The notes beneath the pieces were generated by a model, which was not told where the DNA came from, made no database searches, and worked only from the letters and a program-made list of their open reading frames with translations. DNA of 59,767 nt, taken from positions 9,043-68,809 of the forward strand of contig DIFW01000016.1 in assembly GCA_002419295.1 (NCBI GenBank). Reading direction: 5' to 3'. A program made the position numbers and the translations under genes. This document shows positions 1 through 59,767 of this stretch, piece by piece (positions within the stretch are counted from its first letter, which is position 1; the number at the start of each line of letters is the position of its first letter). Origin of the DNA: Patescibacteria group bacterium UBA5738. GTDB lineage: Bacteria; Patescibacteriota; Minisyncoccia; Minisyncoccales; UBA5738.

Positions 1-1016
1 AGGGGTTGGAAGGCCGGGTTTACGCCGGGAAAATTCCTTACGAGAAAAAAGAATACGATCTGGGCGCGGTTCCGGAATTGCCGACAAAGATTATGCTTAA
101 TGTGGGCACGCCCGAAGGCGCGTTCAAAGCGTCGTTTTTGCCCAATGACGGAGTGGGATTGGCGCGAGTGGAATTTATTTTTGCCGACAAAGTGAAAGTG
201 CATCCGCTGGCGTTAATAAATTTCGCCAAATTAAAAGACAAAAAAGTTAAGGCGCAGATTGAGCGGATTACCGCCGGCTACAAAGACAAAAAAGAATTTT
301 TCGTGGATAAGCTTGCCGAAGGCATCGCCACGATCGCCGCGGCGTTTTATCCCAAACATGTGATCGTGCGGTTTTCGGATTTTAAAACCAACGAGTACAG
401 CGCGCTGTTGGGCGGCAAAGACTATGAGCCTTTGGAATCCAATCCGATGATCGGCTGGCGCGGCGCGTCCCGTTATTATGACCCGCGCTTCGAGCCGGCG
501 TTCGCGATGGAATGCGCGGCGATCAAAAAAGTGAGGGAGGCGATGGGTTTGGACAATGTGTGGGTGATGATTCCTTTTTGCCGCACGGTTGAGGAGGGCG
601 GGAAAGTTATCGATGTGATGAAAAAGAACGGTTTGGAATCAAACGCCAACGGTTTGAAAATTATGGTGATGTGCGAAATTCCCTCCAATGTGATTTTGGC
701 CGACCGGTTTTTGGATATTTTCGACGGAATGTCGATTGGTTCCAACGACTTGACGCAGTTGGCGCTGGGTTTGGATCGCGACGCCGGCCAGCTCACGCAC
801 ATTGCCGACGAGAACAACGAGGCGGTGAAAATTTTGGTGGCGCAGGCGATCAAGGCTTGCAAGGCCAGAGGCAAATATATCGGCATTTGCGGACAAGCGC
901 CCAGCGACTATCCGGAATTCGCGGAATTCATTATGAAAGAAGGCATCGAAACCATGTCGCTTAATCCCGACAGCGTGATGAAAACGATTATCAAATTGGG
1001 CGGTCTGCGGAAATAA
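1..1016 (+). CDS. ppsA: Phosphoenolpyruvate synthase / PEP-utilising enzyme, C-terminal TIM-barrel part (5' end lies outside the window)
   Basis: The reading frame is open to the window edge. Motifs GLARVEFIF, MSIGSNDLTQLALGLDRD and ICGQAPSDYPEFAEFIMKEGIETMSLNPD are typical of the PpsA/PPDK C-terminal domain. Confidence 0.8.
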   Translation, partial: GLEGRVYAGKIPYEKKEYDLGAVPELPTKIMLNVGTPEGAFKASFLPNDGVGLARVEFIFADKVKVHPLALINFAKLKDKKVKAQIERITAGYKDKKEFFVDKLAEGIATIAAAFYPKHVIVRFSDFKTNEYSALLGGKDYEPLESNPMIGWRGASRYYDPRFEPAFAMECAAIKKVREAMGLDNVWVMIPFCRTVEEGGKVIDVMKKNGLESNANGLKIMVMCEIPSNVILADRFLDIFDGMSIGSNDLTQLALGLDRDAGQLTHIADENNEAVKILVAQAIKACKARGKYIGICGQAPSDYPEFAEFIMKEGIETMSLNPDSVMKTIIKLGGLRK

Positions 1017-1028
1017 AAAAAGGCAATT

Positions 1029-1205
1029 TTAATTTGCCAATTTATCTCCGATATATGATCCCGCATAGACTAATACACAACCAAAAAGGATCGCTACGAT
1101 TTCGATCAGATTATTTTTAACGATCAAATCTAAATTTGGGATCACCACTATCAGATATAGCAAAAACCCTGCGATTGTGCCTATCAATGTATGTATGAAA
1201 ATCAC
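1029..1205 (-). CDS. Hypothetical small hydrophobic protein (58 aa, two predicted TM segments)
   Basis: My own translation is VIFIHTLIGTIAGFLLYLIVVIPNLDLIVKNNLIEIVAILFGCVLVYAGSYIGDKLAN. It has a GTG start and no clear SD, and falls below the ORF-track cutoff. No homology was recognised. Confidence 0.25.
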   Translation of the reverse strand: MIFIHTLIGTIAGFLLYLIVVIPNLDLIVKNNLIEIVAILFGCVLVYAGSYIGDKLAN

Positions 1206-1291
1206 CTCGTTTTAAGACTATAATAAAAATTGACTTTGTCAACACTCGAGTTTGTTTTATTTGTTTGGAAATTGAAAATTATTTTAACTCT

Positions 1292-2281
1292 ATGTTTGAT
1301 GTAATCACTTTCGGGAGCGCGGCGTGGGACGCGTTTATGGATTTGCCGCCAAAATTCGTTAAAAAAAGCGCGCATTTCACTCCGGCAAAGGATTTGGTTT
1401 TTGATCTGGGGTCAAAAATCGATGTTCCCGCAACGCGGTTTGCCTTTGGCGGCGGCGGTGTGAACACCTCCCGGACATTTGCCGCGCAGGGCCTTAATAC
1501 CGCCTATTGCGGCATGGTGGGCGACGATATTCCCGGCCGGGAAGCGATTGAGTATCTGAAAGGATTGGGCGTTGACACTTCAATGGCGGCGATAACCGAT
1601 AAAATTTCCACCAACAGTTCCGTGGTGTTAAATGCTCCGGGGATGGATCGCGTGATTTTGGTTTATCGCGGCGCGTCGGAATTGCTGGAAAACAAAAATG
1701 TTCAATGGGACAAAATGAACGCCAAATTGTTTTATTTGGCACCGTTGTCGGGCAAATTATGCCGCTTGACCGAGCAAATCACCGCGCATGCCAAAAAACA
1801 AGGCGCGATGGTGGCGGCCAATTTGGGCAATTCACAGCTGGCGATGGGCCGGGCGTGCATTAAAAGCCTGTTGGCGCGCATTGATGTCTTGATTCTCAAC
1901 CAGGAGGAGGCGGCGATAATGGCCGAAGTTGATTATGCCGACGAAGCCGGCATTATTAAAAAAATTGTTCATATGCATTCGGGAATCAGCGTGATTACCA
2001 AAGGCGAAGCCGGCGCGATGGTGGTCGGCGGCGGCAAAATTTACAAAGCGAAATTGAAGAAATTCAAAATTGCCAATGTCACCGGCGCCGGAGACGCGTT
2101 CGGTTCAGGTTTTATGTCGGGAATGATGGCAAGCGGCAACGATATTGAATATTCAATGAAGCTGGCGCTGGTTAACGCCAAGCATTGCCTGTCTTCGCGC
2201 CGCGCCGAGGGCCTGCCGGCAAAACAGGACCGCCATCTGATCGAGCAAGAAAACATCAAAATCAAAATCCGTTCAATTTAA
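1292..2281 (+). CDS. PfkB-family (ribokinase-like) carbohydrate kinase
   Basis: It has the N-terminal MFDVITFGSAAWD, a GG dipeptide region (FAFGGGGVN) and the C-terminal anion-hole motif VTGAGDAFGSGF. The ATG at 1292 was chosen inside the 1265 ORF. Confidence 0.8.
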   Translation: MFDVITFGSAAWDAFMDLPPKFVKKSAHFTPAKDLVFDLGSKIDVPATRFAFGGGGVNTSRTFAAQGLNTAYCGMVGDDIPGREAIEYLKGLGVDTSMAAITDKISTNSSVVLNAPGMDRVILVYRGASELLENKNVQWDKMNAKLFYLAPLSGKLCRLTEQITAHAKKQGAMVAANLGNSQLAMGRACIKSLLARIDVLILNQEEAAIMAEVDYADEAGIIKKIVHMHSGISVITKGEAGAMVVGGGKIYKAKLKKFKIANVTGAGDAFGSGFMSGMMASGNDIEYSMKLALVNAKHCLSSRRAEGLPAKQDRHLIEQENIKIKIRSI

Positions 2282-2295
2282 TTGATTGGGAAAAC

Positions 2296-2322
2296 AAAAA
2301 AAAGCGCAATGCGCTTTTTTTG
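2296..2322. terminator. Bidirectional intrinsic terminator between convergent genes
   Basis: The sequence aaaaaaaaGCGCaatGCGCttttttt is a short GC hairpin flanked by an A-run and a T-run. It lies between the pfkB-like stop and the stop of the minus-strand surface-protein gene. Confidence 0.5.
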
Positions 2323-2344
2323 TTTTATGTGTTGCGTTGCTGTC

Positions 2345-3934
2345 TTATTGTTCCACGCAATAGAGCGCTCTTTGCACTGTATCGCAAACAGCGGGGCAAT
2401 TAGCGGGTTGGCCGACCTCTCCGGGGTTCCAGTGACCGGAGTATGTTCCGGCCCAATTTTGATTTTTGCTGGTGCTTTGGCCATAATAACAGCCGTCCCA
2501 ATAATAATGGCAAGTATTAGTTTGATAGCAAGTGTTGGCATAATTATAAGCGCCGCTACCGGTGGGTTGAAAATTGGTGAAGACTTGCGCGTTGGTCAAT
2601 TGGCCGAGTTCGTTGAATTGTATCGGATTTTGCAAATAATTGCCGCTGGCATCTACCGAAAACATATCATTGGGATCAGTGGCGACCAAATGCCATTCGC
2701 AGTTGGTGGTCGTGCCGATTTTTTCTCCGTTCCACAACGCCGCGCTGGGTAAAACATCGTGAGGTCGACGCGCAATATTTATTAGATTACAATTGCTTGT
2801 TCCTTGCTTGCAGGCAATCTCATACATCAGCGCTCTGTATATTCCAGTGAGGCCAGCCGCCGATGCCCGTGTTTGGCAGGCACGATCGGCGTTCTCCATT
2901 GTACTTCCGAGATTTGGAGTATGTACAACATAGTCATCGTAAACAATGCTAGTCACAAATATTTTTTTATTTCCAGCGGGTAAATCGGCGGTGCATCCTC
3001 CCACGGGAATAAACGGTCCGCCGCCGCCGAGACATTCCGCCCAACTGGTGCAACAATCATCGCCGATACACAATCCGTCCCGAGCTTTCACATAACCGGC
3101 CACATCCAGTTTTTGCCCCGGAGTGTTTGTTCCAATGCCGACATTGCCGCCATTATCGTTGATAATTACCTTGGAATTTGTCTTGCCGCCGCGGATATAG
3201 GTGTCCTCATCAACAGAATAATTAAAGTGGCTTTTATTATTTGTGCCGGCAAACACCGCCGTTCCTCCGTTGGCGGTACCTCTGGTAACATACAGAGTGC
3301 CATCAGGAGTGTTTGTTCCAATGCCGACATTGCCGTTATAACCCGCGATGGTTCCACCTCTACTGCCAAGTTTTATAGCTGAAACGGCATTGTTTTGCAA
3401 ACCGTAAATTCCCAGCGTGTTTGCCGCGTCAATGTCTGCCAAAAAGGCATCATCGCCAATTCTCAAAAATTGCGTTCCCGCACCCGCACCATTGTCGGCA
3501 ATATCCAATTTGCCTGCCGGAGAGCCAGTGCCGATGCCGACATTGCCGCCATCAGTTATTGTCATACGGTTGGCGCAAAGTCCACTACCACAACCGATAG
3601 TGTCATAAACCCAAAACTGAAGAGAGTTTCCATAGGTTCCTGTCATGTTGTAAATTTTCCATTGGTTTGCTATTCCGGGGTTGATTTTTGTGGAATTTAA
3701 AAGGGTTAAATAACCACCACTATCACCACCGCCAGTTGACATAAGTCCGCCGGTTGTCAAAGCTCCTTCTTTTGTTTGCGCGGTGCCGCCGGTGTTTATC
3801 GGGGCGGCGACATTGGGGTTGGGAGGATTGGAACCGGGCGGGGTCCATGCAAAAATCAGATAGCTTGCCGAAACCGAGAACACCAAAACTCCGGTCGATA
3901 ACGCCAACGCTTTGGCAAATTTTGTTTGTTTCAT
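2345..3934 (-). CDS. Secreted/anchored surface protein: N-terminal hydrophobic anchor, tail-fibre-like GNVGIGT repeats, Cys-rich endostatin/DUF1554-like C-terminal domain
   Basis: The 529-aa ORF starts with the signal/anchor MKQTKFAKALALSTGVLVFSVSASYLIFAW. It has three GNVGIGT(x)(S/T)P..(K/T)L(D/Y)(I/V) repeats. The C-terminus reads KKIFVTSIVYD...NADRACQTRASAAGLTGIYRALMYE...CEWHLV...ALYCVEQ. Confidence 0.8.
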   Translation of the reverse strand: MKQTKFAKALALSTGVLVFSVSASYLIFAWTPPGSNPPNPNVAAPINTGGTAQTKEGALTTGGLMSTGGGDSGGYLTLLNSTKINPGIANQWKIYNMTGTYGNSLQFWVYDTIGCGSGLCANRMTITDGGNVGIGTGSPAGKLDIADNGAGAGTQFLRIGDDAFLADIDAANTLGIYGLQNNAVSAIKLGSRGGTIAGYNGNVGIGTNTPDGTLYVTRGTANGGTAVFAGTNNKSHFNYSVDEDTYIRGGKTNSKVIINDNGGNVGIGTNTPGQKLDVAGYVKARDGLCIGDDCCTSWAECLGGGGPFIPVGGCTADLPAGNKKIFVTSIVYDDYVVHTPNLGSTMENADRACQTRASAAGLTGIYRALMYEIACKQGTSNCNLINIARRPHDVLPSAALWNGEKIGTTTNCEWHLVATDPNDMFSVDASGNYLQNPIQFNELGQLTNAQVFTNFQPTGSGAYNYANTCYQTNTCHYYWDGCYYGQSTSKNQNWAGTYSGHWNPGEVGQPANCPAVCDTVQRALYCVEQ

Positions 3935-4108
3935 TTTTATTTTTTTAAAATCTTTTTATAAATTCATTATAAATCAAAATAATTTAAAACAAAAATTATT
4001 TTCCGCAAAAAAAGTTCAGGGCTCATCGGCTCGGGGATGAATCTTGCCCGGCGGTTTGTCCCGGCGATGTTTGGCGGCGACAGGAAAACTTCGTTTACCC
4101 GGGACAGC

Positions 4109-5509
4109 TTATTGCTGTACGCAATAAAGCGCTTTTTGGGAACTGGCATCCATGCAGGGGGTACTGCAAAGCCCCATGCCGTTTAGCGGAGAAGATGCTC
4201 CCGCCCAATTCAAATCTTTGCTTGTGCTGTAACCATAGAAGCATCCGCGAATCGCCCCTCCCGTAATGTAGTCGCAGGTGCTGTATTGCAAGCAAGTATT
4301 CATCCGATCATAACCGCCATTACCCGTTGGCTGAAAATTTGTGAATACCCTTGCGTCGGTCAGGGTGCCGAATTCGTTATATTTTATCGGGTTTTGCAAA
4401 TAATTTCCGTCAGGGTTGACCGAGAACATATCGTTAGCGCCGGTCGCGACCAGGTGCCATTCGCAATTATTAGTCCCGCTGATTTTTCCCCCGTTCCACA
4501 GCGCCGCGCCGGGTAAAACATCCGTCGGATAACGCAAAACGGTAATAAGATTGCAATTGTTAAGTTGGGACAGCACGGTTTCATACATTAGCGCCAAATA
4601 TGTTCCTGAAAGACCAGCCGCCGCCGCCCGCGCCTGGCAGGCATTGTCGGCATTGGCCGTTGTGTATGTGAAATTTGCGGCGTGTACCAGCGCAACATCG
4701 TATGTGATGCTGGTGACGAATATTTTTTTATTTCCGGCGGGCAAAGGATCGGTGCAACCTGACACAGGAATGAAAGGGCTACCGCCGCCGCCCATGCATT
4801 CCTCCCATGTGGAACAGCACTGTCCTCCCAGACAAAGTTTGGTCCCAACATACACATTACCGGTTGGATTATTGATGTAAAGAGGGCGCAATGAATTCCA
4901 TGCTCCGTATTGGTTCTCCGAGTTGGTTAACAGAAAAAAAGTATTCGCGCCATCATTGCGCAACATCGCGCCGTAATTGCCGGCAACCATGCGCAGTTGG
5001 CCGTAGCCGGTGGACATTGTTGACTGCAATTCGCCGCTGGCCCGAACCGATCCGGCCACATCCAATTTTTGCGCCGGAATGGCGGTGCCGATACCGAGAT
5101 TGCCAGAATTTATCGTTGCTACCTCTGTGCCTCCATTAGTATTGATGAAATGGAAATTACCATTATACTCCCCAAAATACATATTGTTTCCCGTTGTCCC
5201 TGTTGAATAAATATAATGGTTGGCATCATTTGGCTCCAAATAAAGTCTGTTGGTGTTTCCGCCAGCATTGCCTCCGATACTAACACTGCCGCGGACATCC
5301 AACTTTTGCGTCGGGCTTTCAGTGCCGATGCCCAGATTGCCCAATTTTCCCTGCGCGTCGTTGCCGGTGTTTATCGGGGCGGCGACATTGGGGTTGGGAG
5401 GATTGGAACCGGGCGGGGTCCATGCAAAAATCAGATAACTTGCCGAAATCGAGAACACCAAAACTCCGGTTGATAATGCCAACGCTTTGGCAAATTTTGT
5501 TTGTTTCAT
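4109..5509 (-). CDS. Paralogous surface protein (same N-terminal module, tail-fibre-like repeats, endostatin/DUF1554-like C-terminal domain)
   Basis: The first roughly 49 residues of this 466-aa ORF are almost identical to those of the neighbouring gene. It has repeats GNLGIGTESPTQKLDV and GNLGIGTAIPAQKLDV. The C-terminus reads KKIFVTSITYD...NADNACQARAAAAGLSGTYLALMYE...CEWHLV...ALYCVQQ. Confidence 0.8.
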   Translation of the reverse strand: MKQTKFAKALALSTGVLVFSISASYLIFAWTPPGSNPPNPNVAAPINTGNDAQGKLGNLGIGTESPTQKLDVRGSVSIGGNAGGNTNRLYLEPNDANHYIYSTGTTGNNMYFGEYNGNFHFINTNGGTEVATINSGNLGIGTAIPAQKLDVAGSVRASGELQSTMSTGYGQLRMVAGNYGAMLRNDGANTFFLLTNSENQYGAWNSLRPLYINNPTGNVYVGTKLCLGGQCCSTWEECMGGGGSPFIPVSGCTDPLPAGNKKIFVTSITYDVALVHAANFTYTTANADNACQARAAAAGLSGTYLALMYETVLSQLNNCNLITVLRYPTDVLPGAALWNGGKISGTNNCEWHLVATGANDMFSVNPDGNYLQNPIKYNEFGTLTDARVFTNFQPTGNGGYDRMNTCLQYSTCDYITGGAIRGCFYGYSTSKDLNWAGASSPLNGMGLCSTPCMDASSQKALYCVQQ

Positions 5510-5669
5510 TTTTACTGAAAATACTTTCTATATAAACTTATTATAAAACAAAATAATTCAAAACAAAAATAAAAGTTATCCACAGTTTGCGATTTTCGCG
5601 CCGTTTATTGTTTTTGACAATTTGTATTATAATAGAATCGCGAGGTACAAAAAACAAAATTAAATTAAA

Positions 5670-5798
5670 ATGAGAATCAATATCAGCGTGATCAAGGCGG
5701 ATTTGGGCGCGATCGGCGGGCATATCCGCCCGTCAAAAGATTTGCTGGCGGCGGCGGAAAATCACATCAAAACGAAGAAGCAAGGGAATTTTGATTGA
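5670..5798 (+). pseudogene. fbp: Out-of-frame N-terminal 42 codons of FBP aldolase/phosphatase
   Basis: The ATG at 5670 gives MRINISVIKADLGAIGGHIRPSKDLLAAAENHIKTKKQGNFD*. This matches the conserved N-terminus (SVIKADIGS..GH) of class V FBPase. It ends at the TGA at 5796-5798 and is one frame away from the main body. Confidence 0.75.
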
Positions 5799-6771
5799 TT
5801 GGCGCGTTAGTTTCACCGGCGACGACATCGCGATTTTGGCGACGCACAACAAAGGTATTGAAAATGAAAAAGTGCACCGGCTTTGCTGGGACGCGTTTAT
5901 CGCGGGAATGAAAGTCGCCAAAGATCAGGGGCTTTACGGCGCGGGCCAGGATTTGTTAAATCTCAAATTTTGCGGAACATGCAAAGGGCTGGGGCCGGCG
6001 GTGGCGGAAATGGAATTTGAAGAACGCGACGCCGAACCGTTCTTGATGATCGCCGCGGACAAAACCGATCCGGGAGCGTTTAACTTGCCGCTCTATTTGT
6101 CGTTTTGCGATCCGATGCACAATGCCGGCTTGGTGATTTCGCCGAAAATCCGGCAGGGATATGTCTTTCGCATTGTTGATTTATCGCCTTCGGATAAAGA
6201 AAAATTCATCGAACTGAAATCACCTGAGGAAATATATGATATCGCGGTGTTGTTGCGCGATCAGGAAAGATTCGCGATCGAGTCGATTGTTTCGCGCGCC
6301 GACGGCGAAATCGCGGCGGTTGCCAGCACCACCCGTTTGCACAACATTGCCGGCAAATATGCCGGAAAAGACGATCCGGTGATGATTGTCAGAACGCAAA
6401 AGGGGTTTCCGGGGTCCGGGGAAATTTTGTCGCCCTATTCGATAGGACATCTGGTGGCCGGGTTTATGCGCGGATCGCATCACGGCCCGCTAATGCCGGT
6501 CAAGCAGAATACCGCGATTTCGTTTTTCGACGGGCCGCCGATCGTGAGTGCCGCGGCCTACAGCGTTCACAACGGCAAGCTGACCGAAGCCGCGGATTGT
6601 TTTGATCAGCCGTATTGGGATTATGTCCGATCGCGCGTTTCCCGAAAAGCCGAAGACATCCGGCGGCAAGGGTTTTTTGGGCCGGCGATGCTGGGAATGG
6701 GGGAACTGGAATACACCGAAATGGCGCCCATCTTGAAAAATTTGGAGAAAAAGTTTAATATCAAAAAGTGA
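5791..6771 (+). CDS. fbp: Fructose-1,6-bisphosphate aldolase/phosphatase (archaeal-type, class V FBPase), main body
   Basis: The protein reads (L)IDWRVSFTGDDIAILATH...GLYGAGQDLL...GLGPAVAEMEF...KTDPGAFNLPLY...GKYAGKDDPVMIVR...GSHHGPLMPV. From memory, this is collinear with the Sulfolobus/Thermoproteus enzyme. Confidence 0.85.
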   Translation: MIDWRVSFTGDDIAILATHNKGIENEKVHRLCWDAFIAGMKVAKDQGLYGAGQDLLNLKFCGTCKGLGPAVAEMEFEERDAEPFLMIAADKTDPGAFNLPLYLSFCDPMHNAGLVISPKIRQGYVFRIVDLSPSDKEKFIELKSPEEIYDIAVLLRDQERFAIESIVSRADGEIAAVASTTRLHNIAGKYAGKDDPVMIVRTQKGFPGSGEILSPYSIGHLVAGFMRGSHHGPLMPVKQNTAISFFDGPPIVSAAAYSVHNGKLTEAADCFDQPYWDYVRSRVSRKAEDIRRQGFFGPAMLGMGELEYTEMAPILKNLEKKFNIKK

Positions 6772-6805
6772 GCCGTTTGCACCAATCGCTTTTTGAAAAT
6801 ACAAA

Positions 6806-7255
6806 ATGAAAACCAATATCAAGGTTCTGGCCGTAATTTTGGCAATTCCGGTTTTGGCGGCGGTTTTGTTTTTGTTTTTTCCGCGGGAAAACGGGTCGGC
6901 GCGCGCGTCGGTGGACCGCACCGATTATCAAGCCGGCGAGACGATGGAGCTTGTAATGGAAAACGGGTTTGGACGGGAAATATGTTTTTCTTCTTGCTAT
7001 CCGTACATAATGGAAATTCAGAACGAAAAGGAAGAATGGGAGCCATATGTTTATCAGGATTGCGCGGTGCCGGATGTTGCGATTGACTGCGTTTCCGCGT
7101 CCGGTTCGAAAAAATTCCGAATTTTGCTGGACGATCCCATGATCGGCGCTCATCGCTTGAAAATACCCGTATGTTTTGATTGCTCCGCCGGGCAAAACTT
7201 TAAGTCCGACCAGATGCTGTATTCCGGAACATTTGCAATAAGCGATAAAAATTAA
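6806..7255 (+). CDS. Hypothetical secreted/membrane-anchored protein
   Basis: This 149-aa ORF has an N-terminal signal/anchor MKTNIKVLAVILAIPVLAAVLFLFF, several Cys residues and a plausible composition. No family was recognised. Confidence 0.55.
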   Translation: MKTNIKVLAVILAIPVLAAVLFLFFPRENGSARASVDRTDYQAGETMELVMENGFGREICFSSCYPYIMEIQNEKEEWEPYVYQDCAVPDVAIDCVSASGSKKFRILLDDPMIGAHRLKIPVCFDCSAGQNFKSDQMLYSGTFAISDKN

Positions 7256-7295
7256 CATTAAAATTTCTTTCTGCGAAGAATGACAATAGAAAAAT

Positions 7296-7967
7296 ATGCT
7301 TACACTAAACGCGAAAATTAGAACCGAACAGGGGCGGAAAACGGAAGAATTGCGCCGGCAAGGATTTGTTCCCGCGGTTTTGTACGGGCCGGGGATTGAG
7401 AACAGAAATTTGGCGGTGGCGGCAAAGGATTTTTCCGACTTGCTTCGCCGCGCCGGCAAAACATCTTTGATTTCGCTGAAAATCGACGGCGTCAAAGACG
7501 ATTTTATGATTCTCATCAATGATTTTTCCGTTGATCCCATTAACGACAAAATCGTTCATATTGATTTGTATCAGCCCGACTTGAAAAAAGAAATTGAAGC
7601 CGAAGTGCCGCTGATTTTTGAAGGGGAAGCGCCGGCGGTGAAAGATTTGGGCGGCACCTTGGTGAAGAATTTTGACGAGATTACGGTTAAGGCTTTGCCC
7701 GCGGATTTGCCGCGCGAAATCAAGGTTGATATTGCCGTCTTGAAGACATTTGATGACGCGGTTATGGTGAAGGATTTGCCGATCGGGGCCAAGATTGAAT
7801 TGCTCAAAAATCCGGAAGAAATTGTGGCGCTGGTGATTGAGGCTCAGCAAATTGAAGAGGAACTGAGCCAGCCAATTGAAGAAAATGTCGAAAGCGTCGC
7901 CAAAGTGGAAAAGGAAAAGAAGGATGAAGTGAGCGAAGAAGAAGCCGCGCCGTCGGCAAAAAAATAG
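7296..7967 (+). CDS. rplY: 50S ribosomal protein L25/Ctc (long form)
   Basis: The N-terminus reads LNAKIRTEQGRKTEELRRQGFVPAVLYGPG, and the protein has an acidic C-terminal extension. Confidence 0.9.
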   Translation: MLTLNAKIRTEQGRKTEELRRQGFVPAVLYGPGIENRNLAVAAKDFSDLLRRAGKTSLISLKIDGVKDDFMILINDFSVDPINDKIVHIDLYQPDLKKEIEAEVPLIFEGEAPAVKDLGGTLVKNFDEITVKALPADLPREIKVDIAVLKTFDDAVMVKDLPIGAKIELLKNPEEIVALVIEAQQIEEELSQPIEENVESVAKVEKEKKDEVSEEEAAPSAKK

Positions 7968-7990
7968 TTTTCGCGCCTTTGAGGAATGAA

Positions 7991-8021
7991 GCGCGCCGGG
8001 TTGCCAATGCCGGCGCGTTTT
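7991..8021 (+). terminator. Intrinsic terminator after rplY
   Basis: The hairpin CGCGCCGG-gttgccaatg-CCGGCGCG is followed by TTTTT. A TATAAT box follows at 8023-8028. Confidence 0.6.
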
Positions 8022-8050
8022 TGTATAATGAGGGCGTAATAATTATCACA

Positions 8051-9418
8051 ATGATGAATTTTTTCAAATTAATCGCGATTGCCGCGGTATTGGGGATTTT
8101 GGGGATTTTGGGGATTGATTGCGGGCGGGTTCTCGCGCAAAACGGCAACGGAGAAACCGGTGAATGCACTACCAAAGAAACTTGCCAATCGCTTTTGGAC
8201 AAATACGAAGCGTTGTTGAGGCAATATGATTCCGATATCACCAAAACCGCCGGAGAGAAAAAAACCTTGCAAAACCAGATCGCGGCATTAAAGAAAAAGA
8301 CTGAAACGCTTTCAGTGCAAATCAAGCAAAGCAACGCGATGATCGGCGAATTGAGCATTCAGATTGTTGATACCGAAGCGTCGGTGGAAAGCACTGCGGC
8401 AAAGATCGCCGAAACTCAAAAGCATTTGGCCGCGATCGTGCGCGCAATTGACGAAGCGGATCGCGTTTCTTTGATCGAAACATTGCTGGCGGGCCGTAAA
8501 TTTTCCGATTTTTTTGACAACATGGTCTATCTTGAAAGCTTGAATCGCAAATCGGGCCAGGTTTTGCGCGAAGTTAAAGACTTGAAACAATCTCTGGAAG
8601 ACCAAAAATTGGGATTGGAAAGCGAAAAAACCGATCTGGAAAAAACCACGCAAATGAAATTGTTGCAAAAACAGGAGCATGAAAAATCCCAGGCCGAATA
8701 CAATCAGGCGCTCAAAACCAAAGACGCCCAGCTGGAGCAAACCACCCAAGCCAAGCAATTGACCGCGAAAGTGATCCAGCAGATCAAGCAAAGAATGTTT
8801 GCTTTGGCCGGCGTTTCCGATACGGACGCGCCAAATTTTGAGCAGGCCTATCAAATTGCCAAAACCGCGGGCGCGGCGGTGGGAGTGCGGCCGGCGTTTT
8901 TGCTGGCAATCTTGACGCAAGAATCAAATCTGGGCAAGAATGTGGGACAATGCTATATGACCAACAATACCACCGGCGCGGGGGTGAAAATTTCCACCGG
9001 CGCGGCAATTTCCAGGGTGATGAAGCCCACGCGGGATGTGGGGCCGTTTTTGGAAATTACCGGAGCGTTGGGAAAGGATCCGCATCAGACGCGCGTTTCT
9101 TGTCCGATGAGTTTTGGCTACGGCGGCGCGATGGGTCCGGCCCAATTCATTCCCTCGACATGGAAAAGCTACGCGGCGCGATTGCAGTCGATTCTGGGGC
9201 GTCCGGGAAATCCGTGGAATATCAATGACGCCTTTCTGGCCAGCGCGCTTTATGTTTCCGATTACGGCGCGACTTCGCAAACCTATGACGGCGAATGGAA
9301 GGCGGCGATGATCTACTTTGCCGGCACGGTGAACACCAAATATCGCTTCTACGGCGACAATGTGATGAAAATCGCCCAAGGCTACGCCGACGATATTAAA
9401 GCCATTGAAGGCAATTGA
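8051..9418 (+). CDS. Secreted coiled-coil protein with C-terminal lytic-transglycosylase-like domain
   Basis: The ATG at 8051 gives the signal MMNFFKLIAIAAVLGILGILG. About 250 aa of heptad-rich coiled coil follow, resembling PcsB/EnvC. The C-terminus has LAILTQESNLG and YGGAMGPAQFIPSTW, which are SLT/MltB-like motifs. Confidence 0.75.
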   Translation: MMNFFKLIAIAAVLGILGILGIDCGRVLAQNGNGETGECTTKETCQSLLDKYEALLRQYDSDITKTAGEKKTLQNQIAALKKKTETLSVQIKQSNAMIGELSIQIVDTEASVESTAAKIAETQKHLAAIVRAIDEADRVSLIETLLAGRKFSDFFDNMVYLESLNRKSGQVLREVKDLKQSLEDQKLGLESEKTDLEKTTQMKLLQKQEHEKSQAEYNQALKTKDAQLEQTTQAKQLTAKVIQQIKQRMFALAGVSDTDAPNFEQAYQIAKTAGAAVGVRPAFLLAILTQESNLGKNVGQCYMTNNTTGAGVKISTGAAISRVMKPTRDVGPFLEITGALGKDPHQTRVSCPMSFGYGGAMGPAQFIPSTWKSYAARLQSILGRPGNPWNINDAFLASALYVSDYGATSQTYDGEWKAAMIYFAGTVNTKYRFYGDNVMKIAQGYADDIKAIEGN

Positions 9419-9425
9419 AAAATGT

Positions 9426-9480
9426 CGTATTTAAATCGTATTTAAATCGTATTTAAATCGTATTTAAATACGATTTAAAA
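9426..9480. repeat. Tandem 11-bp repeat (cgtatttaaat x4 plus a degenerate unit) containing the palindrome TATTTAAATA
   Basis: Read directly from the sequence. There are four perfect units at 9426-9469, then acgatttaaaa. The stretch cgtatttaaatacg (9459-9472) is a perfect palindrome. Confidence 0.9.
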
Positions 9481-9489
9481 AGCACAATT

Positions 9490-9663
9490 ATGAATCGTAA
9501 ATCTTCGGAGAAAAATATCCGCAAACTTACCAAAGCCGGCAAAGTTTCTTTGTCGCTGACCATCCCCCGCGAATTGGCGGTTGAACTCGGCTGGCGCGAC
9601 AACCAAAAAGTGGTGGTCAAAAAACGCGGCCAAGGTATCGTGATTGAAGATTGGAAAGAATAG
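9490..9663 (+). CDS. AbrB/SpoVT/MazE-family small DNA-binding protein (57 aa)
   Basis: My own translation is MNRKSSEKNIRKLTKAGKVSLSLTIPRELAVELGWRDNQKVVVKKRGQGIVIEDWKE. The pattern G..S..(L/V)TIP+E(L/I)....L.W..G..V is typical of the swapped-hairpin AbrB fold. The ORF is below the ORF-track cutoff. Confidence 0.7.
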   Translation: MNRKSSEKNIRKLTKAGKVSLSLTIPRELAVELGWRDNQKVVVKKRGQGIVIEDWKE

Positions 9664-9767
9664 CACAAATGTCCACCGGATCTGGAATTAAAGGAGTCAA
9701 CTCTCGCATTAACGAAGGATGGCCATTTATAGGGCGTATCCCGGTTGGCAGACGGGGGAGTGTTTTA

Positions 9768-9795
9768 TTGACAATTATATCCAATAAGATATAAT
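9768..9795 (+). promoter_or_regulatory. Sigma70-like promoter upstream of the HigB-like gene
   Basis: TTGACA (9768-9773), a 16-nt spacer and TATAAT (9790-9795) lie 27 nt upstream of the ATG at 9822. Confidence 0.55.
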
Positions 9796-9821
9796 GTTTT
9801 ATTATGCGGACGGCGTAAATT

Positions 9822-10223
9822 ATGAATATTATTTACTATTGCGATTCAGATTTGAAATTTTGTCCCGTAAAACAATATTTAAACCGATTCAATGCAAGCG
9901 CCGCCAAAGACGCGAAGCTGATTGCGGCCATTAATAGCAAGATAATTTTTTTAAGCAACCGGGAAAACCATCCTTGTCCGCCAATATCAAAACCGTTGCG
10001 TGGTTATAGTTTCTTTGAGATAAGGCACAGGAAAAACAAAAATATTCTTATCAGAGTAATTTACTTTTGTTGTGATGGGAAAATGGTTTTATTAAACGCT
10101 TTTGAAAAACCTGATGATTATGGTTCGCAAAAAATCAAAAAAGGAATCGAAAAAATATTTGATATGGCCGAAATATACCGCCAAAAATATTTAAAAAACA
10201 AAAATCTTTATGAAAATTACTAA
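9822..10223 (+). CDS. RelE/HigB-superfamily toxin (Gp49/DUF891-like)
   Basis: This 133-aa protein contains LRGYSFFEIRHRKNKNILIRVIYFCCDGKMVLLNAFEKP, matching the G.LWELR....YR(I/V).YF......(I/V)LL..F.K pattern of the Gp49-like toxins. It overlaps the downstream HTH gene by 14 nt. Confidence 0.75.
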   Translation: MNIIYYCDSDLKFCPVKQYLNRFNASAAKDAKLIAAINSKIIFLSNRENHPCPPISKPLRGYSFFEIRHRKNKNILIRVIYFCCDGKMVLLNAFEKPDDYGSQKIKKGIEKIFDMAEIYRQKYLKNKNLYENY

Positions 10224-10593
10224 TAAAAAAAATATTGATCCCATTGCCGAGGCAAAAAAGAGCAAACATTTTAAAAAATATTCCGATGAGGCGGATGTGC
10301 GAATCAGGTTCGCAAATGCGGTTTATAGCACCAGAACCAAAATGGAGATTAGCCAGCAGGAACTGGCTAAAAGAGCCGAAACAACACAAAAAAGAATATC
10401 TAACATAGAGAACGCGGATATTGATTTGGGCATGGGAGCGATTTATAGAATATCGCAAGCGCTTTGCCTTGATTCAAAAACATTGGCCGATATTTTTGGT
10501 TGTGATTTTATCAATTACAGCATAGTGTGCGGCGAGACCGTGAACAGCCATATTGGCCAAACCGAAAAGTTTTTGACAAAAATTTATTATTAA
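10210..10593 (+). CDS. XRE-family helix-turn-helix antitoxin (HigA-like)
   Basis: The HTH is MEISQQELAKRAETTQKRISNIENADIDLGMGAIYRISQAL. Its start overlaps the stop of the toxin gene. Confidence 0.8.
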   Translation: MKITNKKNIDPIAEAKKSKHFKKYSDEADVRIRFANAVYSTRTKMEISQQELAKRAETTQKRISNIENADIDLGMGAIYRISQALCLDSKTLADIFGCDFINYSIVCGETVNSHIGQTEKFLTKIYY

Positions 10594-10603
10594 ATTTAAA
10601 AAA

Positions 10604-11002
10604 ATGCTTAATTGTAAATATATGCTGGTTTGCGAAAACGCGATAGTTGATTCCGTCAGCAAAGCGACCTCGCTGATCAATATTGTGAATGGTATCAAGA
10701 TTACGAAAGCGCCGGTAGCGATTCCGTTTAAGTTTGTTGTCCATACCGCTTGGGAGAGAGACGCAAAAAACGATATTGACGATAAGGTCCAAATAGCGGT
10801 TAGGCAGCCGGATAGCGATGCGGAAAAAATTCTGGCCGAAATAAAAATTCCGGGCTCGTCTTTGGGACACAATCATAATTTGAATATTATTGGATTAAAG
10901 ATTGATAATTTCGGCGATCTTTATTTTATAGCGAGGGTTAAGGAGGGCGAAAACTTTCGCGAAGCGGGCCGTTGCAGATTTAGAATCGACAAAGCGGCAT
11001 AG
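10604..11002 (+). CDS. Hypothetical protein
   Basis: This 132-aa ORF sits in the AT-rich islet and its composition looks protein-like. I cannot assign a family; the true start may be the ATG at 10622. Confidence 0.5.
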   Translation: MLNCKYMLVCENAIVDSVSKATSLINIVNGIKITKAPVAIPFKFVVHTAWERDAKNDIDDKVQIAVRQPDSDAEKILAEIKIPGSSLGHNHNLNIIGLKIDNFGDLYFIARVKEGENFREAGRCRFRIDKAA

Positions 11003-11291
11003 TGTAGCTTCAAAGTTAAATTATGGCAAACAGCAATCCCACAAACAGCTCGCGATTGTGTTTGAGGAATATGTTGCCAAAATCGCGCCAGATGGGGAAA
11101 TTACCGAAGACGATCCCAAATTGAATCTCATTATTCCGAATAATTTAGCGATGCCGATTTAGGATGCTTGTCCGCGGAGTGTTGATTGAGGGGCGGGCGG
11201 GGCGCGTATAGAAAAATAAAAACCATTTTGCGGGATGGTGGCTTTTAGAAAACAGATTGAATTTTTTTAGCGGGCAAGCCGGCAAATGAAG

Positions 11292-12347
11292 TCAATTATT
11301 CAGATCGTCAAGTTCTTCTTGCAAGGTTTGGGCGATGTTGGAAAGATTGCCGTTGAAGATGCCTTCAATGTCGTGCCAGCTTTTTTTCACGCGGTGGTCG
11401 GTGACGCGATCCTGCGGAATATTGTAGGTGCGGATCTTTTCACTGCGCTCTCCGCCGCCGATCTGTTCTTTGCGCGCGCCGCCGAAAGCCGATTCTTCAT
11501 CTTGCCGTTTTTTTTCTTGCAGGCGGTAAACAAGCAGAGCCATCGCGTTTTCCCGATTTTGCAATTGGTTGCGCTCGGTCTGCGAAAACACCGACAAGCC
11601 TGTCGCGATGTGCGTGATGCGCACCGCGGATTCCCGTTTGTTGACGAACTGCCCGCCCGGCCCCGAAGAGCGGCAAAACTCCACTCTGATCTCGTCGGGA
11701 CGGAGAGAGATTTCGCTTTTTTTGGGTTTGGGCAAAACGGCCACGGTGGCGGTGGAAGTGTGGATGCGTCCGCTTTTTTCGGTTTCCGGGATCCGTTGAA
11801 CCCGATGCACGCCGCCTTCATTGCGCATCAAATCCCAAACATCACGGCCTTTCAGTTCAAAAATTACTTCCTTGCAACCGCCGATTTCGGTGAGGCTTTG
11901 GTCCAAGGTTTTTTGTTTCCAGCCGTTATTTTGGGCAAAACGCGAATACATCCGGTAAAGATCGGCGGCAAACAGCGCGGATTCTTGTCCGCCCGCGCCC
12001 GCGCGTATTTCCACGACAATCGCGTCGGGCCCGGAAGGCTTGCTTTCGGCCTTGATCAATTCTCGCAGTTCGCTTTCCAGCGCGATTCTCCGCGTTTTTA
12101 ATTGTTCGGTTTCAACTTCGGCCAAAGACATCAGCTCCGGATCTTCTTCGGAAGCCGCGATCAGCCGATTTTCTTCAATTTTATTGTCAATTTCCTTGAT
12201 TTCGTTTTCTTTTTCAATCACTTTTTCCAAATATGACTTTCTTTTGTTCAACTCTTCAAATTTTTCCCAATCCGAAATCAGCCCGGGGTCGCCGAGCTGT
12301 TCAATCAACCGATCATATTCTTCTTGAGGCAAAAGAGCTTGTGCCAT
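11292..12347 (-). CDS. prfA: Peptide chain release factor 1
   Basis: It has the GGQ motif (SGPGGQFVNK) and the RF1-type PxT tripeptide (RIPETE), followed by GRIHTSTATVAVLP. Confidence 0.95.
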   Translation of the reverse strand: MAQALLPQEEYDRLIEQLGDPGLISDWEKFEELNKRKSYLEKVIEKENEIKEIDNKIEENRLIAASEEDPELMSLAEVETEQLKTRRIALESELRELIKAESKPSGPDAIVVEIRAGAGGQESALFAADLYRMYSRFAQNNGWKQKTLDQSLTEIGGCKEVIFELKGRDVWDLMRNEGGVHRVQRIPETEKSGRIHTSTATVAVLPKPKKSEISLRPDEIRVEFCRSSGPGGQFVNKRESAVRITHIATGLSVFSQTERNQLQNRENAMALLVYRLQEKKRQDEESAFGGARKEQIGGGERSEKIRTYNIPQDRVTDHRVKKSWHDIEGIFNGNLSNIAQTLQEELDDLNN

Positions 12348-12349
12348 TT

Positions 12350-12577
12350 CTACTTGGATTTTTTGGCCAATTTTTCTTTTTTGGCAACCTTTTTCAAGAA
12401 TTTATCCACTCTTCCCATCGCGCCAATGAGTTTGGCTTTGCCGGTATAGAAAGGATGGCAGGCCGAACAAGTCTCAATTTCGCTGTATTCTTTGGACGAA
12501 CCGATCTTGTAGGTTTGGCCGCAAGAGCATTTGGTTTGCGCCTCGGGGTAATATTTTGGATGAATATCTTTTTTCAT
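12350..12577 (-). CDS. rpmE: 50S ribosomal protein L31
   Basis: The protein reads MKKDIHPKYY...CSCGQ...CSACHPFYTGK. The ATG at 12575-12577 was chosen inside the longer ORF. Confidence 0.9.
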   Translation of the reverse strand: MKKDIHPKYYPEAQTKCSCGQTYKIGSSKEYSEIETCSACHPFYTGKAKLIGAMGRVDKFLKKVAKKEKLAKKSK

Positions 12578-12710
12578 AATGACATCATATAACAAACGGC
12601 AAAAATTTGCAAGAATCGGCAAGCTGTGATATAGAATACGATGTGTCCGGGTAATCCGGCAATTCGGAGCGGAGTCGGATAAATATTATTAATATATCAT
12701 AAAAATCCAT

Positions 12711-13436
12711 ATGGCGGTTAATTTATCAGTTGAAGAAATGAACGGCGCCGGACTTCAGTTCGGCCACAAAAAATCAAAGGTTCATCCGAAAATGAAAAGC
12801 TTTTTGCTTGGAGTGAGGAACACGATTTTTGTTATTGACCTAAACAAGACCAAAGAAAAATTCGCCGCCGCGCTGGAATATATGCGCGGTTTGGCCGCCG
12901 AAGACAAAGTTGTTATTTTCGTGGGTACAAAAACCCAGTTCAAAAAAATGATCAAAGAAACCGCGGTGGCTTGCGGGATGCCCTATGTGAGCGAGCGCTG
13001 GATGGGCGGAACTTTTACGAATTTCAAAATTATCAAAAAACGCGTTGACCACTATAAAGAACTGGAGCGCAAAACCGAAGCCGGCGAATTTGAAAAGTAC
13101 ACCAAAAAAGAACAGGCCGTTATCCAAAAAGAGATTAAAGTTTTGGAGAAAAAATTCGAGGGGATCAAAATGATGGAGCGCATTCCCGACGCGATGTTCG
13201 TGGTGGATATGGAAAAAGACAAACTGGCGATCAAAGAAGCCCGCCAGAACGGCGTGAAGGTGATCGGCATTGCCGATGTGAACATCAACCCCGATCTTGC
13301 GGATTATCCCATTATTGCCAATGATGACGCGGTAACTTCGGTGAAATACATTTTGGAAAAGGCCAAGGAAGCGATTACTGAAGGCAAACAGGCATCTGCC
13401 GCGTCTGCTTCCGCCAATGCCTCGAAGGAAAATTAA
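12711..13436 (+). CDS. rpsB: 30S ribosomal protein S2
   Basis: Motifs GLQFGHKKSKVHPKM, FVGTKTQ and PYVSERWMGGTFTNF are present. Confidence 0.95.
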   Translation: MAVNLSVEEMNGAGLQFGHKKSKVHPKMKSFLLGVRNTIFVIDLNKTKEKFAAALEYMRGLAAEDKVVIFVGTKTQFKKMIKETAVACGMPYVSERWMGGTFTNFKIIKKRVDHYKELERKTEAGEFEKYTKKEQAVIQKEIKVLEKKFEGIKMMERIPDAMFVVDMEKDKLAIKEARQNGVKVIGIADVNINPDLADYPIIANDDAVTSVKYILEKAKEAITEGKQASAASASANASKEN

Positions 13437-13522
13437 AGAAAAGGGAAAGCGAAAATTTAAAATTGAAGACCGATATCGTCCGGCAATTTTTCATTTTCAA
13501 TTTTTACTTTTTAATTTGTAAT

Positions 13523-13966
13523 ATGGCCAACATTGAACTTATCAAACAGCTTCGCGATGAAACCGGCATTTCCATCGGCGAATGCAAGAAAGCCGTTGAA
13601 GAAGGCGGCAGTATCGAAAAAGCCAAAGAAATTTTGAAAAAATGGGGCAAGGATTTGGCGGCCAAAAAAGAAGACCGCAATACGGGGCAGGGCAAAATTG
13701 AAGCATATATCCATGCCAACGGCAAGGTCGGCGTGATGGTGGAATTGCGCTGTGAGACCGATTTTGTGGCCAAATCGCAAGATTTTCAAAACTTGGCTCA
13801 CGAGCTTTGCTTGCAGTCGGCGGCGATGGGGGATGATCCAAAAACTCTTTTAACATTGCCGTGGATCAAGGATTCTTCCAAAACCGCCAAAGATTTGATT
13901 GATGAAACGATTGCCAAAGTCGGCGAAAATATCGTTTTGCAAAAAGCGGTTCGTTTTGAGATTTAG
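13523..13966 (+). CDS. tsf: Elongation factor Ts, unusually short form (147 aa)
   Basis: The UBA-like N-terminus is MANIELIKQLRDETGISIGECKKAVEE, and ETDFVAKSQDFQ is present. It sits directly downstream of rpsB. Confidence 0.85.
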   Translation: MANIELIKQLRDETGISIGECKKAVEEGGSIEKAKEILKKWGKDLAAKKEDRNTGQGKIEAYIHANGKVGVMVELRCETDFVAKSQDFQNLAHELCLQSAAMGDDPKTLLTLPWIKDSSKTAKDLIDETIAKVGENIVLQKAVRFEI

Positions 13967-13980
13967 ACCAAAGAACCTTT

Positions 13981-14553
13981 ATGGTTGAAATTATCGCTTC
14001 CCTAGTGCTTGTTGGCAGTATCGCGGGCGCGGGGAGCATTCTTGTTCGCAAAATGCCGCGCGCGATCAAAACTCTTGAAATTGAGGAATCTTCCGGTCGA
14101 TTTGGCTGGCGCGCCGGATTTGCTTGGTTGTCGGCAAAAATCAGGCAAAATCCGCGCCTGAAAGATTTTTCGTGGCTGGATTTTTTGCAAAAAAAGCTTT
14201 TAAAGATCAGGGTGGCGGTTTTGAAAGTTGACAATAAGATCAACGACTTTGCGGCAAAATTGCGCCAGCGGGCGGAAAAAGAGCAACGCAAAGACGAGGG
14301 CGAAACGATTGATGATAATTATTGGCGCGATCTCAAAACTATCGTTAAAAACAAGCAATTGCCTTCGGTCGCCAAAAAACAGAGAATTGCCGCCATCGCC
14401 GCGAACACGGATAATCAAGTTGAAAGGGCGGATGAAGACGCGTTGCCGGTGAAGCGAGTGGTGACGCCTGAACAAACGGCGGCCAAGGCTGGCAGGACAA
14501 AAAAAAGACGATTAAACCGGAAGAAAAAAACCGGCGATCCTTTTGCTTGGTAG
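13981..14553 (+). CDS. Hypothetical membrane-anchored, highly basic protein
   Basis: This 190-aa ORF has an N-terminal TM segment (IIASLVLVGSIAGAGSILV) and a Lys/Arg-rich tail. Confidence 0.5.
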   Translation: MVEIIASLVLVGSIAGAGSILVRKMPRAIKTLEIEESSGRFGWRAGFAWLSAKIRQNPRLKDFSWLDFLQKKLLKIRVAVLKVDNKINDFAAKLRQRAEKEQRKDEGETIDDNYWRDLKTIVKNKQLPSVAKKQRIAAIAANTDNQVERADEDALPVKRVVTPEQTAAKAGRTKKRRLNRKKKTGDPFAW

Positions 14554-14584
14554 TTTTCCCGCTATCCTTGACCAATTATTAACC

Positions 14585-14656
14585 GCCGGGGTAGCTCAAT
14601 GGCAGAGCAACTGTTTTGTAAACAGTAGGTTGGGGGTTCAAGTCCTCTCCTCGGCT
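14585..14656 (+). tRNA. tRNA-Thr (anticodon UGU)
   Basis: I folded the cloverleaf by hand. The acceptor stem is GCCGGGG/CCTCGGC with one G-U pair, and the D arm is GCTC-aatggca-GAGC. The anticodon arm is ACTGT-ttTGTaa-ACAGT and the T arm is GGGGG-ttcaagt-CCTCT. CCA is not encoded. Confidence 0.85.
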
Positions 14657-14688
14657 CAATTAATCTCGGTAAATTTGTATGAGATAAA

Positions 14689-14752
14689 TAGGTTGGGGGT
14701 TTTCCGCCCGAGGCGGCCCCGTCCTTTGGCGGGAAGTCCTCTCCTCGGCTCA
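14689..14752 (+). repeat. Duplicated 3' part of tRNA-Thr (T arm plus acceptor 3' strand) interrupted by a roughly 31-nt GC-rich insert in the T-loop
   Basis: The segments taggttgggggtt (14689-14701) and aagtcctctcctcggctca (14734-14752) repeat 14626-14638 and 14640-14658. The insert ttccgcccgaggcggccccgtcctttggcggg separates them. Confidence 0.8.
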
Positions 14753-14797
14753 TTCGGCTGTTTTTGGAGCACGCGATTTGTATTTTTGCGCGGGAGA

Positions 14798-14825
14798 TTG
14801 CGCCAGAATTCGGGCGTGGTATAAT
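14798..14825 (+). promoter_or_regulatory. Sigma70-like promoter with extended -10
   Basis: TTGCGC, a 16-nt spacer and TGgTATAAT (TATAAT at 14820-14825) lie upstream of the ATG at 14843. Confidence 0.5.
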
Positions 14826-14842
14826 GGGGTTATTACCCTGTT

Positions 14843-15268
14843 ATGGCAAACAAAACCGGCAAAAAAAATACCAAACTTGAAAAATCTTCGCAGGAAGATC
14901 AGTTTGTGGTTTTGTTGGAAAATATGCGCGACGAGATCAAGCTGGTGGCCGAAGGAAATTTGATGTTGCAGGAAAGCATGGAAAGAGGGTTTAAAGAAAT
15001 CCGCAAAGAATTCAAAGAAGAGATCAATGATTTAAGGATTGATATAAAAACGGAAATGAATGATATGAAAACGGAAATGAATGATATGAAAATGGAAATG
15101 AATGATATGAAAACGGAAATGAATGATATGAAAACGGAAATGAAAATGGGGTTTAAAGGGATGATGGCTGAATCGTTGGCGATGGACAAAAAAGTGGACG
15201 AAAAAGCCGACAAGAAAGATTTACTCGTTTTGGAAAAACGCGTTGCCAAATTGGAAACCGCGCGCTGA
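14843..15268 (+). CDS. Hypothetical coiled-coil protein with tandem TEMNDMK heptads
   Basis: This 141-aa charged protein is heptad-rich, and an internal 21-bp tandem repeat encodes (K)TEMNDM. Confidence 0.65.
   Translation: MANKTGKKNTKLEKSSQEDQFVVLLENMRDEIKLVAEGNLMLQESMERGFKEIRKEFKEEINDLRIDIKTEMNDMKTEMNDMKMEMNDMKTEMNDMKTEMKMGFKGMMAESLAMDKKVDEKADKKDLLVLEKRVAKLETAR
15050..15146 (+). repeat. 21-bp tandem repeat (acggaaatgaatgatatgaaa, about 4.6 copies) inside a CDS
   Basis: Read directly from the sequence. Copies 1, 2 and 4 are identical and copy 3 differs by one base. Confidence 0.95.
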
Positions 15269-15424
15269 AAAATTAAAAGACAAAAAAATTTAAAAGATCG
15301 CCCTCGCCTTCGATTTTTTTGGAATATTGGAATATATGTTTGCCGCTATTTATTTATCTGCCAGAATACCCCGTCGGCTTTGCCGCGGGGATGAATGGTT
15401 GCCCGGAGCGTAGCGGAAGGAATA

Positions 15425-15456
15425 CCTCCCCGCCCTGGCGGGGGTGGTTTATTTTT
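15425..15456 (+). terminator. Orphan intrinsic-terminator-like hairpin
   Basis: CCTCCCCGCC-ctg-GGCGGGGGTGG is followed by TTTATTTTT. No annotated gene ends just upstream. Confidence 0.4.
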
Positions 15457-15551
15457 ATCGGCCGGCAATCACCAATCAAACTTGCCAAATCGTTGAAACA
15501 AGCCGTTAATAAATCTGTTGAAATCAAATATCAACAGCTTTATCGGTGGAG

Positions 15552-16400
15552 ATGAAAATCAGAGAAATAAAAGTTGGATCAGCTTTAACTAAATCCGGGT
15601 TGCCGGATGCGAAGTGGGCGGTGAACCCTTATGTGGGCTGTGTTTTCGGGTGCAAATACTGCTACGCGGCGTTTATCGGCCGCTGGAAACATCCTGGCGA
15701 GGAGTGGGGCGAGTTTGTGGATGTGAAAATAAATGCGCCGGAAATTTTAAAAACAGAACTGGAAAAATTAAACAAAAAATTTCAAAACAAAGATTCTGGT
15801 TCCATATTTTTTTCTTCGGTGACTGATCCTTATCAGGGAATTGAGGCCAAATACCAAATCACGCGCCAATGTTTGCGGGTTTTGGCGGATTTCGGTTACA
15901 AAGGTGAAATATCAATTTTGACCAAATCGCCGCTGGTTTGCCGCGATATTGATATTTTCAAAAAATTTAAAAAAGCAAGTGTTGGTTTAACAATCACTTC
16001 GATTGATGATGAGGTGTCGCAATTTTTGGAAAACAACGCGCCGCCGGTTTCGTTGCGCTTGGGGGCGTTAAAAGAACTGTGTCGCGCCGGTATTCCAACC
16101 TATGCGTTTGTCGGCCCGCTTTTGCCTTATTTCACTGCCCGCGCCGATAAACTGGAAGAGCTTTTTACGGAATTGAAAGAAAGTGGCGTGGCCGAGGCAT
16201 ATGTTGAGCATATCAACCTGTCGCCCAAAATCCGCCAACGGCTATTTGAATATCTGGCTAAAACACCAGAATTGATTTCTTATTTTAAAAAAGCTCAAAC
16301 CGATGAATATCGCCAAGAGCTGGAAAAAATAATTTACCCGATAGCCAAAAAATCCGGCATTAAAATTATCGGCGGCAAAATTTTGCACCATGGGAAATGA
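15552..16400 (+). CDS. Radical SAM protein, SplB/COG1533-like (DNA-photolyase-like family)
   Basis: The CX3CX2C motif lies in NPYVGCVFGCKYCYA, with family-typical SSVTDPYQ and ILTKSPL. An SD (GGTGGAG) precedes the ATG at 15552. Confidence 0.8.
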   Translation: MKIREIKVGSALTKSGLPDAKWAVNPYVGCVFGCKYCYAAFIGRWKHPGEEWGEFVDVKINAPEILKTELEKLNKKFQNKDSGSIFFSSVTDPYQGIEAKYQITRQCLRVLADFGYKGEISILTKSPLVCRDIDIFKKFKKASVGLTITSIDDEVSQFLENNAPPVSLRLGALKELCRAGIPTYAFVGPLLPYFTARADKLEELFTELKESGVAEAYVEHINLSPKIRQRLFEYLAKTPELISYFKKAQTDEYRQELEKIIYPIAKKSGIKIIGGKILHHGK

Positions 16401-16530
16401 TTCTATATTTTTAGCTATGGCTGAATTTATAGAATACATTGTACAATGTTACGAGGTGGGCGGATGCATACACGGTTGTTTTTTATTTTAAATGGAGTAG
16501 AATGGAGTATTGCGGATAAAGAGAGATGCT

Positions 16531-17577
16531 ATGCAGGATTTGGATTTGGAGAAAATTAAAGTTGAAGCAAAGGGAGAAATTGAAAACGCCGGCGATTTGG
16601 CCGGGCTTGTTTTGATTGGCAAAAAATATTTGGATAAAGACGGGGTTTTGGGCGAGTTTTTTAAATCATTGGGAAAATTGTCAAAAGAAGAACGGGCCGA
16701 GGCGGGCGTCAAAGCAAACGAAATAAAACAATATCTTGCCGCGGTATTTGAAGCGAAATCGGGCGAGTTGGAAGCGAAAAATATTGAGCAAAGCGGGCAA
16801 AATTTTTTTGATACCACCTTGCCGGGCGTTGCGCCGGCCGTGGGACATTTGCATCCGTTCACCTTGATTGAACGCGAAATCGGCGAAATTTTCAGCGGCA
16901 TGGGATTCGAGATCGCGGAAAGCCGCGAAATTGAAACCGAGTGGTATAATTTTGATGCGTTAAATGTTCCCAAGGACCATCCGGCGCGCGATGAGTTTGA
17001 TACGCTCTTTATGGAAGGTGGGTTGTGTTTGCGGCCGCACACCAGCCCGGGACAAGTGCGCTACATGGAAAATCACCAGCCGCCCTTGCGGATTATCGTG
17101 CCCGGAAGATGTTTTCGGCGCGATGCCGTGGATGCGTCCCATATGCCCAATTTTTATCAAGTGGAAGGATTAATGGTGGATAAGGGTATTTCGGTGGCTA
17201 ATTTCAAGGCGGTGATTGATGAATTCTTCCGGCGGTTTTTTGGCGGTGCAGCTGATTCCAAAAAAGCCGGCGGCGGCGGCAATATCCGTTTGCGCCCATC
17301 GTTTTTTCCGTTCACCGAACCGTCGTTCGAGGTTGATTTGCGGTGCGTGAATTGCTCAGGCTCGGGATGTTCGGCGTGCAAGGGGACGGGCTGGATGGAA
17401 GTGATGGGCGCGGGCATGGTCCACCCGGCGGTGCTGAAAAACTCCGGCGTGGATCCAAGCCGATGGCAGGGGTTTGCTTTCGGCATCGGCATGGATCGTT
17501 TGGCGATGATCAAGCATAAAATCAACGATATCAGATTATTTTACGGGGGCAACCAACGCTTTCTAAACCAATTTTAA
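16531..17577 (+). CDS. pheS: Phenylalanine--tRNA ligase alpha subunit
   Basis: HPARDEFDT, LRPHTSPGQVR, FRRD and the class II motif 3 region GFAFGIGMDRLAM are present. Confidence 0.95.
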   Translation: MQDLDLEKIKVEAKGEIENAGDLAGLVLIGKKYLDKDGVLGEFFKSLGKLSKEERAEAGVKANEIKQYLAAVFEAKSGELEAKNIEQSGQNFFDTTLPGVAPAVGHLHPFTLIEREIGEIFSGMGFEIAESREIETEWYNFDALNVPKDHPARDEFDTLFMEGGLCLRPHTSPGQVRYMENHQPPLRIIVPGRCFRRDAVDASHMPNFYQVEGLMVDKGISVANFKAVIDEFFRRFFGGAADSKKAGGGGNIRLRPSFFPFTEPSFEVDLRCVNCSGSGCSACKGTGWMEVMGAGMVHPAVLKNSGVDPSRWQGFAFGIGMDRLAMIKHKINDIRLFYGGNQRFLNQF

Positions 17578-17608
17578 ATAATTGAATTTGATTTTTCAAT
17601 TTTGCATT

Positions 17609-19645
17609 ATGCTGTTTAGTTTTGAGTGGCTTCAATCATTTTTCAATAAAAAACTGCCCGAATCGCACCAGCTGGCGCGGTTGGTTTTGTCGCGGGGTTT
17701 TGAAGTGGAAGGAATTAAAAAAACCGGTAAAGACTGGCTTCTGGATATTTCCATTTTGTCCAATCGTCCCGACTGTTTGTCGCACATTGGAATGGCGCGC
17801 GAGATTGGCGCGATTTTGGGTTTAAAACCGAATTTTGCCAAACCGAAAGCGGTCAAATCCAAAAACCAAATCGCGGCCAGATCGCTGATCGCAGTGGAAA
17901 TTCAAGACCAAAAAATTTGTCCGCGCTATACCGCGATGGCGGTGGCGCAAACGAAGGTGAAGCCGTCGCCCGGCTGGATGGCGCGGCGCCTTGAAGCGTG
18001 CGGATTGCGGGCAATCAACAATGTGGTGGACGCGACCAATTACGCGATGCTGGAAACCGGCCAGCCCTTGCACGCGTTTGATTGGGACAAGCTGGCGCAA
18101 GGGCGCGCCAAAGCCAAAAAGATTATTGTCCGAACAGCCGAAAAAGGCGAAAGCATTAAAACTTTAGACGGAAAAATTTTTGATTTACAACCATGGATGG
18201 CGCTTATCGCCGACGAATCCGGACCCCTGGCGCTGGCCGGGATCAAGGGCGGCAAACGCGCCGAAATTGACGCGGATAGTTCAACCATTATCTTGGAATC
18301 GGCCAGTTTTGACGCGCGTACTATTCGCCATACCGTGCGCCATTTGGGATTGAGTACGGACGCGTCCTATCGTTTTGAGCGCAATATTGACGCTTCCGGC
18401 ACTCTTTACGCGGCACAAAGGGCGGCGGAATTGATCGCGCTTACCGGCGGCGGCCGTGTTTTGGCCGGCGCGGCAGACAAATATTTCAATCCCGCCAAAC
18501 CGAAAAAAGTGATTTTAAATCTGCCGGTCGCGGAAACTCTGCTGGGGGCTCCGATACAGACCGCGGCGGCGAAAAAGTATCTGGAAGCGCTCGGGTTTTC
18601 TTCGCGCAAAGCCGGACGCGATGAATTAGAAATCACCGTTCCTCCCCGCCGCGCCGATGTTGCCATCGCTCAAGACATAGTCGAAGAAATCGGCCGGATT
18701 TTCGGTTATGAGAAAATAAAACCGGAATTTCCATGCGTTGAAATTTTGCCGCCCGGCAAAAATTATTTTTGGCAACAAAAAAACGCGGCCAGGGACGCGA
18801 TCGCCGCGGCGGGCTATTCGGAAACCCGCAATTATTCTTTTATTTCAGCAAAAGATTGCCAAAATTTTAATGTTGAGACGGCGCGGTTGCTGGAAATTAC
18901 CAACCCGATAAACGCCGATTTGCGTTTTCTGCGCCCGGCGTTGCTTATCAATCTTTTGAAAAACTTTTGCGCCAACCGTGAATTTGAAAATTTGCGCCAA
19001 TTTGAGATCGGCAAAATATTCGCCAAGGACCGGCGCGACGAACCCACAATGCTGGCCGGCGCGGCGAGGAATAGCTCCTTTCGCGAAGTAAAAGGCGCGT
19101 TGGAATTTTTAGCTTCTCGTTTGCGCGTTAGCAATTTCGCGATTGTTCCGCTTGAAAGCGAAAAGGATCCATGCGATGATTTTTTTGATTCGTCTTGCCG
19201 CGCGCGAATTTTAGCCGGCAAAACTCATATTGGCGCGCTGGGGCGTTTACACGGCCGGATCGCCCTGAATTTAGGCATTGAGCCGCCGATGGTTTTTGAA
19301 ATGGATTTTGGCTTGTTGGCGAAAAACATCGCGGAAAAAATCATTTATCAGCCTTTGCCGGAACATCCCAAGTCGGTGCGCGATATTTCCGTGGATATGC
19401 CGGCGCGAACTTTTTCGGGGGATGTGGTTGAGGCGGCGCGCGCGGCGGACGATTCGCGGTTGATCGAATCTTTTGAAATTCCCGGCGAACCCTATTATTA
19501 TCCGGGCAATAAAAATAAGAATATTCTTTTCAGATTCCATTTGCGTTCGGATGAGAAAACGCTTTCCGGCCAAGAAATCGAAAATTGGCAAAAAAACGCC
19601 ATCGCCGCCATTGAGCGCAATCCCGAATGGCGCGTCAAAAAATAA
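17609..19645 (+). CDS. pheT: Phenylalanine--tRNA ligase beta subunit (lacks the N-terminal OB/EMAP tRNA-binding domain)
   Basis: MLFSFEWLQSFF...EVEGIKK runs straight into LDISILSNRPDCLSHIGMAREI. B3/4, B5 and FDX-ACB-like regions follow. The gene is adjacent to pheS. Confidence 0.9.
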   Translation: MLFSFEWLQSFFNKKLPESHQLARLVLSRGFEVEGIKKTGKDWLLDISILSNRPDCLSHIGMAREIGAILGLKPNFAKPKAVKSKNQIAARSLIAVEIQDQKICPRYTAMAVAQTKVKPSPGWMARRLEACGLRAINNVVDATNYAMLETGQPLHAFDWDKLAQGRAKAKKIIVRTAEKGESIKTLDGKIFDLQPWMALIADESGPLALAGIKGGKRAEIDADSSTIILESASFDARTIRHTVRHLGLSTDASYRFERNIDASGTLYAAQRAAELIALTGGGRVLAGAADKYFNPAKPKKVILNLPVAETLLGAPIQTAAAKKYLEALGFSSRKAGRDELEITVPPRRADVAIAQDIVEEIGRIFGYEKIKPEFPCVEILPPGKNYFWQQKNAARDAIAAAGYSETRNYSFISAKDCQNFNVETARLLEITNPINADLRFLRPALLINLLKNFCANREFENLRQFEIGKIFAKDRRDEPTMLAGAARNSSFREVKGALEFLASRLRVSNFAIVPLESEKDPCDDFFDSSCRARILAGKTHIGALGRLHGRIALNLGIEPPMVFEMDFGLLAKNIAEKIIYQPLPEHPKSVRDISVDMPARTFSGDVVEAARAADDSRLIESFEIPGEPYYYPGNKNKNILFRFHLRSDEKTLSGQEIENWQKNAIAAIERNPEWRVKK

Positions 19646-19754
19646 GTTTTTTATTGTTTATGCCTTTTGAGAATCCTCAATTGAATTGTTCGACTGGTGA
19701 AAATCCCTCAAAAACTCCGATTAACAATATTTTAGCAAAAATTAATTAAAAATT

Positions 19755-21686
19755 ATGACAAGTAAGGGCAAAGAAAAAGATAAAAAAAACGAATCTTATA
19801 GCGCCAAGGATATTTCGGTGTTGGAGGGGTTGGAGCCGGTGCGCAAGCGTCCGGGAATGTATATCGGCTCGACCGGGCTGGACGGATTGCATCATTTGAT
19901 TTGGGAAGTGGTGGATAATTCTCTGGATGAGGCGATGGCGGGTTATTGCAAAAATATCGATGTGGTTTTAATGCCCGATGACCGCGTTCAGGTGAAAGAT
20001 GACGGGCGCGGCATTCCGGTGGATATTCACCCGCAGAAAAAAGTTTCAGCGCTGGAAATTGTTTTGACGACTTTGCACGCGGGCGCCAAGTTTGAAAATA
20101 AGGCCTATCAGGTATCGGGCGGTTTGCACGGCGTTGGCGTATCGGTGGTTTGCGCGCTTTCGACATGGTCAAAAGCGGAGGTTTGCCGCGATGGCGGATT
20201 GTATATTCAGGAATATGACCGCGGCAAGCCGCGGGCCGCGGTAAAAAAGATCGGCAAGTGCGATGGCCATGGAACGACGATAACTTTTGATCCCGATCCG
20301 CAAATTTTCAAGGAAATCAAATTTGACGCCAAAAAAATCATCACTCATTTGCGCCAACAGGCCTATCTGACGAAAGGAGTGAAAATCAATGTCGTTAATA
20401 AGTCCGTAACACCGGAAATGTCCTATTCGTTTTATTTTGAGGGCGGACTTTACTCGTATGTGCAATACCTTACGCGGGGCAAGAATTCTTTGCATCAAAA
20501 TGTTTTCTACGCGACGGGCGATAAAAACGGAGTGAATGTGGAGGTGGCGTTTTTATATACCGACGAATTCGAAGGAATGGAACAGAGCTTTGCCAACAAT
20601 ATCGTAACCAACGAAGGCGGCACGCATTTAACCGGTTTTCGCGCCGCCACCACGCGCGTTTTCAACGACTATGTGCGCAAAAACAATATTTTAAAAGCCA
20701 ACGATGACAATTTGGCCGGAGAGGACTTGCGCGAAGGGCTTACCGCCGTGGTTTCGGTCAAGATCGGCGAGCCGCAGTTTGAAGGGCAAACAAAAGGCAA
20801 GCTGGGCAATCCCGAAGCAAAAAGCGCCGTGGAAGGAGTGGTGTCTGAAGCTTTAACCGATTTTTTGGAAAGAAATCCGGCCGACGCGCGTGCGATTCTG
20901 GAAAAATGTATTTTATCGCATAAAGCGCGCAAGGCCGCCAAAGCCGCGCGCGAAACCGTTTTGCGCAAAGGCATTTTGGAGGGATTGTCATTACCCGGGA
21001 AATTGGCGGATTGTACTTCGCGATCCGCCGAAGAATCGGAAATTTATATCGTCGAAGGCAATTCCGCCGGAGGATCGGCCAAGCAGGCGCGCGACCGGCG
21101 GTTTCAGGCGATTTTACCTTTGCGAGGGAAAATTTTAAATGTAGAGCGGGCGCGTTTGGATAAGATGCTTGAATCCAAAGAAATCAAATCGCTTATCATC
21201 GCGCTGGGCACGGCCGTGGCCGATGACTTCAATCTGGAAAAATTGCGCTATCAGCACATCGTGATTATGGCCGATGCCGATACGGACGGCGGCCATATCC
21301 GCACATTGCTATTGACCTTATTCTATCGCTACTTCAAGCCGATTATTGAAAAGGGATACCTTTACATCGCTCAGCCGCCGCTTTATAAAATGGCCGCGGG
21401 CAAGGAAATTCGCTATGCCTACACCGAAGACGAAAAAGACGGAATCATAAAAACTTTTAACAAGCCGGGGATGAGCATTCAGCGCTATAAAGGTCTGGGG
21501 GAAATGAACGCTCAAGAGTTATGGGAGACCACGATGAATCCGCGCAACCGGGTGCTGTTGCAAGTGCAGGTTGAGGACGCGCAGGAAGCCGACGCGACAT
21601 TCGATATGTTGATGGGCGACGAGGTGCCGCCGCGCAAAAAATTCATCCAAACATGGGCCAAAACCGTGAAAAACCTTGACATATAA
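19755..21686 (+). CDS. gyrB: DNA gyrase subunit B
   Basis: LEGLEPVRKRPGMYIGST, GGLHGVG, the Toprim motif EIYIVEGNSAGGSAKQARDR and PLRGKILNVE are present. Confidence 0.97.
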   Translation: MTSKGKEKDKKNESYSAKDISVLEGLEPVRKRPGMYIGSTGLDGLHHLIWEVVDNSLDEAMAGYCKNIDVVLMPDDRVQVKDDGRGIPVDIHPQKKVSALEIVLTTLHAGAKFENKAYQVSGGLHGVGVSVVCALSTWSKAEVCRDGGLYIQEYDRGKPRAAVKKIGKCDGHGTTITFDPDPQIFKEIKFDAKKIITHLRQQAYLTKGVKINVVNKSVTPEMSYSFYFEGGLYSYVQYLTRGKNSLHQNVFYATGDKNGVNVEVAFLYTDEFEGMEQSFANNIVTNEGGTHLTGFRAATTRVFNDYVRKNNILKANDDNLAGEDLREGLTAVVSVKIGEPQFEGQTKGKLGNPEAKSAVEGVVSEALTDFLERNPADARAILEKCILSHKARKAAKAARETVLRKGILEGLSLPGKLADCTSRSAEESEIYIVEGNSAGGSAKQARDRRFQAILPLRGKILNVERARLDKMLESKEIKSLIIALGTAVADDFNLEKLRYQHIVIMADADTDGGHIRTLLLTLFYRYFKPIIEKGYLYIAQPPLYKMAAGKEIRYAYTEDEKDGIIKTFNKPGMSIQRYKGLGEMNAQELWETTMNPRNRVLLQVQVEDAQEADATFDMLMGDEVPPRKKFIQTWAKTVKNLDI

Positions 21687-21822
21687 AATCGCTTTTAATG
21701 TTCATACCAAAAATCAAAAACTTTTTAATCTTAAAAATGGCGGGAGTTTTACTTCCGCCATTTTTTGTTTGGAGTTTTTGAGAGATTGCGGTAAAATAAA
21801 AGATAATCAAAAAGTTAAATAT

Positions 21823-21987
21823 CTTGAATTACGAAACCGTGGTTTTGTATTTATTCTCCCTTTATTAAAGGGAGCACTTTGAGCGAAGCGAGAAGGAGGG
21901 ATTTGAATTTAAAATCCTCCGTCTCTCACAAAGCTTCGGGGCACCTCCTTTTTCAAAGGAGGAATAAATTCGTTTCGCAATTCAAAG
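21823..21987 (+). other. Structured 165-nt element: 15-nt terminal inverted repeats enclosing three CCUCC/GGAGG hairpins (ncRNA or MITE-like)
   Basis: The ends are cttgaattacgaaac (21823-37) and gtttcgcaattcaaag (21972-87). Internal hairpins lie at 21856-74, 21895-920 and 21944-62. Confidence 0.4.
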
Positions 21988-22010
21988 CAATAATTGGTTG
22001 AATAATCAAA

Positions 22011-23513
22011 TTGATAAACAATAACCAAACAACAAATAATACGGTGGGAATTAAAAAAATTTTTCGGGAGGCTACAATCGCGCTGGTTGCCGCGATAATT
22101 TGCGGGAGCGCGGTTTGGGCGGGAAGTTTGACGCCCGGCGCGGGTCCGGCGGCCGGCGGCTACACCCTGGAAGATATTTATAATCGGCTGAACACCAACG
22201 CGGCGGCAACCGCGGGAAGCCACAGTTTTTCGCCATCGGGAACTCCTTCGGAATCAATGTATTCGCTGACGCAAATCTACGATAAAATTCCCACCATTGA
22301 CGGATCGAAAATTCTTGCCGGTACCAACTATCTGGGCGTGGCCGGCGTGATTGCCGATTGTTCAAATGAAGGAGGGAACGGCTGTTATGCCAACAGTGGC
22401 TATTGGACGGCCGCGGCGGGAAGCAATGTTTCGGGCGGCGCGGGATTGCTGACATTTAATATTCCCGACGGGTATTATTCGGGCAAAACCGCTACGGCGG
22501 TGGACGCGGATTTGATTTCGGCCAACATTAAAAACGGAATTAACATTTTTGGCGTGGACGGTAACGGCAATGTGGCGGACACTTCCAGCGGTGATGCCGT
22601 CGCCGGCGATATTTTGAGCGGTAAAACCGCGTGGGTGGACGGCACGGAAATTACCGGCAGTTATTCGCCCGCGGGTTATATTTGGACCAAGGCGGGCGCG
22701 GGTTCGTGGCAAGGCGTCAACGAAAATTTGGATTGGGTGCGGGGTATCGGCGATTGGGACTGGTGGGCCAGTCAGACATATTCTTATTGCGGGGAGGTCG
22801 CCTGTACTAATGACGGGTTATTAAAGAGCGCGGCCAGTTATATCGGGCCGCCGGGCGGCTGGAACGGTTCCAATGATTATGACAATTTTAATAATTCGGC
22901 CCTGTATAATTACGAGGTGATCACCGCCAATGGCACGAATTTGGGCGGTTGTGTTGCCGACGCGGGCGACTTGGCGTTTCCCGATGGGTCGGTGTGGGAC
23001 AAATCAAATGCCAATCCCTATTCGGTCAAACTGGCGGGGTGTGATTCCAGCAATGCCAGTTCCACCGAAATTTGGGCGGCAGCGGGCGGGAGCGGGTCGC
23101 AATACGCTTACGCGCGCAACGCGCCTGGAGCGTTGAGTATTGCCGACGCCTGGGACGGCAAAAAGAATTTAACTACCGGCCCGAATACCACGCATCCCTA
23201 TACCAATACGGGTACAAATAATGATTATTATGACCGGCCGGCGGTGTCCTGGTATGTCGACACTGGCGATGGGATTGGATACAGCCGCTTGCCGATGATT
23301 GAAGAATACGAACAGGCGCGGCAGGGAACCTCGGATTCAACGGCGAGTTTGCTTTACGGAACGGGAAATTATTGGTCAAATTATAATTGGTCCGCCGAGC
23401 AGACTCCGAACAACACCGCTAACATCCGCTATTTTCAACCGAGTAGCGGTGTCGTGAACAACACTGGCGTCAATTACCAGACCATTCGGATGTGGGTGGT
23501 AGCGCGCCAGTGA
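22011..23513 (+). CDS. Secreted protein, tail-fibre-like N-terminal part, possible DUF1566-like C-terminal domain
   Basis: This 500-aa ORF has the anchor ATIALVAAIICGSAVWA and motifs TLEDIYNRL, IKNGINIFGVDG and ILSGKTAWVDGTEITG. The C-terminus reads GYSRLPMIEEYEQA...YWS...IRMWVVARQ. The start codon is uncertain (TTG at 22011 or GTG at 22044). Confidence 0.7.
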   Translation: MINNNQTTNNTVGIKKIFREATIALVAAIICGSAVWAGSLTPGAGPAAGGYTLEDIYNRLNTNAAATAGSHSFSPSGTPSESMYSLTQIYDKIPTIDGSKILAGTNYLGVAGVIADCSNEGGNGCYANSGYWTAAAGSNVSGGAGLLTFNIPDGYYSGKTATAVDADLISANIKNGINIFGVDGNGNVADTSSGDAVAGDILSGKTAWVDGTEITGSYSPAGYIWTKAGAGSWQGVNENLDWVRGIGDWDWWASQTYSYCGEVACTNDGLLKSAASYIGPPGGWNGSNDYDNFNNSALYNYEVITANGTNLGGCVADAGDLAFPDGSVWDKSNANPYSVKLAGCDSSNASSTEIWAAAGGSGSQYAYARNAPGALSIADAWDGKKNLTTGPNTTHPYTNTGTNNDYYDRPAVSWYVDTGDGIGYSRLPMIEEYEQARQGTSDSTASLLYGTGNYWSNYNWSAEQTPNNTANIRYFQPSSGVVNNTGVNYQTIRMWVVARQ

Positions 23514-23545
23514 TGCGATTTGACCGGTTTTGATTTTTTTTGGTT

Positions 23546-25336
23546 ATGATGACGCAAAAAATCGTTAAATTTTTTTTGGTTTTGGCAATTGCTTTTTTTG
23601 GGGCCGGGGCGGTTTTTGCCGCCAGCGGTGATATTGATTCGACCGGTCGTTACGCGTGGACGGAAAACGCGGGCTGGCTTGATTTTGGTGCCAGCCAGGG
23701 AAATGTGCAGGTGGGCGACGCGGCGCTAACCGGTTATGCCTGGGGCGAAAATATCGGCTGGGTGTCGCTGAATTGCCTAAACACGGATTCTTGCGGCGCG
23801 GTGAGCTACGGGGTGGCAAACGACGGGAGCGGCAATCTTTCGGGTTATGCCTGGGGCGAAAATATCGGCTGGATAAATTTCACGCCGCCCGGCGGCGGGG
23901 TGAGTATCAATTCTTCGGGAGATTTTTCGGGCTACGCTTGGGGGCCGGAAATCGGCTGGATTGTTTTCAATTGCGCCGCTACCGATTCCTGCGCCAGCGT
24001 TGATTATAAAGTTAAAACCTTGTGGCGGGCGCAAACCGTGTCCGCGACTCCGTCAGTGCAAACCGGAGGCATTGCCGGGCAATATAATACCGCCTATATC
24101 AATGAACAAGCCTCAATGCCGGAAACACAAGTTTCAGCGCCGAAAAAAGAAACAAAATTGATTTTTGAGTGGCCGTGGAATTGGTTTGGCGATAAAAAAA
24201 CCGATACTGCCGCGCCGGCGCCGGCAACGCCGCCAAGCGAACCTGAAAGCATCCAACCCGATGATTTGTCCGCGGTTGAATTTGAAGTGGCGCCGCTTCC
24301 AAGCGAAGAAGCAAGGACCGTTCTTGAACAAAATCAAGAAAAATTTTCATTTTTGCCCGAATCGCTTTTTAGCTTTGCCCAAAAATTTCCCGAACTTTTC
24401 AAAGCTTTGCAAAAAACCGGCATTGAATTTGCCGCGGATCTTGCCAAGCTGAAAAACATATCGTTTAGCTTTGCCGGAATCGGCGAAAAATTGGGATTGG
24501 CCGCCGATGAATTGAGATTTGGCGCGATCTCATTTTTTGATTTGGCGCGAAACTATTACGAACGAATTCCCGTTGGAATTATTTTCGCGCGGACTGCCGG
24601 CGGCACCATTGATTTGCCGGTGAAAATTATCACTGATGAAAACGGCAACGTGTCGCAAAAAATTAATATTGTGGCGGCAAAACCGCTGGAATTGATCGTC
24701 AAGCCGGAGTTTCCGGCGCGGGTGGTGAAAGGCGTTATCGCATCGGCTTTGGCGGAAAATGAAACTCCCGACATTTTGTCCGAGTTTGACTATCAAGACG
24801 CGGGTAATGGTGTTTTTGCCGCCTCAATCATCGCGCCGCAAATTCGCGGCAAATACCATTTGATCGCCAAAATCGGCTATCGCGATCCCGAACAAGGTAT
24901 CGGGGAAATAAAAGTGAATTTGCTCATTGATCCCGAGGGCTATGTTTTTGAAAAATCCGGCGGCAAAGAAACAAGAATTCCCGGCGCGGCAGTGTCGCTT
25001 TTTTGGCAAAATCGTCAAACCGGCGCGTTTGAATTATGGCCGGCCGGCGATTATCAGCAGGAAAATCCGCAAATCACCGACGCCGCCGGTAATTACGCGT
25101 TTTTAGTCCCGCAAGGCAATTATTATCTGCAAGTTGAATCATCGGATTATGAAATTTACAAAAGCGGCCAATTTGAAGTGAAGACCGGCGCGGCGGTTCA
25201 TCAAAACATTGAGTTGAAAAAACGATTTTCTTGGCGTGGGTTGCTTTCTTGGGAATGGATGCTTTTTGCCGGATTGGTCGCCGCCGCGGCGCTGTCGGCG
25301 GTTAATTTCTTGCGCAACCGGCGGCCAAACCAATAA
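23546..25336 (+). CDS. Secreted GYAWGENIGW-repeat protein with carboxypeptidase-regulatory-like domain and C-terminal TM anchor
   Basis: It has a signal peptide and four (S/T)GYAW(G/T)ENIGW(I/V).(F/L)N repeats in aa 36-158. A PEGYVF...AAGNYAFLVPQGNYYLQV beta-sandwich-like domain and the C-terminal TM LFAGLVAAAALSAV follow. Confidence 0.75.
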   Translation: MMTQKIVKFFLVLAIAFFGAGAVFAASGDIDSTGRYAWTENAGWLDFGASQGNVQVGDAALTGYAWGENIGWVSLNCLNTDSCGAVSYGVANDGSGNLSGYAWGENIGWINFTPPGGGVSINSSGDFSGYAWGPEIGWIVFNCAATDSCASVDYKVKTLWRAQTVSATPSVQTGGIAGQYNTAYINEQASMPETQVSAPKKETKLIFEWPWNWFGDKKTDTAAPAPATPPSEPESIQPDDLSAVEFEVAPLPSEEARTVLEQNQEKFSFLPESLFSFAQKFPELFKALQKTGIEFAADLAKLKNISFSFAGIGEKLGLAADELRFGAISFFDLARNYYERIPVGIIFARTAGGTIDLPVKIITDENGNVSQKINIVAAKPLELIVKPEFPARVVKGVIASALAENETPDILSEFDYQDAGNGVFAASIIAPQIRGKYHLIAKIGYRDPEQGIGEIKVNLLIDPEGYVFEKSGGKETRIPGAAVSLFWQNRQTGAFELWPAGDYQQENPQITDAAGNYAFLVPQGNYYLQVESSDYEIYKSGQFEVKTGAAVHQNIELKKRFSWRGLLSWEWMLFAGLVAAAALSAVNFLRNRRPNQ

Positions 25337-25359
25337 TTATCGCGAATCCGGATGCGGTT

Positions 25360-25388
25360 TTGACATTTCAGGCGATGTTTGTTATGAT
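25360..25388 (+). promoter_or_regulatory. Near-consensus sigma70 promoter upstream of secE-nusG
   Basis: TTGACA (25360-65), a 17-nt spacer and TATGAT (25383-88) are present. Confidence 0.6.
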
Positions 25389-25461
25389 GCGATTGTGAAG
25401 CCCGCGGGGCTTTTTTAAGAGAGAGCGGCGGCTTCGCGCCGGTTTGCCATAAAATTATCAT

Positions 25462-25662
25462 ATGAGCATTATTGATGTTTCAATTAAATTTTTGAGAGAG
25501 TCGCGCGCGGAGATTAAAAAGATTAATTGGCTGGCGCGGCCGCAATTGGTCAATTATACGGTTTTGGTGATTGTCTTTATGGTTGCCACCGCCGCGTTTT
25601 TGGGTTCTTTGGACTGGGGTTTCGCTTATTTGTTGCAAAAATTCGTGATCAAAACCGAATAA
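25462..25662 (+). CDS. secE: Preprotein translocase subunit SecE
   Basis: This 66-aa protein has E(I/L)KK(I/V).W plus a single C-terminal TM segment. It lies immediately upstream of nusG. Confidence 0.85.
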   Translation: MSIIDVSIKFLRESRAEIKKINWLARPQLVNYTVLVIVFMVATAAFLGSLDWGFAYLLQKFVIKTE

Positions 25663-25702
25663 TTCTTTGTGTTTTTTGCTTTAAACTTTACGCTTTCAAA
25701 CT

Positions 25703-26248
25703 ATGCCAAAACAACAAATAATGCCCGAAAAAAATTGGTATGTAATTCATACTTATTCGGGCTATGAAGAAGCGGTGGCCAAAAACCTCAAACAAAGGAT
25801 TGAATCTTTGGGAATGGATGACAAGATATTTAATGTGATTGTTCCCAAAGAGAAAAAAATCAAGATAAAAGAGGGGAAGCGCAAAACCGTGGAAGAAAAA
25901 ATTTATCCCGGCTATATTCTGGTGGAAATGATTGTTACCGACGATTCGTGGTATGTGGTGAGAAACACCCCCAATGTAACGGGTTTTGTCGGGGCGGGAA
26001 CCACGCCGATTCCGGTTTCTTTGGAAGAAATCACCGAACTCAAGAAGCGAATGGAAATGTCTGAACCCGAATTTAATATTGAGGTTTCCGTCGGCGAATT
26101 GGTGAAAATTACCGACGGGCCGTTCAAGGATTCCGAAGCCAAAGTGTCGGAAATTGATCGCGAGCGGGGCAAAGTGAAGGTGCTGGTGTCAATGTTCGGT
26201 CGTGATACCCCGGTTGAACTGGATTCATTGCAAATCAAAAAAATCTAA
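25703..26248 (+). CDS. nusG: Transcription termination/antitermination factor NusG
   Basis: NWYVIHTYSGYEEAV, YPGYILVEM and the KOW region GELVKITDGPFKDSEAKV are present. Confidence 0.95.
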   Translation: MPKQQIMPEKNWYVIHTYSGYEEAVAKNLKQRIESLGMDDKIFNVIVPKEKKIKIKEGKRKTVEEKIYPGYILVEMIVTDDSWYVVRNTPNVTGFVGAGTTPIPVSLEEITELKKRMEMSEPEFNIEVSVGELVKITDGPFKDSEAKVSEIDRERGKVKVLVSMFGRDTPVELDSLQIKKI

Positions 26249-26386
26249 AGATATCTCAAATGTCAAATCCGATATCTCAAATCCATATCCAAAATCTTAT
26301 TATTCCGATGTATAACAATTAATCAGATAATAAGCTTTCAGATTGAAGATATGGCTATGACATTTAAGTTTTGAGATTTGACATAA
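26249..26386. repeat. Imperfect long inverted repeat plus three ATCTCAAA boxes in the nusG-rplK spacer
   Basis: The stems are 26260-69/26375-84 (10 bp) and 26283-89/26348-54 (7 bp). gatatctcaaat occurs twice in direct orientation (26249, 26271), and once inverted within ttttgagat. Confidence 0.45.
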
Positions 26387-26390
26387 TACT

Positions 26391-26813
26391 ATGGCAAAGA
26401 AAGTAAAAAAAATTTTAGTGCTTCAAATTCAGGCCGGCAAGGCTACGCCTGCGCCGCCGATCGGTCCCAGCTTGGCGCCTCACGGCATCAATTTGGCGGA
26501 ATTCGTCAAACAATTCAACGATATGAGCCGTCCGATGATGGGCTTCAAGGTGCCGGTGGAGATTACCGTTTACGAAGATCGCAGTTTTTCGTTGAAACTC
26601 AAACAGCCGCCGGCGTCCGAGCTTTTGAAAAAAGCGGCGGGGGTTGAGAAGGGATCGGCGCAACCCAACAAAAAAATCGTGGCCAAGATTACCAAGGCGC
26701 AATTAAAAAAGATCGCCGAGCAAAAAATGCCTGATCTTAACGCCGGCACGGTTGACGCCGCGATGAAAATCGTTGCCGGTACCGCCCGCAATATGGGCAT
26801 TGCCGTGGAGTAG
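26391..26813 (+). CDS. rplK: 50S ribosomal protein L11
   Basis: The N-terminus reads [33 protein letters not shown]. Confidence 0.97.
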
Positions 26814-26815
26814 AA

Positions 26816-26880
26816 GTATATATTTAAATACGGATTTAAATAAGTATTTAAATAAGTATTTAAATAAGTATTTAAATACG
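26816..26880. repeat. Tandem TATTTAAAT-type repeat (aagtatttaaat x3 preceded by degenerate units)
   Basis: Read directly from the sequence. The 12-bp units span 26842-26877 and the palindrome tatttaaata lies at 26821-30. The core is the same as the repeat at 9426. Confidence 0.9.
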
Positions 26881-26904
26881 AACTGCCACAAGTGTTGAAT
26901 TTAA

Positions 26905-26928
26905 AGCCCCGCGCAAGCGGGGTTTTTG
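26905..26928 (+). terminator. Intrinsic terminator after rplK
   Basis: CCCCGC-gcaa-GCGGGG is followed by TTTTT. The 20-mer aaagccccgcgcaagcgggg recurs at 28238. Confidence 0.75.
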
Positions 26929-26940
26929 AATAAAAATTGC

Positions 26941-27066
26941 CTTGAATTACGAAACGCTTTGCATTTTGGGGTTGTTCCCCTGTGCTTGTCCCGAGGTAAT
27001 CCGAGGGATAACGCAGAGTTGCGACCCCCTCAATAGTATTTAAATTTGATGGTTTTGTAATTCGGA
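26941..27066 (+). other. Second element sharing the cttgaattacgaaac terminus
   Basis: cttgaattacgaaac (26941-55) is identical to 21823-37. An imperfect inverted partner gttttgtaattcgg lies near 27052-66, and the interior is unrelated to the first copy. Confidence 0.3.
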
Positions 27067-27104
27067 GAAATTGACAAATAATGGAAATTTGGCAAAATTA
27101 TAAT

Positions 27105-27323
27105 ATGAGTTATAAATTTACCACTATCACAATTAAAGAAGGCAAATGGTTCGTGATTCGTTGCGCGGAGCTGGGGGTTGTGAGCCAGGGAAAGACCGTC
27201 AAAGAAGCGCAAAAAAATATCAAAGAGGCGGTTGAGCTTTATTTGGAAGACAATCCGAACAGCAAAAAATATTTGTCTAAAAAAGAACCGGTAATTTCCA
27301 CCTTGGAACTGGAATATGCCTAA
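27105..27323 (+). CDS. hicB: HicB-family antitoxin (short form, RNase H-like fold only)
   Basis: MSYKFTTITIKEGKWFVIRCAELGVVSQGKTVKEAQKNIKEAVELYLED fits the UPF0150/HicB pattern. It overlaps hicA by 8 nt. Confidence 0.75.
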   Translation: MSYKFTTITIKEGKWFVIRCAELGVVSQGKTVKEAQKNIKEAVELYLEDNPNSKKYLSKKEPVISTLELEYA

Positions 27324-27545
27324 AAAGGTTTTTTCAGGCAAAGCCGTGATAAAAATTTTGTGCCGTTATTTTGGTTTTAAATTTGTATCGCAAAAAGGTA
27401 GTCATGTTAAGCTTGGCAAAATTATTGGTGGTAAAGAAATTGTCACAGTTGTGCCCTTGCATAAGAGCTGGCAATCGGAACTTTCAGGGGCGCATTGGAG
27501 CTGGCGCAGGTTGATTTGATCGATTTTTTGGAAAAAGCAAACTGA
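27316..27545 (+). pseudogene. hicA: HicA-family mRNA-interferase toxin with a 1-nt frameshift
   Basis: The in-frame part is MPKKVFSGKAVIKILCRYFGFKFVSQKGSHVKLGK...VTVVPLHK. The canonical C-terminus ELAIGTFRGALELAQVDLIDFLEKAN* is encoded in the +1 frame from about 27466 to 27545. Confidence 0.75.
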
Positions 27546-27693
27546 CTGAAAAATCAATTTTGGATATTTTGCATGAGGGCGGGTTTCGTGTCCGCCCCTT
27601 GCGTGTTTGAATAAAATGCGGGCGGACACAAGGCCCGCCTCTATGGATGCAAATTCATTTTGGTTTGTTTTTTGGTTATGTTATAAATAAACT

Positions 27694-27990
27694 ATGCGCA
27701 AGATCAATTTTATCAATGCAAAGAATTGGGCGAAATTGAACGCGATTTTCAAGGAATACGGCGTGGTCAAAGCCGCGGTTTTCGGGTCGTACGCGCGTGG
27801 CGAGCAAAAAAAGCGAAGCGACATTGATTTATTGGTGGAATTTGGCGGCGAGAAAAGTCTGCTTGATTTGGTGGGGCTTGGTTTTGATTTGGAGGGGATA
27901 TTTAAGAAAAAAGTGGATATCAATACTTATAATGCCTTGCATCCCATGTTGCGCGATTCAATTCTCAAAGATCAAGTGTTAATTTTTTGA
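27694..27990 (+). CDS. Nucleotidyltransferase-domain protein (MNT-type antitoxin)
   Basis: The motif is AAVFGSYARGEQKKRSDIDLLVEF, and a HEPN/DUF86 remnant follows 3 nt later. Confidence 0.85.
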   Translation: MRKINFINAKNWAKLNAIFKEYGVVKAAVFGSYARGEQKKRSDIDLLVEFGGEKSLLDLVGLGFDLEGIFKKKVDINTYNALHPMLRDSILKDQVLIF

Positions 27991-27992
27991 TT

Positions 27993-28233
27993 ATGGCGAT
28001 AAAAAAGAAAAATGAGCCGGAGTTTTATCTTGGCCATATTATACAAGCGGCGTGTGATATCGCTGAATATATTGGCGAATGCGATAAAAAATCGTTTGGT
28101 GCATGAATATTTCGTGGTTGATATGGGCTTGGCTTGGATTATGGCAAAAAACGATGTGCCTAATCTGAAAGAAAAAATCGCTTTAATAATGAGAAGTGAT
28201 TATGATGTTCGGCAAAAGAAATTATTAAAATAA
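27993..28233 (+). pseudogene. HEPN/DUF86 toxin remnant (internal deletion plus frame change)
   Basis: The N-terminal part MAIKKKNEPEFYLGHIIQAACDIAEYIGECDKKSF stops at 28106. The C-terminal part (A)IKNRLVHEYFVVDMGLAWIMAKNDVPNLKEKI is in another frame. The total is only about 80 codons. Confidence 0.7.
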
Positions 28234-28239
28234 ATGCAA

Positions 28240-28266
28240 AGCCCCGCGCAAGCGGGGAATTTTTGT
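28240..28266 (+). terminator. Intrinsic terminator (second copy of the CCCCGCgcaaGCGGGG hairpin)
   Basis: aaagccccgcgcaagcgggg (28238-57) is followed by aattttt. Confidence 0.65.
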
Positions 28267-28293
28267 TAAAAAAGAAAGGGGATGTTATTAATT

Positions 28294-28533
28294 TTACAAA
28301 CTTTTTAATTCTTGTAAAAATCCATATTTTTTAATTATTAGGAGCTCAATAGCCACACCGAGCACCATCCCAATAATAAATGTTTCATCCCCTTTTACCA
28401 AAACTAGCCATGAGAGCCCCATAATTGAGGCTCCCACGATTATTCCGGCGACACTCACAAGCCTTATGTTTTGGCTTCTTGCCGCGATGATGGCACCGAA
28501 TATCAGCACCATCTGCAATAATATTCCTTCCAA
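28294..28533 (-). CDS. Hypothetical small membrane protein
   Basis: This 79-aa ORF is strongly hydrophobic, with 2-3 TM segments, and has a non-ATG start. No homology was recognised. Confidence 0.35.
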   Translation of the reverse strand: MEGILLQMVLIFGAIIAARSQNIRLVSVAGIIVGASIMGLSWLVLVKGDETFIIGMVLGVAIELLIIKKYGFLQELKSL

Positions 28534-28624
28534 AATTTATCACCGTTTATTTAATATATGGAATTAATGGGTTTGTCAAGGTTGGCGGATATGATTAAAA
28601 AAGATATAATCAAGAATCATCGTT

Positions 28625-28716
28625 GCAGGGGTTGAACCCCTGCGATTATCCCGTGTTTTGGCATTAATTTTTGCGAGGGGCTAACCCTCGCGATTACATG
28701 AGGGATAGACCCTCGC
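28625..28716 (+). repeat. Three REP-like hairpins (GCAGGGGttgaaCCCCTGC, GCGAGGGgctaaCCCTCGC, GAGGGatagaCCCTC) upstream of dcd
   Basis: Read directly from the sequence at 28625-43, 28673-91 and 28700-14. The first two are each followed by GATTA. Confidence 0.8.
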
Positions 28717-28722
28717 AAAATT

Positions 28723-29292
28723 ATGATTCTATCCGACACTGATATTCGGCGGTATATGGCCGAGGGGAAAATCAAGATCGATCCGGCGCCGGTTTTTGAA
28801 GATCAGCTTGGGCCGTGCTCGCTTGATCTGTCTTTGGGGAACAATTTCAAGATGTTTCGGCCGTCGAATTACGCGTTTATCGATGTTAAAAACAATTATA
28901 ACGGCGAACTGATGGAAGAAGTGATCGTGGGCGACGGGTCGCCGTTCATTATTCAGCCGCGGGAATTTGTGATCGCGGTGACCAAAGAAACCATCACTTT
29001 ATCGCCGGATTTGATGGGGCGGCTTGACGGTCGGTCGTCTTTGGGGCGGTTGGGGCTGGTGGTGCATTCCACCGCGGCAAGGTTTGACCCGGGCTGGACG
29101 GGCAAGGCGGTAATGGAATTCGGCAATCTGGGCATTCGCCCGATAATTTTGTATGCCGGAATGAGAATTTGCGCCATGACCTTTGAAACGCTTTCGTCTC
29201 CTTCGGGGATACCTTATTTAAAACAAAAAGACCATAAATACGCGGGACAATCGGGCGCGGTGGCCAGCAAAATCACGGAAGAACCGAAATAG
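28723..29292 (+). CDS. dcd: dCTP deaminase
   Basis: MILSDTDIRRYMAEGKIKIDP and GRSSLGRLGL are present, typical of the dCTP deaminase/dUTPase fold. Confidence 0.92.
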   Translation: MILSDTDIRRYMAEGKIKIDPAPVFEDQLGPCSLDLSLGNNFKMFRPSNYAFIDVKNNYNGELMEEVIVGDGSPFIIQPREFVIAVTKETITLSPDLMGRLDGRSSLGRLGLVVHSTAARFDPGWTGKAVMEFGNLGIRPIILYAGMRICAMTFETLSSPSGIPYLKQKDHKYAGQSGAVASKITEEPK

Positions 29293-29304
29293 CAAACTAA
29301 ATTC

Positions 29305-29450
29305 GAAGCACGAATATTCGAATATTCGAAACAAATTCGAATGTCCAAATTTTCAAATATCGAAACAAAAACTGCATTTTTGTTTGGAATATTTAAATTT
29401 TTTAAATTTGAAAATTGTTTCGGATTTCGATATTCGGATTTCGTGCTTAA
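29305..29450. repeat. Compound AT-rich inverted repeat of about 145 nt (long imperfect hairpin) between dcd and thyX
   Basis: The outer arms are aagcacgaa...cgaatat...cgaaacaa and ttgtttcg...gatattcg...ttcgtgctt. The inner stem is aaacaaaaa-ctgca-tttttgttt. Confidence 0.7.
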
Positions 29451-29453
29451 AAG

Positions 29454-31058
29454 ATGTTATCAACGAACGATTTAAAAGTTAAATTTCTTGGTATTACTCC
29501 AGTCTTCGAAGATGAGACCGGGGTTTTGACGCCCCAGCAGATAGTGGCGCTTTCCGGGCTTTTGACTTACAGCGGCAAATCGATCGACGCGATTTTGAAG
29601 GAAACGCAGGCCGGCGGCAAGGATTTGAACAAAAAGATCGCGGCGGTTTTGCGGGCATCGTCGCTGAAAGGCCATGCGTCAATGGCGACTACGCCGGTGT
29701 TTTCGTTTTCTTACGAAGCCAGCAAATTCATCGATTCGGGATTGACCGGAATGATCTTTGCTTCGGCCATCATGGCTTCGGGCCGCCGCACCGACACGAC
29801 CAATGACGATATTGTTTATCCCGCGGCGATTCAAAAAATGGGCGAAGCCGCGGAGTTATACAAAAACGCTTCGGAAAAAAATATCGAAGTTTTGAACCAT
29901 TTGCTCGCCAACGGCGTGAGCAAGGACGAAGCCAGCAAGATTCTGCAATACGGAATTTACGGCACCGGCATTATTCAGTTTCCGATTGAGTCTTTGGTAA
30001 CGCTGAAAAGAGAATACGAAGCCGAAAAGGAATGGATGCCCGAAGACATCGGATTTTTGATCAACGCGGTCGAGAAGAAACTCAAGGATTATGGCGTTGA
30101 TTTGCTTTACGCCACGCGCGTCGCCGCGCCGAGGAACACCTATCCTTACCCGAATATCTTTAAGGATCCGGCGCCAACCAATTTCGCGCGCGAAATTGCC
30201 GCGCAAAACGCCGGCGGGGAAAATTTCAAATTGCTCTCGGGCGATTTCGCGGTGACGGATGGATTGAAAAAGAGACTGCAAAAATTGGAAAGCGACATCA
30301 AAGCCGCCGCCGGGGACAAAAAGACCATTAAAAACAAATGGATGGAATTGCTGGAAGAACGCCAGCGGATCGCGCGGGATTATCCTTTGTCGGCAAACAT
30401 CAAAATTTTTTCATCGGTGGCGTGGCGCGTGTGGGGCGATAAAAAACGGCATCGCACGGTGCCGATGGCGGTTGATTCGGTTTATTATTCCGCGCTCAAG
30501 GCGGCCCGGGTTTTAACCGGTTTTAAAAACGAGATCGAGAAAAAAAATCTTACGCACGCGGCGATTGACAAGATCGACGCGGTGTTCTCGATGCCGCCGG
30601 GCGTGCGCGAGGACAACGAATTTCTGTATCAATATCTGCAAGCGGGCCTTAATTCACTGGAGGTTTATGAAAAACTCGTTGGTTTGGGAATAAAGGAAAA
30701 AGACGCGATATTCGTAGTGCCGCGGGGATTGAAATTTGATGTGGTTTCGGATTACAATCTTTACAATCTGATCGCCGGATATTATCCTTTGCGGATATGT
30801 TCCACCGCCGAGGAAGAATTGCGCCGGGTGAGCATCAAGGAAGTCGTTGCCATAAAAAGTTTGTTGCAGCAAAAAGGTTTTGATTGGCTGGCTTGGCACA
30901 TAACTCCCAAGTGCCAGTGCGCGGGCTTTTGTTTGGAGCAAAATTGTTGCGGCACGATCAAGAGTCTGGTCAAGGATTACGACGAGGTATTGCATAAAGA
31001 GATACACGATGATTTGGAAAGCAAGTTTGGGCGGATTTTGAATGATTTAAGCGCGTGA
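29454..31058 (+). CDS. thyX: FAD-dependent thymidylate synthase ThyX, long (fused two-lobe) form
   Basis: The ThyX signature RHR-x7-S (RHRTVPMAVDS) is in the C-terminal half. The N-terminal half has a degenerate GHASMATTPVFSFSYEASKF segment resembling GHGSVLEH..F.F.IEG.SR. The gene is flanked by dcd and tmk. Confidence 0.7.
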   Translation: MLSTNDLKVKFLGITPVFEDETGVLTPQQIVALSGLLTYSGKSIDAILKETQAGGKDLNKKIAAVLRASSLKGHASMATTPVFSFSYEASKFIDSGLTGMIFASAIMASGRRTDTTNDDIVYPAAIQKMGEAAELYKNASEKNIEVLNHLLANGVSKDEASKILQYGIYGTGIIQFPIESLVTLKREYEAEKEWMPEDIGFLINAVEKKLKDYGVDLLYATRVAAPRNTYPYPNIFKDPAPTNFAREIAAQNAGGENFKLLSGDFAVTDGLKKRLQKLESDIKAAAGDKKTIKNKWMELLEERQRIARDYPLSANIKIFSSVAWRVWGDKKRHRTVPMAVDSVYYSALKAARVLTGFKNEIEKKNLTHAAIDKIDAVFSMPPGVREDNEFLYQYLQAGLNSLEVYEKLVGLGIKEKDAIFVVPRGLKFDVVSDYNLYNLIAGYYPLRICSTAEEELRRVSIKEVVAIKSLLQQKGFDWLAWHITPKCQCAGFCLEQNCCGTIKSLVKDYDEVLHKEIHDDLESKFGRILNDLSA

Positions 31059-31107
31059 GTTGAATATTTTTTGAAAATTGAAAATTGTTTATTGAATATT
31101 ATTATCA

Positions 31108-31716
31108 ATGGTCAAGAATTCTTTTCGGGGAAAATTCATCGTGATTGAGGGGTTGGACGGCGCGGGCAAATCAACGCAGGTGCCGCTGATTTTGGATTAT
31201 TTTAGCGCCCGAGGGGAGAAATCTTTGGCGATCGCCGAGCCGAGCGAATTGCCGGTCGGCAGATTGTTGCGGCAACGGCTGTTGTGCGAATGGAATTGCG
31301 GCAATGAGCCTCTTCAATTACTTTTTGCCGCCGATCGGGCCGACCATTTGGCAAAAGAAATCCTGCCGGCGCTGGCGCGCGGCGAGAATGTCATCAGCGA
31401 TCGCTATTTTTTGTCGTCGCTGGCCTATGGCGCGGTTGATTCCGATATGAAGTGGCTGGCACAGGTAAACGCGCGTTTTTTGGCGCCCGATCTTACGATA
31501 TATCTTGATGTGCCGCCATCGGTTTGCGCGCGGCGGATCGCGGCCAACGGAAAATCAATGGAATTATTCGAAAAAATTGATATTTTGGAAAAAGTGGCGC
31601 ATAATTACCAAATGGCGCTCCGGATGTTTGAAAACAATATGAGGATAATCGTTGTTGACGGCAACAAAAGCCCGGAAGATGTTTTCGGCGAAATTGTGAA
31701 GCGGTTTAGTTTTTAA
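31108..31716 (+). CDS. tmk: Thymidylate (dTMP) kinase
   Basis: The P-loop GKFIVIEGLDGAGKSTQ and DRYFLSSLAYG are present. Confidence 0.9.
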   Translation: MVKNSFRGKFIVIEGLDGAGKSTQVPLILDYFSARGEKSLAIAEPSELPVGRLLRQRLLCEWNCGNEPLQLLFAADRADHLAKEILPALARGENVISDRYFLSSLAYGAVDSDMKWLAQVNARFLAPDLTIYLDVPPSVCARRIAANGKSMELFEKIDILEKVAHNYQMALRMFENNMRIIVVDGNKSPEDVFGEIVKRFSF

Positions 31717-31730
31717 TTTTTTAAAAAAAT

Positions 31731-32399
31731 ATGGCAAAAGCGATAAAAAAACTGCCCATTGCGTTGCGGATCGATCAAACCAATATTGATTCCAAAGCCA
31801 CTTTGTCGGACATCAAAAAAACTTGCGCGGAAGTGAAAAAATACGGCTTTCGCGGAATCTGCGTCAATCCGCAGTGGGTCGCCGCGGCCAAAGCCGAATT
31901 GGGCGATTTTCCCGCCAAAGTGATTTGCTTGGTGGACGCGCCGATCGGCGACAGCAGTCATGAGGAAAGGATGCAGATTTGCCTTACTGCCAAAAACAAC
32001 GGCGCCGACGAACTGGACGCGGTGGCCGCGCTTCCCGACATCAAGCACGAGCGTTGGCAAGAGGTTTATAAAGATTTGGCGGCGATTTGCAAAATTTTGC
32101 CGACCAAAGTGATTATCGGTTCGGGCTATTTGACCGATAAAGAGATTGCCATGGTGTCGCGTTTGGTTAAGCAAGCCGGCGCGATTTGCGTGAAGACCGC
32201 TACTTCAAAGGATCCGCTGGAAGAGCGCGAACTCAAGGAAAAAGCATGGCATCTGGAAATTATGAAAAAAAACGCGCCGGGCTTGTTAATTAAAGCATCC
32301 GGCAATATAAAGGATGCAAAGGAGGCGAAAGCCTATGTCCGCGCCGGAGCCGATATTATCGGTACATCAAGCGGACCGAAGATCGCGAAAAGCGAATGA
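31731..32399 (+). CDS. deoC: Deoxyribose-phosphate aldolase-like (DeoC/LacD family)
   Basis: IDQTNIDSKATLSDIKK, ICVNPQWV, KVIIGSGYLTDKEI and the Schiff-base Lys context ICVKTATS are present. Confidence 0.75.
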   Translation: MAKAIKKLPIALRIDQTNIDSKATLSDIKKTCAEVKKYGFRGICVNPQWVAAAKAELGDFPAKVICLVDAPIGDSSHEERMQICLTAKNNGADELDAVAALPDIKHERWQEVYKDLAAICKILPTKVIIGSGYLTDKEIAMVSRLVKQAGAICVKTATSKDPLEERELKEKAWHLEIMKKNAPGLLIKASGNIKDAKEAKAYVRAGADIIGTSSGPKIAKSE

Positions 32400-32405
32400 T
32401 GCGCC

Positions 32406-32550
32406 AATGTAAAATTGAAAAATCAAAATGGAAAATGACAATGCAAAATTAAGAAATGTCAGAATGTGACATTTTAACATTTTTCCGCCAAAGGACGGAT
32501 GCGCCTATGGCGTAAACTGTCATTTTGATTTTTGATATTTACATTTTAAA
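32406..32550. repeat. Compound AT-rich inverted repeat of about 145 nt between deoC and gatB
   Basis: The outer arms are aatgtaaa..aaaaatcaaaat..gaca and tgtc attttgattttt..tttacatt. The inner hairpin is aaatgtca-gaatg-tgacattt (about 32453-73). Confidence 0.7.
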
Positions 32551-32552
32551 TT

Positions 32553-34061
32553 ATGGAGTATATTCCCACAATTGGATTGGAAATTCATTGCGAACTTAAA
32601 ACCGCGTCCAAGATGTTTTGTTCGTGCCCTAATGACCCGGACGCCAAAGAACCGAATACAAACATTTGTCCGGTGTGTTTGGGACATCCGGGAACATTGC
32701 CGGTGGCCAATGCCGAGGCGATTCGTCTCACGCGTTTGGTTGGGCTGGCGCTAAATTCCGAGATATTGGAACATTCCAAATTCGACCGTAAAAATTATTT
32801 CTATCCGGACTTGCCCAAAGGTTATCAAATTTCACAATATGACCGGCCGCTTTGTTTGGGCGGCTGTTTGGAGGTTAATGACAACGGGCAAATTAAAAAA
32901 ATCGGTATTACCCGCGTGCATTTGGAAGAAGATACCGGGAAATTGATGCACACCGAGAATAAAGATCATTCGCTGGTGGATTTCAACCGCGGCGGTGTGC
33001 CGCTGATGGAATTGGTGACCGATCCCGACATTGAAAATTCCAATCAGGCGCGGGAATTTGTCAAGGAATTGCAATTGATTTTGCGCTATTTGGGAGCGTC
33101 GGACGCGGATATGGAAAAAGGCCAATTGCGGGTGGAAGTAAATATCAGCATGGGCAAAATCGGGGCGGGGGGCAAAAAACAGCTGGGCACCAAAGTTGAG
33201 ATCAAAAATTTGAATTCCCTCAAGGCGGTTGAAGGTTCGGTAGCTTATGAGATCGGGCGGCAGACGGTAATGATCAAGAACGGTCAAAAAGTGGCGCAGG
33301 AAACTCGCGGATGGAATGAATTTACCGGCCAAACTTTTTCTCAGCGCGAAAAGGAGGAAGCCAACGACTATCGTTATTTTCCCGAACCCGATATTCCGCC
33401 ATTAACCATTACCCCCGAAGAAATTAAGAAATTAAAATCAATCGTGGGAGAACTTCCGGCAAAGAAAAGAATCCGGTTTGCCCATCAATATAGGCTTGAC
33501 GCGCCAACCGCCGAAATTTTTGTTGCCAATCGCGATCTGGGCGAATATTTTGAAAAAGCCGTTAGCGAATTGGAAGAATGGGCCAACAACGAAGAAGGCG
33601 ACAAGAGTAATACTGAAGCGGAAAGCCGCGATTTGGCGCGTTTGTGCGCCAATTATTTGGCCACCGATGTTTTGGGGATTTTACAGAGCGCGCCGTTTCG
33701 CGAGGACAATTTTCCCGCGACGCCGGAAAATTTCGCGGAATTCATTTGTTTGATCCATAAAAAAGAAATTTCATCTAAAATCGCCAAACAAGTTCTGGCG
33801 CAAATGGCAAAATTTGGCGGCGACCCCACGCAAATTATCCGCGATAAAGGATTGAGCCAGATCTCAAGCAAGGGCGAGATCGGTAAGGTTGTCATTCAAG
33901 TTTTGGCCGAAAACGAAAAAGCTGCCGCGGACTGGCGCGCCGGCAAGCAAAACGCGTTCCAGTTTTTAATCGGGCAGGTCTTGGCGGCCACGCGGGGGCG
34001 CGCCAATCCCGATATGGTTAAAGACATTTTGCTGGAAAAACTTTCCGAATCAAAATCATAG
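32553..34061 (+). CDS. gatB: Asp-tRNA(Asn)/Glu-tRNA(Gln) amidotransferase subunit B
   Basis: IGLEIHCELKT.SKMFC, CPVCLGHPGTLP, NYFYPDLPKGYQISQ and the C-terminal YqeY-like domain are present. Confidence 0.95.
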   Translation: MEYIPTIGLEIHCELKTASKMFCSCPNDPDAKEPNTNICPVCLGHPGTLPVANAEAIRLTRLVGLALNSEILEHSKFDRKNYFYPDLPKGYQISQYDRPLCLGGCLEVNDNGQIKKIGITRVHLEEDTGKLMHTENKDHSLVDFNRGGVPLMELVTDPDIENSNQAREFVKELQLILRYLGASDADMEKGQLRVEVNISMGKIGAGGKKQLGTKVEIKNLNSLKAVEGSVAYEIGRQTVMIKNGQKVAQETRGWNEFTGQTFSQREKEEANDYRYFPEPDIPPLTITPEEIKKLKSIVGELPAKKRIRFAHQYRLDAPTAEIFVANRDLGEYFEKAVSELEEWANNEEGDKSNTEAESRDLARLCANYLATDVLGILQSAPFREDNFPATPENFAEFICLIHKKEISSKIAKQVLAQMAKFGGDPTQIIRDKGLSQISSKGEIGKVVIQVLAENEKAAADWRAGKQNAFQFLIGQVLAATRGRANPDMVKDILLEKLSESKS

Positions 34062-34111
34062 GCCTTGCGAATTCAGCCAACGGGCGCGGATTGGAACGGA
34101 ATTTCAAGGGT

Positions 34112-35035
34112 CTATCTCCCGTTAACGCGATGGTTAGACTCTTGAAATGCGGACAGATATTTTTGGGTTGATTTTATCGCTTGCGACGATGTTTTGATCC
34201 AACGCGCCCGCGGATCTTTTTTAAACCAAGTCATTTGGCGTTTGGCATATTGCCAGTCTTCTTTTTTGATGGTTTCAATCATTTGTTCGCGGGTGGTTTT
34301 TTTTTGCAAAAATCGGGCGGTGGCGCGGTATTCCAATCCCAATTCTTCCAATTTTTGCCAAGACAAGCCGGATTTTTTGAGGCGCGCGGTTTCGGCAACC
34401 ATGCCGGCCCGTATCCGTTTTTCGGTCCGCCTTTCGATTAATTTCTTCAATTCTTTCTCGCTTTTTTTGATTCCCAAAACCAATATCGGATAAGGCAACG
34501 GTTCTTTTTTTAATTTTGGCACGGGTTTGCCGGTGGATTTGACAATTTCAATGGCGCGGATGAGCCGCCGCGGATTTTTACTTTCAATGTTTTTGGCGCG
34601 ATTCGGATCAAGTTTTTTTAATATTGCGAAAAGTTTGTCCGCGGAAAATTTTTCCAGCTTTCGGCGCAATTTCCAATCCGGCTTGACCTGCGGGATGATG
34701 ATGCCGTCGATTACCGCTTGTATATAAAAACCAGTGCCGCCGCAAAGGATCGGGATTTTGCCGGCTTTTTGCGTTTTTTTGATGGCCGACATTGCCAATT
34801 TGCGATAACGGGTGACGGTGAAAACCGACTTGGGATTGGCGACGCTCAAAAGATGGTGCGGCACGCCTTTCATTTCCGATTTCTTAATCTTGCCTGAACC
34901 GATGTCCATACCCTTATAAACCTGGCGCGAATCAGCCGAAATCACTTCGCCCCCAAACCGCAGAGCGATTCTGACCGCGATATCGGACTTTCCGGAAGCG
35001 TTTGGGCCGACAATCACAATTAATTTATTTTCCAT
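34112..35035 (-). CDS. miaA: tRNA dimethylallyltransferase
   Basis: The P-loop IVGPNASGKS, SADSRQVYKGMDIGSGK and HHLL are present. Confidence 0.93.
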   Translation of the reverse strand: MENKLIVIVGPNASGKSDIAVRIALRFGGEVISADSRQVYKGMDIGSGKIKKSEMKGVPHHLLSVANPKSVFTVTRYRKLAMSAIKKTQKAGKIPILCGGTGFYIQAVIDGIIIPQVKPDWKLRRKLEKFSADKLFAILKKLDPNRAKNIESKNPRRLIRAIEIVKSTGKPVPKLKKEPLPYPILVLGIKKSEKELKKLIERRTEKRIRAGMVAETARLKKSGLSWQKLEELGLEYRATARFLQKKTTREQMIETIKKEDWQYAKRQMTWFKKDPRARWIKTSSQAIKSTQKYLSAFQESNHRVNGR

Positions 35036-35036
35036 T

Positions 35037-36359
35037 TTATCTAATCATTTTTCCTTCAAGTCCGAAAGGCATTGCTTTAAGGATTTTTACTTTTACAATA
35101 TCACCGGGTCCGATGGTGTTTTTTTCGATTGGAAACTTAACAGTTTTATAATGCCGGGATTTTCCTGCCGCGCGATTTTTTTTAACGCTATTGATCAAAA
35201 CATCAACGGATTTGCCGATGTACTTTTTATTATGCGCCAAAGCGGTGGTTTTCACAATATCGTTGAGAATTGTTTCGCGCTGTTTTTTTTCTTGGTTGGC
35301 GATATCATCTTCAAGCAATGCCGCCGCGGTGCCGGCGCGCCGCGAGTAGCGCGAAATATAGGCCATATCATATTTGACTTCTTTTAGAATTTTAGCGGTG
35401 TTTTGGAATTGAGTTTTGGTTTCGCCGGGGAATCCCACGATCACATCGGTGGAAATGGCGATTTCTTTTTCCAAACCGGTGCGATATTTTTTAAACGCCG
35501 CGCGGATTTTTTTGACCAGCGATTTGTATCCGGCCACTGTATATGGCCGTTTCATTGCTTTCAATATCGCATTATCGCCGCTTTGAATCGGAAGATGAAG
35601 GTAGGGTGTCGCTTTTTGGCATTTAGACATTGCCAGAATCGCTTCGTTGTCAAAATCTTTTGGATGCGGTGAAGTGAAGCGAATCCAAAATCCTCCGGGA
35701 ATATCGTTGGCTGCGCGCAATAATTCGGCAAAACCAATATTCTTGTAATGGTAATTATTGACATTTTGCCCCAACAGCCAAATTTCTTTGGCGCCGTTTT
35801 TCACGGCCGATTTGATTTCGGCCAAAATGTCTTCGGCCGGTCGGGACGCCAGCGGGCCGCGCGTGTAGGGAACTACGCAATATGAGCAATAATTGTCGCA
35901 TCCCTTGGAAATCGGAATCAGCGCGCTGAATTTTGAAGTTTGCCGGGGAGGAACGGTAAAATAGTCGCGAAGGTCTAACCTTCGCGACCTTACGAAGGTT
36001 AGACCTTCGCGGGGCTTACCGTATGCCAGATGTAAAATTTTTGGCCACTGGGGAAGGGTTTTAATGTCTAAAATATGATCAAAAAATCCGGCAAAACGGG
36101 ATTTATCGCTTTCCACCACGCAACCGGTTAAAATCGCGGTAAATTTTTTGTTTTTCTTTTTGGCCGACTTGATTTTTTGCTCCAATCCGAAAACGCGGTC
36201 CGCGGCCATTTGCCGCACCGAACACATTGCCACAATCGCAATATCGGCATTTTTCATTTTATCTGTCGGCTTTAAGTTAAAAGATTCAAATAAGCCGGCA
36301 ATCCGTTCGGCATCGGATGCATTCATTTGGCAACCAAAAATTTGAATGTAATAATTCAT
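35037..36359 (-). CDS. miaB: tRNA-i6A37 methylthiotransferase (MiaB-type radical SAM MTTase)
   Basis: The N-terminal MTTase motif is IQIFGCQMN and the radical SAM motif is KGCDNYCSYCVVPYTRG. A TRAM-like C-terminus is present. The gene lies 1 nt upstream of miaA. Confidence 0.9.
   Translation of the reverse strand: MNYYIQIFGCQMNASDAERIAGLFESFNLKPTDKMKNADIAIVAMCSVRQMAADRVFGLEQKIKSAKKKNKKFTAILTGCVVESDKSRFAGFFDHILDIKTLPQWPKILHLAYGKPREGLTFVRSRRLDLRDYFTVPPRQTSKFSALIPISKGCDNYCSYCVVPYTRGPLASRPAEDILAEIKSAVKNGAKEIWLLGQNVNNYHYKNIGFAELLRAANDIPGGFWIRFTSPHPKDFDNEAILAMSKCQKATPYLHLPIQSGDNAILKAMKRPYTVAGYKSLVKKIRAAFKKYRTGLEKEIAISTDVIVGFPGETKTQFQNTAKILKEVKYDMAYISRYSRRAGTAAALLEDDIANQEKKQRETILNDIVKTTALAHNKKYIGKSVDVLINSVKKNRAAGKSRHYKTVKFPIEKNTIGPGDIVKVKILKAMPFGLEGKMIR
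35964..36010. repeat. Two inverted copies of the REP-like CGAAGG-N5-CCTTCG hairpin inside the miaB coding sequence
   Basis: gtcgcgaaggtctaaccttcgcgac (35964-88) and cgaaggttagaccttcg (35993-36009) are translated as ...REGLTFVRSRRLDLRD... Confidence 0.85.
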
Positions 36360-36400
36360 GGCAGAAAATTCAATTATTCACTCTAACAAAATTTACCCAA

Positions 36401-36427
36401 ATTTAAAACCCCACCTTCCGGCGGGGC
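36401..36427 (-). terminator. Intrinsic terminator of the Cys-rich protein gene
   Basis: On the minus strand, CCCCGCC-ggaa-GGTGGGG is followed by TTTTAAATTT. Confidence 0.5.
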
Positions 36428-36481
36428 TTTATGAAGAATAGCAAAACAATGTTTTTTATTAATGGCTTACTGTGCAACAAT

Positions 36482-37753
36482 TCACATTTGCACCGCGGGT
36501 AGGCCATTGCTACCCGAGCAACAGCATGCTTTGTAAGTACCATCGGGCAAACCGAACATATTGCATTCTTTTGCGGAAGGGCCGTTGCTGGTTTCGCCAC
36601 TAAGGCAACCGCGTACAGTTGATTCTCTTGTCCAAGAACGGCATGTTCCTCCGTTGGCATAGCCTGCATCAGCACATCCCTGCTGGCAGGTTTTTCCGCA
36701 ATCGGTGATACAATTGCCCGCGGTTTCGCCGGTTTCACAGGCACCGTTGCCGCAGATCGGGTAAATTGTTCCGCCGCAACAGCAAGTCTGCCCGGCATCC
36801 AACATATTATTGCCGTTGCAGTCATTGGTTTCTCCTGCATTGATCCAAGATCCGCCACAAGCGGATGGAACATCGCTTCCGTGCTCAAGAAGTCCTCCTC
36901 CAGAACTGCCGCAATAACTGCCTGAATATCCTTTGTTTTTGCAAGTTTGATTACAGGCTGGTGTTGTTATTTCCGTCTGCATTCTTTGGCAGGTGTAATT
37001 CGGGTTATTGGGACAAGACGCGCCAATTTGGCAGGCTTGTTGCCCATTACTCAGAACCTTTTCCAGGCCGGAACAGCATTGTTTGGCGGTGCCGGTAAAT
37101 ATCATACCTTCGGTGACGCATGCATTGGCGCAATTACAAGTGCAGGTATTGATGCAGGCGCTTCCCGGGGTATGCGAAGCATAGCTGCAAGCGGTGCAAA
37201 GCAACTCGCCTCCGGACGAGGCGCAGCTATTTTTACTTGCGGCGGTCAGATTTGTTTTTCCGCAAATCGAAGTTGTGCCGCAGTCCGCCGGGGAATTGCA
37301 GATATTTTCGCGCGCGCCACAAATTCCGTCGTCTTTTTTAATGCATACCCGAAAGCCGCCGGGCGGAGTTATGCAAGAGCCATTAGACAACGATCCATGA
37401 GCTGCAGATAAACCAGGGCAACATTCTTTATTGCTCCTCGGAGATATCGTCTCGCTCTCATTGGCGCAGACAATAGCGCCGCAATTCGCCGCGCAGGTGG
37501 CCGCGGTTTCGCCGAAGCGGCAGATGCCGTTGCCGCAGGTTTCCTGCGGTTTTAATTGCGCGATCAGCTGGGTTATTTGCTGGATCTGCTGCATTAAGCT
37601 TTGTATCATTTGCTGCATTTGGTCGATGGTCATCGTCGCGGGATTTATTGATCCGGGCGTGGCGAGTGCGTTGTTGCCGCCAACTCCGAAGATTCCGACT
37701 CCCGCGATCAGCGCGCACAACGCCGCCGCCGCAATTTTGTTTTTTAGATTCAT
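36482..37753 (-). CDS. Secreted cysteine-rich protein (about 47 Cys in 423 aa by hand count)
   Basis: It has a signal peptide and a Gln-rich helix (MQQMIQSLMQQIQQITQLIAQL). Two CGNG(I/A)C(R/E)xGETAxxCxxxCG modules and many CxC/CC/CCC clusters follow. Confidence 0.7.
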   Translation of the reverse strand: MNLKNKIAAAALCALIAGVGIFGVGGNNALATPGSINPATMTIDQMQQMIQSLMQQIQQITQLIAQLKPQETCGNGICRFGETAATCAANCGAIVCANESETISPRSNKECCPGLSAAHGSLSNGSCITPPGGFRVCIKKDDGICGARENICNSPADCGTTSICGKTNLTAASKNSCASSGGELLCTACSYASHTPGSACINTCTCNCANACVTEGMIFTGTAKQCCSGLEKVLSNGQQACQIGASCPNNPNYTCQRMQTEITTPACNQTCKNKGYSGSYCGSSGGGLLEHGSDVPSACGGSWINAGETNDCNGNNMLDAGQTCCCGGTIYPICGNGACETGETAGNCITDCGKTCQQGCADAGYANGGTCRSWTRESTVRGCLSGETSNGPSAKECNMFGLPDGTYKACCCSGSNGLPAVQM

Positions 37754-37862
37754 ATTTGTTTGTTTTTAAAGTTTGTTTGCGTTTTGATAATAATTTTTTT
37801 GTTCGACCTGCCGATTAAAATTATTTTGCAATTACAAATTTATTATACATGGCGTCTTGTTT

Positions 37863-40800
37863 TTAAATCAACAGAACCTCTTCCACATTGTCGGCGATAA
37901 TCTTGGGTTCGCCGTCGCGCATATCCATTCTGCCGTAGACATAGACCACTTTGCTTTCAACATAAACCGAAGGATTTTTTTCCATCGCGGAGGCAAATAC
38001 CACCACTTCGATTTTGTCGGTCAGGTCCTCCAAACCCATAAACAGCATCGGTTTGCCGGTTTTGGTGACGATTTTTTTTACCGTGGAAATCATTCCTCCG
38101 ATCTTAACCAGCCGCGTGCCGGGATTTTCCTTGACACGGGTGATTTTGAGGCAATTTTTTTCCATTGACGACTTATATTCTTCCAGCGGATGAGCCGTGA
38201 CGAACAATCCCAGCAATTCTTTCTCCCACATCAATTTTTCGGATTTATTGGCTTCGCGCGCGGGCGCCAGCGAATATCCGCCGTTTTTCGCTTCCGGCAG
38301 AGCGCCAAAAAGGCCGCGCTGGCCGTTGGATTTGTTTTTTTCGTTTTCGCGCCCGATTTCCAGCAGTTTTTCAATATTGGAAAGCAAAGTGTTGCGTTCG
38401 GCCATATTGTCAAACGCGCCGGCTTTGATCAGCGCTTCGAGCGATTTGCGGTTGATGAGTTTGGGATTTATCTGTTTCATAAAATCAAACACATCGGCGA
38501 ACTTGCCGCCCGCCTTGCGTTGGGCGACAATCTCTCCCACCGTGTTTTCTCCCACATTTTTTATTGCCGCCAGACCGAAGCGGATTTTCTCGCTTTCGGG
38601 AATTACCGTGAAGCCATAATAACTTTCATTGATATCGGGGGCGAGAACTTCGATATTCATTTTTTTACATTCGCCGATCAGATAACCCACTCTTTCCACA
38701 TCGTTTTTCTCGGAAGTCATCAGCGCGGCCATAAATTCAATGGGGTAATGAGCTTTCAAATACGCGGTTTGGTAGGCGACCATCGCGTAGCAAGCCGCGT
38801 GTGATTTGTTGAACGAGTAATCCGCGCTGGGTTCAATCCATCCCCAAATTTCCTTGGCGATTTTTTTGGCAATGCCGTTTTTTTGGCACCCGTCAATGAA
38901 TTTTTGCTTTGATGCCATCATTAAATCCTTGATCTTTTTACCGATGGCTTTGCGCAAAGAATCGGCTTCGGCCATGGAAAAACCCGCCAGCTCTTGGGCG
39001 ATTTTCATCGTTTGTTCCTGATAAAGAATAATGCCATAGGTCGGACCGAGGATTGATTCCAATTTTGGGTGCAGGTAAACGGGAATTTTCATTCCGCTTT
39101 TGCTGTCGATAAAATCCGGAATGAATTGCATCGGGCCGGGGCGGTAGAGCGCGACCATGGCAATAATATCTTCAAATTGAGTGGGTTTTAATTGTTTCAA
39201 ATATCTTTGCATTCCGCTTGATTCCAGCTGAAAGACGCCCACCGTGTCGCCGCGCGCCATAAGTTCGTAGGTTTGGCGATCATCAATGGGCAAATCTTTC
39301 AAACTAAGGCTGGTGCCGCGGATCAGATAGATGCGCGAGAGGGTATCTTCAATAATGGTAAGATTTTTCAGCCCCAAAAAATCCATTTTTAAAAGCCCCA
39401 TGTCTTCAATCGCATGCAGTTCATATTGCGACACCAGCCCGTTATCATCGGCAGTGGGATGCTGGACCGGCACAATTTCATCCAACGGAATCGGGGAAAT
39501 CACCACGCCGCAAGCGTGAGTGGAAGCGTGGCGGGCGCACCCTTCCAATTTTTTGGCGAATCCCATCAGCGCGCCCGCTTTTTCATCGTTTTCAACCAGT
39601 GATTTCAGATCGTCGGCTTTTACCAAGGCTTCTTTTAAATCCATGCCGAAAGGAATCATTTTTGCCAATTTGTCGCAATAGCTGTACGGATACTGCAAAA
39701 CCCGTCCGACATCGCGTACTACGGCCCGCGCCGCCATCGTTCCAAAAGTGATAATTTGCGCGACATGATCATGTCCGTATTTTTGGCTCACATATTCAAT
39801 CACTTCCGGCCGTCTTCGATCGGCGAAATCCATGTCAATATCGGGCAATGACACCGCCGACCGCCCGGGATTTAAGAATCTTTCAAAAAGCAATCCATAT
39901 TTAAGCGGATCGATATCGGTGATGTTCAGCAGGTAGGACACCAATGATCCGGCGGCGGAGCCGCGACCCGGACCGACCACGATGCGATTTTTTTTGGCCC
40001 AGTTCACAAAGTCTTGCACGATCAAAAAATATTCGATAAATCCCAACTCTTTGATGGTTTTGAATTCATATTCAAAACGCGCCGATACTTCCGGCAACGG
40101 ATTTTCGCCAAAGCGGTCTTTTATTCCGGCAAGACACAGGCCGCGCAAGTATTCTTCGTTGGTGGCGCCCGGCGGCGCCGCGAAAGTCGGCAGTTTGGTT
40201 TTTTTCAATTCAAATTCAAATTGGCACATATCGGCGATTTTTTGCGTGTTTTCAATCGCCGCCGGAAAATCCGCGAAATCCTTGATCATCCGTTCGGGGC
40301 TTCTCATGGAAAAATCCTCGCCTTTCATCGTGAGCCGTTCGGGATTGTTGATGTCGGCGCCGGTGTTGATGAGCATCAAAATGTCTTGCGCTTCGGCGTC
40401 GTCGGCATCCAAATAATGAATATCGTTGGTTGCCACCAGTCCCAATCCTGTTTTTTTTGCCAGCTCAATTGAGCCGATATTGGCCGGTTCTTGATCGGGC
40501 AGGTTGGGGTGATGCTGGATTTCCAGAAAAAAGTTTTCTTTGCCGAAGATTTCCGCGTAGCGCCGCGCCGCCGTTTCCGCTTCGTCAAATTTTTTATTAA
40601 TTATCAAGCGCGGAATTTTGCCTTGTATGCAGGCGGTCATCGCGATCAGGCCTTCCGAATGCAAAGCCAGCAATTCTTCGTCGACGCGCGGCTTGTAATA
40701 AAATCCCTCTAAGTGCGCCTTGGTAACCAATTTAACCAGATTGCGATAGCCGGCTTCGTTTTTAACCAACAAAACCAGATGATGCCGCGCGTCGTCAATT

Positions 40801-41039
40801 TGCGGCCGCCGCGAAAAACGGCTTTCCAGCGCCACATAAACTTCGCAACCGATGATCGGCTTGATGCCGCGCGCTTTGGCCTTTTTATAAAATTCCACGG
40901 CGCCGTACATATTGCCGTGGTCGGTGATGGCGCAGGCGTTCATACCCAATGCCTTCACTTTATCCAAAAGCGGATCGATTTGCGCCAATCCGTCCAGCAA
41001 ACTGTAATGGGTGTGGGTGTGCAGATGAACAAAATTCAT
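37863..41039 (-). CDS. dnaE: DNA polymerase III alpha subunit
   Basis: The PHP domain reads FVHLHTHTHYSLLDG. The polymerase core is PGRGSAAGSLVSYLL.ITDIDP and DIDMDF, and a C-terminal OB fold is present. Confidence 0.97.
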   Translation of the reverse strand: MNFVHLHTHTHYSLLDGLAQIDPLLDKVKALGMNACAITDHGNMYGAVEFYKKAKARGIKPIIGCEVYVALESRFSRRPQIDDARHHLVLLVKNEAGYRNLVKLVTKAHLEGFYYKPRVDEELLALHSEGLIAMTACIQGKIPRLIINKKFDEAETAARRYAEIFGKENFFLEIQHHPNLPDQEPANIGSIELAKKTGLGLVATNDIHYLDADDAEAQDILMLINTGADINNPERLTMKGEDFSMRSPERMIKDFADFPAAIENTQKIADMCQFEFELKKTKLPTFAAPPGATNEEYLRGLCLAGIKDRFGENPLPEVSARFEYEFKTIKELGFIEYFLIVQDFVNWAKKNRIVVGPGRGSAAGSLVSYLLNITDIDPLKYGLLFERFLNPGRSAVSLPDIDMDFADRRRPEVIEYVSQKYGHDHVAQIITFGTMAARAVVRDVGRVLQYPYSYCDKLAKMIPFGMDLKEALVKADDLKSLVENDEKAGALMGFAKKLEGCARHASTHACGVVISPIPLDEIVPVQHPTADDNGLVSQYELHAIEDMGLLKMDFLGLKNLTIIEDTLSRIYLIRGTSLSLKDLPIDDRQTYELMARGDTVGVFQLESSGMQRYLKQLKPTQFEDIIAMVALYRPGPMQFIPDFIDSKSGMKIPVYLHPKLESILGPTYGIILYQEQTMKIAQELAGFSMAEADSLRKAIGKKIKDLMMASKQKFIDGCQKNGIAKKIAKEIWGWIEPSADYSFNKSHAACYAMVAYQTAYLKAHYPIEFMAALMTSEKNDVERVGYLIGECKKMNIEVLAPDINESYYGFTVIPESEKIRFGLAAIKNVGENTVGEIVAQRKAGGKFADVFDFMKQINPKLINRKSLEALIKAGAFDNMAERNTLLSNIEKLLEIGRENEKNKSNGQRGLFGALPEAKNGGYSLAPAREANKSEKLMWEKELLGLFVTAHPLEEYKSSMEKNCLKITRVKENPGTRLVKIGGMISTVKKIVTKTGKPMLFMGLEDLTDKIEVVVFASAMEKNPSVYVESKVVYVYGRMDMRDGEPKIIADNVEEVLLI

Positions 41040-41043
41040 AAAT

Positions 41044-41739
41044 TCATTGGATAATTTTTTCTTGGGGAATGCCGGAAAAATCCGCGAGTCCCTTATTGTA
41101 GATGGAATCTTTCAGAGAGAGCGTTTCTTCAACGCGCAAATTGATTGCCGCCAGCCTTTGCCGCACCAGCGCGTTTTCCAAATTGACGCTTCCCGTCGCG
41201 ATGGCGCCGCTTAGGTCCAAAAATCCGTTGATTTGCGCGTTTTTGAAAAGAATGTCGCCCTTCACTTTTAAATCTCCCTGGCAGTAATTCTGGACTTCAA
41301 TGGCGCGAAAATCAACATTGCCCAGCACGACGGCTTTGGTGAGGCTCACAAATCCGTTAACTCTCATTTTTGCGAACAAGATCGAGCCGGTGATATTGAT
41401 TCCGGCCATATTAACCGTTTGCCCCACCCACGCGTTTTCCAAAATTAAATTGCCGATGAGTTTTCCCCGGTTGAAATAAAAAGATCCGTCCACCGCCGCG
41501 CCGCCGAGATTGATGTTGCCGTTAACCGTGCTGTCGGCGAAAAAGACATTGCCGATTACCAGCGCGTTTTCCAAAGTGATGCCGTAATCCAGCGTTTTTT
41601 CCATCAATGAAAACGATTTTAAAGTTTTTCCGGCAAAATTCGCCGGGCGGCGATCAAGCATCGCTTGTTCGATTTCGGCGTCAATATCTTTTTTGCTCAA
41701 AATGAGCACCGGTTTTCCGGCAATGACGAATTCTTCCAT
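41044..41739 (-). CDS. Hypothetical beta-helical repeat protein (bactofilin/pentapeptide-like periodicity)
   Basis: This 231-aa protein has about 18-20-aa repeats with the N(A/G)x(V/I)xGx(V/I) pattern. It ends 4 nt before the dnaE start. The ATG at 41737-39 was chosen. Confidence 0.55.
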   Translation of the reverse strand: MEEFVIAGKPVLILSKKDIDAEIEQAMLDRRPANFAGKTLKSFSLMEKTLDYGITLENALVIGNVFFADSTVNGNINLGGAAVDGSFYFNRGKLIGNLILENAWVGQTVNMAGINITGSILFAKMRVNGFVSLTKAVVLGNVDFRAIEVQNYCQGDLKVKGDILFKNAQINGFLDLSGAIATGSVNLENALVRQRLAAINLRVEETLSLKDSIYNKGLADFSGIPQEKIIQ

Positions 41740-41794
41740 TGATTTTGATTTCAAAAATTCAACGATTGGACTACAATCATAGTATAATTCAAAT

Positions 41795-42484
41795 TTGCTG
41801 AAATTGAAACATTCTCGCAATCAAAAGCAAGTAATTGATTTGGCCCGCGAAAAAAATTATTTTCGCGCGGGATTTGCTGTTGCCATTGGCGTTGACGAAG
41901 CCGGGCGCGGACCGCTGGCCGGACCGGTGGTTGCCGCCGCGGCGGCGATCGTTCCGCCCTTTTCCGCCCGCGATTTCGCCGGTTTGATCGGCGCTGTGCG
42001 CGATTCAAAGAAAATGTCAGCCGCGGCGCGCGAAGCCGCGTATGAAAAAATCGCCAATCATCCGAAAATCATTTGCGCCGCCGCGGCCGTGGGGCATAAA
42101 TCAATTGACAGAATCAACATTTTGCAAGCGTCAAAATTGGCGATGAAAAGAGCGGTTGAAAAAACGATAAAAATGATGGGGTGGCGGATTGCGGACAATA
42201 AAATCATTTGCTTGATCGACGGCAATTTTTTAATAAAGATTTTGCAACCGCAAGAATCGGTGATTGCCGGCGACGATAAAGTGTTTTCCATCGCCGCGGC
42301 CAGTATCGTTGCCAAAGTCCGCCGCGACCGCCTGATGGCGCGAATGGACAAAATTTATCCCGAATACGGTTTCGCGCGGCACAAGGGTTATGGCACCAAA
42401 CAGCATTTGGCGGCGATTAAAAAACACGGCCCTTGCCCGATCCATCGCCGCAGTTTTTCTCCGATTGCCGCAGTAGTTGCGTGA
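41795..42484 (+). CDS. rnhB: Ribonuclease HII
   Basis: GVDEAGRGPLAGPVVAAA, DSKK(M)S and the HxxHRRSF-like C-terminus (CPIHRRSF) are present. The start codon is uncertain. Confidence 0.9.
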   Translation: MLKLKHSRNQKQVIDLAREKNYFRAGFAVAIGVDEAGRGPLAGPVVAAAAAIVPPFSARDFAGLIGAVRDSKKMSAAAREAAYEKIANHPKIICAAAAVGHKSIDRINILQASKLAMKRAVEKTIKMMGWRIADNKIICLIDGNFLIKILQPQESVIAGDDKVFSIAAASIVAKVRRDRLMARMDKIYPEYGFARHKGYGTKQHLAAIKKHGPCPIHRRSFSPIAAVVA

Positions 42485-42529
42485 AATTAAAATAATGGGT
42501 TATAATAAAGGTAGCAATAAAATAAAAAA

Positions 42530-43072
42530 ATGAGTCCAAAAAAAAGCAAAAAATTTGACAAACGCGCCGCAGTTGAATTTTTCGTGAATTTTTGCGTGAT
42601 ATTCTCGCTGATCTTGATTGTCGGCCTGATGGCGGTAAGCGATAGCTTCGGCGGGTCTTCCGGAGGAATGGCATCGTTGTCGCGTCCCTTGGTTTCCAAC
42701 TCCAAATGTTCTTGTCCGGCACCGGTTGATTGCGGGCTTGCTCCAATCGCGCCGGCGGTACTCTTTCCGGCCTCGGCGGACCAGCCGCTTGAAGCGGCGT
42801 TGGAAATTTTTGTCGACGAGGGTGGTTTCTCTTCCCGCGAGTTAAATTTATCACTTTCAAGTTCGCGGACTTTGCGTATCTCTAACAAAGGGGTAAGGAA
42901 TCATTCGCTGGTGATTGACACGCTTAATTTAAATTCCGGCGTTATTGTTCCCGGCCAATCGGTGACCGTGATTTTGGAAAATTCCGGAGATCAAGCGCGC
43001 GAACTCTCGTTTTATTCCGATTTGCCCGGCGATGATGGCGACAATTTTAGCGGCGTGATTGTCCTTGAATAA
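42530..43072 (+). CDS. Hypothetical membrane-anchored protein (cupredoxin-like beta-sandwich possible)
   Basis: This 180-aa ORF has an N-terminal TM segment. The C-terminus LRISNKGVRNHSLVID...PGQSVTVILE resembles EfeO/cupredoxin-like domains, but I see no clear metal ligands. Confidence 0.5.
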   Translation: MSPKKSKKFDKRAAVEFFVNFCVIFSLILIVGLMAVSDSFGGSSGGMASLSRPLVSNSKCSCPAPVDCGLAPIAPAVLFPASADQPLEAALEIFVDEGGFSSRELNLSLSSSRTLRISNKGVRNHSLVIDTLNLNSGVIVPGQSVTVILENSGDQARELSFYSDLPGDDGDNFSGVIVLE

Positions 43073-43198
43073 ATGCGGGGGCGGCTTGATTTTTATCCCG
43101 ATTAGTGTTAGAGTCGCAATGTAATTTGAAACTGTGGGCATGTTCGGCGATTTTTGAAATTCAATCGTTAATCTCCGATTCATCGTTCATCAATTATT

Positions 43199-43456
43199 AT
43201 GGGTGGCGTACCAAAAAAAAGACACACAAGCGGAAGCCGGAACCAGCGCCGGATGCATTTGTTTTTGAAGAATCCTTCTTTTTCAAAATGTGAAAAATGC
43301 GGCAAACAGATTAAATCGCACCATGCTTGTCCGTTTTGCGGTTTCTATCGCGGTAAGGAAGCGGTTGATGTTTTTGCGCGGCTTGATCGAAAACAGCGGC
43401 GCGACAAGGAAGCCGAAATCGCCGCGGCGCAGGCGAAAAAAGAAAGCAAAAATTGA
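43199..43456 (+). CDS. rpmF: 50S ribosomal protein L32
   Basis: MGGVPKKRHTSGSRNQRR and the zinc ribbon CEKCGK...CPFCG are present. Confidence 0.9.
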   Translation: MGGVPKKRHTSGSRNQRRMHLFLKNPSFSKCEKCGKQIKSHHACPFCGFYRGKEAVDVFARLDRKQRRDKEAEIAAAQAKKESKN

Positions 43457-43525
43457 TTTTGTTTTTTCACAATTTTTTGTTATTTAATTCGGCGGCTTTG
43501 CCGCGGGGTAGTTTATTTTTCAAGT

Positions 43526-43978
43526 ATGGCCTCAAGGCATCTCACGCGATCAATCGTAATGCAATCCCTTTTTGAATGGGATTTTTATGGTAAGAAAGGC
43601 GATTTGTCCGAAATTTTACAAAGGAATTTGGACGAGTTCGGCCCCGGATTGGAGGAAACCGGGTTTGCGCAGGATTTATCGTCGGGAGTGGTCGAGAAAA
43701 TGGCAACTATCGACGGTATCATCGAAAAAGCCGCGCCGCAATGGCCGATTGAACAGATCAGCGTGATTGATCGCAATATCTTGCGGCTCGGTCTTTTTGA
43801 GTTGCTTTATGAAGATAAAAAGGCGGTGCCGCCCAAAGTGGCGATCAATGAGGCGATTGAATTGGCTAAAAATTTTGGCGGCGAGAGTTCGGGAAAATTC
43901 GTCAACGGCGTCTTGGGGACGGTCTATAAACAAATGCTGGAACAAAATCCCGAACTTGCCGCGAATAATAACAAATGA
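43526..43978 (+). CDS. nusB: Transcription antitermination factor NusB
   Basis: [29 protein letters not shown] and [12 protein letters not shown] are present. Confidence 0.9.
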
Positions 43979-43999
43979 TTATTTTAAATTTCAAATTAT

Positions 44000-44047
44000 A
44001 AGCACTAAATTCCAAATAAATCCAATATGATTTAGGATTTAGTGCTT
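44000..44047. repeat. AT-rich hairpin between nusB and rnc
   Basis: aagcactaaat (44000-10) pairs with atttagtgctt (44037-47), with additional taaatc/gattta pairing. Confidence 0.6.
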
Positions 44048-44064
44048 GCAATTTGCCAGATACA

Positions 44065-44757
44065 ATGAAAGATTTTGCCAAATTGGAGGAGAAGCTGGGC
44101 GTGGTTTTTAAAAACAAAAATTTGCTCACGCAAGCGTTTATCCATCGTTCCTATTTAAACGAAAATCCGCAAATTTCTTTGGGCAACAATGAACGGTTGG
44201 AATTTTTGGGCGACGCGGTGCTGGAATTGGCGGTGACCGAGTATCTTTATGAAAAATATCCCGAGAAATCCGAAGGCGAACTCACCAGTTGGCGCGCGGC
44301 GCTGGTGAACACCAAAATGATTTCCGCGGCGGCGGCAAAACTGGGGTTTGGCGATTTCTTACTGCTTTCGCGGGGAGAGGCCAAAGAGGACGGTAAGTCG
44401 CGGCAGTATATTTTGGCCAACACTTTCGAAGCGTTTATCGGCAGTTTGTATCTGGATCGCGGCTATGATCCGTGCCGAAATTTCATCAAAAACAATCTTT
44501 TGGGCGAGCTTGGCGAAATTATCGCCAAAAAACTCTATAAAGACGCCAAGTCCCGTTTTCAGGAAGTGGCGCAGGAAATTGTGAAAATTACGCCGGTCTA
44601 TAAAGTTTTGGAAGAGCGCGGTCCGGACCATGCCAAGTATTTTACCGTGGGAGTTTATTTGGCCAGCGACCTTGTCGCCAAAGGCGGCGGTTATTCCAAG
44701 CAGGAAGCCGAAGAAGCGACCGCCAAAGCCGCGCTGGAAGCCAAAGGCTGGCAATGA
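44065..44757 (+). CDS. rnc: Ribonuclease III
   Basis: The signature NERLEFLGDAVL and a C-terminal dsRBD (F.V.V......G.G.SKQEAEE.AA) are present. Confidence 0.93.
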   Translation: MKDFAKLEEKLGVVFKNKNLLTQAFIHRSYLNENPQISLGNNERLEFLGDAVLELAVTEYLYEKYPEKSEGELTSWRAALVNTKMISAAAAKLGFGDFLLLSRGEAKEDGKSRQYILANTFEAFIGSLYLDRGYDPCRNFIKNNLLGELGEIIAKKLYKDAKSRFQEVAQEIVKITPVYKVLEERGPDHAKYFTVGVYLASDLVAKGGGYSKQEAEEATAKAALEAKGWQ

Positions 44758-44866
44758 AGCATAAGCTAAATCCCGTCTTTTGCGCGCGGTTATTCGGCTA
44801 CCGGTTGCAAAAACTGAAAAAGTATGTATAATGAGAGCGTTGTAATTAAAGATAAAATATCACATT

Positions 44867-45190
44867 ATGTTAACTATAAGATTGCATCGGATCGGCAAGA
44901 GAAATCAACCGTCGTTTCGGATTGTCGTGGCCGACAAACGCTTTTCGGCGGCCGCGGGAAAGTTTCGCGAGGAAGTCGGTTTTGTAAACCGGGTCGGCAA
45001 GGAAATAAAGATTGACAAAGAAAAGATCGTTTATTGGATGCAAAAAGGCGCCCAGCCATCGCCCGCGGTGAAAAATATTTTGATTGACCAAAAAATTGTG
45101 GAAGGCAAAAAGACCGCCCTGCATTGCCAGCCCAAGAAAAAAGAGGGAGCCGATGCTCCCAAAACCGAAGCCGCGCCGGCTCAAGCATAG
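44867..45190 (+). CDS. rpsP: 30S ribosomal protein S16
   Basis: The N-terminus reads MLTIRLHRIGKRNQPSFRIVVADKR. Confidence 0.95.
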   Translation: MLTIRLHRIGKRNQPSFRIVVADKRFSAAAGKFREEVGFVNRVGKEIKIDKEKIVYWMQKGAQPSPAVKNILIDQKIVEGKKTALHCQPKKKEGADAPKTEAAPAQA

Positions 45191-45284
45191 TTTGTGGTTT
45201 GACAATGATTTTTGATTTGGAATATAATGAAAGCGTGGGCGTTGATTATGATGCCTGAAAGGTCGAAAAAAAAGTTTTGTTTGA

Positions 45285-45623
45285 ATGAATGATACGATAT
45301 CTATGGAAAATAAAAACGATCAGGAATTTCTTGAGTTTTTGATTAAATCGTTGGTGGACCATCCCGGAGATGTTAAAGTCAATCGCACGGTTGACGAGAT
45401 GGGTGTTTTGCTTTCGTTGAAGGTGAACGCCGAAGATATGGGCCAAATTATCGGCCGTAGCGGTAGTACCGCGCGGGCAATCCGCAATTTGGTGCGCATT
45501 ATCGGCCTCAAGAACCACGCCCGGGTAAATCTCAAGATTGAGGAGCCCGAAGGCGGCCGCCGCGCACCGCGCACCGAGGAAAAACCGGTTCGCGATGACG
45601 ATGTCGACGATTTGAAATTCTAA
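45285..45623 (+). CDS. khpA: KH-domain RNA-binding protein (KhpA/YlqC-like)
   Basis: The KH GxxG motif is MGQIIGRSGSTARAIRNLV. The gene occupies the conserved position between rpsP and trmD. Confidence 0.8.
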   Translation: MNDTISMENKNDQEFLEFLIKSLVDHPGDVKVNRTVDEMGVLLSLKVNAEDMGQIIGRSGSTARAIRNLVRIIGLKNHARVNLKIEEPEGGRRAPRTEEKPVRDDDVDDLKF

Positions 45624-45645
45624 TTTGTCTCCAAAAAAAGAAAAA

Positions 45646-45671
45646 CCCCGCGTTCGTCGGGGCTTTTCTTT
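45646..45671 (+). terminator. Terminator/attenuator-like hairpin between khpA and trmD
   Basis: CCCCG-cgttcgt-CGGGG is followed by CTTTTCTTT. Confidence 0.45.
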
Positions 45672-45678
45672 CATTTCC

Positions 45679-46386
45679 ATGATTTTATTTGATTTTATCA
45701 CCATTTTTCCGGAAATTGTCGCGCCCTATTTTGAAGAATCGCTGTTCAAAAAGGCGCGAGAAAAGAAGTTGATAAAAATCCGGATTTATAATTTACGCGA
45801 TTTCGCGCAAGATAAACATCGCACCGTCGACGATAAGCCGTTTGGCGGCGGTTTTGGCATGGTGATGAAAGTTGATGTTTGGCGCAAGGCAGTCGCCAAG
45901 GCGGTGAAGTTAAAAATTGCCGGTAAAAAATTAAAACCGCAAAACAAAGATACGGCAATTATTATGCTCACGCCCCGCGGGAAACAATTCAATCAGAAAA
46001 TGGCGCGAAATTTGGCGAAAATGAAGCAGATCGTTTTTGTCTGCGGGCGTTATGAAGGCGTGGACGAACGGGTGGCGCAAAATATCGCCACACACCAGAT
46101 TTCAGTTGGAGATTATGATTTGATGGGCGGGGAATTGCCGGCGATGGCGATTGCCGAAGCGGTGAGCCGCTTGATTCCGGGTGTGATCGGCAAGCCGGAA
46201 TTTTTGGCGGCACGACACGGCAAGGATGGTTTCTTTGAATCCGCGCAATATACCCGGCCCGAAATTTATTCGCCCGCCAAGGGAATCAATTGGAAAACTC
46301 CCAAAGAATTGCTTTCCGGCGATCCCAAAAAAATCAACGCTTGGCGCCAAAAACATGGCAAAACCATTGGCGCGGCGCGGCAATAA
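45679..46386 (+). CDS. trmD: tRNA (guanine37-N1)-methyltransferase
   Basis: FDFITIFPE, DDKPFGGGFGMVM, CGRYEGVDERV and the SVGDYDLMGGELPA knot region are present. The ATG at 45679 was chosen. Confidence 0.93.
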   Translation: MILFDFITIFPEIVAPYFEESLFKKAREKKLIKIRIYNLRDFAQDKHRTVDDKPFGGGFGMVMKVDVWRKAVAKAVKLKIAGKKLKPQNKDTAIIMLTPRGKQFNQKMARNLAKMKQIVFVCGRYEGVDERVAQNIATHQISVGDYDLMGGELPAMAIAEAVSRLIPGVIGKPEFLAARHGKDGFFESAQYTRPEIYSPAKGINWKTPKELLSGDPKKINAWRQKHGKTIGAARQ

Positions 46387-46390
46387 ATTA

Positions 46391-46479
46391 TACAAAATTA
46401 CATAAGTACAAAATTACATAAGTTTCACCTATGTATATTGTATATTAAAACAAAATTACATAGGTTTCACCTATGTATA
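46391..46479 (+). repeat. Direct repeats tacaaaattacataag (x2) and a 30-nt hairpin-containing unit acaaaattacataNgtttcacctatgtata (x2)
   Basis: Read directly from the sequence. The 30-nt units at 46408-37 and 46450-79 differ at 1 position. Each contains the hairpin ACATAGG-tttca-CCTATGT. Confidence 0.85.
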
Positions 46480-46541
46480 CTGAGAATGTTGTATAGGCCG
46501 CGGATTTTGATTTTTGGGGGCGGGTGAAGTAGAATTGAATA

Positions 46542-49061
46542 ATGCATAATTTTTATTTTAGCGGGAGCGTTCTGGGAAGGCTTGTCGATGCCGGTTATGG
46601 CGCGCTGGCCAAAGCCGCGGCGCCGGCAACGCAAATATTCCCCGGAATTTGTCTCGGCACGCTGTTAATGGCGGGATTGGGTATTTTGCTGGCGGTTTTG
46701 CTGGCGGTTTTTTGGTTTTTGGTTAAAAGGCAAAATCGGGAGAAATTCAAAATGAGCCTGGATCTGGTATTGTTGTCGGTCAAGATTCCCGCTAAGACCC
46801 CCGAAGAGATCCAGCAATCGGGGCGGCAGGAAAAGGACTGGATAAAAGTGATGGAGGATTTTTATTCCAATTTGGTGTCGTTAAAACCAAAAGGATTTTT
46901 CCGGCCCAAGCCTTGGATCGCTCTGGAAATTGCCAAAGTGAAGGGCGAGATATGCTTCTATGTTGCCGCGCCGCGCCGCTATGAAAATTTCGTGGAAAAG
47001 CGCATCAACAGCATCTACCCGGACGCGCATATTGAAAAATGCAAAGATTTTAACATTTTTGGGCCCAAAGAGTCTGTTTTTTGCGGTTATGCCAAAACAA
47101 TCCGGCCGGTGTTTTTACCGTTAAAAACCTATGAATCGATTGAAACCGATCCGCTTTCGGCGATTACCAACACGCTTACCAAGCTGGCGGAAAACGAGGA
47201 GGCGGCGGTGCAAATAGTTTTGCGCAATACTTCCGAAATTTGGCGCGCCCGCGGGCGGGAAATTTTGGAAAAAGTTAAAAGGGGCAAAAGTTTTTCCGCG
47301 GCGATGGACGAGACCGGTTTGGCGGGCGCGCTTGGCGGAGCAAAAGAGGACCAAAACCGGCAATATATGGGACAGCAGGGCGACGAATTGCTTGCCAAGG
47401 CGATGGAGAGCAAAATAAGCAAGCGTAATTTTGAGGCAAATATTCGGATCGCGGTTTCCATTAAAGACGAATTTCGCAGTGAACAGGTTTTTGACCAGCT
47501 TGCCGGCGCGCTGGATCAATTTTCCGCGCCCGGACTAAATCAATTCCGCGTCAACAAAAAGAAAGGCAAGGCCGGCGCGGCGATTCTCAACGATTATATT
47601 TTTCGTAATTTTAACAATGCCAACAAATCAATTTTGAGCACCGAAGAGCTCACTGGCATTTTTCATTTTCCCACGCCGTTTTTAAAAACTCCGAATGTTA
47701 AAATTCTGAACTCCAAAACCGCGCCGCCGCCGGTAAATATCCTGCGCGAAGGATTACTGTTGGGTTATAACGAATATCGCGGCGACAAAAAGGACGCGTT
47801 TTTGGGCGTCAACGATCGCCGGAGGCATCTGTATGTTATCGGCCAGACGGGTACCGGAAAATCCGCCTTTTTATCCAACTTGATTGAACAGGATGTGCGA
47901 AACGGCGGCGGAGTGGGGGTTTTGGATCCGCACGGCGATTTGATTGACGACATTCTGGGCAAAATTCCCAATGAGCGGTTGGACGATGTGGTGATTTTTG
48001 ATCCGGCGAATCTGGCCTATTCCGTCGGTTTGAATATGCTGGAATATGATGCTCGTTTTCCCGAACAAAAAACTTTCATCATCAACGAGTTTATGAAGAT
48101 ATTCGACAAACTCTATGATTTGAAAGCCACCGGCGGACCGATGTTTGAACAATACGCGCGCAACGCCTTGCAATTGCTGATGGACGATCCCAAAGAAACC
48201 TATACATTGATGGAAGTGCCCAAAGTTCTGGCCGACAAAGATTTCCGCCACTATCTTTTGGCAAAATGCAGAAACATTCTGGTGAAAGAATTTTGGGAAA
48301 AACAAGCCGAAACGGCGGGCGGTGAAGCGTCGCTGAAGAATATGGTGCCCTATATTACTTCTAAATTTGACACCTTTATTTCCAATGATTATATGCGTCC
48401 CATCATCGGACAAGTGAAAAGCACCTTCAAATTCCGGGAGATTTTGGATCAAAAAAAGATATTTTTGGTGAATTTGAGCAAGGGCCGCTTGGGCGACATC
48501 AATAGCTCGCTTTTGGGGTTGATTATCACCGGCAAATTAACCATTGCCGCGTTTTCGCGCGTGGACACGCCCGAAGCCGACCGCACCGATTTTTATTTAT
48601 ATATTGACGAATTCCAGAATTTTGCCACCGACACGATTTCCACGATATTGTCCGAGGCGCGCAAATACAAGCTTTGCCTCACCATTTCGCACCAATTCAT
48701 CGGCCAACTGGAAGACGAGATCCGCGACAGCGTTTTTGGCAATGTGGGCACGATTTCATCTTTTCGCGTGGGAGTGGAAGATTCCGAATTTTTAGCCAAG
48801 CAATTTATGCCGGTGTTCAATTCCCAAGACTTAAACCGACTTGAAAATTACAATGCCTATGTCAGAATGTTAATCAACGGACAGGTGGCCTTGCCGTTTA
48901 ACATCAAGACCTACCCTCCGACCAAAACCGACCGCGGCCGCGCCGCCGACATCAAGGAATATTATTTGCTCAAAGAAGGCCGCGACCGCGAAGCCGTGGA
49001 GCGCGAAATTGAAACTCGGCGCCGCGCTATGGGCGTCCCCGTTCCAAATATCGAAAAATAA
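46542..49061 (+). CDS. VirD4/TraD/TraG-like (type IV coupling protein family) P-loop ATPase with N-terminal TM segment
   Basis: The 839-aa protein has the TM segment LLMAGLGILLAVLLAVFWFLV and the Walker A motif VIGQTGTGKSAF. Walker B lies in FYLYIDEFQNFAT. The TraG-D_C-like LTISHQFIGQL...GNVGTISSFRV is also present. Confidence 0.75.
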   Translation: MHNFYFSGSVLGRLVDAGYGALAKAAAPATQIFPGICLGTLLMAGLGILLAVLLAVFWFLVKRQNREKFKMSLDLVLLSVKIPAKTPEEIQQSGRQEKDWIKVMEDFYSNLVSLKPKGFFRPKPWIALEIAKVKGEICFYVAAPRRYENFVEKRINSIYPDAHIEKCKDFNIFGPKESVFCGYAKTIRPVFLPLKTYESIETDPLSAITNTLTKLAENEEAAVQIVLRNTSEIWRARGREILEKVKRGKSFSAAMDETGLAGALGGAKEDQNRQYMGQQGDELLAKAMESKISKRNFEANIRIAVSIKDEFRSEQVFDQLAGALDQFSAPGLNQFRVNKKKGKAGAAILNDYIFRNFNNANKSILSTEELTGIFHFPTPFLKTPNVKILNSKTAPPPVNILREGLLLGYNEYRGDKKDAFLGVNDRRRHLYVIGQTGTGKSAFLSNLIEQDVRNGGGVGVLDPHGDLIDDILGKIPNERLDDVVIFDPANLAYSVGLNMLEYDARFPEQKTFIINEFMKIFDKLYDLKATGGPMFEQYARNALQLLMDDPKETYTLMEVPKVLADKDFRHYLLAKCRNILVKEFWEKQAETAGGEASLKNMVPYITSKFDTFISNDYMRPIIGQVKSTFKFREILDQKKIFLVNLSKGRLGDINSSLLGLIITGKLTIAAFSRVDTPEADRTDFYLYIDEFQNFATDTISTILSEARKYKLCLTISHQFIGQLEDEIRDSVFGNVGTISSFRVGVEDSEFLAKQFMPVFNSQDLNRLENYNAYVRMLINGQVALPFNIKTYPPTKTDRGRAADIKEYYLLKEGRDREAVEREIETRRRAMGVPVPNIEK

Positions 49062-49109
49062 ATTTCGCAAAGTACTTCCGCGTACTTCCGTTTTTAATCA
49101 ATCAGACTT

Positions 49110-49508
49110 ATGACAGACATAAAACCAAAATCGGCGGAAACATTGCCGCCGCAGGAGATAGAGACTTTTGAAAAAGAAAGTGAGGGTTTGGAAATAATCG
49201 AGCGAAAGCCCGAAAGAGTCGGCGGCGACACAAGCAAACAAGTTGAAACGCTGGAAAAAAGAATCAAAAAAGAATTTCCCGGCGCGGCAAAAGAGGAACA
49301 AAAAGATTTAGCGATCAAAAAAGATATTGAAGAAAGAATGGAAACGATCATCGGCAATTTCGTAAGATCGGCCGCCGCCGCGGATTTTAACGACGAAACC
49401 GTGGAAAAAATTCTTGAAAAGGCGAGAATGTATATCGCCAAAGGCTATCCAAATATCGCCGACGAAGTTCATGACCGCATCTTGGAAGCGAAAAACAGGG
49501 GGCTGTAA
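49110..49508 (+). CDS. Hypothetical acidic protein
   Basis: This 132-aa Glu/Lys-rich ORF is co-directional with the upstream ATPase, and a strong terminator follows. Confidence 0.5.
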   Translation: MTDIKPKSAETLPPQEIETFEKESEGLEIIERKPERVGGDTSKQVETLEKRIKKEFPGAAKEEQKDLAIKKDIEERMETIIGNFVRSAAAADFNDETVEKILEKARMYIAKGYPNIADEVHDRILEAKNRGL

Positions 49509-49554
49509 AGTCCGAAAGCCGGAGAATGGCCGCGGAGCAGGCTGAGTAAAAATC

Positions 49555-49580
49555 GCACCGGTTTTGCCGGTGCAATTTTT
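49555..49580 (+). terminator. Intrinsic terminator
   Basis: GCACCGG-ttttg-CCGGTGC is followed by AATTTTT. Confidence 0.75.
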
Positions 49581-49702
49581 AATTGATTTGATTCGCGCTC
49601 TCTGTTGTTTGCGTTTTTTGTTTGTTGGGTTGATTTTTATTATAATTTTGCTAAATTCCAAATCAGTAATTTAAATCTTGGAATCCAAAGGAGGTAAAAG
49701 TC

Positions 49703-50239
49703 GTGGAAGAGAAAAAAAGGTTGATTACGCCGCAAGAATTGGAAGAGCAAATGAAATTGAGAAAAATCCTTCCCATGGGCAAAGAAGAATTATTGGTGCT
49801 TTTGACGGGAATCGTCAACGATTGCCTTTTGTCTTTGCCGAGTTCCATCCATCCAGATCATCCGGATGAATGTATGAAGGCAGGGTACATCGAAATGAAT
49901 AGCCTGATGCTGGCTTTATGGCAAGAAGTCGGCGGCGATTTCATTAAAAAAGCCGAAACAAGCGGCTGGAAAGCGGCGGTTGAAGATATTAACGAAGAAT
50001 ATTTCTTGATATTAAAACCACCTACTCCGCCTGACGATAAACGGCGGGCATGGATTTTGGAAACATTGAACGGTTTGGGCCATTCGATGATCCCGTGGGA
50101 TCAGGACGGAGAAACCACGCACTTTACAATGTGCCGCTATTGCCAAATGTTTGTCGAGTATCGGGATAGGTTGGGCGCATCTTACCGGCGGGAGCGAAGA
50201 TCGGTGCGTGAACTTTCATCGTGTCTTGGAGACGACTAA
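49703..50239 (+). CDS. Hypothetical protein
   Basis: This 178-aa ORF has a GTG start preceded by a strong SD (AAGGAGGT, 7 nt upstream). No family was recognised. Confidence 0.55.
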   Translation: MEEKKRLITPQELEEQMKLRKILPMGKEELLVLLTGIVNDCLLSLPSSIHPDHPDECMKAGYIEMNSLMLALWQEVGGDFIKKAETSGWKAAVEDINEEYFLILKPPTPPDDKRRAWILETLNGLGHSMIPWDQDGETTHFTMCRYCQMFVEYRDRLGASYRRERRSVRELSSCLGDD

Positions 50240-50395
50240 AAATCCTTTCAAATTAAGCCGCGTTAATTTTAAAACAAGATTTCGCGGCTTGTTTTTAATT
50301 CAATGGGGGACCTGTGCAAATTCGGTTGTGTTCAAAATGGAAAAGATGGGGTAAAATACACCAATACGCATAATCATATAAGTAAACACGCGAGT

Positions 50396-52000
50396 ATGAA
50401 ATTTAATAAAAAGTTTTTGATAATTTTGGCGGTGGCGGTTGTCGGCGCGTCGGCGTTTGCCTGGTTGCGGCCCAAGGCGCCGGAATATAAAACCGAAAGC
50501 GTGTCGCGGGGCGCGATTGTTGAAGAGGTGTCTGAAACCGGCAGTGTCAAAAAGGGGGAGGCGGTCAATTTGAATTTCAAAAACGCGGGCGTGATTGATA
50601 AAATTAATGTGATTGAAGGCCAAAAAGTTCTCTCCGGCCAGATTTTGGCCGAACTGGACAGTCGTCCGGCGCAAATTCAGCTTGATCAGGCGCGCGCCAG
50701 TTATGAAATGTATCATTTGCAGTTGCAAAAACTGAAAACCGGCGCGTCTGATGAGGACGCAAACATCGTTCAGCGCCAGGTGGAAGCGGCGCAAGCCGCG
50801 CTGGATGCCGCGCGGCAAGCGCTAAATGACGCCGAAGTTAACGCCGGGCAAAGATTGAACAGCGCCTATAAAACCGCGGCCGATGCTTTGTCCGCGTCAT
50901 ATATTAAAGGATACAACAGCTACAATTTCATCGATTTGCTCCAAAGAACTTATTTTGTTCCGCAGGATCAGGATTCAATTTCTATTTTTGAAGCCGCGCA
51001 AAAAATGAATCTGGCGGTGCGGCAAGTCCAGCAATTCGCGGATGCCGCTCAAGCCGATGCCAAAGATGGCGGATTGGACGCTGTTTTCGCGGGCGCGAAA
51101 ATCCAGCTGGCTGAGATTGAGTCGCGGTTGCGTTTCGCGCGCGGAGTGTGCGAGAAATTGCCGTGGCGGGATTCGGTTTCGCAAACCTATAAAGACGGCT
51201 TGGATTTGCATATCGGTTATATGGTGGCGGCGCAAGCGTCGTTTAATTCCGCGGTGGAAGCGGTTGCTTTGCAAAAAGCCGCCAACGACCTGTCAATCAA
51301 TTCTGCCGGCGCCGCGGTGAGTTCCGCTCAGGCCGCGCGAAATACCGTTGACGAACAGGCGGCAAAAGTTTTCGCGGCGCCGAGAGGCGAGGATGTGGGG
51401 ATTTTGGAGTTGCAGCTGACGCAGGCCGCCGCGCAAATTGATTTGTTGGGGTTGCAAATTAACGACAGCAAGCTGGTCGCGCCGGCGGATGGACGCATAT
51501 CGGAAATTAACGGCGAGGCCGGTGAAATGGTCTCTCCTCTTTCCGGCTCTCCCTTAATGGTATTTTTGCCGTCCGATCCCTATGAAGTGGAGTTGGATAT
51601 CTACGAAGAAGAGGCGGTGAAATTGAGTGTTGGCGATCCGGCGCGCATTTCCGTGGTGGCGCTGGGCGATGAAACCTTTACCGGCAAAGTGGTTTTTGTC
51701 GCGCCGGCGGGAAAAATAGTTAACGGCGTGGTTTATTACCGGACCCGGATCGCGTTTGATGCCGATTCGGAAAAAATAAAACCTGATATGACCGCGGATG
51801 TGGAAATTATCACGGCGCAAAACGACGATGCTTTACTGATTTCAGAATCCGCGTTGCGCCGCAAGGACGGCGGCTGGTATGTGCAGGTTGTCGAAAACGG
51901 CGCGCCGCGCGAGGTTGCCGTGCAGGCGGGCATCCGTGCCAAAGGGCTGGTTGAAATCGTTTCCGGCCTCGCCGAAGGCGACCAAGTGATAATCCCATAA
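50396..52000 (+). CDS. HlyD/MacA-family periplasmic adaptor with very long coiled-coil hairpin
   Basis: The TM anchor is FLIILAVAVVGASAF and the lipoyl-like motifs are GVIDKINVIEGQKVLSGQILAELD ... LVAPADGRISEINGEAGEMV. About 250 aa of helical hairpin lie between them. The ATG at 50396 was chosen. Confidence 0.85.
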   Translation: MKFNKKFLIILAVAVVGASAFAWLRPKAPEYKTESVSRGAIVEEVSETGSVKKGEAVNLNFKNAGVIDKINVIEGQKVLSGQILAELDSRPAQIQLDQARASYEMYHLQLQKLKTGASDEDANIVQRQVEAAQAALDAARQALNDAEVNAGQRLNSAYKTAADALSASYIKGYNSYNFIDLLQRTYFVPQDQDSISIFEAAQKMNLAVRQVQQFADAAQADAKDGGLDAVFAGAKIQLAEIESRLRFARGVCEKLPWRDSVSQTYKDGLDLHIGYMVAAQASFNSAVEAVALQKAANDLSINSAGAAVSSAQAARNTVDEQAAKVFAAPRGEDVGILELQLTQAAAQIDLLGLQINDSKLVAPADGRISEINGEAGEMVSPLSGSPLMVFLPSDPYEVELDIYEEEAVKLSVGDPARISVVALGDETFTGKVVFVAPAGKIVNGVVYYRTRIAFDADSEKIKPDMTADVEIITAQNDDALLISESALRRKDGGWYVQVVENGAPREVAVQAGIRAKGLVEIVSGLAEGDQVIIP

Positions 52001-52243
52001 ACCATAAAATCACAAGCGCCAAGCACCAAATTCTGCGCCATGGGGACACGCCCGTCTCCGGCGGGCAAATAATATCAAATATCAAAATTAAAAATCTCAA
52101 AGATTATCAGTTAAGACAGGGATTGGCGGAAAAAATAACCCTGCTGGAATGGATAAATTATTCAAAATAACCCCGCTATTTTGTCCGTAATGCAATACGA
52201 ATGAATGATGATTTATCCGTAATACAACATCTAGCTAAATTCT

Positions 52244-52945
52244 ATGGAGACGCTAATCAAACTGGAACAAGTTTGGAAAATCTATCAATTGGGAAAGACC
52301 GAGGTGAACTCTCTGCGGGGGGTTGATCTGGAAATAAAATCCGGCGATTTTGTCACAATTATGGGGCCGTCGGGATCGGGGAAATCCACGCTGTTGAATA
52401 TGATCGGTTTGCTGGATATTCCCAGCAAGGGCAGGCTATTGCTGAAAGGACGCGATGTGGCCAAAATGGCCGAAAGCGAGCTGGCGCTTTTGCGCGGCAA
52501 AACTATCGGTTTTGTGTTTCAGGAATTCAATTTGCTCAATCATTTGCGCGCATGGGAAAATGTGGAACTGCCGATGATTTTTCAAGGCGTTGCGGCGGCG
52601 AAAAGGATCAGGCGCGCCAAAGAATTGTTGGAGCAAGTGGGATTGAAGCATCGCATCGACCACCAGCTTGCCGAGCTTTCCATTGGCGAGCGGCAAAGAG
52701 TGGCCATCGCTCGGGCGTTTGTGAACGATCCGGAATTGGTGATTGCCGATGAGCCCACCGGCAATTTGGATTCGGTCAACGGCAAAAAAGTGATGGAAAT
52801 TCTTTGTGAATTTCACGAAAAACGGGGCGGCACTTTGCTGATTGTGACTCACGATGCCACGGTGGGGGCCTATGGCCATACGCGGGTTTTCATCAAAGAC
52901 GGCCAAATAGTTTCGGAAAAAGAAGCCTTCGGCAACAATAATTAG
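52244..52945 (+). CDS. ABC transporter ATP-binding protein (MacB/LolD/FtsE-like)
   Basis: Walker A is GPSGSGKST, the signature variant is LSIGERQRVAIARA, and Walker B is LVIADEPTGNLD. Confidence 0.93.
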   Translation: METLIKLEQVWKIYQLGKTEVNSLRGVDLEIKSGDFVTIMGPSGSGKSTLLNMIGLLDIPSKGRLLLKGRDVAKMAESELALLRGKTIGFVFQEFNLLNHLRAWENVELPMIFQGVAAAKRIRRAKELLEQVGLKHRIDHQLAELSIGERQRVAIARAFVNDPELVIADEPTGNLDSVNGKKVMEILCEFHEKRGGTLLIVTHDATVGAYGHTRVFIKDGQIVSEKEAFGNNN

Positions 52946-52963
52946 AAATTTGTCATTTAACTT

Positions 52964-54196
52964 ATGAGCAATAATTTTGCGGAATATTACAAAATTGCGG
53001 CGAAGAATTTGAAGATGCGGTCATTGCGCTCATGGCTGACGGTTTTTGGCATTGTCATCGGCGTGTTTCTGATCATCAGCTTGTTGTCGCTTTCCGAAGG
53101 CATCAAAGACACGATTAACCGCCAGATGATGTCGCTGGGCGGCAATATGATTTTCGTGATGCCGGGTAGCGACGATAATCCGCTTTCGGGAATAATGTTT
53201 GGTGGGGACAAATTGGAAAAACAAGATTTGGACGCGATTGGCAGAACCGAAGGCGTGAAGACGGTTTTACCCGCGTCCTATCAGGCGATGAATGTCCGTT
53301 TTGGACAAGAAAACCAATCAGTGATAATTCAAGGATTTCCCATGGCCGAAGGAATGGAGGTGATGCGCAATTTTCAGGGATGGAGCTTGTCTTCCGGCCG
53401 CTGGCCCAGCGTGGGCAAAAGAGAGGCCGTGGCAGGAATGCAATTAGGGCGGGATATGTTTAATGTTCCGGTGATGCCCGGCGACGAATTTATCGTTAAG
53501 GGCAAGAGATTTATCGCCACCGGCATTTTGAATTCACTGGGTTCAAAGCAAGACGATAGCGCCATCTTTTTGGATATTTCCGAATTTCAGGATTTGGCGG
53601 GACAGCAGCGCGGCACCGCGCAAATGGCGATGGTGCAAATTGCCGAAGACGCCGATCCCAATTTTGTCGCCGAAAAAATCAAAGAGAGTCTGCGCCGTGT
53701 TCAGCGCCGCGCTTACGGTTCGGACACTCTTAACTTCGCGGTGATTACCGCCGAAAAAGTGAGCGATATCGCCGGCGGCGTGATGGCGGTGATCCAATTC
53801 GCGATTTTGGCGTTTGCCGGCATCGCGGTGCTTGTCGGCGGCATCGGCATCACCAATACGATGTACACTTCGGTGCGCGAACGCACGCGCGAGATCGGTA
53901 TTATGAAAGCCATCGGCGCCACTAACGGCGCGATTATGGCGATATTTTTATTTGAAGCCGGGATTATCGGTTTTGGCGGCGGCATCGGCGGCACAATTTT
54001 GGGATTGGGCGTTGCCGCGATCGTGCAGGCCTATGGACAAGTGCATCCGATGTTCTATTTCACCGCGTCGTTTTCGCCGTGGATCGTGATTTTCGGGCTG
54101 GGATTTTCCTTCGCGGTGGGTTGTTTGGCGGGAATTCTGCCCGCCCGCCAAGCGGCAAAACTTCGCCCCATTGAAGCGCTGAGAAAATACGAATGA
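52964..54196 (+). CDS. ABC transporter permease, MacB/FtsX type
   Basis: TM1 is followed by a roughly 230-aa extracytoplasmic domain, and then by the FtsX domain with RTREIGIMKAIGA. Confidence 0.9.
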   Translation: MSNNFAEYYKIAAKNLKMRSLRSWLTVFGIVIGVFLIISLLSLSEGIKDTINRQMMSLGGNMIFVMPGSDDNPLSGIMFGGDKLEKQDLDAIGRTEGVKTVLPASYQAMNVRFGQENQSVIIQGFPMAEGMEVMRNFQGWSLSSGRWPSVGKREAVAGMQLGRDMFNVPVMPGDEFIVKGKRFIATGILNSLGSKQDDSAIFLDISEFQDLAGQQRGTAQMAMVQIAEDADPNFVAEKIKESLRRVQRRAYGSDTLNFAVITAEKVSDIAGGVMAVIQFAILAFAGIAVLVGGIGITNTMYTSVRERTREIGIMKAIGATNGAIMAIFLFEAGIIGFGGGIGGTILGLGVAAIVQAYGQVHPMFYFTASFSPWIVIFGLGFSFAVGCLAGILPARQAAKLRPIEALRKYE

Positions 54197-54303
54197 AAAA
54201 AATTAAAAACTTAAATTAATTTTTAATTTTCTCGGTTTGCGCAAACAAAATTTTTCTTGTAAAATGAAGACGGAAAGATTTTTTTACTTATTGATTTTTT
54301 ATC

Positions 54304-56385
54304 ATGAAAATTCCCGTGCCGCTGCCGCCCCAAAAAAGAAAGCGCAAGGTGCACAAGGATCCGGTGAGTCCTTGGCTGGCAATCGCGATTCTGGCGTTTT
54401 TTTCGCTGGCAACCGCGGTTTATTTGCTGGCCAACCATCGCCAAGCCGCGATGCCTTTGCGAATGACCGGCGGTGTTCCGGGCCTGTTTATTTCCTCGGA
54501 AAATGGAGCCAACGGGCAAAAAACCGAGATTGCGCGCTTGAATAATTTTTCTTCGCAAGACGATTTCAAGAGCTACCTTTCTTCCGGCCGCCGCGCCGCC
54601 GCCGCCGGAATTTTTGAAGACGAAAAAGCCAAAGCGGCGGATACGGCGTCCGCGGTTTCGGCAAAAGAAAAGAATGCCGCCAAAACCGAAAAAGAAGCGG
54701 CGATCGGCATTCCGGACGCGGTGAAATTTTTCTCATTGGGGGAAAAACCGGCGGATCGCGCGGGAGATATCATTGAGCTTTCCGGCCGGAAGATCTATTT
54801 TTCGCCATTAAACCAGTTCTATTGGCCGGCATCGGCGATCGCGTCGCGGCCCGCGGGAGAAACCAAAATTTTTAATCTTGCCGATCCGGACGGCGTTGAG
54901 CAAGTCGGCACGATCGCGCAGGACGGAAATTTTATGGTTTTGGACGGCGCGCTGGCGGTATTTTTGAATAATTCCCTGGCGGTCTATGATGTTTCCGCCG
55001 CGGGTTCGGCGATTGAGCTTTGGCGCGGCCGCGTCAATAAAGGCAGTCAGATTACCGGTTCCGAATTTTCAAACGGCAAGTTCTATTTGACCGTCAAAAC
55101 CGAAATTGATCCGGCCAACCCTTGCCCGATAAAACCGCTTTCCATCAAAGAAAAAGCGGTGACGGTGGATTGCTCTGCCATTCGCCATCCTTCCGCTCCG
55201 CTTCCCGCGAATTCCATTTTTACGGTTTTTGAAATAAATCCCCGTTCGGGCGAAGTCGCGCGCGATGTTTCTTTGGCCGCCGCCGCCGATTTTTCCCTTT
55301 CTTTGGCCAACGGCGCGATCTGGGCGGCATGGAGCTATCCCGCCGACCATATCGCTTTTTTCGCGGATTTTTTGAATGCCAAATGCAAGGGGCTTTTGCC
55401 CAATTATATTTTGGAAAAAACTTCTCTTTTGCCGAAAATGGAAATATCCCGTTCGGCCAAAGAGTTTGAATTGCGCGGCTTGCTTTCGGAATGGTTTGCC
55501 TCGTTGCCGGAGGAAGAGCAAGCGCGAATTGCCGGCGAAATTACCAACCGGATCGAAGATTATTTGCGCGATCGTTTTGGCAATTTTGAACAAACATTCA
55601 TTGCCAAAATCGGGCTGGGCGATTTCTCCGTCTTGGCGCAAACGCAAATCGGAGGGCGTTTGGCCGCCGCGGATTTTGGGGAAACCGGCGCCTCAAACTT
55701 GCGCTTGATTGCCGTTTCGGGGACCGGCGCGGCGCAAAAAATGCAGTGGTTTGTTTCCGGAAAAATCGCGCTCAATGAAAATGAAAAAACGCAAAACGGC
55801 ATCTATCTTTTGGATGATGAATTAAATCAAACCGCCGCCGCTCAAAATTTGGACATTCCCGCGGGGATTTGCGCGGCGCGCTTTGGCGCGGACAATGTTT
55901 ATGCCCGCGTTTGCCGCGCGGGAGAGCCGGTTTATGTTTTGGGATTCGGCGCGCAATCGATCGGCTTGCGCGGCAAGATGCCCCTGCCGTCCGATTCAAC
56001 CTATTTCTACCCGTTTGGCGGCGATATGGCGCTGGCGATTTTTCCCAACGGAAGAAAAATTAAAATGGCGCTGTTTGATTTGTCTTCGCCCGCCCGTCCG
56101 GAGAAAACCGCCGAATACGACATAAACGATTATTGGGTGGATTTTGAAGCCAATGCCGCGGCGTTTGCTCATGATGCCAAAGGCGGCTTGCTTTTCATTC
56201 CCGGCGCCCGCGGCGGCCATATTTTTTCCCGCGCCGCCGGCCGGTTGAATTTTCAAAAATCAGTCGGGAGCATTGCCGTTCAGCGCGCATTTTTTGAAGG
56301 ACAGAATTTATATATTGCCGGAGACGCGGGGATTGAAATTTTCGGCGGCGAGGATTTTGCCGAATTAAACTCCATTAAATTTTAA
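54304..56385 (+). CDS. Secreted beta-propeller-domain protein (PF09826-like)
   Basis: It has an N-terminal TM/signal. The C-terminal pattern is ARFGADNVYARVCRAGEPVYVLGF...STYFYPFGGDMALAI...KMALFDLSSPARPEK...FAHDAKGGLLFIP. From memory, this matches the Beta_propel family motifs (RF.GD..Y.VTF...DPL.V.DL; S.YLHP; K.SLFDVSD...P). Confidence 0.65.
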   Translation: MKIPVPLPPQKRKRKVHKDPVSPWLAIAILAFFSLATAVYLLANHRQAAMPLRMTGGVPGLFISSENGANGQKTEIARLNNFSSQDDFKSYLSSGRRAAAAGIFEDEKAKAADTASAVSAKEKNAAKTEKEAAIGIPDAVKFFSLGEKPADRAGDIIELSGRKIYFSPLNQFYWPASAIASRPAGETKIFNLADPDGVEQVGTIAQDGNFMVLDGALAVFLNNSLAVYDVSAAGSAIELWRGRVNKGSQITGSEFSNGKFYLTVKTEIDPANPCPIKPLSIKEKAVTVDCSAIRHPSAPLPANSIFTVFEINPRSGEVARDVSLAAAADFSLSLANGAIWAAWSYPADHIAFFADFLNAKCKGLLPNYILEKTSLLPKMEISRSAKEFELRGLLSEWFASLPEEEQARIAGEITNRIEDYLRDRFGNFEQTFIAKIGLGDFSVLAQTQIGGRLAAADFGETGASNLRLIAVSGTGAAQKMQWFVSGKIALNENEKTQNGIYLLDDELNQTAAAQNLDIPAGICAARFGADNVYARVCRAGEPVYVLGFGAQSIGLRGKMPLPSDSTYFYPFGGDMALAIFPNGRKIKMALFDLSSPARPEKTAEYDINDYWVDFEANAAAFAHDAKGGLLFIPGARGGHIFSRAAGRLNFQKSVGSIAVQRAFFEGQNLYIAGDAGIEIFGGEDFAELNSIKF

Positions 56386-56389
56386 ATTT

Positions 56390-56752
56390 ATGGGCATACT
56401 TGAATCATTGTCGCGAATTCCGTCGATGTTCTATCTCTCCGCGTTTTTACTGCCGGCGGCGGTGTTTGGTTATTTAACCGCTTCAAAGCCCAAGAAAACC
56501 ATTGCCGCCAAATCCGCCGATCCGGCGGAACAATTAAAAATCAAAAAGATAGACGCGCGGCGGGAAACGCGCGCGTCAACGCTTTTGGGGCTGGCGATTG
56601 CCGCCGGTTTGGCGCTGTTGATTTCCATCGGGCAAATTATCGGTGATTATAAAAACGACCGGGGCTTGTTCGCGGTTGAATTGCCGGCATTGTCATTTCC
56701 GCCCGCGCCGGATACCGTTTTGCCGCCCGCGCCGCCGGCAGTGTCCGATTAA
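56390..56752 (+). CDS. Hypothetical small membrane protein
   Basis: This 120-aa ORF has two TM segments and starts 4 nt after the preceding stop. Confidence 0.5.
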   Translation: MGILESLSRIPSMFYLSAFLLPAAVFGYLTASKPKKTIAAKSADPAEQLKIKKIDARRETRASTLLGLAIAAGLALLISIGQIIGDYKNDRGLFAVELPALSFPPAPDTVLPPAPPAVSD

Positions 56753-56757
56753 ATTCC

Positions 56758-56776
56758 GCGAAGGTTAGACCTTCGC
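56758..56776. repeat. REP-like hairpin GCGAAGGttagaCCTTCGC
   Basis: It is identical in core to the copy at 35993-36009 inside miaB. Confidence 0.8.
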
Positions 56777-56805
56777 AGTGTCGCGGCCGTAATTGATTAA
56801 AAAAT

Positions 56806-59767: not shown

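What the first reader, a model, noticed from the sequence alone, without database searches (positions are those of the whole stretch)
2345..5509. Tandem surface-protein paralogues with a homogenised promoter/signal module and diverged tail-fibre-like middles
Two adjacent minus-strand genes (529 and 466 aa) share a modular architecture. By my alignment, the first 147 nt of each CDS (3788-3934 vs 5363-5509) differ at only 4 positions. The 5' leaders share attataaaNcaaaataattNaaaacaaaaat. The central regions, by contrast, are strongly diverged. That pattern suggests either recent duplication with rapid diversification of the exposed part, or gene conversion confined to the promoter/anchor module. 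The middles carry GN(V/L)GIGT..(S/T)P..KLDV repeats. In gene 1 the 30-nt core ggagtgtttgttccaatgccgacattgccg occurs twice. I associate this motif with phage tail-fibre/endosialidase-chaperone-type proteins. The conserved N-terminus FAWTPPGSNPPNPNVAAPINTG follows a hydrophobic anchor. These are plausible cell-cell or host attachment proteins for an episymbiotic small-genome bacterium, and a candidate variable adhesin locus.
Basis: partly seen in the sequence, partly recalled or inferred. Interest (0 to 1): 0.7.

Follow-up and report, generated by a model that had tools for sequence, protein, structure and literature searches.

The report
Mosaic surface-fibre genes in a Patescibacterium
Two neighbouring genes of an ultrasmall (CPR/Patescibacteria) bacterium encode membrane-anchored, phage-tail-fibre-like surface fibres tipped with an endostatin-like binding domain, and they sit in a recombination hot spot where shaft pieces and tips are swapped between copies and strains, which makes them strong candidates for how such bacteria recognise partner cells.

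Summary
Two minus-strand genes (529 and 466 aa) differ at 4 of their first 147 nt and share a promoter-like element found nowhere else in the window.

The g2 shaft is firmly tail-fibre-like (Pfam Gp34_trimer 3e-21; solved Mu S and T4 gp34 fibres). The g1 shaft matches only Bdellovibrio MAT fibres and PHROG tail-fibre families, and weakly. The tip models confidently as an endostatin/DUF1554-superfamily fold.

Recombination is directly visible:
- A 99.7%-identical sister strain differs at 40 positions in 12 kb, 30 of them in one 73-nt patch of g2. Across 61 nt of that patch the window's g2 equals g1 exactly.
- Synonymous divergence is 0.09 in the 5' module and about 1.7 in the tips.
- Related genomes carry one or two differently assembled genes at the same site.
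- At a second locus, three samples share a 100%-identical 5' half joined to different tips.

Adhesin function, trimer state and surface exposure are inferred. The closest known analogue is the Bdellovibrio MAT fibre family.

The parts
4109..5509 (-). g2: 466-aa fibre gene (anchor, stalk, cassette m4, gp34-like cassette m5, neck, tip E2)
   Evidence: ORF. Cassette map. The sister-strain copy P0001 is 98% identical.
2345..3934 (-). g1: 529-aa fibre gene (anchor, stalk, cassettes m1, m2, m3, neck, tip E1)
   Evidence: ORF. Cassette map. The DNA is identical in L001.
5540..5569 (-). Shared promoter-like element upstream of g2 (ends in TATAAT)
   Evidence: There are only two copies in the window, with 0 expected by chance.
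3966..3995 (-). Shared promoter-like element upstream of g1
   Evidence: Its 5'UTR resembles that of the single orthologue in L004.
5420..5509 (-). g2 signal-anchor coding segment (aa 1-30: MKQTKFAK plus a 22-residue hydrophobic helix)
   Evidence: It is 95% nt identical to g1 in all strains and 90-93% identical to L004/L012.
3845..3934 (-). g1 signal-anchor coding segment
5351..5423 (-). Recombination patch in g2 (CDS nt 87-159). It holds 30 of the 40 window-vs-L001 differences across 12 kb. Positions 5363-5423 are 61/61 identical to g1 3788-3848.
3788..3848 (-). g1 stalk segment identical to the g2 patch (putative donor type)
3545..3757 (-). g1 shaft cassette m1 (aa 60-130), also found in P0019 and P0033
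3332..3505 (-). g1 shaft cassette m2 (aa 144-201), shared with many family members
   Evidence: The shaft profile hits the MAT fibre Bd2133.
3146..3304 (-). g1 shaft cassette m3 (aa 211-263). It is flanked by exact 30-nt repeats and is present or absent as a unit in relatives (P0021 vs P0023).
3120..3149 (+). Exact 30-nt repeat, copy 1 (encodes GNVGIGTNTP on the minus strand)
3306..3335 (+). Exact 30-nt repeat, copy 2, lying 186 nt (in frame) from copy 1
3500..3547 (-). g1 linker 1: GNVGIGTGSPAGKLDI
3287..3334 (-). g1 linker 2: GNVGIGTNTPDGTLYV
3101..3148 (-). g1 linker 3: GNVGIGTNTPGQKLDV
5294..5341 (-). g2 linker 1: GNLGIGTESPTQKLDV
5057..5104 (-). g2 linker 2: GNLGIGTAIPAQKLDV
5102..5293 (-). 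g2 shaft cassette m4 (aa 73-136), shared with P0007 and P0011
4874..5188 (-). g2 Gp34_trimer-like region (aa 108-212 by Pfam). It overlaps cassette m5 (aa 157-229, window 4823-5041).
   Evidence: Pfam PF21446 at 3.3e-21. PDB 5yvq, 4uxe and 5nxf. tblastn to 877 T4-like phage records.
3032..3070 (-). g1 Cys-rich neck: CIGDDCCTSWAEC
   Evidence: The neck is the tip-swap breakpoint in relatives.
4796..4834 (-). g2 Cys-rich neck: CLGGQCCSTWEEC
2348..3034 (-). g1 C-terminal tip domain E1 (aa 301-529), endostatin/DUF1554-superfamily fold
   Evidence: AF2 model at pLDDT 83.8 and pTM 0.85. Foldseek top 5 hits are all endostatins. Profile link to Pfam DUF1554/Endostatin proteins.
4112..4795 (-). g2 C-terminal tip domain E2 (aa 239-466), 63% identical to E1
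2297..2321 (.). Bidirectional intrinsic-terminator-like hairpin between the g1 stop and the convergent pfkB gene

Best explanation
g1 and g2 encode two versions of a cell-surface fibre of a Patescibacterium (Minisyncoccales-type CPR).

Architecture. Each protein is held in the membrane by an N-terminal helix, oriented N-in and C-out. A conserved Pro-rich stalk follows (AW-x-PP..PP..N..AP-I-N..Q-x-K-x-G-x-L). Next comes a probably trimeric, phage-tail-fibre-like shaft of 2-3 interchangeable cassettes joined by GN(V/L)GIGTxxPxxKLDV linkers. The protein ends in a Cys-rich neck (C-x-G-x-x-CC-x-x-W-x-EC) and a C-terminal endostatin/DUF1554-type lectin-like tip. I take the tip to be the ligand-binding end that recognises a surface structure on a partner or host cell.

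Diversification. The locus between the FBP aldolase/phosphatase and pfkB genes is a hot spot that diversifies by homologous recombination at the conserved junctions: the 5' promoter/anchor/stalk module, the linkers and the neck. Cassettes and whole tips are exchanged between paralogues and between strains. The near-identity of the 5' modules is partly family-wide conservation of the anchor and partly a very recent conversion-type event that overwrote the g2 stalk with g1-type sequence.

Shown here: the architecture, the homologies, the tip fold, the hot spot, the recombination tract and the allelic tip replacement.

Inferred: trimerisation, surface exposure, ligand binding, and the identity of the partner cell.
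For: Architecture and homology:
- g2 matches Gp34_trimer at 3.3e-21, Mu S and T4 gp34 solved structures, and gp34 in 877 phage records.
- The only PDB relatives of the g1 shaft profile are Bdellovibrio MAT fibres Bd2133, Bd3182 and Bd1334. It also hits PHROG tail-fibre families.

Tip:
- The AF2 model has pLDDT 83.8.
- The only significant PDB fold matches are the endostatin domains of collagens XVIII and XV, at probability 0.97-1.0.
- The profile finds 6,385 representative clusters. The four of six sampled members that carry the tip domain in several copies (3-12 matched stretches) pass Pfam DUF1554 and Endostatin cut-offs.
- Leptospiral endostatin-like DUF1554 proteins are described as adhesins (PMC2387172).

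Recombination:
- The window and L001 differ at 40 positions in 12 kb, 30 of them within 73 nt of g2 (P about 7e-59).
- 61 of 61 nt there equal g1, whereas stalk alleles of other genomes are only 56-89% identical to one another.
- dS is 0.086 in codons 1-49, against 1.6-1.8 in the tips.

Hot spot:
- The site holds one gene in L004-7, L010 and L012.
- It holds two genes in the window and L001-3.
- L011 has two genes, each followed by a cupredoxin gene.
- L014 has two genes separated by an IS.

Tip swapping:
- L008, L017 and L018 are 100% nt identical over CDS nt 1 to about 750-850 and have 96-98% identical flanks.
- Their tips differ, and the breakpoints lie in and around the neck, about CDS nt 750-935.

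Not phage-borne: the flanks are housekeeping genes in conserved synteny. No relatives were found in viral contigs.
Against: - There is no experimental or expression evidence.
- The trimer state was not modelled, and the full-length monomer model was unusable at pLDDT 49.8.
- The tip does not reach Pfam DUF1554 or Endostatin thresholds on its own. TM-scores to endostatin are moderate, at 0.44-0.57.
- The g1 shaft homology to fibres is weak and is partly carried by the linker motif.
- The 12 nt after the g1-identical tract (CDS nt 148-159) match neither g1 nor the sister-strain g2. The donor was therefore not simply present-day g1, and the direction of the event cannot be fixed.
- The window's recombinant g2 allele was not found in any other assembly.
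- The window carries at least one likely error or frameshift nearby, at position 5777.
- Tandem copies in L011 and L014 are not homogenised, so conversion is occasional and not systematic.
- Whether the N-terminal helix is a retained anchor or a cleaved signal peptide is unresolved.
Confidence: 0.62

Rival explanations
1. The pair arose by recent tandem duplication of one gene, followed by rapid point-mutation divergence of the exposed middle.
For: The 5' 147 nt are 97% identical, and the promoter element is duplicated.
Against: - The middles are unrelated cassettes, not diverged copies. Each cassette has 89-100% identical counterparts in other genomes' genes.
- The tips have dS of 1.6-1.8, against 0.09 in the 5' module.
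- The g1 tip is closer to P0005 (88%) and the g2 tip to P0003 (89%) than they are to each other (63%).
Confidence: 0.04
2. The pattern is an assembly artefact. Either the tandem pair or the g1-identical patch in g2 is a chimera produced by collapsing repeats or mixing strains.
For: - The exact g2 allele of the window is not on record elsewhere.
- The window has a 1-nt insertion that breaks the neighbouring FBPase gene relative to three sister assemblies, so its consensus is not flawless.
Against: - The tandem pair occurs in three other independent assemblies.
- The patch cannot be produced by a path switch between g1 and the L001-type g2, because CDS nt 148-159 (AACGACGCGCAG) match neither.
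- Exact matches shared between g1 and the L001-type g2 after nt 86 are too short to mislead an assembler.
Confidence: 0.1
3. The 5' identity is maintained by selection at the nucleotide level, for example on a promoter, a leader RNA or a secretion signal. Recombination is not involved.
For: The anchor-coding 86 nt are unusually conserved between genomes: 90-93% to L004/L012, where flanking genes are about 79%. The promoter element is also conserved in L004 and L012.
Against: - In three sister-strain assemblies the stalk segment of g2 differs from g1 at 24-25 of its 61 nt (59% identity) in an otherwise 99.9% identical background. The sequence is therefore not constrained.
- Stalk alleles differ by 11-44% between genomes.
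- Tandem copies in L011 are only 74% identical in this region.
Confidence: 0.08
4. The genes are remnants of a prophage or tailocin. They would then be true tail fibres and not cellular surface proteins.
For: g2 matches Gp34_trimer and many PHROG tail-fibre families.
Against: - No phage genes are nearby. The locus lies between FBP aldolase/phosphatase, L25, pfkB and ppsA in conserved synteny across diverged genomes.
- Every member has an N-terminal membrane helix.
- The tip has no viral structural match.
- No relatives were found in 2.9 million viral contigs.
Confidence: 0.03
5. The fibres are surface-exposed, but their role is not partner or host recognition. Possible roles include envelope or spacing structure, capture of polymers or DNA, self-aggregation, or acting as phage receptors or decoys that diversify under phage pressure.
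For: - Nothing here identifies the ligand.
- Recombination-driven tip turnover would also be expected under phage pressure.
- In L011 each fibre gene is followed by a cupredoxin gene, which is not an obvious adhesion partner.
Against: - The closest characterised analogues are recognition or adhesion devices: Bdellovibrio MAT fibres, phage fibres and leptospiral Len proteins (PMC10769870; PMC2387172).
- Allelic tip replacement on a conserved shaft is the signature of specificity switching.
- Cultivated Patescibacteria live attached to hosts (abstract of bioRxiv 10.1101/2024.11.25.624915).
Confidence: 0.2

Closest known systems
Bdellovibrio bacteriovorus MAT (mosaic adhesive trimer) fibres (Caulton et al. 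2024, PMC10769870; PDB 8OND, 8OML, 8OL4, 8OJN)
   Same: - Both are cellular, not viral, phage-tail-fibre-like surface fibres of a bacterium that lives on other cells.
- Both keep a conserved cell-proximal end and swap C-terminal tips, which in MAT include a C-type-lectin-fold tip (Bd2740).
- Both have a recurrent capping-loop or linker motif. MAT has V-G-G/N-pi-x-x-P-x-x-x-L; this family has GN(V/L)GIGTxxPxxKL.
- MAT fibres are the only solved structures hit by the g1-type shaft, and g2 hits one weakly.
   Different: - These proteins are half the size (466-529 aa against about 1,000).
- They have no ~130-aa beta-rich N-terminal domain. An N-terminal membrane helix plus a 29-aa Pro-rich stalk takes its place.
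- The tip fold, endostatin/DUF1554, is not among the described MAT tips.
- The organism is a monoderm CPR bacterium.
- Sequence similarity is marginal (E 3e-4 to 2e-3).
- Here the mosaicism is seen as ongoing allelic exchange in natural populations.
Phage long tail fibres: T4 gp34 C-terminal region (PF21446; PDB 4UXE, 5NXF) and Mu tail fibre protein S (5YVQ)
   Same: - g2 residues 65-233 align to these trimeric fibre domains.
- The architecture is modular, with conserved junctions that permit mosaic exchange.
   Different: - The gene is chromosomal and membrane-anchored, not part of a virion.
- Identity is only 33-35% over one cassette.
- g1 lacks this domain.
- The tip is non-viral.
Endostatin domain of collagens XVIII/XV, and leptospiral endostatin-like (Len, DUF1554) lipoproteins
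   Same: - The tip shares the fold and the ADxxCQxxAxxAGLxGTYKAL motif, with a profile link to Pfam DUF1554/Endostatin proteins.
- In collagen XVIII the endostatin domain also caps the C-terminus of a trimeric rod (general knowledge).
- Len proteins are reported as adhesins (PMC2387172).
   Different: - The tips here are larger (about 230 aa against about 135-180) and carry Cys-rich insertions.
- They are below Pfam thresholds.
- No ligand is known.
Recombination-based surface variation systems, such as phage tail-fibre mosaicism and gene conversion between expressed and donor adhesin or pilin copies
   Same: Short conserved segments flank variable cassettes. A discrete conversion-type tract (61-73 nt) and whole-tip replacement are both documented.
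   Different: - No silent cassette array was found within the 59.8-kb window.
- No dedicated recombinase, invertase or DGR was found.
- Exchange seems to be occasional and occurs partly between strains.
- Both copies have their own promoter.

Membership tests
MAT (mosaic adhesive trimer) superfamily, Bdellovibrio | Shaft homologous to MAT or phage trimeric beta-helix/prism fibres | tested here: inconclusive
   The g1-type shaft profile hits Bd2133 (8OND) at 3.3e-4, Bd3182 at 0.05 and Bd1334 at 0.057. g1 alone hits 8OML at 0.002. g2 hits 8OL4 at 0.0018. The matches are partly driven by the linker motif.
MAT (mosaic adhesive trimer) superfamily, Bdellovibrio | Conserved ~130-aa beta-rich N-terminal domain directly after the signal peptide (PMC10769870) | tested here: not met
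   In g2 the first shaft linker starts at residue 57. Only a 29-residue Pro-rich stalk lies between the helix and the shaft.
MAT (mosaic adhesive trimer) superfamily, Bdellovibrio | Capping-loop motif V-G-G/N-pi-x-x-P-x-x-x-L | tested here: inconclusive
   GN(V/L)GIGTxxPxxKLD(V/I) occurs five times. It is similar, but one residue longer between the V-G and the P.
MAT (mosaic adhesive trimer) superfamily, Bdellovibrio | Mosaic design: conserved proximal end, swappable C-terminal tip | tested here: met
   Cassette map. Allelic tip replacement on an identical 5' half.
MAT (mosaic adhesive trimer) superfamily, Bdellovibrio | Trimeric and surface-displayed | not testable with these tools
   No multimer prediction is available, and the monomer model was poor. 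Surface display is only inferred from the N-terminal helix.
Pfam PF21446 Gp34_trimer (T4 long tail fibre proximal subunit, C-terminal domain) | Score above the Pfam gathering threshold | tested here: met
   g2 scores 76.4 bits against a cut-off of 27, over residues 108-212. g1 has no hit, so this applies to g2 only.
Pfam PF07588 DUF1554 / PF06482 Endostatin | Score above the Pfam gathering threshold | tested here: not met
   g1 and g2 give no hit. Only 1 of 24 tips reaches DUF1554, at E 0.11.
Pfam PF07588 DUF1554 / PF06482 Endostatin | Endostatin-type fold and transitive homology | tested here: met
   The Foldseek top 5 hits are all endostatin domains, at probability 0.97-1.0. The tip profile hits P0140, P0153, P0152 and P0200 at 1.7e-53 to 2.7e-29. 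All four pass both Pfam cut-offs.
Peptidase_S74 intramolecular chaperone (endosialidase-type) fibres | C-terminal S74 domain (PF13884) | tested here: not met
   g1 and g2 have no PF13884 hit. It is present only in distant hits such as P0034, P0045 and P0050.
DGR (diversity-generating retroelement) target protein | Template repeat matching the variable region | tested here: not met
   The window holds no second copy of any tip segment. The ten largest ORFs outside the locus include no RT, although smaller ORFs were not scanned. Tip variation is by replacement, not A-mutagenesis.
Type IV pilin / pseudopilin | Class III signal (G|F-T-L-I-E) at the N-terminus | tested here: not met
   The N-termini read MKQTKFAKALALSTGVLVFS...FAW, and no such motif appears in any family member.

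The most novel reading that the evidence does not exclude
This family may be the host-range determinant of Minisyncoccales-type Patescibacteria. It would be a compact fibre, found so far only in Patescibacteria-labelled sequences, that joins phage-derived shaft cassettes to an endostatin/DUF1554 lectin-like tip through a Patescibacteria-wide 'membrane helix + AWTEPxxxPPxxNxxAPxN' anchor. Tip swapping at two chromosomal hot spots would then correspond to switching between partner cells, possibly methanogenic archaea, since the source samples are methanogenic hydrocarbon-degrading enrichments.
Probability: 0.3. Interest if true: 0.85.

Novelty: new variant of a known kind. Interest (0 to 1): 0.62.

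Why it matters
How ultrasmall episymbiotic bacteria identify and bind their hosts is largely unknown, and work so far centres on type IV pili (abstract of bioRxiv 10.1101/2024.11.25.624915). This locus offers a concrete, testable candidate. It is a short, modular fibre with a defined tip domain that can be expressed on its own, and natural allelic series exist that differ only in the tip. It also extends the 'cellular tail-fibre' idea (Bdellovibrio MAT) to the CPR. It shows recombination tracts at single-strain resolution. And it links the large, mostly uncharacterised DUF1554/endostatin superfamily to a fibre-tip role.

Tried and rejected
- The full-length g1 AF2 monomer gave pLDDT 49.8, so it was not used for fold search.
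- The search for related loci with the 24-sequence tip alignment failed for lack of a conserved stretch. A 6-sequence alignment found only 4 loci in species-representative genomes.
- The N-terminal-module search returned only short, mostly truncated gene calls. It therefore shows the module is widespread but not which architectures carry it.
- Two metagenome DNA scans, one for the recombinant junction and one for the g1 stalk, returned nothing. The second was a positive control that should have recovered JGI contig L001, so the collection lacks these samples and both nulls are uninformative.
- A look-up of the exact window g2 protein found nothing on record.
- The sigma-70 consensus scan did not call the shared TATAAT element, because its spacing is non-canonical. 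It also found no terminator between g2 and g1.
- A DGR was considered and rejected.
- A prophage origin was considered and rejected.
- The weak g1 hit to a designed Kelch protein (7ong) was dismissed as Gly-rich repeat noise.
- The direction of the 73-nt event could not be fixed with outgroup alleles.

Full report
**1. The observation**

The two minus-strand ORFs exist as described: g1 is 2345-3934 (529 aa) and g2 is 4109-5509 (466 aa). Their first 147 nt differ at positions 33, 39, 61 and 72 only, which are three synonymous changes plus V21I. Identity collapses immediately afterwards.

A 30-nt element ending in TATAAT (TTTTTGTTTTRAATTATTTTGWTTTATAAT) lies upstream of both genes. It occurs nowhere else in the window, and no matches are expected by chance.

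The exact 30-nt repeat is at 3120-3149 and 3306-3335, an in-frame 186 nt apart. GN(V/L)GIGTxxPxxKLD(V/I) occurs three times in g1 and twice in g2.

**2. Not an artefact, and where it comes from**

Three independent assemblies carry the same tandem pair in the same context. These are L001-L003, from methanogenic hydrocarbon-degrading enrichment metagenomes. They are 99.6-99.7% identical to the window over 9-12 kb.

The neighbours are housekeeping genes:
- Immediately flanking: ppsA, pfkB, FBP aldolase/phosphatase, L25 and a lytic-transglycosylase-like gene.
- Further along the window: DnaE, PheT, GyrB, GatB and ThyX.

Named relatives are labelled Patescibacteria group bacterium UBA6102, Minisyncoccales bacterium and similar. 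There are no phage genes nearby and no relatives in viral contigs.

**3. Anatomy**

Both proteins begin with MKQTKFAK and a 22-residue hydrophobic helix. A Pro-rich stalk follows, whose conserved positions (W30, P38, N41, P45, N47, Q53, G57) are invariant across a 12-sequence sample of the family. A profile of this module retrieves many further Patescibacteria proteins, mostly truncated gene calls, of the form AWTEPTxAPPxGNVAAPxNxGxxxQxKxGxL.

The middles are built of discrete cassettes. g1 has m1-m2-m3 and g2 has m4-m5.

The g2 shaft is securely fibre-like:
- Pfam Gp34_trimer at 76 bits against a cut-off of 27.
- Phage Mu tail fibre S (5YVQ) at 3e-14 and T4 gp34 structures at about 5e-11.
- tblastn to gp34 of 877 T4-like phage records at 33-35% identity.

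The g1 shaft has no Pfam or direct phage match. It does hit PHROG tail-fibre families at 1e-7 to 7e-10. Its only solved-structure relatives are the Bdellovibrio MAT fibres Bd2133, Bd3182 and Bd1334.

A Cys-rich neck (C-x-G-x-x-CC-x-x-W-x-EC) precedes the tip in both genes.

**4. The tip**

An alignment of 24 tips gave a confident AF2 model, with pLDDT 83.8 and pTM 0.85. The only significant PDB fold matches are the endostatin domains of collagen XVIII and XV: 1DY1, 1KOE, 1DY0, 1BNL and 1DY2, at probability 0.97-1.0 and target-normalised TM 0.53-0.57. A sequence profile already pointed the same way through the motif ADxxCQxxAxxAGLxGTYKAL.

The tips themselves fall below Pfam thresholds. An exhaustive profile search found 6,385 representative clusters, 743 of them at E <= 1e-10. 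They include giant proteins with up to 12 copies of the domain. I scanned six hits against Pfam. The four with several copies of the tip domain passed both the DUF1554 and Endostatin cut-offs. The two single-copy hits matched neither.

The tip is therefore a divergent member of the endostatin/DUF1554 superfamily. It has no match among predicted viral structures. Leptospiral endostatin-like DUF1554 proteins are described as adhesins (PMC2387172).

**5. Recombination in the window's own lineage**

The window and L001 differ at 40 positions in 12 kb, and 30 of them lie in window 5351-5423, which is g2 CDS nt 87-159. The probability of such clustering in a given 73-nt interval is about 7e-59.

The three-way alignment shows two layers:
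- CDS nt 1-86 and the promoter are shared by g1 and g2 in all strains, and the four differences are retained.
- At nt 87-147 the window's g2 is 61/61 identical to g1. The g2 of L001-L003 is only 59% identical to g1 over the same stretch.

This stalk segment is otherwise one of the most variable parts of the gene. Alleles from different genomes are 56-89% identical.

The next 12 nt (148-159) show the opposite pattern. The L001 g2 resembles g1, while the window's g2 (AACGACGCGCAG) resembles neither. Three conclusions follow:
- The event was a short conversion-type replacement with a g1-type donor.
- The donor was not simply today's g1, or the tract is composite, and its direction cannot be fixed.
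- A naive assembly path switch between g1 and g2 cannot produce this sequence.

Synonymous divergence is 0.086 for codons 1-49 and 0 across the 20 stalk codons. In the tips it is 1.6-1.8. This rules out a recent whole-gene duplication followed by point-mutation divergence.

**6. What is conserved and what is homogenised**

The anchor-coding 86 nt are 95% identical between g1 and g2. They are also 90-93% identical to the single orthologue in L004/L012, whose flanking genes are only about 79% identical to the window. The anchor and promoter are thus a generally conserved or exchangeable handle. Only the stalk identity is specific to this strain.

Tandem copies in L011 (74%) and in UBA6102 (L014) are not homogenised. 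Conversion is therefore occasional.

**7. A hot spot with cassette and tip turnover**

The FBPase-pfkB site is occupied differently in different genomes:

| Genome or locus | Content at the site |
|---|---|
| Window, L001-L003 | Two genes |
| L004-L007, L010, L012 | One gene, a different mosaic in each genome type |
| L011 | Two genes, each followed by a cupredoxin gene |
| L014 (UBA6102) | Two genes separated by an IS-like transposase pair |

The single L004 gene combines g1-type m2-m3, the g2-type gp34 cassette and an E4-type tip, which at 76% is closer to the g1 tip than to the g2 tip.

The family-wide map shows three anchor types, at least 12 cassettes and at least 7 tip types in many combinations. 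The same cassette often appears at 90-100% identity in different contexts. Cassette m3 is present or absent as a unit (P0021 vs P0023). In g1, m3 is bracketed by the exact 30-nt repeats, which would allow precise in-frame loss.

A second locus lies between glnA and a CDP-alcohol phosphatidyltransferase gene. There, contigs from three samples are 100% identical over the first 750-850 nt of the CDS and have 96-98% identical flanks. They carry three different tips, and the breakpoints fall in and around the Cys neck, at about CDS nt 750-935. This is allelic tip replacement.

**8. Mechanism proposed**

I propose membrane-anchored, probably trimeric surface fibres whose endostatin-like tips bind a surface ligand of a partner cell. 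They diversify by homologous recombination at the conserved junctions. The tandem pair provides two specificities and mutual donor sequence.

Trimerisation, exposure, binding and the partner's identity are all inferred. The source samples and the known archaeal parasitism of some Minisyncoccales (PMC10936435, PMC12281837; titles and abstracts) make methanogens a plausible partner, but this is speculative.

**9. Comparison with what is known**

The closest characterised system is the Bdellovibrio MAT family (PMC10769870). Those are cellular phage-like trimeric fibres with a conserved proximal end, swappable tips (including a C-type-lectin tip) and a similar capping-loop motif.

The present family fails one MAT-defining feature, the ~130-aa N-terminal domain. 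It also differs in size, anchor, tip fold and host lineage. I therefore treat it as a new variant of that kind and not as a member.

The six papers that mention MAT fibres do not concern Patescibacteria. A structure-prediction and metatranscriptome study of Minisyncoccales parasites does not mention fibres or lectins.

**10. Caveats**

- The recombinant g2 allele is known only from this window.
- The window has a probable 1-nt error or frameshift 268 nt upstream of g2.
- The metagenome DNA scans were uninformative.
- The full-length model failed.

Noticed in passing
window 5670-6771 (indel at 5777): The FBP aldolase/phosphatase (FBPase_3) gene next to g2 carries a 1-nt insertion relative to the sister assemblies. 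The window reads AAACGAAGAAGCAAGG where L001 reads AAACGAAAAGCAAGG. This shifts the frame at about codon 36, which leaves a 326-aa ORF in place of the 366-aa gene. It is either a sequencing or assembly error, or a pseudogene in this strain.
   Followed up: partly
L011 9380-9850 and 11351-11857: In this related genome each of the two fibre genes at the hot spot is followed by a small Cupredoxin_1-domain gene (156 and 168 aa). Their role, possibly as accessory or partner proteins, is unknown.
   Followed up: no
L014 1994-3032: In UBA6102 the two hot-spot fibre genes are separated by two ORFs (140 and 168 aa) that look like a split IS630-type transposase, judged by eye from the translations and not scanned against any library. 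Mobile DNA has entered the hot spot.
   Followed up: no
L012 4961-6570: The fibre gene P0006 (464 aa) ends inside the tip domain and is followed by a 60-aa ORF. This is probably a frameshifted or pseudogenised copy, or an assembly error.
   Followed up: no
window 22011-25336: Two large adjacent ORFs (500 and 598 aa) lie in the most GC-rich part of the window (0.537). The first has no Pfam hit. The second has only a sub-threshold CarboxypepD_reg match. They may be further surface or secreted proteins.
   Followed up: no
window 46542-49061, 50303-52000, 54304-56385: Three ORFs on the plus strand may relate to secretion or cell-surface functions. They are a HerA/VirD4-like ATPase (839 aa), a HlyD-family protein (565 aa) and a Beta_propel-domain protein (693 aa).
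   Followed up: no
proteins P0140, P0144, P0150, P0152, P0158: The tip-domain profile retrieves giant proteins (2,200-3,100 aa) with 7-12 matched stretches (copies or fragments) of the endostatin/DUF1554 domain. P0140 also carries FN3 and teneurin-NHL domains. The organisms they come from are unknown.
   Followed up: partly
L001 14909-17401: Just beyond the window's left end, the sister strain carries Fic/RhuM, AbiEii and DUF6922 genes, which are defence or toxin-antitoxin-like. Related genomes have HicAB or other cargo at the same position, so the hot spot's surroundings are also variable.
   Followed up: no
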